From Kondoa subrosea (Eukaryota), in the NCBI GenBank assembly GCA_039545335.1, contig BCIN01000011.1:124001-188000 (forward strand): a DNA stretch of 64,000 nucleotides. Reading direction: 5' to 3'. The notes under the pieces are model-generated. The model was not told the origin of the DNA. It did not search any database and saw nothing but the letters and a program-made list of their open reading frames with translations. Both the position numbers and the translations under genes were made by a program. Of the stretch, positions 1-64,000 are shown piece by piece (the first letter of the stretch is position 1; the number at the start of each line of letters is the position of its first letter).

Positions 1-612
1 TTTCGCACAAGGGTCCCACACTGAGGTCGAAGGGAAAGTTCTACAATGCGTGTTAGTACTGGGCGCAAGCTGGAAGCTGAGTCTTACCCCTAGCGAATGG
101 TATTAGTATATGTTGCATGAAGTATTGTAGAACTCACATGGTACAATATTGCCAATGACGCCCTTTGGCTGATACCTGATGAACGCTCGTCCATTGCCAT
201 AGATGTTCTCATCCGTATGGCGAACATCATCTGCTGTCCATTGTTCCAATTGTGATGACACATGCTGTAGATTCAACCGTCATTAGGGAGAGCATTGGTA
301 ACAGGAAGAGCTTACCTGAGCACGACCAGCAGGACCTAAGACCTCGATTAAATCCGAAGCCCCAAATCTGCAACTCACAATATGTCAGCTTTGTGACTTC
401 ACATGCAAGAACCATATGACCAACGGATGATTGCCAAAGTCAGCAGATAGAGCCTGTCTAATCTCCTCGCGATGCATCATCATCATCCCAGCGATTTTGG
501 CCAGCCTGTTCTTTCGCTCATCCAATGACGGGTTCTGATCCTGGAGGAAGGCCTTGCTCTGCTCTTCGAAGATCTCATTCAGCGCTTCTATTGCTTTAGC
601 ATCGTTCGACAT
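1..612 (-). CDS. Aldehyde dehydrogenase, coniferyl-aldehyde dehydrogenase (CalB)/ALDH3-like; 5' part only, runs off the window start
   Basis: Spliced reading: MSNDAKAIEAL...PSLDERKNRL...IRQALSADFGNHPFGASDLIEVLGPAGRAQ...[31 protein letters not shown], which contains the ALDH PWNFP motif. GT-AG introns at 137-90 and 87-41 flank a 2-nt exon. Confidence 0.9.
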
Positions 613-1174
613 ATTTGACTTGGTGCTGGTGCTGAAGAGTCAAGACGCAAGTACAGTAAGAGTGCATGAGAAAGGGTCTAGCGGTTTGCCGGATGTACAG
701 TAAGCGGTTCTCTTGACGCGGAGTCCATGTGGTTTGAAATAGTGCCGTGCTGACTGGCTGGAAGGGGACCAAGACTCATAGACGCGCCAATCTTGCCAAT
801 CGAAAATTCGCCAGGTTCTTGATATAGCTGCCATTCGTTCTCTTCCTCTGCTGCTGTGTCTCTGTTCTTCCACATCGTATACCAGAGTTGTGGTGTATGG
901 CTGTCTCCGGCGATGCTAAGTCAAATGGATGCAGTCTTCGGGCTATTGTTTCTCTTACACCTATTCTGCGAACAACTCTTCTTTCGCCTCTCTACGTGTT
1001 ACCAGTGGTTGCGCCGTTGATCTGCTCTTGGAGCCGTTTGTCAAACAAGTCCTGCGCAGTAGTCGTATCTCATGATGAAAGAGACAATTGTGTTACGTAA
1101 GCTTTTCTGTCAGATGATCTTATGATAATCTTAACGCCTCAATCTGCAGCCGAGGTGCGTCTTCAAAGCGGCCA

Positions 1175-2554
1175 ATGAGAGATGCACAGCCTCAAGTGTA
1201 TGTTAAACAGGGTCATACTACTCTGCTTCCTGTCATCAAAGCGGCTAACAATTTCACCTTACCTACTGGACCCTGGTCAGCCGAACGAATGAAGAAAGAA
1301 CTGCTTGAGTCTCCGGACGAAACCCTTGTCCCTTTCTTCCTCTCTCTACCTAAAGAGAATGAACCTCAACACCCTGTGGATTTCTTCTTCCACCTGTTCT
1401 CGCAGCCTTACAGGCTGATAATGTAGAAAACGAAAAGCGACCTTGTTGGGCTTTTGCGAGAGATAGCGAAGAGTCATTTGTTTGGGCTGTTGCTTTCGCG
1501 GACAGTCTGAACGAAACTACTGAAGCGGCCTTGTTTGAGCGTAACAAGCAGATGGATCGATTGATCAAGAAATGGATAGCTCAAGGTCAATTCGAAGTCG
1601 TTCTCAAAGGTAGGTTTGACGTTTGCTATTGTTACGAAGTGAATTCTAATGCCGCTCAGGGTTTCGGAATGAAAACTTCTTTGTGCCATTGCCTAAGGGA
1701 AAAGAAGACAGTCCGTCTGAAACTATGGGCTGATGTGTTCTCTTACTTTGATTGCCAGCCGGAATTGCTTTGGCCATTGACAGAGGAGCTGTTGGCCTGT
1801 TCAGCTTCTGGTCTCACGGGTCTCTGCTCACCGGTGAGCTGAAAATATAGATCTAGAGAAATAGACTATCTCATATCATGTTCAGGCTACTATATCGACA
1901 AGGAATCAGGCCAATATCGATTCTATGTGTCTCGAAGATCATTAACCAAGGCAACATATCCTGGTAAATTAGATTGCACAGCGGCCGGAGGAATTGCAGG
2001 TGGACATTCGCCTTACGATACTATCATCAAAGAGAGCGAGGAAGAAGCTTCTTTACCATCTAACTTCACCAAAGCGTTTATCAAAGAAGCTGGATCTTTA
2101 CAAGTCGTTCTCAGAGGAGACACCAAGACCGATGTAGTCATGTGGGTCTGAATCAGTCATGGCGTGGCATTTGTTATTGATCAGAGCTCTAGCTATCCAC
2201 TTCAATTGTATACTTACGATCTACAATTCCCAAACGATGGATTTATACCCAAGCCAGGGGACGAGGAAGTGAAAAGCTTTCATTGCTTTACAGTCAGCGA
2301 AGTGCTCGAAGCGCTACTAAACGGAGAATTCAAAACGTTCGTCTGTCCGCTAATTCAGCTCGTGCACGCGAGAGCTTGCTTTTTGTAAAGATCTTCTGGT
2401 TTAGTGATGGTCGACTTCTTTGTCAGACATGGATTACTTACGAGACAAGCGGATGCTCACTTCGATGATATCTGTCGAATCTTGTCCGTCTTTGCCTTTT
2501 GCTTACTGTGTATGGCTCTGCTAAGAAGAAACTGACAGAGGTCGCAGATTGTAG
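1175..2554 (+). pseudogene. Nudix hydrolase (YJR142W / thiamine-pyrophosphokinase-related family), copy 1, with one frameshift
   Basis: Contains RRSLTKATYPGKLDCTAAGGIAGGHSPYDTIIKESEEEASL (Nudix box) and YTYDLQFP..FIPKPGDEEV. Alignment with copy 2 shows a 1-nt deletion at about 1376-1379 (CCT GT- GGA TTT vs CCC ATT GGG TTC). Intron positions match copy 2. Confidence 0.7.
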
Positions 2555-3236
2555 AGATTTGAATGCATCGCGTCAGATGTACTGATAGAGAGTAGAGTCA
2601 TTGAAAATTAGAAATGAACCCGCTGTCAATAAGGCAGCTTAGGCGAGTAAGCAAACCTTTGACATTGCCATCTATTATTTATCTTCTCAAGTCGAAAACA
2701 AGCAGACTTTACTTTTGACTTTGTTACACCAGAACCGTGATCTACTGACTGTAGACCTCATACGGCACTTTCTATTATTATGCTCCTGATGACAGCACAG
2801 CGCATATCCACAGGCGATAGCTTGAGCGCGGAGCATGGCTTACATAAGATGTCACGTTAAGTGATTCGAATCATTGCTCTGCTTATTCGCTACAATTCTC
2901 TGCTTGAGAGCGACTCTCTGCTTCTTCCATATTTACCGGCGAGACTCCTCCAATTTGGCATTTTGCCGTGCATTGGCGATACGGCACAGCATTCCCTGTT
3001 CGGCTTATTGTCTCGTTCACGATCTTGCCTTGCTTAGCGTGTCGCGCTCCGACTCCTTTATTGCGAGCTGGTTGCCCGAAAAAGTGTAGCTGCTTTGTAT
3101 TTGCTATGAAAAAGGTTATCATCCTTCGTGAGTCAAGAGCAGAATGAATCGGATGATGTGTCAGACTCACAACCAGTGAAGCAGAGGTATGTCTGTCTGC
3201 CATCACGTCAGAGTGTCATTTTCACACCCAAGCTTC

Positions 3237-4596
3237 ATGCAGGGTCACTCGTCGCTTCTTCCTGTCATTGAATTGGCTAACAACTTTACCTTGCCTACTG
3301 GACCATGGTCAGCGGATCGAATGGACCGAGAGATGCTTGATTTACCGGTGGACAATCTTGTCCCCCTCTTCCTCTCCCTACCCAAGGAGAACGAAGCTCA
3401 ACAACCCATTGGGTTCCTGCTTCAGCCCGTCGTTCATGCCCTGCAAGTTGATAATGTAGAGGACAAAGAACGACCATGTTGGGTTCTTGCAAGAAATAGC
3501 AAGCAAGCACCTGTTTGGGCTGTCGGATTTGCCGAATGGTTAAATGGACCCACAGAGGTAGATCTATTGGAACGTAACAGGCAGATGGATAGGTTGATCA
3601 AGAAGTGGATAGAACAAGGCTGGTTCGCAGTAGTTCTCAAAGGTAGACCACTGCTATATCTGAGACATTAGCTGATTTTCTGCAAAGGCTTTCGCAACGA
3701 GAACACATTTGTCCGCATACCGGACAGTCTTGGTCATGATCGTCAGCTTTCATGCTTGTACATGGGCTCTACCCTAATCCATCATTGACTTAGAGATCGC
3801 TTTCGCGGTCGATAGAGCAGCAATGGGTCTGTTCGGAGTCAAGTCACTAGGCACTCATCTTACTGGTAAGCTAAGCTCATGCAGGAGTCTTCTTCTTCTG
3901 ATCGTTACTCAGGCTATTATATCGACAAGGATTCAGGCGAATATTGTATTTACGTTCCACGACGAGCACTCAGCAAGAAGACCTATCCTGGCAAGCTCGA
4001 TAACACTGTTTCCGGTGGAGTAGCTTGCGATGACTCTTCGTATGACACCATTGTCAGAGAAAGCGAAGAGGAAGCTTCCTTATCGCCTGAGTTTACCAAG
4101 TCTCTCATCAAAGCCGCCGCTCCATTGTCTATAGTGCGAAGAGGAGATTCAGTGACCAATATCGTGATGTAAGCTCTGCAGCGAAATCAAAGTACACAAT
4201 ACAACAAGCTGAGCGAGAGTAGATATCCTCTGGAAATCCATGTTTACGACTTGCAGTTTCCGGATGATGGCTCGATAGTTCCAAAGCCGAATGACGGCGA
4301 AGTTGAAACTTTCTATTGCTATACCGTGGATGAAGTAGTCCAAGCACTTCTCAACGGGGAATTCAAAGCGTAGGTTGTATCTCCTTCTCTTGAGAATTGT
4401 CTCTCATGTGGACTTTCGTGTAGCTCGTCTGGTTTGGTAATGGTCGACTTTCTCATCAGACATCAACTCTTTAGAAGCGAGTCAGATCCTCATCTCGATC
4501 GGATCTGTAAGATCCTGTCAGTCCTCATATCATCTGCAACCGGCTCAAAACTGATGAATATGCCCTAGTGGTCGCGAAATGTACTGCAAAGGCTAG
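3237..4596 (+). CDS. Nudix hydrolase (YJR142W-like), copy 2, intact; start codon uncertain
   Basis: RRALSKKTYPGKLDNTVSGGVACDDSSYDTIVRESEEEASL and YDLQFPDDGSIVPKPNDGEVETF. Frame stays open across the spliced exons. Confidence 0.85.
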
Positions 4597-4686
4597 ATTT
4601 GGTTGTAGTGGCACATCAAATGCGGGTTTGGACGAATTCTATGTACAAAACGACGAGCTTAAACTTAATCTAAATGCATACTCCCT

Positions 4687-5728
4687 CTACAAGCAAGCAG
4701 ATCCGTCTTGCGAAACTTCTCCAGTAAGGCATGATTCGACAACGCATTGACCAGCTTGGCAAGAGACTTCGGCGCTATGTTCAAAACCCATAAGCCAAAG
4801 ACCCCATCGAACGGAACGTGGATCAAGCTTACGCATCGGCAATGGAAGAGCAGTCAATCTCTTCAGGTCCGCAAGCGAAGAGTTCATCAGTTGAGAAAGT
4901 GATGGTGCGTTTAGGGATAGATCGCCGAGCTCGAGCTGATGGACCGGCAGGAGCTGCCACAGCAGGGCAAGAAGAAGAGTCGACTTGCTGAGTGTATTGG
5001 CCATCAACGTTTCCTGCTGGTCTGTACCTGCAGACGTAGACTGTGACACGGAGTTAGTCAGTGCACAGCGGAAGTGGAATAGTCAACAAACAGGTTGCGT
5101 AAAACTGAATGTTAGGGTTCTTGAAGATAGTTTGAGGAGGGCAGCTGGCTGCAGCACAAGTAACTTCGGTGGTAGCTGTTCCAATCATTCATAAGCGAAT
5201 GGGTAAGTATGCTATTGCATCCGCCAACCTTTCCATACAACCTAATCACAGCATCAGTGACTGCACTTGAGTAGAAACAACACGAACTCACCTGAGTGAA
5301 GTGACCAGTTTGAGGCTCATCTCCCGTAGCTGGACCAGTTGCGCAATAGTTCTTTGATTCCGCCATCCACGAATCCATAGCTGATTGAAAGTTTACGGGA
5401 GGAGCTGCTCCAGTCATCCCAGAAGCATAGAGATTCTCCCCATAGGCTCCATTAGGTGTGCTGTGTTCAAAAACGCATCTGTTGGCCCAATCTTGAGTAG
5501 ATTGTTGGAAAGCTGTGTCGGTAATAGCTGTAAGAGGAGCAGCTTTCCAGTCAGCTCTTGCTTTGTTGTGGCTTGGCACAAAATCTGATGCTGGTAGAGA
5601 TTGAGGGATACCAGTAGATTGGGCTGAAGCGTTGGCAACCAAGATCTATCTCGAGCGCATAAGATTTGTGCGCTAGCATTTGATTGAAGAATGCATACTG
5701 CTGCAGAAAGGATAGCGAAGGAAAGCAT
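4687..5728 (-). CDS. Secreted CAP/PR-1 (Pry-like) protein with a C-terminal Cys-rich CPL1-like module
   Basis: Signal peptide MLSFAILSAAILVANASA. CAP motifs HNKAR, YGENLY, GHFTQVVWK and YVCRYRPAGNV. Tail reads DCSSIADAAEVSCQAGQCVVESCLTGEVSQDGSACL*. Confidence 0.9.
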
Positions 5729-7004
5729 GTCTGTAAAGAATGGAATTGTTGAAAGAATGTGTTGGTCGGGTTGACGGAATGGAATGGGTCAGCTGAACGT
5801 GAAGGGTTTTGATTGGTGACCGTAGTATAAGAACAGAGGAGAATCTTGGAAGAAGTGAGAGGCAAAGAAAACAACATCCTAACGTTATTATCTTAGCAGC
5901 GAATTCGTTGAAAAGACACGCGACTTAAAGTTTCTTGGAAGTAGACAAAGAGCGAACTTGTATTGCATGGCAAGGGAGACCTTAAATCATCAGTATAGAT
6001 GTCGTAAGTGGGAAGTGGCCGATAGTAAGCATAGCGAAAGCAAATAATGTCAAAATCGCGACATATTGATAGGGTGAAAGAGAAAACACTAGCAGAAGCG
6101 TATTACAAGACATGTGTAGCACGAAGATGCCAGTACCGATCTTATAACACCGCACCAGACTAGCAGTAGCCTAAAAATGCAGAACTTTCTTCAACCGTGG
6201 AAGGACATCGGAAGACACACATTTTGCGCAGATCAATATTGAGTTGACTGCTCAGCATAAGCATAGACGAGACAAGTCGGATGCTACACGATCTGGCGAC
6301 ATCGCATGAGTGCGAAAATGGCCGAGCCCAATTGGGCAAATTGATGATACCAAGAAAGATAGACAGCAGATATCACCATACTCGAGAAGGAGAGGAGCTG
6401 GGACAGGATACGGAATGGGAAACGGTTGCTCGATTTTCGGTGGGTCAGTGAGTCAGCCCATGACATATCAAAAGCGTCCTGGAAAGGCACGCTGCGGCAC
6501 AGCTCTGAGATGGCTTCAAAGAAGCTTCATACAAGCATATGTAATCCTTAGCAAGGACAGGGACAAAAAGCAAGGGCTAGGCCTGGAACGTTGCTCGACA
6601 ACTGGTTGCAATTTCGACTGCTCGGGTGTTGCTCTCAAACTGCGAGCGAGGCAGATTACTCTTTCGCACCACCTCTGTACCTGTGTAAGCCAGCTGTCCT
6701 GCGCCGTATACGGTAAAAGCGAAGCCCTCGAACCTCGCCTCCTTGTGGTGCGGTTTTCGACGAAGCACCGTGTGATCGCTTCTACCGACTATCTTGCCTT
6801 GCCTGCACGAACCTCGCTACAAGACTAGAAGCTTAATTCTCTTGCTTCTTGCTTTTGACAGTCACTCTCATTCGTTTGGACCGATTCTGTACTTTGTTCG
6901 GCCTTCGTCAGAATTCCACTTCTATCCTTCACACACTCTCTCTTGCTCGACGCCTCATTCTCTACCTTAACAACATCCCCTCTCATCTCATTTGAACTGC
7001 CAAC

Positions 7005-8280
7005 ATGGATCTACGAGTAGGCGGCAAGTACCGCATTGGCAAAAAGATTGGTTCAGGCTCTTTTGGTAACTTCGCCTGGTAGAGTGTTGTAGACCACGTC
7101 TCATCTCGAATTCGCTGTAGGTGATATCTACCTTGGTGTCAACATCATTTCGGGCGAAGAAGTAGCCATCAAACTTGAATCGACTAAAGCCAAGCATCCT
7201 CAGCTCGAATACGAAGCTAAAGTATACAAGACTTTGGCAGGAGGTGTTGGCGTTCCTTTCGTTCGCTGGTTTGGTATCGAGTGTGACTACAATGCTATGG
7301 TCATTGATCTCCTTGGTCCTTCTTTGGAAGACTTGTTCAACTTTTGCTCAAGAAAGTTCAGTCTCAAGACCGTTCTTCTTCTTGCCGATCAATTGGTATG
7401 TCCTTCGATGATTCGCCGCGCTAGCTAACGCATGTGCTTCTAGATCTCAAGAATTGAATACATTCACTCTCGCAACTTCATTCACCGAGACATCAAACCT
7501 GACAATTTCTTGATGGGCATCGGAAAGCGTGGCAACCAAGTCAATGTCATCGATTTTGGTCTTGCTAAGAAGTACCGTGATCCCAAGACGCACCTTCACA
7601 TCCCTTACAGGGAGAACAAGAACTTGACTGGAACTGCTCGTTATACATCCATTAACACGCATTTGGGTGTCGGTACGTGCTGAATCACTTCCCGCAATGT
7701 GTCAATTGCTGACGAATGGTTTCAATGTGAACAGAACAATCTCGTCGTGATGACATGGAATCGCTCGGCTATGTGCTCATGTATTTCTTGCGTGGCTCTC
7801 TACCATGGCAAGGTCTCAAAGCTGCAACCAAGAAGCAGAAATACGATCGAATTATGGAAAAGAAGATGACTACGCCTACCGAATACTTGTGTCGCAGTTT
7901 CCCCAACGAATTCGCCATCTATTTAAACTATACTCGTTCGCTTCGTTTCGATGACAAACCCGATTATTCTTACCTACGCAAGATTTTCCGGGACTTGTTT
8001 GTCCGTGAAGGCTATCAATACGATTACGTGTTCGATTGGAGCATGCAGCAACGTACCGCCGCAACTTCTGGTTCGGCTGATGGTGGTGAAGGTCAAACTA
8101 GTGCATCAAGAGGGCCTCGCAAGGTTTTGCAAAATGAGCAAGCCGATGGCTCTGGCAGAGTGTGAGTGCGGATTCGGAAATAAGCTTCTAGCAACGCTTA
8201 TGTTGCTTTTGCGGCCTCACAGTACTCGCTCTCGTGCTCAGCCCGCTCAACGTCAAGCAACAGACCCAAACTACTACTAG
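7005..8280 (+). CDS. HRR25: Casein kinase I (Hrr25/Hhp1, CK1 delta/epsilon type)
   Basis: [70 protein letters not shown]; 5 exons with GT-AG introns. Confidence 0.97.
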
Positions 8281-9556
8281 ACTAATTCTTCTGTCCCTCT
8301 CCTTCTGATATCCCTCGTCTTAGCCTTATTTGGCTAGATAGGAAGCCAGTACGAGCGATCAAGAGTGGTAGAATCACAACAGCGGAGCAAGACAGGTGTC
8401 AAATCTTCTTCAGCCTTTCTGTTTCGACCCGAGTCAAACCATGGCCAGTGTCGATCGTCTAATCGCTTGTTTCTCTTCTTTTACTCTTCTTCTATCGGCT
8501 TGCAGCAAAGCAAGCCTTCACTATTCTATTCTCCGCTGCTTACAATTCTCCATGGCTACCCTTTTACGCCGGGAGAACTTTAAAAGTGGTCGGATCCTGT
8601 TTTCAAGATGGAACAACTCTTCCTCAAATGGCTCTTACGTCTCATTAAGAATTGTTCAACCATCCTTGCCGAATACCCATACTACTCGTGGCAAGTAACA
8701 ACCCAAATCAAGATCCCGATAGCACATCTCTATTCAGTGCTCGGCTTTACCCATGGCGTCTTTACAAACTTGAAAGATCACACAATCTTACATTCATCTC
8801 TTGCAGCTCCTTGTCCTCTCTTGGCCTATTCCAGACGATAGAGGAAGCTGCTAGATCTTTCAAGAAGGCTGCCCGCAACGCTCTTAGCTGCGATCAATTC
8901 TTCCGCTATTCTTCATCTCAAGCTCTTCAGCAAGGTCGTGTCCACTCTGTTCAATGAATGGCACAGCTATCGGACTCGAAATACTGCAAGCTGGCAAGTT
9001 GGAAAAAGCAATACGCAAGGAAGAACAAGTTTTCGCTCATCATGATCGGTTCGATATCACACGACGGTCGCCCTTCTTCTTTACTACTTTTATTACCTTG
9101 TTATATACTACTTAATCAAATCTCAAGATATACCCCTCGAACCGGTTGCAACTCACTCGACGAAATGGAAACTACAATACCTTTGAATCCAACCTCTGTT
9201 CTCTTCTGAAAATCGTTGCAACTCGATCTCTCATTTCAAAGGAGGGAGCATCGACAATCGAGAGATGATGCAGATTTGGCAAGATGAGATGGGACAAGGA
9301 AGGAAAGATGAAACGATTGACGGACAGAGTTAAGATTGCTGCTGCTGTTCTTAGGTAGGAGAGCTGGCAAGGGTCTACAAGAGATTCGACTTGGCTATCA
9401 GGCAAGCGATAGTGAAGAAGGAAAGACATCGGACTTTGGAAACAGCAGACAGCGTATTCAAATTTGGTATAATGGGGTATTGTAGGAAAAGTAGTCGAGT
9501 TTACATTAATTGCATCCGTCTTTGTCGTTCTTCGCAACCTTTTTCCGCTTGCGACC

Positions 9557-10659
9557 ATGTCGCTGGACGACTCGAATCGTTTCGAAGAACTGCCTGATGA
9601 GCCTGTTGGAGCCACTGGATCTGACAGTGATGAAGATGATTTCCATGAAGCAGCTGTTCGTCTCTGATTTATCCCAAGCTCCTCAGATCAGTAACAATGA
9701 CACACTTTCGCACAGGAAGATGAGATTGCTCAAGCTGAACTACTCAAGACAGAAGCTAACAGACATTACGCTGCTAAACGCTATGATGTAGCTATAGCAA
9801 CTTACAAAGAAGCTTTGGCTTACTTACCACCTCGACGTGAGAAACCTCGGTCAATACCAACAACTTCTGCAAGTGAGAAGGGTAAAGGAAGAGAAGATCT
9901 GAATGCTTTAGCAAACGATGAGGACGAGGGAATTGAAGCAAAAGTGGAACAAGTAGATACTATTATTACACAAGAGGAGGAAGAACCGGAAGATGAGCGA
10001 ATCAAAGTACTTCGAGCTGCTTTGTGGTGCAATATGGCTGCGGCGGAGATCAATAGAGTATGTACCTATTCTCTTAATCGATGCATTGAGTTTACGATTA
10101 TGCAGGAAAGGTGGAAAGAAGCTGTTGCTGCTTGTTCGGAAGGTAGGCGATATGATTGCTCGTCAGCTTTAGGTTGATATTGCAGTGGAATGGCTACAGC
10201 TCTACAAGATGATCCGAATTACGCCAAAGCGCTCCATCGAAGAGCTCAAGCAAATGAGAAACTTGATAGTTGGTCAAGTTTAGGTTCTGCGCTCGAAGGT
10301 GGGTGATCGGGTTGACTTCCAGCATAAAGCTGATAGGCCAAATTTCATGATCCTACAGACTGGAAAAAGCTGCAAACACTGGCACAGTCGGACAAAGCTC
10401 TCATGAATTCAGCAAAATTGGCAGAGAAGCGATTACCACCTCGTATTGACACTAAGCGAGAGCAAGAGACAAAGGAAATGATGGACAAGTTGAAAGGATT
10501 AGGCAACAGTCTTTTAGGTCAGACCCGGCCTTTTCATCTGACCCAAATGACTTAATCTACATTACAGGCAAATTCGGGCTATCGACTGACAACTTTCAGA
10601 TGACGCCAAACGGAGAAGGTGGCTACAGCATGAATTTCACTCAAAACCCAAAACGCTAA
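9557..10659 (+). CDS. Tetratricopeptide repeat protein 1 (TTC1)-like
   Basis: Acidic N-terminus, TPR helices (LWCNMAAAEINRERWKEAVAACSEALQDDPNYAKALHRRAQANEKL) and the characteristic C-terminus MMDKLKGLGNSLLGKFGLSTDNFQMTPNGEGGYSMNF. Confidence 0.88.
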
Positions 10660-10703
10660 AACACCCTCTTTTCATGCCCTATAAATACGAGATGACCGAC
10701 ACC

Positions 10704-12909
10704 CTACAAGTTACTTCGTACTTCATCAAGAATTCCTAAAACTTCACTTGTATACTCTGTCAATTGTTTTGCATAAACAGTCAATTCCAACATCTCCCTT
10801 TCGATGCTCAACAACGCTTCTTTTGCTCTTGCTGCATTGACAATCGGTACAATTTCTCCAGAAGAAAGTGTCGTTGTAGAGGAAGAGGAAGAAGAAGAGT
10901 CACCAGCCAAAGCAGCGAAAATCGATGGACCTAAAGTATCGATTTCTCTTCCTTTAGCAGGTAAAGAAGCTTTAATGGCTCTTGCTATATTCCTCAACAC
11001 CAACATAGAAAGGAAACCTGCTCCAATCATGCTCCCGCTTAAATCGGTTGGTAGATGCCAGGTAGAATATTTGGTTGTGTAAGGAGGAGATAAAGGTTTG
11101 ATCACTCTGGCGGCGTTTTCTAGTTCTTTATAGCTATTCAGAGAGGGAGGTGGAACACCAGTAGAAAGTAAAATGGATAAAGCTGCAACGAGGATTTGCG
11201 TTGAGGTGGCCAGAGCTGGTTTGGTGGTCAATGAATTTGGAGCTGTTGCATACAATTCCATGGGTGTCATTTCTTTGTTAGGTGCCTGGGATCTTGAAGA
11301 GGAAGTAGACCATTTCTTTCTCAGCACCTCTGCTAGTTCTTGCCGATCTCGAACTTGAATTCCGCGAATGATGAACTTTTTCCCTTCTGTGTCGGAAATC
11401 ATTGGCATAGCAGTAGCAAAGGCATCCGTTGAATGTTTGACTACATCTGCTGCTGGTAGCATAGTAGCTTTCAGTGCTTGGGTCTGCTCAAATTGTTCTC
11501 TGTAGCTTGTCCATAACGCAACTTGAGTAACTTCAGCTTCGGGTACACCTTCGTATGCCCATCTCATCCTGTCAGCAACCACGCCTCACTATCAGAACAA
11601 AGCTGATAGAGTGATCACGGTGACTGACCAATGTATAGTCCTCTTAGTTTCCGGTATTGACCACAACATAGCCATCTCTTCCTGACCTAACAAAGTACTC
11701 TGAATCTTGACTTCCCCTTCCGCAGTCATACCAGCATTCAAAGTTTCCCTCATTTTCTGTTCTTTGGCTAATCGTTCTGCTCGATCTGTTGGTGGTTCAA
11801 CTTCAAAATCATCCCTTGATCCGCCTGTCGTTATCTTGGATAAGAGTAATCGAATGATTTGTAAGAGATCAGAACGTTCGCAGATTGAAGCGGCGTTAAT
11901 TGGGATTCGGGAATAAGAATAAAGAAAGTCGAGCAAGCAAGTGGTCAGATCTGAATCTTGAATAGGTATGAGTTCTAGAGCTCGAGTAACAATGTTTGAT
12001 TCTTCTGCTGTTGCTGGAATAGTGAAAGCTGCCGTATTGTGTTGATGAGTAGAATGAGTGTTGCTTGCTAATCCAGCCAAGACTCTATATGCGCCTAAAA
12101 CCAAAGCTCGATCGGAAGAGAAAGTATGGGAAGAGAGAAGTGGAATTATGCTATATGGTTGTTGTAGTCTGATTTCAGGAGCAACGGCTTCCAAGATTTC
12201 CAAAAGACAGATTTGAAGTTCTACTAAATCTGGATCTTGCGAAGGGGATGAAGGATCTGTTGTACCGTGAAGTAAAGCGTTTTGGCTGACTTCAAGTAGT
12301 TTAGGCTTGTGTTGGGACAGAGTAGCGATATTACGAGAATCCAGAGCAACATTTCGTAATACTGTTGCTGCTTCTACTGATCTTCGCCTGATTTGCAAAT
12401 CTTGCTGTGAGACTGGAAACGCTCTTGCCCAAGCTGGTTGTTCCACTCTTTGTTGATAAGCTTGATCCATCACATCCAGCAGGGCAGTGACTAGGCCAGG
12501 TGTTTTGTCCAACAGTAGAAGACCAGTATTGGCTGCTGTGACATGCAGATATCGCTCCAGCGCAAAATCAACTTCATCTGGAAGACCAGAACGGAGAGAT
12601 AACAAGAGTCTGTTACTGTGAGGCGGTTCTTCAATGTATACTGAGCATATGAACGCATTTTCAGTCCCAAGCAACAAACTGTAATCGAAGGAAGGAGAAC
12701 GAACGCGGACCAGGATAGATCTCTTTCAGATTTCGTATCGCTGCTAAGAGCGAGTTCTGATCAGATCCCAGTGTTTGATTGGCCAGAGCAGCCTTTGACA
12801 AGTTTTGTGGTAAAGATCGGTTGTTCCTATTCGCGAGCAGCAGAGGTTGCTGTGATCTAGGCTGATGACCAGCGTATGACTGCACAGGCGTCGGCGTGTT
12901 GCGCGACAT
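10704..12909 (-). CDS. RSC9: RSC chromatin-remodelling subunit Rsc9-like (ARM repeats plus RFX-type domain)
   Basis: NRLLLSLRSGLPDEVDFAL and an RFX-like segment WAYEGVPEAEVTQVALWTSYREQF...LPAADVVKH...FIIRGIQVR. Confidence 0.8.
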
Positions 12910-13414
12910 TGGTCTGGCCGACTCGTGTTGACCTTCATCTCATGCAAGAAATCAATACTCTTATTCGGAACCGTCTTATACTCTACAGCGAGCGATGCTC
13001 TACTACAATCCAGAGAACGGTCTCGCGCAACTATACCTCACCGCGTCGCGTTGCATCGTTTCCCCGACATAACATTGATCAACCACCGCTGCCTGAAGCG
13101 CTAGCCGTACCATACGACGGCCTGGAATATATACCGTCAGGCCTCTATTCTAGGCTTGCAGATCTCCGCCAGTAGTGCAAGCCGCTTTTGGAGCGAATTA
13201 CAAGCACCTTTAGATTTCTTGCCTAATCCGGTCTTGGACGAATTATGACATCCTTTTTTTCTGTGGGTGCTGCCAGTTACACTTTTCAATACATCCTGTT
13301 CCGTAATCGTTCTATTATTTCGCTTTCCTGCCTTTGTCGTTTTGTCGTTCTTGCTTCTCTCCTCTTTCCGTTTCTCTTAGCATTTCACTTTTACACTCGT
13401 ACATATATCCCTTC

Positions 13415-13438
13415 GCACGCACGCACGCACGCACGCAC
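13415..13438 (+). repeat. (GCAC)6 tetranucleotide microsatellite just upstream of the ATG at 13448
   Basis: Read directly: gcacgcacgcacgcacgcacgcac. Confidence 0.95.
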
Positions 13439-13447
13439 GGCACAACA

Positions 13448-15585
13448 ATGAACAATCAGCGTCGACGATCTTCAGCCGGTATCGTCTTCGCTGCACTTCT
13501 TTCAGCAGGCAATCTCTTCACGGCAACAGAAGCAGCTCCTTTGATAGTTGGAGGTGACTTGAGTCAAGCTTCACCTACAAACAATTGGTCACCACCTGTT
13601 CCAACTGGTTTCGCTCATCATGGCAAAAGAGCAGGTTCATTCGCTTTCCGTGATCGACATCAAAGGCTAGGGAAAAGAGATTTGGTTGGTGGAGCAAATG
13701 CTTTGAACGCGGCAGTTGGTACTACTCCAACTAATGCGACCCAAAATTGCATGCCTGCTAATAGTACCGATAACGATATGTGCGTTTTCTTCTTTCTTTG
13801 CAAAGAATGACTTAAGACCTGACTCAAATGATTTGTTAACAGATCGAAACTCTTTTACACTGGTGGACCGGGATACAAAGTCGCTCTTTGTCCATCAACT
13901 ACCTACACTTTAACAGACACCATCACCATGTGGGCTGCAGATCAAGAACTCTACACTTTGGGTTATCCAACAGATGACACAAGAGCAACTTTACTCGTTA
14001 CCGGTCCAGAGCAAGCGGCTGCTGTTTTTACTGGTTGTGATTTATGTCAAGGAGCTGCTTTGAGGAGTGTGCAAGTAAATGGCAATCGACCTGGATTGGG
14101 TTATATAAAGGTATGCTCTGTCTTTCTCAGCCTGGAGCGATCAGAAGTTGATTGATAATTTGACAGGCTGGAGCTGCTCTGATCGAAGCTGGTGGTGTCT
14201 CAGGCAATCAGACTATTGAAAATTGTCACATCTTTGAGCCAAGAGGATGGTCAGCATTACATGTAGCTGGTAAGCTTTTCTCCTCCTTTGTGTTTTGCTT
14301 CTCCAGCTAAAGGTCAACGCAGAGGGACCTCAAAACGCTTGCGAAGGCATGCAAGTTCTCTCCAACAGCGTTGGTCCATCAGGCAATGCGCCAAACACAG
14401 CCAAGCAATACAAGCGCGATCTGACTGCTTTGGCCAATTACATGTCTACTCCATCTCATGAACTTCAAGCCCGAGATGTGATCGCCCCAGGTCAATGGGC
14501 CGATGGAATCTCGCTTTCCTGCAGAAACAGTCTAGTTACCAATAATGTTATCACGGATGCTACAGATGGATCAATCGTCATCTTTGGTTCCCCTGGTTCA
14601 GCAGTACACAACAACACAATCGTTTCGCAGCAAAGAGTAGCTTTAGGTGGAATCAATATGGTTGATTTCAATCCTTGGTGAGTTTGTTTCTCCCTTTGTC
14701 TTGGCTGTAGGCTGATTTTGGTTACAGGGGAGGAGATTACACCAACGTCACTGTCATGAACAATCTGCTACGAACTGAAGGAAGCATGATCAAAGTCGGC
14801 GTAGCTATTGGAGGCATGACTTGGGGAAGCGACAACAATGTACAATTGCAAACCAAGAATGGCAGAGTCGTCAACAACACCTTCCAGTCCACTGACAGCG
14901 GCTACTTTGGCTACGGTATTTCAGTTGCAGGCCATCAAAACATCTTCACATCCGGTAACAACTTCGATGCCGCAAATTTCAACCTCGCGCCATCTGAGGC
15001 TTGCATTCCAAACCTTATGCCACCACAAGCTCAAGCTCTAGTCAGAGATCCTGCTACAAGTTATGGAGCTTTCCAACGAACCACTCCACCTTTCACTTTG
15101 GCTTTCCTCGTTTGCGTTATGCCAACAAAATTCGCCTCCGGCAACTTTACCAAGCGTGACACTGCACCTCTTTTCATTGATGATCGTATGTATTGCTTAC
15201 TGTATGCATTGTCTTGTTGATTAATAAGCTTTCGATAGGTCCAGCTGCGTTATCTGGTACCGAAGCGGAACTGGCAAAAGCTGTTGAGGTCATCGACAAA
15301 GCCGACTCTCCCTTCCCTTACGGCAATGTGCAAAAGCTAGAAGCAAGACAAGAATACACCATCTACGACGTTCAAATCATTCCAGCCGAAGTCCCTTCTG
15401 GTCTGTCCAAACGCACTATTCAACACGTCAGAAAGAATGTTCTTGGCTTGGCTAAGCGAAGTACAACAAACAGCACGGTCAAGCGTGAAAAGAGGGAACG
15501 ACCTTGGTTTGGCGGACTCAACGAATTCGGTCGTTTGGCTTTTGACAAGAGAAGCGTTTTGCAGCAAGAGAATGTTATTGCTTAG
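13448..15585 (+). CDS. Secreted right-handed parallel beta-helix (pectin-lyase-fold) protein with multiple Kex2-type sites
   Basis: Signal peptide; Asn/Gly/Ile-rich repeats (WADGISLSCRNSLVTNNVITDATDGSIVIFGSPGSAVHNNTI, IFEPRGWSALHV); several KR sites. Confidence 0.75.
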
Positions 15586-15781
15586 TGATGATAGTCAAAC
15601 AGCTGGAACTGTTGTTGTCAAGTGTTTGTAATCGTTCTTCTACATCTCTTGTTCTTTCGAAATATAATGTACATAGTAATTTATAGATATACGGAAATGG
15701 ATGTTATACCTTCTGTTATACACATTTCAAAGCTTCGCTCATTTTTGTCCTGTTGTCCTGCTCTGGCAATTGCGTGACACT

Positions 15782-17584
15782 TCACCTTCGGTTATATCTG
15801 ACCATTCTGCTGTAGGTAGCGGTCCCAGCAGCCACTGCCGCTGCGCCACTCATAGTTGTACCAACAAAGATAGTCAGGTTCTTGAAACCAAACGCGCTAG
15901 TTAAACAGTCAGCGATGCTTCGGTTGACATGTCCAAGCTTACCCGTAATCACTGAGAGTCGTTGTGGGCTTGTATAATTGAGCAGCAAAGATTGGGCCGA
16001 CAATTGCAGTCACTCCCTACATAGCTCAGATTAGGTCACTAATGGATGAGGTAGCCATTTTAATCACCTTGACAGCTGCAAAGAGACCAAAAACCGTTCC
16101 CATCTCACCTAATTGCCAATTCGCGCTCTGTTTGGCTGCTGCGGGCCATGTGCTCGAGAAACCACCACCGATTATTCCGAAGAGTACGGCGAAAAGCATC
16201 ACCTGGACACTGTGAGAAGCGATACGAGGGATATTGAGGTATGCACTCACTGTCGCTAGCTGTCTAACAGCCAGGCCAAACAGCAAGAACGCGATTAAGC
16301 TAGCCACGAAGCAGCTGATAGCGTTGACCATGCTATAAGACTTGCGGTCGCATACTGTATGAGATGGCATGAGCGATGACTATTGTTTGGAAAACAAGTA
16401 CTTGCGCCAGCCAACTCCGAATTGGGCGATCAAAGTAGAAGCATTGAAAAGAGCGAGAGCGCCGTTGCCGTCTAACCTCGACAACCCAAGAGAAGTTGCG
16501 TATGTTGGGAGATATAGTGAGATCGGGATGAAAGACAGGTTTTGCAATATGATGGTCAAGCACTATACAAAGAGAATAAGCTTTTGTGGTACAGGTAGAC
16601 AAAGACGTACAAAGAGCCAAAAGGCTGGATTGCGAATGAAATTGTAGCTAGCAGGCATCATCGGAGCTCGCGGTCCCTTCCACTTGCGAACTGGAATACG
16701 AGGCTGGCAAAATATGAGAGCCACACCGACTATCAGTGCTACGATGCCAGCGTAGATTCTCATGGTCCATCGAAATCCCACATTGTCCAACAAAGACGAT
16801 AGAAGCAAAGGGCAGACTGTCCCGCCAAGTCCAGTTCCGGCTGATCAAGCGTTTTAGCTATATCTAATAGCCAATGCAGTTTTCTCACCGAAAATGACAC
16901 CTGAAGACGGTTGAGTTCATCTACACTTGTAGGAAAAAGAAAAGGATCCCCACCTCCATGCAAACTTCTCCGCTTGTCTGTCCATTCGTTGAGCCACTGT
17001 ATGATTGGAGCCCATAGCGCGGCTGCCGAAACCCCCGCAACGATGCCTTGTAGAAGAATCAGTTGCCAAACTTGTGTAGCGAAACTTGAGGCGACATAGG
17101 ACAGGACCATTAGACACAACGAGATAATCATGATAGGCTTAGCCCAGTCTGGATATCTTGCAAAGAAGGGAAATAGGACGATCAGAAGACAGTACTGGAG
17201 GGCCAGAGCAACAGTCCCAACTATACCATTCTATGTATGAGTGAGAAGGCTTGGGATAGGGTGCGAACATACTGGAAGAGATTGCAGATGCGGAAGATTT
17301 ATTGAAGGGAGGTGTTGCCAGATAGTACTCTTGGAATGTACCAAAGCTGAGTCCAAAGCCAAACACGAAGGATTCGATGATGCCTTGAACGAAGTTAAGA
17401 TGACTCAGGCAGCAGAAAAGACTAGGAGCGCACAAGCAGAGAGAGTGAACGACCAGACGCCCCTTCCATAATCAAGAGGAGGCAGATTCGACGCAAGCTG
17501 CTCTCCAGCTGCTGCCTCGTTCAAAGTCTCGTCCAAAGTCTTCAGCTCGACTGGCACATCGTGGTGATCTGCTTGTAGATCCAT
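15782..17584 (-). CDS. MFS transporter, monocarboxylate porter (Mch-like) family
   Basis: LPPLDYGRGVWSF, FGFGLSFGTFQEYY, SFATQVWQLILLQGIVAG, LNEWTDKRR..GVIFAGTGLGG, VGFRWTMRI; multiple hydrophobic segments. Confidence 0.88.
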
Positions 17585-17789
17585 GGAAAGTACAACCGGA
17601 AAGATAAGCGTAGAAGACCGTGTGAGATGTCGATGGCAGATACTGCAGGCGAAAGAGCACAAAAATGATGACTGTAGCACTGCTTAGTAAGCAGAAACTC
17701 AAATTCACCAGTGGGCTCTTAAGGCAGTATGGGCATCACAAAGCAAGCGATGAAGCTGCAAGAGCTACTCATTGAAGCTTTTCATCTGG

Positions 17790-20175
17790 TTACAAGCATG
17801 CCTGATATTTGGCCAACGCTTTCCGATGTACCTCATTGTACTCTTTCTGTCTGACGACCTTGACCTGATTGCCTTCAGCTTGATAAGCTTCCAACAACGT
17901 TTCACCCAAAGTCAAGCCCAATCTTGGATTACCAACCACACTCTCGTCGACCACATCTGCAACGGCTTTGGCTTTCTCTTTATCCTTTCCTTTGGCAGAA
18001 GGTTTTGTTGATCCCATTCCTCTTGCCATAGTGAAAGCAGAAACCAGCATCTTGGTACCTTCATCTGTCTTGGTGCGGACAAAGAGGGCAGCTAATAAAG
18101 CAAGAATGACTGGTTTAGCATGGTTCTTGGTTGTTTGGTTGGCTAGTACCAGAGCAGCGGAAAGATGATGTCTAGAAGGAACTATGAGCTCTGATCAACA
18201 ATCGACCAGATCTGAGCACTAACTTTGCCTTGACTATTCCCTTTCGAGTGGTTGCCGTCAGAATCGAGCCTGCCATTTGCAATTCGGGTGATTCGGAAGC
18301 CGCACAAGCAGAAGTGATCTCGTTCAGCATATCATGCAGCGGAAGAGTTCGATAATCGACGGCCGGAGCTTTCTTGACTGTCGACCCGTTCGGCGTACCA
18401 CCTCGACCTGGTGTACTAGCAGCAGATTGGATAGTGCTTCGTAATCGAAGGTCGTTCATCAAATGTTCTCGCTTGCCGAGTCGGATGAAAGCAATACCAA
18501 TCTTAGCTTGGAGCGATAGGTTGTATTGCTGGGAATCGGGTAGGGTAAGGGATTGATAATACTCAAGAGCTTCTTCTGTTTGATTAAGAACATGATATAG
18601 CATAGCTTGCGTTAAAGTGATCTTGCCGCGATATGTTGGCCAAAGTTGAGGTTGATCTCTGATAACATAATCAAGCAATTCTTCCAACAGCTGAGAAAGA
18701 CATCAGCCAACTTATTGTACTACACTTCATGTCACGAACCTTTTGTACTTCGTCAATTTTTGACCTCATGAGCAGAATCGAGATTTTGACAAGCACGATT
18801 TCCGCCTTGACTTCTCTCACTTTCCCTAAGCTCTCTTCGACTCTAACTAAAGGTTTGCCTTTGATACCTTCTTTGGACCCATCTCGCAGGTATTCCTCAA
18901 CCGCTTTCATGCCTGCATCGATGTAAAGCATGCATTTCGGAGGTTTGCCTAAAGGATCTCGATAACCATATGCTGTAAGAAGGAAAACGATAGTGTACAA
19001 GACTGGACGAGATGTCGTTTGGAAAGTAATCGATAAAGAATCAGAAGCAGGTTTAGCTGAAGAAGAAACGAGAGGAAGCTGAGAAGATTGATCAGTACTG
19101 TAAAGACGCTTCGAGCACAGCAAAGACGCACAACGATCCGTCCATCTACTTCATTCTGGCTTGCCTTAGCGCTTGAGTCTAGCATAGCATGAATCTGTTT
19201 CAGGCCAGCTTTAACATCTTCTGTCGAAGTAGGTGTACAATTCGCTTGCGAATCATAGATAACTTGCAGTGTCAGGTAATTGATTTGAAGCTGATTAGTG
19301 AGAGATGCCTTGGGTTGCTGAGAAAGATGGGTTTTGATGTCGGCTAAATCCGCTTTAGCCAAACCCCATTTGTCTTCTTGCATAGCCCAACGTGCTCTCA
19401 TGAGGCGGAAGAAAGCTAGAACCGAGTCTTCGCCGCGAGCTGTCGCAATTTCGATGAGAGGAGAGAAGGATTGTTGTGTCGGCGTAAGAGCATAAGCGAG
19501 AAGATGGAAATGGTAGATCCATTGAGGATCTTCTCCAGAATCAGGGTGCAATAGATTGACCATTCTTTTGACCTCGCCTTTCGCTAATTTCTCAGCTGTG
19601 CTTCCCGCTCCTCCAAGAGCATTGAAACGGATCTGAGCTGATACCAAAGCAAGATAGAAAGGCCGCAGCGCTTGATGTTTTTGTGAATTCAGCAGACCCT
19701 TGTGTAAGATCTGTTCCACTTCTGGTCTGGATGCTCCATTAGGTCCACAATCTCCTTCAGTGACGAGTAATTCGATGAGCAAGAGTCGACAGATCAAGTC
19801 GTGTTCTGGCTTGTAATCTTGACCGGAAGACGCGACGGACAGAGCAGCACGGAGACAGATAGAAGCAGACAGAATGTGCTGCCTGTAAAGATTCAGGACA
19901 TGGATAGAGGCGCGAGGATTGTTCAACTTCAACGTGAGAGCCCTCGCCGAAGCGATGCAAGATTGAGCAGCATGAATGAGAAGAACAGCTTGTGGAAGAG
20001 CGACCAGAGGTGCTGCAGACTCTTGTGGCTCCAATTTCACTCGCTTGTTTTCTGGCCCAGCAGCTTTATCTTCTTCTTCCGTTCTACCACGTTTGCTTGA
20101 AGTGAAAGACGAATCAGAAGTGATTACAGCTGCCTCTGCTAGCATTCCAGGCTGCTGCGAGCCAGATCTAGCCAT
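17790..20175 (-). CDS. Cohesin loader subunit Scc4/MAU2/Ssl3-like TPR protein
   Basis: Helical-repeat protein with HILSASICLRAAL...LICRLLLIELLVTEG...VEQILHKGL and a C-terminal VGNPRLGLTLGETLLEAY, resembling basidiomycete MAU2-like proteins. Recognised from memory; not searched. Confidence 0.6.
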
Positions 20176-20620
20176 TTTCTTCGTCAGAACAAAATCGCGG
20201 TTTCGCAGCAACAAGAACATCTCAAAATCCTGCATTGGCGTTACACGAGGTTATGCTACAATGCTATAATCTAGCTGATTAGAGGCAATTTACGGCTCAT
20301 GGTGAATACTAGCCTCGGACGTGTCGAATTCTTCGGTTTATCGGGTTTGTTCACGGCTCTTATTCTATCTCCTCGCTAGCTTTGCCGTGCTCTGTATGTC
20401 TTTTACTCCATGGCTAGTAATGAAAGTCCTCGGTTTTGGTTCGGCGACCGCGTTGGACCTGTTCTTCCAGCAGACGAGACCATCTGTTTTCCCCTTTGTA
20501 TGCGGTTAACTCCATGGTAAGCGTAGCTACGTTCTTGACTATTCTTCTTACTTAACAGCCTTCATCTTCTCTCTTATACCTTCGTTTCTCTTCTCTCTAT
20601 CCCCGTGCTTTGTCGTCATA

Positions 20621-22025
20621 ATGTCTTCTTCAACCATGAGTGAAGAGCAGCGCGCCAAGATTCGCGACCGTCAAGCTGCTCTTGCTAGAGCACATCTATC
20701 AGCAACCACAGTGGATCGAATCTTACCCAACAACAAGAACATAGTGCATGCCAATGCACCTACTCGCCAACGGTCTTCGAGCATGGGTTCTCAAGGTATA
20801 GCACAGCCACAAGGTCAAGCTCTTCCTCCTCCACCTTCCAATGCTACCCGTACTTGGGGTCCATCAAGGGAATCAAGAATGAGAATGGCAGAAGCAGCGA
20901 GGCAGAAGAATCAACTCAACCTTCAACTATTGCGTTATTTCCTCTATCGGTTTTATTCGCAAAGACCAGCGTACAGAGTCCGTAACCTCGAAGATATCTT
21001 CTTGATGTCTTCCAAACTGATTGTTGAAACTTATGATAGCCTGGACAACAATTACTCATGCGTCCTGTTAAAGAAGATGGATCTTGGGCTACGGAAGATG
21101 TGAAATTGATCCCTGTTCGGATTGAGGCTATACAAGGTGGCAAGAAACAGGGTGTGCCATTTGGTAAAGTGAGCTTTCTAGCAAGGGGAGAAGCACAACA
21201 AGCTGATGATGTATTGTCTAGACATTGGCTTTCTGGCAGTATATGGTTAGCTGGAGAGTTGATGGATCGAATGATAGGGTTATGACTACTAGATGGGATC
21301 TCGAATTGGGGTGCGGACTAGAGTTGGGTTTGCGAGAGACTTCTGGTAAGACTTTTCTCACTTATTACGGGAAAGGGCTCATGAATGTTATGCCAGGTCC
21401 TGGTGTACTTGATTCAAGTGTAGAAATAGTGGAAGATATCTCTACTCTTTACAATCAGAACCCCTTCTCTGCCATGTTCGGCAACAACCCTCATTCACAG
21501 CAATCAGCAGAGCATTTGTATGCGGACAAAAGATCTTCTTCTCAGCAACAGCCAATTGGGAAGGTCGAACATCAAGCATCTCAATCCATCTTCGAAGGAG
21601 TTCGTGTTCATCCGAATAACTCGTCGCCCAAATTTGTGTTGCAAGCTGCTCCCGCTGGTCGTGTCTACAAGCCTTTACCTCTTCGACCTCACAGTTCTTC
21701 TTTGCAAGTACCGCGACCTGAAGGACCTAACCGAAGACGTTCTGCTTCAGATCCAGGAAAATATATGATGCAAAATCGAACTCTTCCAGAAATCCCAGAC
21801 AGACCTTCTTCCGTTCCACCTTCATCTACTACCAAAGCAATGTTTCACAATGTGCAGCTACCGAAACTCAATTTGCCTAAATCACCTCTTTGGGATTTCA
21901 CAACTCGGACGCGCAAACGCGCTTATTCTGAAGTGGAACTTGCTCAAATCCAACAAGCTGATCTCACTTCTCTTGGTATTGGTGTTGCAGAAGTCCATAC
22001 GGAGGAGATAGGGGCTATGGAATGA
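20621..22025 (+). CDS. Hypothetical protein: small folded core within a disordered Pro/Ser-rich sequence
   Basis: Three exons join in frame using GTCCGT..TAG and GTGAGC..TAG introns. Confidence 0.7.
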
Positions 22026-22235
22026 AAGTATGTTTTTTCGTGAACTGTGTATACCAGGGGATTCGTACGTGATAGAGCTTTATATTCTTGTATATCTCGT
22101 ACTTGCACTGTCACTTTTACACGTCGGCGTGGAATTCCCGATTCTTAAGCCTTCGAGAGCCAGCTTGTTTCGAGTCCGCGACTTTGATACCTTTCACCTG
22201 CTAGAATCATTCCAAGACAGTACTAGAAGGTCAAG

Positions 22236-25200
22236 ATGTCGTTCAAGAAGGACGATATCGCGGCAGACACCAATGGTGAGCCTTTATTGGACTTTCAAAC
22301 TTGTTTGCAATGAATCTCATTCACCCTCGTCCGCAGCTGTTGGTTTCTTCTGGCAAGACAAGACCTCAGTCTTTCAAGAGGCTAGGGTCTTCAATGAATC
22401 GCCTATCTCGCCCAGGAAATGCAGGGTGCGCAGATATAGCGAGCTTTGAATCTGTCTCGTACTGATTCACAGCTCTCGCTGGTCACAGATCCTGCTCACC
22501 AAAATCATCTACCTGCTCTATGTGGGAGAAACGTTTGGCTCACAAGAAGCGACGACTTTGTTCTTTGGCGTGACTAAACTCTTTCAACATAAAGACCCTG
22601 CTTTGCGTCAAATGGTCTACTTGGTCATCAAAGAGCTCGCTAACGTCGCTGAAGATGTCATCATGGTCACTTCCAGTATCATGAAGGACATGCAATCGAA
22701 TTTGGAAGTCATTTACCGGCCAAACGCGAGCAGAACTCTATGCAGGATCATTGATGTAGGTTGTGAAGCCTGATTGCTGGTCTCAGCTCAATGTGTTACA
22801 TCTCCTACAGGGACAGATGCTTCAAGGTGTAGAACGGTTCTATAAATCCGCAATAGTAGACAAGAACTCTTCCATCTCTTCTGCCGCCCTTGTTTCTGCT
22901 TACCATCTCTTCCCTATCGCCAAAGATGTGATCAAACGCTGGGCCAACGAAGCGCAAGAAGCAGTTATTGCGAAAAACAGTTCGAGTTTCGGTTCATCCG
23001 CTTCAAATTACCTAGGTGGTTTCTCCGGTCAATACGGTCAGCAACAACAGCAATCAGGTTATCAAGCTGTTCAGAGCAATTCTTTCATTACTCAATATCA
23101 CGCTCTCGGTCTGCTTTATGTCATTAGGCAACAAGATCGAATGGCTGTTACCAAGGTCATTGGCCAATTAAGTGGAGCAGGCAAGAGTGGTGGATCAGCT
23201 AGCAGCACTTTGAGAAGTCCTTATGCTATTTGTATGCTCATTCGATTCATCGCCAAAGTCATGGATGAAGATCCAAAGTCAGTTGTGTGAGAATGGTTTG
23301 TCGCTTTGGCTGACTCTACGTGCTGCGCATTGACAGCCTACATCGACAAATGTTTGAATTGCTCGAAGGCTATCTTCGACACAAGAGCGATATGGTCAAC
23401 TATGAAGCCGCTCGAGTGATATGTGAAATGCGCAATGTTACCAATTCCGAACTCTCGAGACCCATTGCAGGTGAGTGGATCTGATGCTATGAGTCTCCGC
23501 GACTCTTAGTCAATGAAATCTGCCACAGTTCTTCAACTCTTCCTCTCTTCACCTAAATCTACTCTCAAATTCGCTGCTATTAGAACACTCAGCAAACTCG
23601 CTCAGACTAACGCTCAAGCTGTTGCTGGAACCAATTACGATATTGAAAAATTGATCAATGATGAAAACAGGAGTGTTGCTACTTATGCGATTACTACTCT
23701 GCTGAAGGTGCGTGATCTCGCTCGCGTTGCCCTATCGGGGCTCAGGCGATTGAATTTCCGTACAGACTGGTAATGAAGCTTCAGTTGATCGCCTAATGAA
23801 GCAAATCTCTGCATTCATGTCTGAAATCTCGGACGAATTCAAAGTCATCGTCGTCAATGCTATCCGAGCTCTTTGCCTCAAATTCCCAGCCAAACAATCT
23901 ACTATGCTGACATTCCTTAGCGGTATCTTGAGGGATGAAGGTGGATATGATTTCAAGAAAGCTGTCGTTGAGGCCATTTTCGATATGATCAAGTTCATTG
24001 GTGATAGCAAGGAAGCAGGTCAGTGATGATGCATTGCGGTATCAGTATAAGACTGATACCCTTGCCTCATTGTTGTTGACAGCTCTTTCTCAATTATGCG
24101 AATTCATCGAAGATTGCGAATTTACTAAACTCTCTGTCCGGATCTTACACTTGCTTGGGGTGGAAGGTCCCAAAGCTCCTCAACCTTCAAAATATATTCG
24201 CTATATCTATAACCGAGTCATTCTTGAGAACGCTATCGTTCGAGCTGCTGCCGTATCGAGTTTGGCTAAGTTTGGTGTGAATGTCGCTGATTTGGGGGTC
24301 AAGAATTCGATCAATGTTCTGCTCACGAGGTGTGTGATCTCAAGCAATGAATGACCAGCGCTAACAATTTCTTGTCAGATGCTTGGACGATGTGGACGAT
24401 GAAGTGCGAGATCGAGCAGCACTATATTTGCAAGTGATCAAGGATGAGCCTCTAGGAGAGACGTTGGTGAAAGACGGTCAGCTTTTAGGATGCGTACAAT
24501 CAGCTTAGGCTGATTTCGTACATCCGATGGCAGAATCCACTTTTGCTTTACCTGCACTTGAAGCTCAATTACTATTATACATGCAAGATCCTCAAGCTTC
24601 TTCACAACCTTTCCGTCTAGACACAGTACCTAAAATTAGCAAAGATCAAGCCAGGCAAGAAGCTCTTCGTAAGTTTGGGTTCGGGCTTCACGACTTTGTG
24701 TAGGTTTTCATCGATGCTTACAGGTGCTCGCAATCAAGAAGTTGTCGGCGATGCTTCAGCAGTCAGCAAGAAGGTCGACTCGGCTGCAGCTGCAGCACCC
24801 GCAAGTCCTTCGGAAGCTCAAAATCTTTATGCTCAACAGCTTTCAGAAGTACCAGAACTTTCTTCTTATGGACCTGTTCTCAAGAGCACCTCTCGACCTG
24901 TTGAACTTACTGAAAGTGAAACTGAATATGTGGTTTCCGCCGTCAAACACATCTTCAAAGAGCACATTGTCTTCCAGGTCAGTCAATTGGATAACAATGC
25001 ACTTTGTGCTAATTTGTCCAACTGTGTGACAGTTCAATGTTCGCAATACTATCCCAGATACCGTGCTCGAGCAAGTTTCGGTCATTATGTCTCCTTCGCC
25101 AGAAACTGGCGTAACAGAAGATTTCATTATTCCTATACCTTCCCTCTCTTCTGATAGCAGCGGCATCATTTACGTCTCTTTCACTCGCAACAACCCATCA

Positions 25201-25733
25201 GAATATACTGCTGGCTCATTCGGCAATTCACTTAAATTTGTTAGCAAAGAAGTGGATCCCTCTTCTGGTGAACCGGAAGAAGAAGGCTATGAAGATGAAT
25301 ATCAACTGGAAGAGGTTGAATTGGGCGCAGCGGATTACATGATTCCAAGTTACGCTACTTTCGCTACCGAATGGGATCGCTTAAGGTCTGGATCAAGTCT
25401 TACGGAAACTTTTGCTTTGTCCGCGCTGGAGAGTCTGAAAGGTAAGCCCCGATTTTTCAGCAAGCGACATTTAGCTAATCTTTTGCTGCGCTTTTAGCTG
25501 CTTGCGATTCTTTGGTGGAAATCTTGGGTATGGAACCGCTTGGAGGAACAGAAACGCCAGCTTCTTCTACCGTGCATACACTCAACCTATCTGGTCTAGT
25601 GTGCGGTGACGGAGGAAAAGTTTTAGCAAGAGCCAGAATGACTTATGCTTCTGAATCGGGAGTGACTTTGGAACTGTCAGCTCGTGCAGAGAAGGAGACT
25701 GCTGCGCAACTTGTCATCAGCGCTATTGGGTAG
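22236..25733 (+). CDS. SEC21: Coatomer subunit gamma (gamma-COP)
   Basis: [91 protein letters not shown]. Confidence 0.97.
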
Positions 25734-25902
25734 ATATGTAAAGAGATAGGATCAGGCTGGAATGAAAATGCAGGGCATTCGTTTGCATACACTTTTTTGA
25801 CCAACCTTAAGCATGAAAGTCAGATGACAATGTGTGCAAGGTTCCTAGTAACGTATAGTATTGCATGCTTGGAGTATCTATTTCAATGCTATTGTTAACC
25901 CT

Positions 25903-27023
25903 CTACTTCATGAATCTATTTTTACTCATCAGCCATAGCCTGTAAGTTTCGCGAAGAATTTGACATACTGAGAAGCCAAAGAAGCGAGCTGGCCAAGTCC
26001 ACCGCTGTTACCTCCACCCATAGTTCCTCCGCCAAATTGAGACTGCATCATCAATTTCATAACAGTCATTCCGCTGAATTCAATCGTATCAGCAAACAGA
26101 AATCAGATAGACCTTGATAGACACTGACGCAGAGGAGACTGCATCTTGTTTGTTGCCTTGAGCAGCACCACCAGATTGATCAAAGAGTCTAGAAGCTTCA
26201 GCCATAGCTTTGCCGACGAGCATAGCTTGCACTGCAACAAAGCGGTTCAATCTGGGTTGCGAGTAAGTGTGAAGAAAGAAATCTTACTGCCTCCTCCTCC
26301 TCCCGCACCAGTCGAAGAGGCGCTAGCTCCCGAGCCGGTGAACATTTTCAGACTGTGAGCATGAACTTATCATTGTTAAGCGCCCGAGCGCTCGAAGCAA
26401 GTCCACTCACGCTTGCATCTATACACAAAATGAGCTGATATGCAAAAAGAGTGCGAAAGAGAACCTACTGCTGCAGCGGCGCCCATACCATTGGCAGACA
26501 TGTTGTTGCCGTTGCCTTAATCGTCTCATCAGATTTAGCTCGATTCAGAAGCTGGACGGTTTACCTCGTTCGTAAGCTTCAGCATGAGCGTCCTGTACAC
26601 CATCTTCATCGATATCGTTTGGATCAACAGCTCCGTTCTCTTTCTTCTGATTCAAGAAGGACAAAGCGCTATCGAACAAGCTCCCATCTTGATCTTGAGC
26701 GTTGCCTTTAGCGTGTTCAGCAGCACCGTTGAGCTGTACAATTGAATGATAAGCTTCAAAATACAGATTGCTTGTTATGACACTTACGTCTAAGCCTTGA
26801 GAGGGTCCATTGTTGTATTGCGGACCTCCTTGCATGTTGTTACCTTGATGCTGGGAGTTCTGGTAGGCTGAGTAGCCTTGCTTTGCCATCTATTGACGTA
26901 TTTATGTCATCAGAAAGCTTTGACATAGCGTCGGGAAAGAGAAACTCGCGTTCATGAAGCTGCAACAGATACAAGAATGAGCCTCAAGATGGCGCTAGTT
27001 AGGGCAGGATTGGCTTACTCCAT
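25903..27023 (-). CDS. Beta-flanking protein (beta-fg)-like small Gly-rich fungal protein
   Basis: Spliced reading: MDFMNMAKQGYSAYQ...GSLFDSALSFL...MGAAAAMQALKMF...KAMAEASRLFDQSGGAAQGNKQDAVSSAGMTVMKLMMQSQFGGGTMGGGNSGGLGQLASLASQFMK*. Includes coding exons of 5, 10 and 8 nt and a GC-AG intron. Confidence 0.85.
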
Positions 27024-27397
27024 TGTTGCTTAGTATTGGAAGTTTGAGTTCGACCTTGAAATAGATTCTTCTGTCGCGACAGCCAATAGTCTGGCCAATA
27101 CTGTCAGACCAAGTGAACGATGAGCACTACTCCATAGGGGACCTAGAAGCTATGCACCAAGGCAAGCAAGCTACTTACAGCGCGTCGAATCGCCTGAATC
27201 CATTTGACATGCTTCGACAGCTCTGTTGGAACCTCTTGCATTCATAAATTAGCAGGCAACGCGTCTCAATCCTCTTTGAGCATCATTATCTCAAGCTCGT
27301 GTAATCGGTTACTTAGTTTCCGCCGATTACGTAATCAAACGAGGCCCGAGCATCTGAAATTCTGACTTGATTTCTCATTTCCAACTACGATCGCAGA

Positions 27398-29101
27398 ATG
27401 AGTGAAATTCTTGACGTTGCTATCATTGGAGCTGGTATCTCTGGCATCAACACAGCTTATCGAGTACAAGAAGCTTTCCCTGATATTCGATACAAGATCT
27501 TTGAAGGTCGAAATGATATAGGAGGAACTTGGTCTTTCTTCAAGTACCCTGGTTTACGTAGCGATTCAGATCTCTTTTCTTTTGGATTTGCTTGGAACAC
27601 TTGGTCTGCTGAAAAAGTTATTGCCGATGCTGCTTCAATCATGTCTTATATGCGAGAATCAATCAAGAAGTCTGGAATAGACAAACATATCGAATATGAA
27701 CATAAAGTCATCTCTTACAATTGGAACAGTCAAGATCAATTGTGGGAAATCACTATGAAAGTTAAAGGGCAAGAAAGTAAAGTTGTTAGAGCCAATTGGG
27801 TTGTTCTTGGAACTGGGTACTACGATTACGAGAAGGCTCTTCCTACAACTATTCCTGGTCTGGACAAGTTCAAAGGCAAAGTGAGTCATTACTTCTCCAT
27901 CGTCATTATCGCCGCATGCCGATGCTATCTATTTGCTTGACACAGATCGTTCATCCACAATTCTGGCCTGAAGATCTAGATGTCACAGGCAAGAAAGTTG
28001 CTATTGTCGGTTCGGGCGCAACAGCAATCACCATCTTACCAAGTATAGTCGAAAAAGCATCAAAAGTAACAATCGTTCAAAGAAGTCCTTCTTACATCAG
28101 CGCTTTACCAGCTAAAGATCCAAGCGTTGATTTCTGCAAACGTTTCTTACCACTTTCTTTTGCTAACTGGTTGATGAGAGTTAAATACCTCGTTCTCAGT
28201 TATCTCTTTTTCAATTTCTGTCAAACTTTCCCAAACAAGGCAAGAAAACTCATGTACAAACGAACTAGTGAACAACTTCCCAAAAATATCAGTCTTGATC
28301 CTCATTTCACACCAAAGTAGGTTTCTCTTTCTTCTTCAGGACCTTATTATCGATACAAGTATCTGACCCGGCTTCCTTTTCAGATATTCTCCTTGGGATC
28401 AAAGATTATGTCTTTGTCCTGATGGCGATTTCTTTGAAGCTCTTCGATCTGGAAAAGGAAACATTGCAACAGGTCATATCGAAACAGTTAAAGAGAAGAG
28501 TATCGTTCTAAAAGATGGAGCTGGAGAAATTGAAGCAGATATAATCGTTACTGCTACTGGGTTGAAGATTTTGATTGGTGGTGGAGCTGAAGTTAAGATT
28601 GATGGGAAAACTCAAGTGGTCAATGATAAGATGATTTGGAAGTGTGCTATGATTCAAGATATGCCAAACTTGGTCGCAATCATTGGATACAGTAAGTCAT
28701 GTCTCTATCTGATTACATTGCGCAAGAAAATGCTCATGGCATTACAATAGCTAATGCTTCATGGACACTGGGTGCTGATGTCGCTGCGAAAACAATGACA
28801 AGAATAATGAAGCATCAACGTCAAAACAACTTATCAGCAGCTATTCCTACCGCTCCTGTAGATATCAAACAGACATCTTTCATGAAAATGTCTTCCACTT
28901 ATTTGCTCAAGGGAAAAGGCGATATGCCTGCAGCCGGCAACAAGTATCCTTGGTTGCCTCGGGCTAGCTACTTCTACGATATGTTCGATGCTAAATATGG
29001 TACTATCCATCAAGATATGGTGAGTCAAATGTCGATTTATCTCAAGTCAAGTGCTGATATGGTTGTAGTCATTTATTGACAACTCAACTAAATCCGAGTA
29101 A
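27398..29101 (+). CDS. Flavin-dependent monooxygenase, Baeyer-Villiger/EthA-like
   Basis: GAGISG (FAD), GGTWSFFKYPGLRSDSD, FKGKIVHPQFW (FxGxxxHxxxW), GSGATA (NADPH), PWDQRLCLCPDGDFF, NASWTLGAD. Confidence 0.93.
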
Positions 29102-30097
29102 TGCGGATGAGAGCAGTAAGTGTAGCGAGCTTGATCGATGTTGTAGTGTGAACGTCAGACCAGTATATTTGTCAGTATTATTGTGAATTGCATTCGCCCA
29201 TATAAAGGTGTTATAACAAGTTGGTCTGTAAATGAACGAATTGAACAGAATTTCACTTGTACATCGTTACACATCAAAGTCCATCGTGATCTGAAATAGT
29301 CAAATTGACAGCTGTTTTGTGACTTCATTGACCAGGCATCACGGAAGAAAGAACAAGTCTACAAGACCGACGTTAGTAACTATTGAGTCCAAGCCCAAAG
29401 GAACCCCACTTCAGTAGATTAGTAGCGGTCTTTTGCTCCGGCGGATCCTCTTGCAACATAAGAAACGTCATGTAGGACAACAACATACTGAAGTCGGGAC
29501 CGAAGATGCAAAGATGGAGGTCTGCAGAATAAATGCCGCAAGGACAAATAGCAACGATCTGAATGCGCTTCCGCATGCAACAATCCAATGCGTCGCACGG
29601 CGATAGCATCGTCCGTAAGCAGAGGTGCAGCATCGAAGTCGTGAATTAGATCAAGACAAGTTGAGCAGCTACTACACTTGGTCCCAGATAGGACAACGGT
29701 AAGCGTAATAGCTAGCTTGTCTGCTGAGGAGAGTGCGCGATAAGTTGTGGAAAGAGGAGGAGGCAGCCAAGTCGCACAGCTAATGCGACTTGGCTGAAGA
29801 CAGAAGCAGAAATGCTTACACAACAAGCTCATATCGTTACCCTGATAGCAAGGATGATGACGCAGTAAAAGAAGCTCAAGAAATCCTGAAGCTTGAGCAA
29901 GTCCTGAGGTCAATGCGCGGAACATTGCCAGCTGGTCACAGCAGCCTGTGCCGTCCATCTTAGCTACAGTAGAAGTCGTGTACTACGCAGAGAGATCCGT
30001 TTTGAAAGTATGGAGGCTGCTGCAAGGCTGCTGACATCGCTGAACGAGCTCAAGATAACTCACACTCTTGTCCCGAAGCAATCACTTCACAACGAGC

Positions 30098-30810
30098 ATG
30101 GACAGACGCAGGAAGAGTGCATTCCTCTTCACGATACCCACTCCGACTTTCCTGCGTGGCAGACAGAGGCAATTAGGCGTATACGGAGCTGGAGCACTCG
30201 TACGCTTGAATCTCAAGTCAAGCCTAAGCCCTTCGATATCTAATGCAACTCGCTACAGTTCGCTATTGGCTGGTGGTCCTTCATTTCTTCTGTTATTCTT
30301 TCAGCCAAAGCGGCACCCCCTGCAGATTCACCTTATGACACCTTTCCCGTTCATGTTCGGTTTCCAGATTGGTTACCTGGTCTCTTTGGTACTTTAGGAA
30401 TGATTATCGTGAATTTGATTGATAAATCAAACTTGATGGGAGAAGAAGGATCTTGGTCAAGCGGGGGAGTAGCATGGAAAGCGAGGTTGTTCTTATTCTT
30501 GGGTTTCGCTTTGATGGCTGGTGGATTGGCTGGATCAATTACGATACTGGTCATCAAGTACTTGCTACCTGATTATGCTCATCCGGAAGTCGTCTGGTGG
30601 GGAGTGTCGAATGTAGTTCAGAACATCTGTATTCTGCTATCGTAAGTCTTTCGTGAGCGTATATGACAAATGCTCAGTTTTCCTTATTGTAGAGCATCGG
30701 TGCTGTGGCTGGCGCAGCTATCCGAAAGTGAATACGAATATAACCTATCAAGCAAGTCTTTGCCAAATTTTTAGCCCTAGTGATGCTGACGCAGCCATGG
30801 AACAGTATGA
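30098..30810 (+). CDS. VPS68: Vacuolar protein sorting 68 (UPF0220/TMEM50 family)
   Basis: LGVYGAGALFAIGWW...DWLPGLFGTLGMIIVNLIDK...VAWKARLFLFLGFALMAGGLAGS...EYEYNLSI*; last intron is GC-AG. Confidence 0.92.
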
Positions 30811-31054
30811 GCAATTTAAGCAATCACTGCATATGTATATAAGAGCAAGCGAGACCGCTGGGCTCATTGTATCATGTTTCGAATGGAAGGCTTTGCCCAG
30901 ATCTCACCAGCTCAACGTTCAACACTCCCTGCCATTACTTCGTCATCGAATGATCTCCTCAGATAGACCATCAGGCGTATCGTTATCTAAGCGATGTCCT
31001 TTGCATTTCCCACGCGACGCATGAATTCTGCAGCGAAACAGTGACCAGCTCAAT

Positions 31055-34000
31055 ATGGTGAAGCGCTCAGCGCTAAGCAGCGGCGACGAGACTTTAGATC
31101 AACATTCACCTGTAAGTCATGCACCTATGCATTACGCAAAACTTGTTTTGATTCGTTTGTTTGGCGAAGAAACGCGCGAGGACTGAAGTGTCTCGAGAAC
31201 CTTCACAAGCTAGATCGATAGTGGAAGAAGAGCCAGTCGTGCACGCTGAACTGCCCGCAGAAGGTTTGTTCCGACGTGCGAAACTGGCTTAAGCACTGAA
31301 GGGCCAAGCAGAGGATGATGAGGACGATTACCGGCCAGACTCGTCTGACGAAGAATTAGCTCGACAAGCGGAAGCTTCAGCTGCAGCTGCTGGTACACAA
31401 AATGAACCGAAGAAGAGAAGAGCAACTGTCGCACAATGTGCTATAATCAAATGCATTACGTTCGTGTGATCTGTTACTATTATAAGACCACTAATAATGA
31501 ATCTTCTACTGATAGAATGATGGATTTCATGTGTCACAAACATCTTACGGTCAACTTGGGTCCGCAGATCAATGTATGTCTCGGCTCAAGATGATTGAAG
31601 GAGGAATAATGACTGACTTTAGTCGCAATGCAGTTTATCGTCGACAATAATGGGAGCAAGTCTTTTACTGCAAGACTAAAAATGCTATTGACATTTCCTA
31701 TAGGCGGGAAATCGGCTATTTTGGCAGCTTTAGTTATTGGGCTCGGCGGATCCGCAGCCACTACTGTGAGTTACACAATCTTCCGACGAACTCTCATTTG
31801 AAGGCGTATTTTAGGGTCGAGGATTAGGCCTAAAAGATCTCGTTCGCAATGCTCCTGGAGTATCGTAAGCCGTTATTGTCACTTTGGTAGCGTATGCTAA
31901 TACAAACTCCTTGCAGAAAAGCTACTGTTACTGTTCGGCTTGCGAATAAAGGTTCAGAAGCTTACCAGCCCGAAATCTACGGCGATACGATTCTTATCAC
32001 ACGAATAATACCTCGTGAAGGTCAAGGCTCATACAAGATAGCAGATAGCGAAGGGAAACAGATATCTACCAAAAGAGCAGAACTCAATTCTATCGTGGAT
32101 CATTTTGGGCTCGCGATTGATAATCCTCTAAATATCCTCACTCAAGATAATGCCAAACAGTTTCTGGTCAATTCAACTCCGCAAGAGAAATATATGTTCT
32201 TCCTGAGAGGTACTATGCTCCAGCAACTTACCGAGGAATACGAACAACTTCGACTGCTCATCGTCACTCTGCAGTCCAATCTTGACGCTCAAAGACGTTG
32301 CATACCGCGTATGAGAAAAGAGTTGCTCCAAGCACAAGACAGGCAGCGTGCTGTCGCAGCAGCGCAAAGTCATGCATCTGAATTAGAGACATTGAAGGCT
32401 TGTTTGGCTTGGGCTTATGTTACGGAAATTGAAGATAAGATTGCTCAGCAAGCAGAAAAACTCGGTGGTGAAGAAGATCGGGCTTCGCAATACTCAGCTC
32501 AACTGGAAGTGTTCAAGGTCAGTAGCTGTTCTTCACGCGTCTAGCATGCATACTCATCCCGCACTCTCGGATGCACAGGAAGAGCTAGATGAAATAACCA
32601 ACGCTTCACTGCCTTAGAAGCTGAAGTGTCAAAGGAGGAGAGCGGTTCGCTTGCCATCGATGGCAAACTCAAAGGACTCAATAGTCAAATCAAAAAGAAT
32701 ACTGCTGAAATCAGACGGCTAAACGTAGGTCCAGTCCATCGAATCGTTGATCTATCTTATATGCTACTATTCAGACTGAAGGCCGTGAAATGATGACTGC
32801 TATTACCGAAGCTCAACAACGGGCGGTTGAATTCGGGCTTCAGCTCGAAGTCGAAAGCGCTAGAGTTAATCAAGATCAGACCGATTCTCGGCAGCAACAG
32901 ATGTCTGCTCTAGAAGCTAAGAAAGCCGAACAAATAGCCCTGAAAGAGAATCTCCGCATTGCGAGAAGAGAAGCTGACGCATTTACTACACAAGCAGAAG
33001 CTGGATCACAGCAATTCAGAGATTTGAAGATAGATTTAGACAACGCGGCGGTCGATGTGAAGAATAGCGGTCAAGCTATTTCAGATGCTCGACGTGCGCA
33101 AAAGGACACTTTGGTTCGATACGATGGCAACACGACAGCCCTTCTCGACGCTATCAGTCGCGAATCAGGATGGTTTGGCTGTCGTCCTGTTGGACCATTG
33201 GGACGATATATGGCTTTGAAAGATCAACGCTGGTGCGCGCTGGCAGAAACCGTCTTGCGAAATCAATTGACCGGTCACGTATGTTCTGACTCGCGAGATA
33301 AAGCTCGTCTCTGGAAACTACTCCATCGCTTCAACATTCGGGGAGCTCAGGTCTTCTATACACCGATCAATCCCACACTGGACCAAGAGATCCAGGCTAA
33401 GATCAAGGCTAAGAAATTACCGGACGGAAGATTCCTTACCTTGTATAGTATATTGACCGTAAGCCTGGGAGCGCAGCGCTGCCTGATCGCTGATACCTGA
33501 TTAAAGTTTTCCGATGAACTCGTTCGAACCATGATCGTCAACTTAGGACGTCCCGAGACTACTATTTTGGTAACTGATCGTAGAGAGGGCGACAGAATCA
33601 TGGACGATCCTCCGGAAGGGGTGAGAATCTGTTACACAGACGACGGTTTTAGAATGGGTGGCACGTAGGCTTTCGCTTTTTGTTCTTTTGGCTTACAAGC
33701 TCTGATGGCATTGTTAGGCCTGGCTCACGATCAATGGTAGCTTTGAGAATGTTTCAAGGGATGCCTCGACTCTCGAGCGACATTGCACCCGTCATTGCGT
33801 AAGTTGCTCCAGAGCTTCCTCGTAATTGCGACAGATAAAAGGCTAATGAAGTCCGTCAGTCGATTTGAACGAGATCACCAGCAAGCTAGAGCACGCCTCC
33901 AAGATCTACAGGATCAATTTAAACGATTGGATCTGGATCTGAAACAGCTGGATAAACAGAAACGGGCAGCTTACGTGCTTTCTTACTACTCTACTGCGTC

Positions 34001-35354
34001 TGATTGACACTGAAAGTTTGTCCAGAATCGTGTGCGATCTATAGAAGAACAGAATCGAGCGGTTGCAAACTCGCTAGCTGCTCTTGAAGATGATAGATGC
34101 TCGATGAGCCAGTCAATCTCGCTCACCTGGAACAAGCTGTCAAGGTTCGCGTTGCGCGGTTGCGTGATCCCCTCGACTGATGATGCTGCATACAGGAACA
34201 AGAGAGAGAGCAAGGGACAGCAGCGAAACTCAGCTACACAGTAATCGCGAACGGCTCAAATGTCTCAGTGCGGCAAATGAGCCACTCGTCAAAGAAAGGG
34301 AAGCTCTTGAACGGAGCAAAGGTCAGAGTTCAGGAGAGGTTCAGAAGAAAAGGGTATGTATATTGAAAGCTTTCAGTCCTGAACAAGTTTCTGATTCATC
34401 CATGACAGGCGGCGGCTACTACATCATTGGACCAGCGTGGTCAAGCACAAAGCAATGTTGAGCAATATGAAAGGAAACTTTCAAACAAAATGAAAAGGTA
34501 GCAAAAGTTCAAGCGACGTTTGATTTAATCGCAACCAAGCTGCAGGCAAGTCTGTCTAGTCATAATGCTGTGCAGTTGCAGATGATCGCATCAGACATCT
34601 GAAGACAACGCCAAGCTGGTATGCAAAGATCGGGATTCCCTACCAGAAGAGAACAAGATTGTAAAACAGTATTTGAAGGAGGTCAAAGCGAAAACTTTAG
34701 CTCTCGAAGTTATCGAGAGCAGAGAAAATCTATCGATTGACGACATTAATTTGCAAGTGGATCGTGCCCAATCCAGTCTTGCACAGGCATTGGAATCTGT
34801 CAAGGAATTAACCATTTTGTTCAAGGTAAGCTGTTAGACTCTTGGACTGGTATACGGCTAATCGCTCTTCAAGGTCCTTAAAGCTGCCTATACCCGTCGG
34901 ATGGATACATGGTTGTCGTTTCTCAAGCAAATCTCCGAACGCGCTCGCATTCTGTATTTCTAGCACATGGCTGAGCGAGGATTTGTGGGGATTTTGACCC
35001 TCAACCACACTACACGTTGTTTGAAGATCAAAGTAAGTTATTGTTTGGCAATCGACGAGATCATGTCCAAAACCCTTTGCAGGTCCAGACTGAGGATTTC
35101 AACTCCAAAGCATCTCAAGCACGAAGTACCTTCAAACAGGCCAGCAGCCTCTCCGGCGGTAAGGTTCTATATCGGTCTCTTGAGCCAAGTCTGACAAATT
35201 GAGCAGGAGAAAAGAGCTTCTCGACTGTTGGCCTGCTACTTACACTATGGGAGGCTATCAATTGTCCCATTCGTGCTCTAGACGAGTTTGATGTATTTAT
35301 GGATTGCGTCAACCGACGCGTTGCTGTACGTCTCTTTAAACGCCATATATTCAT

Positions 35355-35385
<31 letters not shown>

Positions 35386-35799
35386 TCACAGATGGGCTCC
35401 CTGGTCAGTTCCCTCGAGTGTCTGTGGAAGAGAGAGAGTTCACATTTGAGGCAGATCGACGGTGCTCGCAGCACTAATGAAACGTACGTACATATATATG
35501 ATGCCGCGCCGGACGACACTCACACATGTTTTAGGCAACATCTTCTAAGTCAGTTCTGTGCTTTCATGTCAAATAATACTAATCATGGTGCTTCGAGCAG
35601 TCAGCCCGAATTCCATGTATGTCGTGCGAAACAACAATTGATAGCGCTAATGCGGCATATCAAAGGGCAAAAATCGCTGTTGGAGCAGATATACGAGTGC
35701 TGAAAGTTGTAAGCAAGTTCGCAAATGACAGGATGAGCGCTGATCCCCTTGCAGGCCGATCCAGACCGATCTCAAGGTATTCTGGGAGCAGGAAGATAA
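31055..35799 (+). pseudogene. SMC6: SMC6 paralogue A; full length but disrupted
   Basis: DFMCHKHLTVNLGPQINFIV-D-NNGSGKSAIL, IDNPLNILTQDNAKQFL, hinge [28 protein letters not shown]. Relative to copy B there are frameshifts at about 32595, 34095, 34201-34210 and 34484, and an in-frame TAG at 34961-34963. Confidence 0.85.
35360..35385. repeat. (AT)13 microsatellite in an intron of SMC6 copy A
   Basis: Read directly; it lies just before the CAG acceptor. The equivalent intron of copy B has no such run. Confidence 0.95.
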
Positions 35800-36426
35800 G
35801 CAGTCATGTCTTGGTCACACTACCTGAAATGGAGTCACTCAGTATTACGATACTGCTAGACAGCCAGTAAGTTATTGATTTTCGCTTTTGAGCTTATTGT
35901 CCCGGCGTTGCCTGAACTGGCTCGGAAACAGCGACTGATTGTCTTAATTTACAGGATTGACTGTTCAGAAATGCAAAGCATGTCAGAATCATCTCACCGG
36001 AGCACTGGCTTCAGCAGCGAGACTAGATCTGACTAGCAAGTTGAATAAGGCACCTGATTGCCAGACCAGTCCTTTTATCTCTCTCCTTTTCTGTACGATA
36101 CCAGTGTGTTCCGCATTCTGCGCAACTTGTATGTGGTATTAGCCGTACCGGAAAGCGCACTATATGGTTTTCTTGTTTGATTGCCTTCTATACGAGCTTC
36201 ACTCTACTTTCTCGCTCTGTGATATCTCTCATTATGTCTCTTCGATGATCATTCTACTGGCGGGATCACCTTCAATCAGACCGAATCAAGTTCATTCAGA
36301 TCAATTACATTCCGCTTACCATGCTTGATTTGGCGGATTGCTTGCTCGCAGAGCCCTTTCTGTACATCTGCGACGAATCATGAATCATCCCGTCTGTCTG
36401 CTGCTCACTCATTGTGTTTTTTTAAA

Positions 36427-36940
36427 GACTTGCTGCGGTCCAATCCGAAGCGATCTTCTGATCATTCACAAGCTCCAAACGAAGAAACGCCTTTTGTCTT
36501 GTGGGCTTCTCTCTCTCTCTCTCACCATCAAGTTTTATTAATGCAAACGACACCTCTAACAATCATCACAGAGCAAACAGAGCTCTCATCAACATCCCAA
36601 AACTCGCCTGCGTAAGCCATCAATCTGCTATATCTGGCAAACAGCTCACAGCGGTTTCCTCTGCAGCTCCGAATCTACCACAGGTAGCACCTCGCCAAAA
36701 AGTCGACATGCTCCTGAACCAATTCCTCTTTCACCAAACCTTTCATCAGAACAGAGCAAGAAGCGCTCGCGCGACAATTCGACGCACAGTCGTAAAAGTG
36801 GAAATCACAACAACAAGCGGCGTAAATCAAATGACAAGGAAGGAGATATTAAAGAGAAATTGAGCTTGGAAGAGGTGCAGAACAGGAACAAGTTGGCAGC
36901 GGTGCAATTGAAGGCTGAACTTGGATTCGATGCGAGCTAG
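36427..36940 (+). other. Possible 3' exons of an unknown or decayed gene (Ser/Lys-rich tail)
   Basis: Two segments join in frame over a GTAAGC..CAG intron (about 36612-36666) and end ...KAELGFDAS*. I found no clean 5' exons. Confidence 0.3.
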
Positions 36941-37102
36941 ATAGGACTCGGGCCATGACAGCAAGGCTGGACCTTGAGGAGAAGAGAAGGAAAGATGAGG
37001 CAAAGCAAAGAGAAGATAAAGACAATGACTGCATTTGTACATACTTGGATTTTATGCGATTTGTACAATATTTTGCATGCGCTCAAACATGAATGTACTT
37101 TT

Positions 37103-38731
37103 TTACTCGGCAAAGCATCGGTATGTCTGCATACCTTCTTTCGATGCTGTCGTAGGTATCAATTAGGCAATTCAGTACATAGAAAGGAATAGACTTACCA
37201 ACAATCTTCAGCTCTTGACCAGCCAAGATCAAGCACACCACACCAGCTTTTGCTTCAATAGTCACATCTCCAGCTTTGATCGTCCCACTTCCGCTTTCGA
37301 CGAGAATCACAGAAGGTCCTTGAATTCCACCATGAACTTCTTCTCGCATAGCAGGAATTTGAGATCGAATGAGGTCAAACTCATTGAAAGGTGTATCGTA
37401 ACGTGTCGAATATTGAGCACTACCTCGAGTGAAAGGTTCAGTTTTGACGAAATACTTTGAAGCTGGATGATCAGTTGGACAGAGAACAGCTTTGTTGAAT
37501 GTGTCTAGTGTGTCTTGATCGATTTCTTGGAAGGCCGAATTCAAGACGTTGTCGCTATTGGCCATACATTCGATGCAGTCCTGTAAGCAACAATTAAATT
37601 AATCTAAGGGCAGAATGCGCATCCTGAATCGACTTACGCCTCTGAACCAGGCGTGAATACCGTCAGCAGGGACGTACTACGATATATCAGATGGTTTTCA
37701 ACGAGGATAAGGTAGACTTACAATGCATTCGCCAGGTTGAAGCTTGTATAGATTCATGAAGAAAGTGCAGATGAAAGCTCCAGCATCACCTTCATAATCC
37801 TGTGATGATTGTTTGTACTGCATCAGTGATGCGACTGAAGCGACATAACCACCCTCACATCATTGAGCATCACGAAAACTTCAGCCAAACCTTTGTCTTC
37901 TCCATCCTCAGCACCAATAGCTTTATCTCCTTGCTCTTTACATCGCTTTGCCAATTTCTTGACCAATTCGCTCATCTTGTCTTTCTCATCTTTCCCTCTC
38001 TGCAGAACAGTCTTTACCGCTTCCCTCAATTTCTCTTCACTTTCTTCACCTTCTAAGAATTGTTTCGCACTTGAACCTAAAGCTTCTTTCAATTCTTCAA
38101 CTTTCTCCACGGATTGTCTAATAACTTTCATTCTTCTAAAAGAAGCGAAAGCCCAAAATTCAGATAAAGCTAAACCGATTTCAGGTTTATGATTATCATC
38201 AGGTAAATCTTCAGGATTTTCTTTATGTAATTGTTCGGCTAATTTTTTATCTGGATGAATTTGTAATGGCAGAGCTTTCCCAGCACAAAGCGTTTTGAAT
38301 AAGAATGGTAATTGACCTTTTTGTCGAGCGGTTTCCGTTAATCGATTCAAAGCTTTTCCGTAAATCTTTTCAGGGCAGGAAAGAATTAGTTCGTGTAAAG
38401 GTTGAGGACCAGATGGGAGTAGAGCAGTAGAAGGACCGTTTGGATGAGCAGATCTTATAGCAGCATTACATATTCAGTCATCTGTTCTAAAGGGGAAAGA
38501 GATTGGACTGACCCCATCCATAATTCAGCATAAGGTTGTTTCATATCCTGCTTGAACTTGTTCTCAGGCGTAGCGGATGCATAATGAGCAACTCGAGCAG
38601 TTTCGCCAGATGTACCCCATGGATCTTACTCACTGGATCAGTTGATTATTCGGACGTACGCAAGAGAACTTGGACGCACATTCTTGGACTTTGCAGGATA
38701 AGCGAAAGATAGCTGGGACTTCTGATGACAT
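37103..38731 (-). CDS. Mannose-6-phosphate isomerase type I-like (divergent)
   Basis: CKVQEYPWG, PYAELWMG.AHPNGPS, LPFLFKTLCAGKALPLQIHPDK, DDNHKPEIGLAL, IHAW, IECMANSDNVLNSAF. Confidence 0.9.
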
Positions 38732-39330
38732 TCCCTTTGAGATCTCGGAGTAAAGATGGGGACTAGCTTAAAGCAGTCTCGGAATTCTGGATATACAGGT
38801 ATTGTGTAGCTTTGATGATACTGCTCGAGAGTGCAAAGGTATATACGTTCGTGGTGTGAGAGTAAGAAGCGAAACGTAAGCAATGATCGTCATTCGGATG
38901 CAAAGTCAAGGAACGCGATCTGCTTGGGCTTTGAGCAGTAGAGTTGCTCGTTGAGAGACCTGCTGAGGCATTCAGACTGCCCGCTGTTGTATCCAGAGGC
39001 TGCAGGAGCAAAGAGACAAAACTCTCGACACACCGCAAATAACACGAGAACAAGCCGTCTGCTGCTCAGCCAGTCCTTATAGAACCTGGAGCACAAACTA
39101 ACGGTGACAGTAACTGATAAACCTTGCGACATTTTCCATATGTTTGATTCCAAGATCCTGCATGACTCGACGCTGCAAGCACTCTAAGCCCAATACAGCA
39201 CTGTAGAGCTGTCTGCACGTTCGTGGTAATCCATATCAGCGCAATCGCGAGTCCAAATAGCTGTTCCTCGACAAGCTTCCTACTTTCCAAAATTTCTCTT
39301 TCGACTCTCGCGACCTGCATCAACCAGTTT

Positions 39331-41576
39331 ATGCTCAGGCGCTCTTTATTGAGACCTGTTTATTACATACCACGTACCTCTTCACTATATCCCTTGACTA
39401 GAAATATCATGTCTTCTACACCAGTTGCTGCTAATGCAGATGCACCCGCTGGACCTAGTAAAGGAGAACTGAAGCGAATGGCTAAAGAAGCAGAGAAGGA
39501 AAAGAGAAGGATAGAAAGGGAAGCTAAAGAAGCTGAAGCTAGAGCTGCGAGGGAAGCGGCTGATGTTGTGCGTTTGAACATTTGGCTTTCATTCATTTCA
39601 AGTGAATGCATACAAATTATCGACGCACAGGATTTCGCTACTCAAAACTATGGTAAACTACCAATGCACCAATCGCAAGAGAAGACCAGTAAGTCTTAAC
39701 CTTGCTTTAACAACTGGGTTTATGCTGAAATGACATCCAGACAGGAAATGGACTCAAATCTCTACAATCAATGCCTCCTCAGCAGGGGAAACTGTCTTCT
39801 TCCGTGCTCGAGTACACAATCTACGTTCCCAATCTGCAAAAATGGCCTTTTTCGAATTCCGTCAAAGAACAACAACGATTCAAGCTTTGCTTTCTGTTGA
39901 AGCTGAGAAAGTTAGCAAACAAATGGTCAAATGGGCTAGCACGCTACCGAGAGAAAGTTTGGTATTGGTTGAGGGTATTGCTCAGAAAGCTCCGGAACCC
40001 ATCAAGAGTACCACAGTTCAAGATGCTGAAATCAAGATTGTCAAGGTCAGAGGAGGGAGCGGTCGTCAGCTTTTAGCTGATTTTTTACTTTCCCGTCTGA
40101 CAGATTCACCTGTCTTCGGAAGTGACAGCTGATCTGCCTTTCGTACTGGAAGATGCATCAAGACCTGAATCTGATTTCCAAAAGGTAGGAGTAGTTGCTG
40201 CTTTGCATGATGATAGCTAAGCATGGCTTATCGTCTACAGGAAGATTCTCAATTTGTTCGAGTCGAGCTGAACACGCGATTAGGCGCACGCTCTTTCGAT
40301 TTACGAGTTAGTCAGATCCTTCATTGATTCGAATATGACTCAAAGTACGGGCCCAGACACCAACCAATCAAGCCATCTTCCGCCTAACTTCAGCAGTAGG
40401 CACTCTTTTCCGCAACTACCTCGATTCCCTCAACTTCATTGAAATCCATTCCCCGAAACTTCAAGGTGCCGCCACAGAATCAGGAGCTTCAGTTTTCAAA
40501 GTCGATTATTTCAAACGACCTGCTTTCTTAGCTCAATCACCTCAATTAGCAAAACAAATGTGTATTGCAGCAGATATGGAAAGAGTTTATGAAATTGGAC
40601 CTGTTTTCAGAGCAGAAGATTCAAACACTCATAGACATATGACTGAATTCACTGGATTGGATTTGGAATTGCAGATCGAAGAACATTATCATGAAGCTAT
40701 GTTTGTTCTTGATGGAATGTTGAAATCTATCTTCAAGGGTTTGCAAGAAAAATATGGGAAAGAGATTGAGAGTGTAAAGAAACAATTCCCTAGTGAGGAT
40801 TTCAAGTGGAGGGAGGAAACGGTCGTGCTGCAATTCCCGGAAGCTGTCAAGATGTTGAGGGAAGCAGGAAGAGAAGTGGAAGATTACGAAGACTTTGAGT
40901 GCGTGAAAGATGTTTCGCTTCAGCTTATGTCTGATACGTCTTCGTCTTCACGTACAGTACACCAACAGAACGCTTCCTTGGTCAACTAGTCAAAGACAAA
41001 TACGATACTGATTACTATATCCTGGATAAATTCCCTTCTGCCGTTCGACCATTCTACACAATGCCTGATCCAGCTGATCCAGTGAGTGACGGCTAGCGTC
41101 TTCTGACTATTGTAGTCTGAAAGTACCTGCTCGCTTCACAGAAACTCTCAAACTCTTATGATTTCTTCATGCGAGGCGAAGAGATCCTCTCAGGAGCTCA
41201 ACGAGTACATCATGCACCACTACTAGAAAAGAACATGCGATCAGTAGGTATTGATCCCGATGCGCCTGGTATGAAAGAATACGTCGATGGTTTCAGATGG
41301 GGTTGTCCTCCTCATGCTGGTGGAGGAATAGGTTCGTTAAGGAGTTCTCGCTTTCAGTCAAGAACTGATGGCAAGCCTCTTGGTTGAACAGGTCTAGAGC
41401 GAGTAGTCATGCTTTTCCTCAAACTCGGCAACATTCGATGGGCTTCGCTTTTCCCTCGTGATCCCAGAAGTTTCCCTGCATTTGGAAAATCAGCAACAGA
41501 AGTAGTCAGTGCGACTATTGCGAAAGAAGGAGCTGTTCCGGCAACAGCGGAAGGAGCAGCACAAGGGAGTCAATAG
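39331..41576 (+). CDS. DPS1: Aspartyl-tRNA synthetase, eukaryotic cytosolic type, with N-terminal presequence-like extension (second ATG at 39409)
   Basis: FRARVHN (OB fold), [78 protein letters not shown]. Confidence 0.93.
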
Positions 41577-41711
41577 ATACTAAAGACATAGATATGCAAA
41601 ATAGAGCAAGGAAATGCACAACTCGACAGTGTGGCATGACAGATATGGCTCGAGTTGTGTCTTTCGCAATGCAAGCAATGTGTACATTTCGCCCTATCAT
41701 CCCTTTATCAA

Positions 41712-42376
41712 TTAGTGCGCTGTAAAACGAGACGCAGTAGGAATCAGCATATTTTGAATGTCGTCTTGTCATCCGCCTTACCTTCAGGTGTCTTTGCGAT
41801 ATAGTCAATAGCTTCCGCAACAGAGGTGATTTTGCTATGAAGCAAATGTTCAGCAAATCAAAACGACACTGCTTAGCTTCTACTCACTCTGCATCCTCAT
41901 CTGAGATCTCTACAGCGAACTCTTCTTCAATAGCCATACTGTGCAACAGGCAGTTCCTTAGCTAAGAATAAGCTGTAGACATAACCTGTACGCACACTAC
42001 TTCAACAGCATCTAGGCTGTCCAATCCAAGGTCGGTAGTGAAAGAAGCAGATGAAGTAACCTATTCACCGCAGCAATAACAACATCTTTAGCCATCCAGG
42101 ATTATTTGGATGGATTAAAATGCTGACTTTGGCAGGATCGACCTTTTCGAAAGTCCTCAATACATCCGTTACTCTTTCTTGTATTTGATCTTTGCTCAGT
42201 CCAGCTCCAGCGGCGTAGAACCTAAAATGGGGCACACTCTATTGGTAATGCGCCGAATTATTGAGATTCGTTTGGACAAACCTTTGGGATTGCTGCAAGA
42301 AAGCAGAAGCTGGGCGATAGAGAGCTGCTGGCGCAGGTCTTGCTACTGTGCGGGCTAGAAGTCGAAGAGCGGACAT
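41712..42376 (-). CDS. ACP1: Mitochondrial acyl carrier protein
   Basis: Arg-rich presequence [63 protein letters not shown] (phosphopantetheine DSL motif). Confidence 0.95.
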
Positions 42377-42525
42377 GTTTGATGGTTCGAAACAACGGGC
42401 AATCCCAAGTTGTGAAGTATGGAGCGCGATCAACACGCTATCATTCAGATACTGCTAGTACATATTCCTAATACCCTGGACGTCCCGCGTCTCTTGCTTG
42501 CCTTCCGATCCAGCGAATACGGCCT

Positions 42526-44087
42526 TTAAAGTTGAACATTCCCGCTGACCAGTGAAGACAGGTCAATAACATGCTTCAACGGGAAGGAAGTCCTTACTCA
42601 AAGTATTTGAAGTGATCTGCACCTTCTGGGCCATAGACATTTCCAGCTGGGTTGTACTGGAGTAATCTCAGCTTAGCTAAAACACGATTGAGGTCAGGCA
42701 TGCGACATACAATGCACGAATAGAAAGGAGCAGGACCGTTCTGGAGTCCACCTTCGCACTTGGAGACAGCACAGCCGATTTCTGTGGTAGCTTTCCAAAC
42801 TACCAGGACGCATTTCAGTATGGCTGAAATGACTACTAAGCAGATGGACAAACCAATCTGAGTCCAGTGAGAGTAGACCTGGAGTGAATGAGTACTTGGA
42901 GCAGCATATACATTGGAGCCTTACTGGATCTTTGGGGTTATAGTCAGGTGATTCGCTTGCCCAGCCTTCAAAAGCAGCAGAGAGACTCTGGTAGCCGGCA
43001 GCCTGACAGTCATATCAGATCCATCCGGGACTCTCGTCGATTGAGAGAGCTTACAATGTTCTCGCCTGAAAAAGCAATGAGATACAAGCTTCAGTCGCCA
43101 GAGAACTATCAAGAACTCACCTGACCCAGTACTTTGACCTCCACCATGTTCATATACACACCTATCAGTCTAAAGAAGGATGAGCGCGAATACGGAAGGC
43201 TCAAAAGAAAGCCTTACCCATTCTTGAGCAGCTGTCGCTAACTTTTCAGACCAAGTAACAGGGTTTGCACCATGTAAAGCTCTTTCTGCATCATGAACAG
43301 CAACAGCTTCCATTGCTAAACTGCTTAGAGTGGGTTTGGTTTGAGTAGGCTTAGGTGTTGAAACAGGTTGTGGAACAATAACAGTAGCAGCCTGAGATGT
43401 TTCGAAATGAGCACTGAAAGATGCTTCGAGATGAACCCGAGTAGCTGAAGATTGAGGCTTTACATCTTCTGCTGGTTGTTGTGGAGCTGCAAAAACTGGT
43501 TTGGACGAAGGAGATGGTCGGGCCGCAACAGGAGAAGGCATATCAACTGGCAAGATTGGCATATCAATTGGCAAGATTGACATTTCCGGCGGAGCTGATG
43601 CGTCTGCTTGAGGAGGAGATGGTGCATCTTCTTGAGGAATAGGTGGACGAGGAGCAGTAGACTCATCACCTTCAGGAGTCGCTGGACGAGGACGAGGTCG
43701 CATAGGTCTAGAAGAGTTGTTTCCTTTTGCTTTGTCGTGCCAATAGTGCGGTCTGTGTTGACCTGCACTATTCTTCAGATGTGCCTTTGTATAACGGAGA
43801 GAGAAATGCCTACCCTCGTAAAACTTGCGAAAGTCAGTCCTTGAGTCTGCTTGATTCTCTCTGTGCGAGCCTCGATTTCCACCGCCTTGATGAAATTGAC
43901 GGAATCTTTGCATTTGTTCAACTTTGTTGCCAGTCTTGTCGCATGGCTTTTGGTCTGCCGCCTGGGCAAAGACAGAAGCAGAGAGTAGGAGTACAGAGCT
44001 GTAGTGCCAAAAAAAAAAAACGTGGTCAGAGCGGGAGTAATCGAGGCTGTGCGATGCTAATTACCTTAGAAACTGCAAAGTGAGCAT
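42526..44087 (-). CDS. Secreted CAP/PR-1 protein with a long basic and Pro-rich N-terminal region
   Basis: Signal peptide MLTLQFLSSVLLLSASVFA; HDAERALHGANPVTWSEKLATAAQEW, GENIAAGY, SHWTQIVWKATTEIGCA, YNPAGNV. Confidence 0.9.
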
Positions 44088-44710
44088 TTTTTATGTTGTT
44101 GGGAACTGGCCAGCAGTATGATACGTTGTGAGAAATGACAGGAAGTGGATGATGGTCGAACGAGAGCAAGAGGATAGACTTCGCGGCAGGAGAAGGTTCG
44201 AGCGTTGCCTTGACGACGGCATGCGGAGATGAAACAGATCAAAATCTTGTCACACCGCGATGCGCGACTTGCCAGAGTTGTTGCAATCGATGTACACAGG
44301 AGTATTTGCCCAGCGAAAGAATGCTTGCCAAGATGAAAGATTTGAAGTGAAGCAATCGTGGTTGTGTTATGGAGACAGGAAGAACGGTAGAGACAAATAG
44401 AGTGTTACCTTGAGAGTACTCGTTATGTGTATTGAATACCAACTCAACGGCAGAACGAGGCAGCAACGGGGCGGCTGTCACAAGCTGTGTGTGATATCGA
44501 GATTATCAGAGGAAATCAAGTCCGTTCGATACTGCAGATAAGGAAGTAGAAGAAAAGTAAATAGAGCAAGCAAGAAGCCTTCGATGGCTCGTGCAGGGCC
44601 ATTTTCCTCAAGTCAAGGCTCAATTTTGAAGTCTCAGTCACAAAGCGCGCTGTGAAAGAGAATGACAGCCTTCGTGAGATGGTTGCCTGAGCTCCTGAGA
44701 AGAGCACACG

Positions 44711-46217
44711 ATGCAACGTTTGAGATGCTCGTAGGCAGACAACGGCCAAAGTTATTTAGTTTTCTGGCTTATCAGGCATCTGCCATCGAAAGCAGTCAAT
44801 ATTGGACCTCATGGAATGTCAATACACATCTTGGGAGGTCAGTAACCTTTCTAGATGTAAAGACCAGGCTACATTCCTCGAGCAACAGCCGGAGCTCTTG
44901 GTGGATTACTTGCATCACAAATTCGATCGACTCAGCCGCAAGCGAGAATCAGGTTGCTGCTGCGAAGCGGGCATTTCACAAGAGACTGGATCGCAAACAG
45001 CTGGGATCAATTTGCTCACACGCAAGGATATGGGGAGGCGATCGAGACGGACAGCAATCAAGTCGCTTTCCAGCTGGACAGAGGCACAGGAGAGGAAGAT
45101 CTGCAAATCTGCAAGCCTTTCGAGGTCGAATGGATCTCTTCGCTCGCGGCGGGATCTCGCATTAAGGCAGAGCAACGCAAGACAAAGCGAAAGATTACCT
45201 TGCAATCTTCTGCTCAACCTATTTCTACTCTTTTCGTTACTACAAAGGCCGCAGCTGTTGTACCAGCCTTGCAACTGTTGCGTCAGCGAATCACATCGGA
45301 ATCAACCATCGTTCTGCTGTCAGACGGAATGGGCATCTTGGACGAAGTCGTTGACAATTTCTTCTCCATACCAAATACCAGGCCTTCTTTCATCCTTGGT
45401 CTCGCTAACCAATCCGTCTCTCGAACGTTTGCAGCAAAAGCATTACCTCGAATCTCATGGCATGGAGTGCCAAACGAATCTCTCTCCTTCGGCGTCATTC
45501 CATCTCGACAAGTCAATAGCACACTCTCTTCCATCTTTCCTTCTGCTTCCGCTCACCCTTTACTCAATCCACAATCAGAAACCATCCCATCTCTACAAGA
45601 ACATCTTCCCTACACTTCCGCAACCCATTCTCTACACAGAAGCATCTCAACATTACAAGTCTGTACCAATCTGAACCCTAAATGGCTTTCTCTTCCAGCT
45701 TTCCAAACTCAGCAATTACAAAGATTAGTTTCAAACAGCATCATTAACCCTTTATCAGCTTTATCCGATTCAACGTATGGTCAATTGTACGGATCGACCT
45801 ATTTCAATTCAATGGCTAAAATTCTTTGTCAAGAAGCTTCCAATGCGTTCTATAAACAGCAATACCCTGATATTACTCAACTTAGGAATGGGTTTGAAGA
45901 TTCTCATCCGCTCTCGAGCAAGAGTTTGTACAAGTATACTTTGGATTGTTTGAGAACGAGTCCGAGCCGCGTGAGCAGTACTTTGTCCGATATTCGTAAC
46001 AAGGCGGAGAAGACGGAAATGTGCGCTTTATATTTTCTTTGCTACGATGTTTTTGCTGACCAGTGTCGATAGCGACTACTTGAATGGATATATTGGTAGA
46101 TTGGGTCAACATCTGGGTGTAGCTACACCAACGCACGATATGATGATTCCGCTCATCAATATGAGACTAGAGCAAGCTAGAATAACAACAAAATCTTCTG
46201 CACAAAGGCATTTCTAA
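44711..46217 (+). CDS. Ketopantoate reductase (PanE/ApbA family); start uncertain (44711 or 44816)
   Basis: IHILGAGALGGLLA (Rossmann), LFVTTKAAAVVPAL, STIVLLSDGMG, LVSNSIINPLSAL, SSTLSDI...KTEIDYLNGYI. Confidence 0.82.
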
Positions 46218-46291
46218 ATGATGGGGCATAGCATACAGAAGTAGTTGTACACGTATAAGAAATACAAAGGGTTGTTTCGTTGGTAGACGAC

Positions 46292-49200
46292 TCAATTACC
46301 AGTACCGAGCCGACCTTGTTGTCGTTCTGGATCTGCTACTCGTAGAACGCGAATGTCAGGACCGACAGCGACGTTGGCCATAGCATTGGGCGAGACTTTG
46401 AACAGCAATGAGCATATTTTGAGAAAGCAGACAGACAACATACTCAGAATGAATTGGCTAACGGAATGTAATCAGCCTCTCGATCACAAGTAATAACAAA
46501 AGTACATACGTTTCGTTGGTTTGACGTGCACCCTCGATCTGTCAAGAATATGAGCGAAGAGCTCCAACAATTAAGGTGCATCGGCATACAATCATGCCCA
46601 TCTATAACGGAACCGCATTTAGCTAGCTTCAGTAGGAGGCAATCAGCAAGACTCACAGCAACACGTCTGTTTACAGGATCTGAGAAGACAGGAATCAGCC
46701 AAACCGTTGGCAAAATCAGCTCCGAACGAACCCATAAACACATCAAATTCGTCGAGAGCACGGATAGGACAACCAATCGATTCCCAGAGCGTCAACAAGA
46801 GTGAGACAGTCGAGAAACTCTTTTCACCTGTTGACATTCGGATCAGAGAGTACAAACGCAAACAAAAAGCTACATACCACCAGAGAGAGTCTTCGCATCC
46901 TTGAAGGCATCCTTCTTCTGAGTCTGCGTTCCCTGAGTATAAGTGTCTTCGGTTTGTACCTTTCCAACCAGCTTAGCCAAGGGCGAGAAGTGGAAACGAA
47001 TCCACTCACTTTGACGTCTAGACGGCCCTTCTCGTGGTGGAAGGTGAGTTTCCCGCTGTAGCCACGGGTAGAAAGATGCATAAGGAATTGCATACGCGCT
47101 CGCATGCAAATGTATCGACGGAAATGATCCCATTTGTCGGTTCTGACATTGTAAGCGTGCTTCAGTGCCTGCAATGATGATAGTCAGTATACTTCGCTGT
47201 ATGAAAATCATGATCAATCACCTTGAAAAGGCCATTTAATTCACTGATAGCTCCAGCTGCCTTTCCATGAGCTGTACGTTTTCGATCGACTTCGAGATTG
47301 ATCTCATCAATAGACATTCCTTGACGTTTGTTGGTAGCGTCTAGCGCCTTCTTTTTGGCTTGCACATCCGCATTGTAATCTTTGGTCGACTTCTTTGGAT
47401 CCATGGTCAAGCTGTCTCGATCTTCCCAAACCTCTTCAGCTTGCTCGGTCGCCGTCTGGCAGATTGTATATCAGACGATGCAGATATATAATGAAAAGTG
47501 AGACTAAACTGACCTGCAGTGTCTCAGCAATTCCTTCGTAAGCTTCTTTCAATGTTGTAACTTTGAAGTTTTGCTGAGCAAGCTTGTTCTCGTACTGCTT
47601 GACGTTACTTGAACCTTGATTTCGAGCGTCTAAGACTTTGTTTGCAGCAGTCTGGGAGCCTCCAATGTCAGCTTCCAACACTTTGTCTTTGGCCCAAACG
47701 CACTCTTTTCTTTTGGACTTCCCTATCGTGATTGAGTTTTCGTTGTTCCAAAGCGTCTCTCTCTTTCACCAGAGGCTCATTGCGACTGCTGAGTGCATTG
47801 AGGCGTTCTCGATTTGCTTGGAATTGAGTCCTGCTACTGTCGATCGCTGTTTCTTGTTCCTGCGCACTTGAAGTTTAGAAGTAGATCAAACAGCGGTAAA
47901 AGCTATACCTGTAAGCCTTCTTCCATATGAGCGATGTTGACGGGCTCGTTGACAATCATGTTGTCTTCTAGAGCAGCGATAGAATTTGCCAACCTGCGCG
48001 ACTTATCTTCCGCGGTGCGAGCACGAGTCTAGTACCGATATGTAAGCTATCTCCGCACTTAATCAAGCACACTTACAACAGCAGCTCGTCTCTTGGTCTC
48101 TAAATCCGTCAATTCTTGATTCATCTGCTGAACTTGTGCTTGAATTGCTTGGAAGCGCTGGTTAGCCTGTTGCTTGTCTGCTTCATAGCGCCTAAAAGAT
48201 GCGTGAGACTTGCAAAGGCGAAATTGATCTCGAGCACTGACTGGATGACAGAGGCAACGTCTTTTGTCATACGAGGTGTACCCGGCCAAGGTCTGAGAGT
48301 TGTCATTTGACGACCGCCAATACTGTACATTTCGGTTCAGCTAAGACAGCACAGCCATGCGCACTACTCACACCCCACCCAATCTGTAGCCATCATTGGT
48401 GTAACAAGTTTGTACGAATTGAGGTGGATGTGCCATGATGCGATCACCTTCCTGACGCTGAGTTACGAGAATACTAGACTCCGGGCGGATCAAGTTGACA
48501 ACCATAGTTCGCACAAGTTCGTCGGAGAACTACAAAACTGATCATTAGGCTCTGCATGAAACGGCAAGAGCGAAGAACTTGCGGTCAAAACCTTGTAGAT
48601 AGTTACATAATCAGTTCCAGGATCAACACGTTCAAGTTCACGATCCAGAGTAGGGTTGACAGTTGTGCAAAAGACAGGTGTACCTTGCATATTGAATCGT
48701 CGCAGTAAGGCGTACATACGATCCTTATCGCGAGGGTTGGAACAGACATAACCATTGAGCTGAAAGCCAAAGACGCTCTCAAGGGTACTACTCCAACGTT
48801 GATCTTTGAGCGTAATGAAGCGACCTAGAGGTCCAACTGGAGGTGTGCCAGCCCAGCCATTATCGCGTTGAATAGCATCGATTAAAGCCCTGACATTGTT
48901 ACCGTAAGGAGCTAGAGCATCGTTCTGACTTCGACGCGCGGCATTGATGGCCTGATCAGCAGTTCTGAGATCGCTTTCAGCATTGCCAAGATTCTGTTTG
49001 AGTGCTCTAAATTCGTTTGAGCCAGCTTCAGCTTGAGTAGTTAATGCGTCCGCTTCACGCTTAGCATCAAGAATGCTTTGACTGTTTGTAGCATGTTCAT
49101 CTTTCAGATTCTGCAATTCTAAAGCTTGCTGTTGACGAGGTCCAGTGAGATCTTGAGCATTCTTAGCTTGTTCTTCTTCTAGCTGACGTTTGAACTCGGC

Positions 49201-51050
49201 TGCTCTTTGTTCAGCCTCTTTGATCGCAGTCATCATTTCTCGTCCCTCGGCCTGAGAAAGATGAGCTAATGTGACACTCGGACACAGCGAACTTACATGC
49301 AGCTGCTTCAATTCAGTATGATTGTCTTTCAATTTTCGCTTGATGTCGACCAGTTCAGTATCGATGCCTTCAGTACCGTTCTCCTCTGCAGCGACTTCAG
49401 CTTCCAGAGCAGTGAACTGTTCATTGATCGTATCTAGCTCTTTCTGTAAAAACGTGCGCTACGCTTCAGCAAACAGTGTGCGATAGGATCACACGATCCT
49501 ACCTTGTACTTCTCCAGCTGTTCTTCATACTGCGGTACTCTCGCTTCTTCATGACCCAATTTTTCCGCTTGTTCAGCAATCTTGTTCTCAATTTCTACAA
49601 CATAAGACCAAGCCAAACATTTCTTTGCTTCTTCAAGTTTCGCAGCTTGGTTTTGAGCTGCTTCAGCACTTTTCTGTTTGGCTAAAGCATCGGCTAATTC
49701 TTTTTTGAGTTGAGGTATAATCTGTTTCTGTCGATCGGTACTGGCTTTCACTTCTCTTGTCAGATCTCTCAATTGATCGTACTCTTCTGTAAGTTGTTGC
49801 AACATGGTACCGCGTAGGAAGAAAGCGTATTTCTCTTCTGTAAAAGTCAAAACCAGCAACATCAGCAACAGGCAGCTAGCTTCTATGATGAGACTGGACT
49901 AACGCGCAGTTGAGTTTTGAAGAAACTGTCGAGCATTATCTTGAGACAGTACATTGATAGGATTATCGACAGCAATAGAGAAATGATCGGTGATGTTAGT
50001 CAGTTCTTCTCTTTTCGTGTAAAGTACTTTGCCTTCGTTGTTGGCGATCTTGTACGCTCCACCACCTTCGCGAGCAATAGTCCGAGTGATGAGAATGGAG
50101 TCGCCGAATTCTTCTGGTTTGTAAGCATCTGGACCTTTGTTGGCGAGTCGAACAGTGATAGTCGCTTTACTGTAAGGGAGATTAAGTGTTGCTTCGCAAT
50201 TGCATGACAAAAGACCCACGAGACTCCTGGCTCATTGCGCACAAAGTCTTTGATTCCAGTTCCACGACCCTAAGATAGATCTCAGAGCTATGTCTTGATA
50301 TACAGGTTTAACTTACTGTGCTGTTCGCTTTCCCACCGAGACAAACAGAGAGAGCGCTCAGAAAGGCGGACTTTCCACCTAAGCAGAAACAGGTCAGTCT
50401 GGATGCTTCTGTCAACAGTACGCTACTTACTTCCGTTGTTCCCGACAACGAACTATGGATTCTGATCAGCGTTCCTGCTCCGTGTCTCCTGGGACTAAAC
50501 ATACATTGATTCGATTACCAAGATTCAACGTCATCTTCTTGTGACACATAAAGTCAGTCACTCTATGATGAAGCGTTCGCATCAGTACTTTGACGAATAG
50601 TACAATCACCAAACATACTCAATGGATTTGATCACAGCTGCCTGAGCCGCAACACCGCGTTTGACATGACCATGATTAGCAGCCATAGCGCGAGCTTTTT
50701 CTTGCAAAGCTTCTTCATCAGATCCATCGTCGTCGTCATCATCGTCTGTTGATTTGCAAAAGCTTAGCGTAATTCACAGTCGTGACTTCCACGAGTCGAA
50801 CACTGACCCTCTAATGCAGCTTCACGATGTATAGCTGGGTCTTCTTCATCCTCGTCCATTGCGTTGTTGGCTTCTGAAGTCTCTTGATTCCTTTGACTTT
50901 CTGTTCGAGCGCGTTTCTTTCGAGAGCAAATTTCAAAACATCAGGGTCGGAATTTTAGATTGACCAGCTGCCTAGGCCTACAGAGGAATGAGAACTCCTG
51001 TATTGATCATCATCATCGCTTCCAGAGGCTGCTGCAGCGCGTTTAGCCAT
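46292..51050 (-). CDS. SMC6: Structural maintenance of chromosomes protein 6, intact copy B
   Basis: [48 protein letters not shown], hinge [44 protein letters not shown]. No frameshift or stop was found in the exons I checked. Confidence 0.95.
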
Positions 51051-51175
51051 TGTTGATAGTCAGCGTTCTGGAGCAAATTACTTCGATGCATTTTGTCATA
51101 AGGTAGCGATGCAGCGATGCAGACGCGCAGGCAAGAATAACATTAATAGTACTACAAATAGGCTACATACAGAAT

Positions 51176-51181
51176 ACGCGT
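51176..51181. promoter_or_regulatory. MCB-like element (ACGCGT) upstream of SMC6 copy B
   Basis: ACGCGT about 125 nt upstream of the ATG, plus an ACGCG at 51123. MCB boxes drive G1/S genes in yeasts, but the hexamer also occurs elsewhere in the window. Confidence 0.3.
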
Positions 51182-51221
51182 GCAAATTACTTATTATCGT
51201 GATTACATACATTTAGATGAT

Positions 51222-53357
51222 TTAGATCTGTGGTTTGCCAGAAACATGAGCATTGACTTCATCTTCTGTTGAATTGCCAAACAATGCTGGCATGGCTGGC
51301 ATCGATATAGCAGGAAGAGAAGGAAGAGAGATGAAGCCGCTAGACGTTTCTGCTTGTTTCTCTCCACTTCCACTTGCTGCTGGTGCCCAAAGATTAGATA
51401 CAAGCTGGGTTGCTGCTTGTTGAAGAAGAGCAGCTTCATCGGTGACGGCTTTGCTCAGAGATTCGGTAACTGTAGCTGGCGCGGCTTGGGCGGATGCAGG
51501 CTGATTAGCTTCCTGTACATCCTGTTTCTCTTCTGGTACTGCGACTGTTTCTTCGTCCTTTACAGCCATCTCTTTCTCTTCCGGCGTTTCCTTCACTGCA
51601 ACGCTCTCAGTCACTTCTTTCTTCTCAGCCTCCGAAGCCAAAGCAGCATCCGCGACCGGTCGATTTGAATCCAAAGCTTGCTGTTCTTTCAGCGAATCTG
51701 CGGCTCCACCTTTCGTATCCGCAGGCTGAACCACACCATTCTGAACCTCTTGAGTGCTGACTGCTTTTTGAACAGCTCGATCTTTTTCATCCAATCCGTT
51801 CGGACCGAAACATCCTAGCAACCCACGACGTTTCTTTTCTTTCTTCGCTGCTGTAGATCCTTTGGCGCTAGAAGCGAAAGTAACTTGAGTTTTCTTTTTC
51901 TGTGAAGTATGAGATCGATTGCTTTTCGTACTTCCAGTTCTTTTTACTGCAGCGACTGCTGCATTTGGTTTCTTCTCGGCTGGTTTAGCTTCTTCATCCG
52001 GACTTGAATCAACAGCTGTAGTAGATCCAGATTCGGCTTCATCGTTTCCAGATCCATCTTTATCGTTTCCCTTGACTGAACCATCACCTTCTTCTTTATG
52101 CAAAATCTTGGAAGCTTGTGACATTGTCGTATTCATCGGCGGACGACTTTCAACTCGACTTCCGTCATCATTGATTCCGCAAAACTTGCATATAGCTGGA
52201 AGGTAGACTTGGTAATCATATTTAAAGCGATATCTGACATATCGAATTAGAATCGTTTAGTCTGAAGGTGGAGAAGGGACTCACTCTCCCCCAAATTCTG
52301 CATCAAGTTGCTCAGATGGGATCATTTTCGTTAGATCTGGATTCATTTGTAGCTTGTTTTTGGTAGCAGGGTCTAAAAAGGGGGAAATTGTCGAGAAGAT
52401 GCCTTTGAGATACCAAGGGCAGTTCACGACAACACTGAATTAATAATCAGCATGAAAAGATCTGCTTCGGCCTTTTGCTTACGCTTGCCTATGATTCAGC
52501 GTTAGTAAGGGAAGCAATTGTGATGGAAAGAAGTAACACACCCTAGTCGTTCAGCATAATGGTTCTGTAATATATCAATAACCGTCTTGGCTGTCTTGAT
52601 GGAAGGGTTGCTTTTTGATGTAGCGCCAGCGTAATCGATAATAAGAAGAAGTTTCGAAACATGAGGTGGTAAGAGTTCGCAGGCTCGTTCAAGCTGGAAG
52701 ATCATATGTCGAACTGCACGACATCAGCTCGAAAATACTGTTAACCGAGCCGGCTTACTTTGCGTTGGTGAGGGATCTGTTGTCTCTCTCGCTATTCGCA
52801 CAAGAAGCGTAAATATTAGCAAGTATACTGAATAGACCATTTTCGACCTACCTGGCCGTAGATACATAACAGGTCTGCCCTTGTTATCGAAGCCGCTGAC
52901 CACAATCTTTCCCTATAACTCAAAATCAGCCTGAATCTCTGCCAGAAGACAATCGACTAACTCCTTCAGTTTCTTCTCTGATCTCATTCGGCGGGATCAA
53001 ATCAGGTTTATATTCCCTTCTCCATTCCAAAGTCGCTTGCACTCTTTTCTTCGCATCGGCATCTTTATAGTTTACCGCTTTCAAAAATCGAGCCATACAA
53101 TTTTCCGTCTCAATGTACTTCATTTCTTGAGCAGCATAAGGATCAGATTCAGGTAAAGCGAGATTCTCTTTAGTCCATTGAAGCAGTTGCTTGCATTTCT
53201 GTTCTTGTTCAGGTGTGAGTTTGGGATCAACCTCTGGTTTAATAGTTGGTAACGGTCTCCAGACACCTATAGAGGATTCTTCCTTTGGTGGAAAAGCTGA
53301 TCCTTTTGCAGCCTTGAAGTAGGCATTCCGCTTCGCTGCTGGAACTTTCAGACTCAT
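51222..53357 (-). CDS. CRAL-TRIO/Sec14-family lipid-transfer protein (Pdr16/Pdr17-like) with a long acidic, disordered C-terminal tail
   Basis: CMARFLKAVNY...RVQATLEWRREYKP, GFDNKGRPVMYLRP, LLIIDY, ILQNHYAERLGQAVVVNCPW, PFLDPATKNKL, QLDAEFGG; continues in frame into ORF 51222-52136. Confidence 0.9.
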
Positions 53358-54520
53358 ATTGTTAGGCAAGTATTGGTAGACAGTAAGTTTTGAGTGGATT
53401 CAGCGCTTGTTGCTGGTTTCTTGCTGTGTTCGAGGTGTAAGAAGGGAAGCTCGGGTTTCGAAAACACAAGATTCAGAAAATGGAAGAAACTAAATCAAAG
53501 CGAGGCCAGAGGGAGAGCGAGCGATAGAACGATTACGGACTTCGCGGATCAGCAGCTGACTGCGGGAAGCTGAACAAGCGAAGTGACTGTTTACGGTTAA
53601 ACAAAAGCGCTTTTCGAATGACGATGCGACCGAAAATCGCATTTTAGAACCGAAGACTATCGAAGAGGCTTGCAGGAGGTTGCCGATGCCAGTGCGACAA
53701 CGGAGGATGCCTTAGAACCACATACATGCTCACGAGAAGCGAATACAGCAGCCCTTTATCTGCATAAGGCTGCACAGCGCGTTAATCCTCGAAGTCCTTC
53801 GATATACCCATTGTGCTCCATCTTCGCCCGCCCTGTTTGATCTCTATCTTGCGTAACACATACAACCCTGCTTTACTGTAGCCAAACCGTTCACTGCTAT
53901 TCTTCGCTGTTCAGATTGCTGCTTGAGATTTATTTCTTCTGCTGATAATATGGATCTGGTAATCGTCCCGAGAAAAACCAAGAGAATTCGTCTCTATTCC
54001 GCTGTCAGTTGAATGCCATTTCTTCAGTTGCCGTCCTTGCATCTAACTTTTTGTACCAAGGTGTCGTGGTCTTGTTTGTCTCCCTACCCGATAACATTGT
54101 TCAGCGAGAGGACTGACAGATAATAAGCTAGTGTCTGCGTGTGACAGAAGAAGACGGAGCAAAAAGAAGCAAGAATGACAGCATCACGCCGTCATCATAA
54201 CGGCCTACAAGCACATCCAGAGTAGAGCGACACAGAACAAAAGCAGAACGTGTCTTAGCAGCGATCTAAGCATGGACACTGTGCTGAGAAGACAATCTTG
54301 AAGATCAAACAATCCAGCAAAGAGTAAAACATCGAATGGAGTGTGCCGACGGTTATAGGACATGGACCAGACGCCCTGATTGAGGGTAAAGATGCCATCA
54401 AACGGTGAATGTAGATGCTAGCAAATTCTGTGTGTGATTTGCAATGCAAAGTTTGCGTATTCCTGTCTTTCCAGGATGCCAAAACTGGAGGTTTTACACT
54501 GAACGAGAAGCCAACCCAAT

Positions 54521-55060
54521 CTACTTCTTGGCAGTCTTTGCTGCAGACTCCTTTTGTGTCTTCATGACCTTCTTGACAATCTTGGCCTCTTCAACAAGGA
54601 AAGCGCGAACGATCCTGTAACGTAATCAGCACCACATGAGCTCTAATCTAGCTGAATGTAATGGCCATAGTCACCTGTCCCTGACACAGTTTGAGCATCT
54701 TGATCCTCCGTAAGCCCTTTCAACAGTTTTCTGCCTTTTTGAAATGGTTGCGTATTGCTTTGGTCGAAGAGCTGGAATCTATTTAGCAATGTATCTCAGC
54801 TTCCAGTATTGCCATCTATCCAAGTAAACGTACGCCTGGAAGAGCAATACCGCAGTCACCACATTTTGGTGCAGCAGCAGGCTTCTTGACTCGCAGGTAG
54901 ACGAGCTTTCCTCCTGTTCACAGACGCACACAATCCTAATGAGCCTGTTTCACCACAACTCTATCCCTGAAGATGCCGCACCAGGTGTCTTTACGATTTT
55001 CCTTCGGTTTGAAGCAGTGTTGTAACTCTTGCGAGTCCTCAATTGTAATCTTTGGACCAT
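54521..55060 (-). CDS. RPL34: 60S ribosomal protein L34 (eL34)
   Basis: [66 protein letters not shown]. Confidence 0.97.
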
Positions 55061-55538
55061 CTCTGTTTCGTTTGCTGATCAGCTTCTGTATTGGGGTATT
55101 CTCAGCTGCCTCACTGAAAGGGGATGGAGGTTCTTAGTCTTCCCTTCTCTCTGAAGAAAATGATCGGATGAGCCGTCCGGTCCGACCAACCCCTTGCGAA
55201 CCTCTCAAAGAGTCTCAAAAGAGAAGGCTGTCGAGCTGAAGGAGAGACTGTCCTTGCCTTCCGTAGACTGGCTGTACAACTTCTTCAAGCTTTTTCAAAG
55301 AGTTCAAAAGATCGCTGCATTGCATGGATTCTTTGCTTATCATCTCTCTCTATCTTCCCGAGCTCGTTCTTTGCCCCATCAATCAGACATTGCTCTTGCT
55401 TTCATCCTTTCGTCCTGGTTTCTTGCTGCGTCATGAGAATTCTTTTTAGTCTTGCTTATGAGTCGTGCCGTTTCAATATGAGGCGTTTCTCTGTGTACGA
55501 GATTGCTTCTTTTTGGCTCTTTACTACAATCATCCACT

Positions 55539-57014
55539 ATGTCTGCTGCTTGTGCTGTCTGTCGCTTGCCTCTGTTGTCCCAAGAAGAACAAAATCTAAT
55601 AGCTGAACGCGGCTGGGTATCAAAAGATGCCTCTAGCTGGCTCACCTCCTTCTCCGCTGTCGTACGCTGTCCATCCTCTTGTCCTTGTAGCACTACTGAG
55701 TGACCTGAGGCAGGCACCCATTCATCCGGGTCTGATTATACCGTATACCCAGACTGGCGGGATGTTCATGAGCAAGAATGCAAAGGTAGACGGCCGCAGC
55801 ACACGTAGTGTTACTAATACTGATGTCTCATTCTCAGATACTTACCATGACATCGCTAGAAGAAGATGGGCAATCTATGTTCATCAGTCATGATGCCTGT
55901 CGATTTAGTCAGTAAGACTCTTGCTCTTTAAACACCTTGCTGAGCGTTACTGTCAGTTATGCAACAAGTTCTAGAAATGACTAAAGAAAACTTCATGCTC
56001 AGAACTGCTGAAGTTCCGTATTTCATGGATTTGGGTCGTAACGCAAAGGTGCATCTCATCTAGACTGGCTGGAGAGGTCTGACTCAGACGGAATGTATAG
56101 ATGGCAAACGTTTCTTACACCTACAAACGTTTTGATCCGGATGCATTCTGGACTCTTTTGCCTATTGGTGAGATGCAAAGCGCTTCTTTGGATTGGCGTT
56201 GCTTGCCTATGGCTCCTTATGCTTTTCAGCGTCCTGATCAGTGAGTATTCACACGTACAGTCGTTGGGCAGCCTATGATTTGTATAACTAGATTGCCACT
56301 TTTCAATGCAAAACCCTTGTCGGAAATCGAAGTCAAGCACCGACTTCAGAACAGTCAACCTCAACAAGGTTATGTTACCAAGTTCTTCCAATCGCCGGCT
56401 TCTTTCCTCTCTGTTTTGCAACACTTGGGTTCTGCTTCAGAACGTAGCATTGTCAACTTTGGTTCGACTTGCAAATTAGCTCGACTAGCTTTACGTACTT
56501 CTGGACAACCCATCTTCAAAGAGATCTTTATCAAAAAATTTAGGTGAGCCTAGTTTTCACAGCTCCGCATTTTTGCTGTAAACTCATGCACGAATAGCTA
56601 TGCCGGTTTTCGCCCTATCACAGCTGATAAGTCTTACGGAGGCGCTTTATTGACGGAGAAACGTACTGGTCGTAAGTTCAAGTGGCCTCTTCACATCCCA
56701 CTGCCAACTCAGTCGTGTGATTAGGTTGGATGGAGTATTGTTCCGCTTTAGCTGCTCAACCTGGTTTACAATCTCGTCAACGTATTGTAGTCATCTGCCA
56801 CCGTATCAAACTAAACTTACAAGCGAGATTGAAAGAGCTTAGAGAAAAAGATGGTGAAAAGGTGTTTAATGAAAATCAAGATATGCTCAAAGACATGGTT
56901 GACAAGTCAGCTTTTTTTCAAGACATCAGTACGAGGATGGACCGAGGTGAAAATGTAACAGGGGATTTGGAAGCAATGATGGCTGATTTGGCTAGTGACG
57001 TGAACATGCGCTAG
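55539..57014 (+). CDS. Hypothetical protein, possibly a divergent fungal F-box-like protein
   Basis: Exons join in frame. N-terminal CAVCRLP; QRPD followed by an F-box-like segment (FLSVLQHL...IVNFGSTCK); C-terminal GWMEY...GLQSRQRI. Confidence 0.55.
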
Positions 57015-57286
57015 TAGAAGTTTCCGGTGCAATTTCACCAGAGCGGTAGTGGAACGTCAGCAAAGCTGCAGCATGGTACTTCAGACGCTTGTATACGTGC
57101 CGCACAAGTAGACAGAATGCAGCCAAAAGAGCAACACGGTCACAAATGGAAGAACAGAATGAAATCTCCGCGACGCAGAAGCATTGACACTGCGATCGTA
57201 GACTCCGATTAAGTGCGCATCAAATGGTGAAATGGTGATCGCAAGACTTTCACAATGTATTTTCGTACTCTGATCATTGTGGTTGA

Positions 57287-58418
57287 TCAAAACATTCCTC
57301 CGCCAGGTGGCATGCCGCCCATTCCTTGATCCATACCACTGTGTCAAAAGCTCAGCGAGGAAAAGAAGAAAAGGAATCGGCCAACTCACCCCATTCCTTG
57401 GTCCATTCCCATTCCACCCTGCATCATGCCCCCGCCTTGTCCTCCGGCGCCGTGACTTGGATAATTCATTGCCGTGAATATCTGACGATATCAGTCATTA
57501 AGACTTTGCGAGAAAAAACTTGGATATACCTCTAATGGAAAATGGTCAGACTCGATGAGAGTCGGGCAAAAAGCGAAGGAGCAAACCTATTACGCATCCA
57601 AGAAGTACCAGTACCACATACGATAGGACCATCCACTTTGTAGTGCTGCTCCAGCCGCCGAAGGCTCTTGAGAAACAACTTTCAGTCATATGATTAAAGG
57701 AACAGTCTTCTATCTACCCTGCGACAAACATGAGTTTCAGCATAATAGTATCACAAGTAGATCGCAATTTACCTAGTGTCCAAAGATTGAGCGCAAGCAG
57801 TATGATGACCATAATTCCACTGGCTATGAAAGGCGCAATTGCCAACCCAGGTCCAGAGCCAACAGCTTGATATTGTCCTTTGCCACCAGCGCATATACTT
57901 GCCAATGCTTTGCGACGTTCCGCAAAAGCTAATATACAAGCGGAAAAGACGAAAAGTGCGGTAAGTCCATGTAGAGTGAACCAGATCTCGGGCTTGTCGA
58001 AGGAGCCCTGGATGTTCCAGACTATAGAAGAATGAGCTGAACGTTTACGGTAGATTGAGGTGAATCACTCGGCACCGGCCTGAAAGCAGCAGAATGGAAA
58101 AGGTTAGCTATAGCTATCGGCTAGTGATCGAGCTTCACTTGATCACGGCCTCTAGCATCATAACATCAGTATGTCAAAGATCCGACGCAAGGCATGCTTA
58201 CTCGGTCCCGAAAAGGTTCTGATAAACTCAGGATGAGCTAGCTGCAGCTTCAGAATCAGAACAAGACATACAGGGCGCATCCAAGTCCTAACGCAGCGCA
58301 AGAACCCCCAAAAAGGATCTATTGCTTGGCTCGGACAAGATTTGATCGCGATGCTAAGGAAACTTACCGCTGATAGCAGATGAGCTTTCGCTCCAGGTAG
58401 TTCCATTGATGCTTGCAT
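57287..58418 (-). CDS. Hypothetical multi-pass membrane protein with a Gly/Met/Pro-rich C-terminus
   Basis: Several hydrophobic exons (IWFTLHGLTALFVFSACILAF; IAPFIASGIMVIILLALNLW; WMVLSYVVLVLLGCVI) and a tail ending GMGGMPPGGGMF*. Exon boundaries are partly uncertain. Confidence 0.6.
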
Positions 58419-59192
58419 ATTGTTGATTCAGAGCTCGAGTAGTACAATATGGAAAGCGGCAGGATGCTAGCCAAGATTGCTCGATTTGGATGCGAGCCCC
58501 TCGGATTTGAGTAGAAACTCGATGGATTTGATGGAGCTCCGGTTGCTTTTTCCTAATCTCTGCAAAGTGCTGCTGGCTAGTTAGTTAGCTCTTTTCCGCG
58601 TTGACGAGCAAGATCAACAGTATTCATTCGAAGAATGAAAAGAGAGACAAAGGGAAATTGGAGTACAGCGTTCAGGAAATTAGCTCAGCTTAAGGGCTAG
58701 ATATTCACTGTTCAAGCAGGCCTAGAGCCTGTACAGAGCCACAGAGAAGCAAAAACAAAACAAAGGGGAATGAAAGCGACAAGCCAGAGATATTTTGGCA
58801 GGTCTTGTCTTCTTCTGCTGCCATCTACGTTACTGAGCGGTATGAAGGCATGGCGATACGAGCGACTAAAGCATATGCGGCCGCAACAGTCTATACAGAG
58901 CAAATTGCAAGGGATAGGAAAGCTTGCAAAGAACGGAATCTAGGGGCAATAGAGAGCATTGGAGAGACTGAATACCACAAACACCAACATCATGGTTTCA
59001 AACAAGAACTCGATGGATTGAAATTCGGCAGGGGTTGGCCACAAACCGTTTTCAGCAGCGACACTTCCCGAGCTGTCTGTCTACCCTTATATACACCTTA
59101 GGCTCCTCTATATACCACCTCAGCAGCGAGAAGAGCTGAGCTGCAGGGCCTAATCGAGTGTTTGACTTTTTTGCATTGTATCTCTCTTCAAC

Positions 59193-62100
59193 ATGGCTAC
59201 CTTAGAGGAAAGGAAGCGGAATGCTGAAAAAGGCTACCAATATGGGTCAGTGATACATACTCATAGCGTCGAGGTTGTGCTCATTCGGTTTATACAGTGC
59301 CATGTCTTCTCTGGTCACTACAGCTGATCGATCTGCTATTCCAAGACGAACAGATGAGGCAGGAGGGGAATTGGAGTCTCTAGTAGGAAAGATTGATCCG
59401 AAAGACATGGGTTCAAGGGTTGCAAGAGCAGCACCTACAAAGAAAGCAGAAACCAAAATGACTGCTGCTGAACGCGAAGAACAAAAAGCTACTGCTTCTG
59501 CTAGTCGAGCCAGTCGGCAATCTCATAAAGACGTTATTGCAGCAACCGATGAGCTGGAAGGGTTGAGGTATAGACCTAGAACAGCTGAAAACCGTCAAGT
59601 CTTTGAACTCATGCTTTCCCTCGTTCACTCTACTCTCGGTGATCAACCTCAAGATGTTATTCGTTCAGCTACCGATATCGTTCTTGAATTCTTGAAAGAC
59701 GAAGAGGATCTCAAGAAAGATCTAGACAAGAAAAGAGAAATTGAAGGCGTTCTAGGCGTAACTCTCGATTCTCAAACTTTCACAGAGCTTATCAGTTTGG
59801 GCAAGAAGATTACTGACTATGCGGAGGAAGAGCAAGGTCAAGGTCAAAATCCAGATGAAGAAAAGGCAGAAGGTGAAATCGATGATGATGTTGGAGTGGC
59901 AGTCGTTTTCGAGGATGATGAAGATGAGGACGCTCAAGGCGGAGAAGACGATGAAGACGAAGTCGGCGGCTTTGAAGTTCGAGGCGAATCGGATGACGAA
60001 GAAGAACAGATAGAAGCTCAACCTGAAATCAAGGATGACAATGTAGACGAAAGTGTCATGATTGGTGGTGCTTCGTCTAACAAGAAGAAGTCATCTCAGC
60101 TTACTGCACGCGATATCGATGGTTTCTGGCTTCAACGCCTGATCGCTTCCGTTTACCCTGATCCTCATGAAGCAACATCCAAAACTTCAGATGCTCTTAC
60201 TCTTCTCAGCTCGGAAAGCAATGCTCGTGATCTGGAAAACTCTTTGATGGACCTTTTTGACTACAACCACTTCGAAATCACCAAGCAACTTGTATCGAAT
60301 CGGGAACGCATTGTTTGGTGCACTAGACTGGCAAGAGCGAGTGAGGCCGAACGAATGGATGTCGAAGTCGCCATGCGCGAAAAGGGTGTTGGCTACATTC
60401 TGAAAGAACTCTCTACTACCGTCCCTGCATCGAAAGGTGCAGCAGGAATGGATGTGGATGAAGTCGACACAGCACCGAAGAAAGCAAATCTCGCTCCTGG
60501 TTCTCTTGTCCAACCTCGAAACACCGTCGACTTAGATAGCATGATCTTTACTGCTGGAGCTCGTCTTATGTCAAACAAGAAATGCAAGCTTCCAGAAGGA
60601 TCTTTCAAGCGAACGAAGAAGTCTTATGAGGAAATTCATGTTCCAGCTCCACCTAAACCAGCTTTGACGGATAAGAGAGTACCGATTACAAATCTGCCAG
60701 AATGGTCAAGAGTCGCTTTTCAAGGTCAGACAAGTCTCAATCCGGTACAAAGTCGACTGTATCCTGTTGCTTTCCACCATGAAACTCCTGAAGAGACGGA
60801 CGAACCTTTGCTGCTCTGCGCGCCAACCGGCGCAGGAAAGGTCAGTACATGATTCGGCTGTATTCAGCTGTCGCTAAAGCTGATTCTACCCTTTTTGACA
60901 GACCAATGTTGCGATGTTGTGCATTTTGAACGAAATTGGCAAGCATCGCGACCCCGACACCGGCGCCATTGATCTAGACAGCTTCAAAATTGTCTATGTT
61001 GCTCCGATGAAAGCTTTAGTAGCCGAAATGGTTGGATCCTTCGGCAAACGTCTCGAAGCTCTCAACATTACCGTGTCTGAACTCACTGGTGACCGTCAGC
61101 TCACTAAAGAACAGATTGCTTCTACTCAAATCATTGTCACTACTCCCGAGAAATGGGACGTCATCACTCGCAAAGCTACCGATACAAGCTACACCAATTT
61201 GGTTCGACTAATCATCATTGACGAAATTCACTTGCTTCACGATGATCGTGGTCCAGTCGTAGAATCGCTTGTCGCAAGAACTATCCGACGAATGGAGCAA
61301 ACTCAAGATTACGTTCGTCTTGTCGGTCTTTCAGCTACTCTACCCAATTACGCGGATGTCGCTCGTTTCCTTCGCGTTGACCCGAAGAAAGGTCTCTTCC
61401 ACTTCGATGCTTCTTTCCGTCCTTGTCCTCTGCGACAGCAATTTGTTGGTGTGACTGAGAAGCGCGCTATCATGCGTCATCAAGTCATGAATGAAGTTTG
61501 CTACGAGAAAGTATTGGAACAAGCTACCAACCAGAACCAATGTCTTGTTTTCGTCCATTCACGAAAGGAAACAGCGAAAACTGCTCAATTTTTGCGTGAC
61601 AAGGCTTTGGAGCTTGAAACCATTACCAGCTTCATTCGACCTGATTCAGCAAGTCGGATGATCCTGCAAGACGAAGCTTCGCAATGCAAAGATGCCGCAT
61701 TGAAAGATATGCTGCCTTTCGGTTTTGCTATTCACCATGCTGGTATGACTCGTGAAGACAGAACAACAGTAGAAGATCTGTTCGCCGACGGTCACATTCA
61801 AGTCTTGGTCTCAACTGCTACTTTAGCTTGGGGTGTCAATTTGCCTGCTCATGCGGTCATCATTAAGGGAACACAGATTTACAACCCTGAAAAGGGACGT
61901 TGGGTTGAGCTGAGTCCACAAGGTGCGCGATTCCATGCCGTCGGAGACGAATACTCATTTGCTGTGCAGATGTTTTGCAAATGATTGGTCGTGCTGGTCG
62001 ACCACAATATGATACTTTCGGAGAAAGTGTCATCATCACCAACCATTCCGAATTGCAATACTTCCTCTCCATGCTGAATCAGCAGCTACCAATCGAATCT

Positions 62101-64000
62101 CAATTGGTCAAGAAACTGCCTGATAATATGAATGCCGAGATCGTTCTGGGCAACATTCGAAACCGGGATGAAGCAGGTGAGAAGATTTCTGCTTTGCTAA
62201 ACATCGCTGAACCCAGAATGATTGTTACAGCTGCATGGCTTGGGTATTCATACTGGTTCCAACGTGCTCTCAACTCGCCTGTTCTCTACGGCATTTCTTC
62301 AGACTACAAAGACGATGATGCCTCGCTTTTACAAAAGGTTGGAGCAAGCTATTGTCATTTAGCTTACGACTGATCATTGCCTTTAGCGTGCGGATATTGC
62401 TCATACTGCCGCCGTTGTGCTCGAAAAGAGCGGTCTGGTCAAGTATGACAGAAAGACTGGTGTCTTGCAGAGTACTGAACTTGGTCGAATCTCTTCTTAC
62501 TACTTTATCACATACCAATCGATGCAAGAATACAACAAGCATCTACGCCCCTCTATTGGTCTATTGGAGCTGTTCCGCATCTTCAGTTTGAGCGAAGAAT
62601 TCAAATTCGTTCCAGTCCGACAAGAGGAAAAACAAGAGCTCGCCAAGCTACTTGGTAGGCAATCTCAGTCTATAGCAGGCCAGGCTGATAACCTTGCTAG
62701 ATCGAGTTCCTATTCCGGTCAAGGAGAACATCGATGACCCTTCAGCCAAGATTAATGTGCTCCTTCAAGCCTACATCTCACAATTGAAGCTCGATGGCTT
62801 TGCGCTGGTGGCAGACATGGTCTATGTGACTCAAAGTGCTGGTCGTATTTTGCGAGCCATCTTTGAAATCTGCCTCAAGCGAGGTTGGGCTGCACTCACC
62901 CTGAAATGTCTGGATCTATGCAAGATGGTCGACAAACGCATGTGGTCTACTATGTCACCTCTCCGTCAGTTCAAAGGCATTCCAGTCGACATTGTCCGTC
63001 GCGCTGAACGCAAAGAATATCCTTGGTATCGCTATTTCTATCTTGAACCTCCTGAATTGGGCGAATTACTTGGTCTACCGAAAGCAGGCAAGCTCACTCA
63101 CAAACTTGTACATCAATTTCCTCTTCTCCTTCTTTCTGCTCACGTTCAGCCTATCACCCGCTCGATGCTTAAGATCGAGCTCACAATCACACCTGATTTC
63201 GAGTGGGACGAAAAGGTTCATGGCTCGACAGAACAGTTCTGGATCATCGTAGAAGATGTCGATGGCGAAATGGTCCTCTTCCACGAGCAATTCATGCTTC
63301 GTCAACGCTTCGCAACGGATGATCACTATGTCACCTTCACTGTACCTATTCTTGAGCCCACACCACCCAATTACTTCATTACCGTAGTCTCCGATAGATG
63401 GCTACACTCTATTACTCGTCTTCCTGTCTCTTTCAAAAATCTGATCCTTCCAGCTAAATTCCCTCCTCCAACCAATCTTCTCGATCTTCAGCCTTTGCCG
63501 GTATCAGCGCTACATAACAGATCGTATGAACAAATTTATGCTGATTCGGTCAACTCCTTCAACAAGATCCAAACCCAAGTCTTCCAGGCTCTATATACAA
63601 CCAATGACAATGTCCTCCTTTGCGCACCAACTGGAAGTGGGAAGACTATTGCGGCTGAATTTGCTCTTCTGCGCCTGTGGGCAAACAACGGTGGTCGTTG
63701 CGTATGCATTGAACCCTACCAAGAGCTTGTAGATGCACGAGTAGCAGAATGGTCAGCTAAATTTAAGACTCTGCAAGGCGGCAAAATTATCGAAGCTCTA
63801 ACTGGAGAAACAACAAATGACTTGCGCTTGCTCAACAAGTCGGACGTGATTGTTTGCACACCGACTCAATGGGATCTAATTTCCCGCAGATGGAAACAGC
63901 GCAAGGCTGTTCAAGAGCTCGGTCTGATCATTGCGGATGAAATTCATCTGGTTGGCAGCGGCATCGGTCCAACTTATGAAGTCGTGATGTCGCGAGCTAG
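59193..64000 (+). CDS. BRR2: U5 snRNP 200 kDa Ski2-like RNA helicase Brr2; runs off the window end
   Basis: [22 protein letters not shown] (PWI), [45 protein letters not shown], Sec63 domain, and a second cassette CAPTGSGKT...ADEIH. Confidence 0.98.

Follow-up and report, generated by a model that had tools for sequence, protein, structure and literature searches.

Two SMC6 homologues in convergent orientation

In fungi, SMC6 is generally regarded as a core gene present in one copy. The window, which is the whole 64,000-nucleotide stretch of Kondoa subrosea DNA that was analyzed, contains two SMC6 homologues, gene A on the forward strand and gene B on the reverse strand, in convergent orientation and 10.5 kb apart (Table 1). 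The start and stop codons of both loci (ATG at 31055 and TAA at 35797-35799 in A, ATG at 51050 and the stop at 46292-46294 in B) match the two convergent SMC6 homologues reported in a preliminary description of this DNA. That description had also placed unrelated genes between the copies, and four Pfam-assigned genes together with ORFs without a family were found there. No duplication of any other gene was found around A or B.

Table 1. Positions of the two SMC6 loci, their parts and the genes between them (window coordinates)
Feature	Position	Strand	Details
Gene B, SMC6	46292..51050	-	26 exons, 1144 codons plus stop, no internal stop
B Walker A micro-exon, 22 nt	50431..50452	-	reads FVVGNNGS (canonical glycine present); next donor GT
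B micro-exons of 12 nt (46601-46590) and 14 nt (46457-46444)	46444..46601	-	29-nt exon between them
Gene A, disrupted SMC6 paralogue (predicted unprocessed pseudogene)	31055..35799	+	26 exon equivalents; spliced alignment of protein B and two outgroup proteins
A Walker A micro-exon, 22 nt	31634..31655	+	reads FIVDNNGS; next donor GC (GCAAGT at 31656)
A exon of 601 nt	31917..32517	+	266-nt and 335-nt exons of B fused; B intron 49838-49903 absent from A
Lesion 1, A exon of 146 nt (147 in B)	32579..32724	+	frameshift near 32594-32598; in-frame reading from the acceptor meets TAG
Lesion 2, two A exons summing to 275 nt (276 in B)	34026..34353	+	frameshift at about 34095-34096, outside a homopolymer; needed by both outgroups
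Lesion 3, A exon of 137 nt (138 in B)	34409..34545	+	frameshift around 34481-34485, where the sequence is A-rich; needed by both outgroups
A intron with GC donor (GCAAGT)	34546..34594	+	GTCAGT in the matching B intron
Lesion 4, in-frame TAG	34961..34963	+	in the C-terminal head exon 34874-35032; ATG in B
A exon encoding the last part of the signature motif plus Walker B (EKSFS...DEFDVFMD)	35207..35325	+	96-nt and 23-nt exons of B fused; that B intron absent
A micro-exons of 12 nt (35392-35403) and 14 nt (35535-35548)	35392..35548	+	29-nt exon between them
A 3' end, exons of 16, 43 and 42 nt	35601..35796	+	introns 35617-35665 and 35709-35754; B has a single 104-nt last exon without them
Unrelated genes between A and B	36223..46214	mixed	Pfam on stop-to-stop ORFs
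ORFs without a family	36.2-36.9 kb	+	Pfam on stop-to-stop ORFs
Phosphomannose isomerase	~37.8-38.5 kb	-	Pfam
Class II aminoacyl-tRNA synthetase	39.7-41.4 kb	+	Pfam
CAP-domain protein	43.2-44.1 kb	-	Pfam
Ketopantoate reductase	44.9-46.2 kb	+	Pfam

The identity of the two loci was examined by comparing their N-terminal head and hinge exons with PDB sequences using phmmer. For A and for B only SMC6 chains were matched (5, 5, 2 and 6 distinct PDB sequences for the four exon queries), with match scores of 2.3e-33 and 1.1e-09 for A, and 2.3e-19 and 9.4e-14 for B. Thus, the best matches of both loci are SMC6 rather than SMC1-5 or Rad50. None of eight single-exon translations matched a Pfam family at E <= 0.01; each such exon covers a short part of a domain that is split by introns.

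The alignments with the 1124-aa Atractiella and 1151-aa Meredithblackwellia proteins extend over the full length of both loci, and the order of N-terminal head, arm, hinge, arm and C-terminal head is complete and colinear in each. In a spliced alignment of protein B on locus A, 1129 of its 1144 codons were aligned, and the 12-nt and 14-nt micro-exons were present in both copies, which bears out the start-to-stop colinearity noted earlier. The retention of head motifs was also confirmed, because LSGGEKSFS and DEFDVFMD were found in A and in B, and the signature motif is interrupted by an intron at the identical place. Each copy has 25 introns, of which 23 are at common positions, with three micro-exons among them.

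Gene B was modeled with a custom spliced protein-to-genome aligner against the outgroup protein P0003, and its N-terminal exons come from an ab initio model. Its introns are 45-66 nt long, 24 of them with GT-AG borders and one with GC-AG. The frame is open over the whole protein, and the Walker A sequence GNNGSGKS agrees with the GxNGSGKS pattern. B is probably the working SMC6 (the nu-SMC of the Smc5/6 complex) in this small-genome Pucciniomycotina fungus.

Gene A carries four disabling lesions

In contrast to B, locus A does not contain an open frame for the whole protein. It carries three frameshifts (near 32594, 34095 and 34481) and one in-frame TAG, and hence it is not an intact gene, although the preliminary description had listed it as full-length. 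The three shifts correspond to three exon stretches that are each 1 nt below those of B, and apart from these deficits all exon lengths are in frame. The start codon, the stop codon and every acceptor are in place, but at two donors A has GC in place of the GT of B. The P-loop of A reads DNNGSGKS, in which aspartate (GAC, 31643-31645) replaces the first glycine of the Walker A pattern, a residue kept in at least 85% of 25 outgroups.

The alignments of two outgroup proteins on locus A showed the same stop and both later shifts, while the first shift was seen in one of the two: it was also needed by P0003, whereas P0148 bridged it via another splice. At lesion 2, a match to B is obtained in the shifted frame alone (MLDEPVNLAHLE are the letters of A), although the intron borders there are uncertain, with the donor at either 34145 or 34162.

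Because 23 of the 25 intron positions of B are kept in A, together with two introns of its own, a processed (retrotransposed) pseudogene was ruled out. The parent-like structure combined with disabling mutations is that of an unprocessed duplicated pseudogene. Judged from its sequence, A is not intact and is a pseudogene in this strain. This also bears on the second Smc5/6 complex that had been suggested to exist in this lineage: since A is broken in this strain, no such complex would be assembled from it today.

Phylogenetic position and relatives of the two copies

The phylogeny for which the preliminary description had called was calculated from 31 sequences, which were A, B and 29 database proteins of 950-1300 aa among the 150 matches listed, with no SMC5 outgroup. 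A and B were sisters with SH-aLRT support of 100, inside the group (starred in the tree) that contains SMC6 of the Pucciniomycotina Mixia, Atractiella and Meredithblackwellia. The branch of A was about 1.6-fold longer than that of B (0.40 vs 0.25).

The closest full-length database proteins, from the same three genera, are about 29-33% identical to A and B. An exhaustive search of representative sequences with the hinge exon of A gave 462 matches, among which the best was P0001, a 236-aa fragment, at 41%, and the best full-length protein was at about 31%. P0001 shows 39% identity with A and 46% with B over the hinge exon. Protein searches for a close relative gave no match with the hinge exon of B at 1e-10 among 7816 candidates, and none with the head exon of A at 1e-8 among 133 candidates. 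In metagenome scans, none of the 237 pattern matches to the hinge exon of A, and none of the 94 to the alignment of the A and B head exons, was confirmed as a relative.

Divergence and constraint between A and B

The two copies share 56% amino acid identity over the 1129 aligned codons, and nucleotide identity at the first, second and third codon positions is 67%, 74% and 40%, respectively. The dN value is 0.36-0.37 and the dS value, obtained with LWL85, is 1.74; NG86 gave no overall dS, and in most regions dS could be computed with neither NG86 nor YN00 because of saturation. At four-fold sites 102 of 274 are identical, while 27.8% would be expected from composition. Hence, the synonymous sites are near saturation, and the resulting dN/dS of about 0.2-0.25 is to be read only as an upper-bound style estimate.

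The better conservation of the heads than of the coiled coils and hinge, as pointed out earlier, was evident from identities of 68% and 62% in the heads, 54% and 46% in the arms, and 56% in the hinge. Among 87 highly conserved family columns, counted after removal of the long-branch sequences P0114, P0121, P0135 and P0111 (all four of which were kept in the tree), 82 are retained in A and 83 in B, which corresponds to five and four departures from the consensus. Residues unique to A outnumber those unique to B when polarized by single outgroups (106 vs 75, 107 vs 62 and 83 vs 74 for three of them) or by many outgroups (130 vs 103). In GC, GC3, codon score, intron length and intron GC, A resembles both B and the remaining ORFs in the window.

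The near-saturation of synonymous sites together with the low dN and the retention of family residues suggests that A had a function over a very long period before its loss. These values, with the branch only about 1.6-fold longer than that of B, are consistent with the previously proposed long selection on A as a distinct paralogue. If purifying selection acted on A until its synonymous sites approached saturation, then A must have been useful.

Timing of the loss of A

The number of stops expected under neutral decay was simulated with 300 runs at each level of divergence. The probability of observing at most one stop was 0.82 at 0.005 substitutions per site, 0.61 at 0.01, 0.23 at 0.02, 0.007 at 0.05, and 0 at both 0.2 and 0.87. 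The mean number of stops was 21 at 0.2 and 46 at 0.87 substitutions per site, while A has one. The lesion count of A would thus fit roughly 0.005-0.02 neutral substitutions per site, on a branch of at least about 0.7 synonymous substitutions per site, and we infer that the loss of A was recent.

Origin of A and alternative explanations

The explanation that we consider probable is that A arose as a duplicate of the ancestor of B, was long maintained by purifying selection, and was only recently pseudogenized, with B as the working SMC6. The introns at 23 common positions, with three micro-exons among them, point to a duplication at the DNA level, which may have been local and in situ. A would then have been maintained as an SMC6-type coding gene for almost all the time since duplication, its ancestral product presumably being a complete ATPase of the SMC6 type that could pair with Smc5, and the change to a pseudogene may have occurred in this strain or in this species. 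A further reading, to which we would give somewhat less than an even chance, is that for most of its history this lineage had two distinct SMC6 proteins and hence two alternative Smc5/6 complexes, the other subunits being either common to both or divided between them. In that case, intact orthologues of A would occur in sister species or strains, and the loss observed here would be fresh, perhaps at the level of the strain.

The broken state of A could in principle be only apparent. Sequencing or assembly artefacts in an intact A are very improbable: lesions 1 and 3 do lie in A-rich sequence, but no homopolymer is present at lesion 2, and a substitution underlies lesion 4. Moreover, contig sets from two separate runs (word depths 146 and 53) equal the window at every base of A, with no differences and no gaps over 31055-51050. 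This exact match excludes assembly errors, although both read sets come from one sample, perhaps the source of the assembly itself, and are thus compatible with a strain-specific state. The contigs have adaptor-like loose ends, which we take to be transposase-library adaptors and which suggest short-read libraries. It is also unlikely, if slightly less so, that A still works through alternative splice sites around the lesions or through a useful shortened product. Ab initio prediction does give a path through the locus that uses canonical splice sites and keeps the frame open, the start, stop and acceptors are intact, and the P0148 alignment spans lesion 1 with another splice. However, the ab initio models (1002 aa and 1179 aa) were rejected, because their frame stays open only via an intron or a shifted-frame reading, and they drop ...HMAERGFVGILTLNHTTRCLKIK, a stretch aligned with a conserved part of the head in B and in the outgroups. 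Each of the four lesions would require a separate bypass, it is the broken frames that agree with B and the outgroups, and the aspartate in Walker A and the two GC donors also speak against a working gene.

The history of A could likewise have been different. Its longer branch and its disabling lesions might be explained by neutral decay ever since duplication, which the preliminary description had named as the refuting scenario, but this is extremely improbable and is rejected by the simulation: near synonymous saturation dozens of stops would be expected, and at 0.2 and at 0.87 substitutions per site none of the 300 simulated runs had one stop or fewer. The in-frame exon lengths, save the three 1-nt deficits, and the conserved columns kept in A also argue against it. 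A could instead be a xenologue, that is, the SMC6 of a fairly distant related fungus acquired by introgression or horizontal transfer, which has since decayed as redundant. The low dN, the near-saturated dS and the four lesions would fit this origin equally well as they fit long retention of a paralogue, and a donor within the same class is conceivable, as relatives are thinly sampled and even the nearest fragment, P0001, is distant from both copies. Against this origin, A lies close to B within a housekeeping block in whose vicinity neither foreign nor mobile DNA was seen, it is host-like in composition, codon score and introns, and A and B are mutually closest among all sequences in the tree. 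Hence, we regard a xenologous origin as unlikely, though it is the least improbable of these four alternatives.

Comparison with known SMC6 genes and pseudogenes

The head-arm-hinge-arm-head organization of canonical fungal SMC6 (Smc6/Rad18 of yeasts; 7qcd_B, 9lwi_A and, for the hinge, 5mg8_B) is shared by B and would have been shared by ancestral A. Both copies have the signature LSGGEKSFS and the Walker B motif DEFDVFMD, and B has the Walker A motif GNNGSGKS, while the occurrence of two copies in one genome is different from the canonical situation. A retains the intron-exon structure of its parent and has frameshifts and a premature stop, as do unprocessed pseudogenes in general. Duplicated pseudogenes mostly die soon after duplication. 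Unlike most of them, A is near synonymous saturation at a dN of about 0.37 and has kept the family residues.

No description of a duplicated SMC6 in a fungus was found in a full-text literature search. The accessible part of a preprint on SMC evolution (10.1101/2024.01.07.573240) mentions none, and its supplementary orthologue tables might list some. SMC6A and SMC6B of Arabidopsis are described as partially redundant paralogues whose double mutant is embryo-lethal (PMC9099584); as a likewise lineage-specific pair, they are the well-studied exception to a single SMC6 and the best precedent for a genome with two SMC6 genes. Both Arabidopsis genes are intact, while in the basidiomycete studied here one copy is broken and the two are convergent neighbors. 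Relatives of Kondoa subrosea may still have a second working SMC6, and if so, they would provide a natural system for the diversification of the Smc5/6 complex. In the present assembly, locus A would be better annotated as a pseudogene than as a contorted gene model.

Exon structure and identity of the two SMC6 loci

In the window, which is gene-dense (GC ∼46%) and has very short introns, gene models were scripted with a simple exon-chain finder and a spliced protein-to-genome aligner that tolerated frameshifts and stops and accepted GT-AG and GC-AG introns of any phase. The spliced alignment of locus B with P0003, an Atractiella database protein of 1124 aa used as the guide, defined 26 exons and 25 introns of 45–66 nt, and the joined coding sequence of 1144 residues was stop-free. 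The comparison of protein B to locus A showed that the two are colinear from ATG to stop, with 1129 of the 1144 codons aligned at 56% identity, which bears out the colinearity claimed in the preliminary description, whose coordinates for both genes proved exact. The micro-exons of 12 and 14 nt close to the 3′ end and the head motifs LSGGEKSFS and DEFDVFMD were likewise found in both copies, and the heads were, as claimed, the better conserved parts: A and B are 68% and 62% identical there, against 54% and 46% in the arms and 56% in the hinge. The Walker A exon is 22 nt long in both genes, and LSGGEKSFS is interrupted by an intron at the identical point. Introns with the donor GCAAGT occur once in the intact B and twice in A, so such donors appear to be tolerated by K. 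subrosea. The TA-rich repeat within A, one frame of which reads IYIYIYIY, was passed over as repetitive in read placement, and the contigs of X2, one of two sequencing runs, end there.

Positions of the features in the window
Feature	Position	Strand	Remark
Tandem gene, first copy	1148-2490	+	
Tandem gene, second copy	3180-4523	+	
Coatomer gamma appendage gene	24621-25494	+	Pfam; 5′ of A
DUF7721 gene	26548-26889	-	Pfam; 5′ of A
Flavin monooxygenase-like gene	27371-27937	+	Pfam; 5′ of A
UPF0220 gene	30244-30642	+	Pfam; 5′ of A
SMC6 copy A	31055-35799	+	
GC-AG intron in A	31656-31703	+	GCAAGT
Frameshift 1 in A	near 32594		
Frameshift 2 in A	∼34095		
Frameshift 3 in A	∼34481		
GC-AG intron in A	34546-34594	+	GCAAGT
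In-frame TAG in A	34961-34963		ATG in B
TA-rich simple repeat	35351-35394		within A intron 35326-35391
Break in X2 contigs	41391-41687		
SMC6 copy B	46292-51050	-	
GC-AG intron in B	48530-48582	-	GCAAGT

Both A and B are SMC6. The PDB search with single exons of both genes matched only chains named SMC6, both for the N-terminal head exon (2.3e-33 for A and 2.3e-19 for B) and for the hinge exon (1.1e-09 and 9.4e-14); the hinge exon of A gave 462 hits in an exhaustive HMMER search. The nearest full-length proteins, under their source names, were from Atractiella rhizophila, Meredithblackwellia eburnea, and Mixia osmundae (29%–33% identity to A and B), while the protein and metagenome searches returned no relative closer than the 236-aa fragment P0001 (39% to A, 46% to B). 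Maximum-likelihood analysis of 31 rows, with both loci among them, placed A and B as sisters (SH-aLRT 100) within a supported group with these three species; the stem of the pair was 0.41 long, and the terminal branches were 0.40 for A and 0.25 for B. Judged by this placement, the host belongs within Pucciniomycotina. The total of ∼19 million letters in the contig sets suggests a small genome.

Age of the duplication and constraint on A

The duplication is old, and A was under constraint for a long time after it. Third codon positions of A and B are 40% identical, and 102 of 274 fourfold sites match, where 27.8% would be expected from composition. By our own arithmetic this corresponds to ∼1.5 substitutions per site, which gives a pairwise dN/dS of ∼0.2–0.25; dN was 0.36–0.37 and dS 1.74 by LWL85, while NG86 was not computable. 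Alignment with 25 outgroup proteins yielded 87 columns in which 85% or more of these proteins agree; A deviates at five of these columns and B at four. Hence, the long selection on A as a separate paralog, proposed in the preliminary description, is supported by the low dN against the high synonymous divergence and by the 82 columns kept. The change was somewhat greater on A than on B, with relative-rate counts of 106 versus 75, 107 versus 62, and 83 versus 74 for three single outgroups, and 130 versus 103 when polarized by many outgroups. The intron differences (two introns only in A and two only in B, next to 23 in common) likewise suggest that the copies existed apart from each other, each as a spliced gene, for a long time. 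Retroposition as the origin of A is ruled out by the 23 common introns.

Lesions in A and its probably recent loss

The preliminary description was right except for the intactness of A, in which three frameshifts and one in-frame TAG were found. The exon lengths of A and B are equal or multiples of three apart with three exceptions (146 versus 147 nt, 136+139 versus 120+156 nt, and 137 versus 138 nt, A given first), and at all three the match to B goes on only in a shifted frame of A, as in MLDEPVNLAHLE, aligned to a 13-residue stretch of B, or in KQNEKVAKVQ..., which follows YERKL. The TAG is located in a conserved head segment immediately ahead of the signature motif. When two outgroup proteins were aligned to A without B, both required the TAG and shifts 2 and 3, while shift 1 was required by one of them and bridged by an alternative splice with the other. 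The change of the first Walker A glycine to Asp and the two GC donors of A, which are GT in B, are softer signs of decay. A is, in sum, a lineage-specific SMC6 paralog that has become an unprocessed pseudogene.

The possibility that A still works through bypass splicing is very remote, because four separate bypasses via intron or shifted sequence would be required, and the conserved head segment is lost in the bypass models. It is also unlikely that the lesions are a sequencing artifact, as the contigs of the two runs (word depths of 146 and 53) span 31055-51050 without a single difference or gap. Hence, the lesions of the pseudogene are real in the K. subrosea strain sequenced, although both runs are from one sample, from which the assembly itself may also have been made. 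The X2 contigs also break, with adaptor-like loose ends, in or just past the tRNA-synthetase gene; this looks like a library artifact rather than a structural difference, since a single 250-kb contig of the other run, X1, spans the site.

The loss of A is probably recent. Neutral decay was simulated 300 times at each level by random substitutions in the B coding sequence, and the comparison of the stop counts to the one stop observed in A limits the neutral phase to at most a few per cent of the A branch. Neutral decay along this whole branch, the case that the preliminary description had set against its own proposal, is rejected by the simulation, given the one stop only.

Stop codons in simulated neutral decay
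Substitutions per site	Stops per run (mean)	Probability of 0 or 1 stop
0.005	0.8	0.82
0.01	1.4	0.61
0.02	2.7	0.23
0.05	6.9	0.007
0.2	21	0
0.87	46	0

Origin, precedents, and neighborhood

Constraint followed by recent decay is also what would be predicted if A were an SMC6 gene transferred from a diverged relative. Such an origin is, however, improbable, because A lies only 10.5 kb from B among housekeeping genes, and its GC, GC3, codon score, intron length, and intron GC are host-like. The genes upstream of A form an ordinary housekeeping context, and those between A and B are, as previously claimed, unrelated: phosphomannose isomerase, a class II aminoacyl-tRNA synthetase, a CAP-domain gene, ketopantoate reductase, and ORFs without a family. 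The self-comparison of the window revealed no further duplicated gene adjoining A or B, hence the unit duplicated was the SMC6 gene alone.

The nearest precedent for the A/B pair is Arabidopsis SMC6A/SMC6B, described in PMC9099584 as partially redundant, with lethality in the double mutant only. No fungal SMC6 duplicate is mentioned in the portions covered of a preprint on how SMC complexes evolved (10.1101/2024.01.07.573240), and none surfaced in full-text literature searching, as judged from the listings. The second Smc5/6 complex proposed in the preliminary description is a hypothesis on the past or on relatives; any such complex is no longer operative in the sequenced strain.

The window also contains a second old tandem gene pair, with a divergence comparable in degree to that of the SMC6 pair: tblastx pieces were ∼58%–67% identical, and the DNA was 73% identical over 407 nt. 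One ORF of its second copy gave a weak NUDIX match (8.8e-05).
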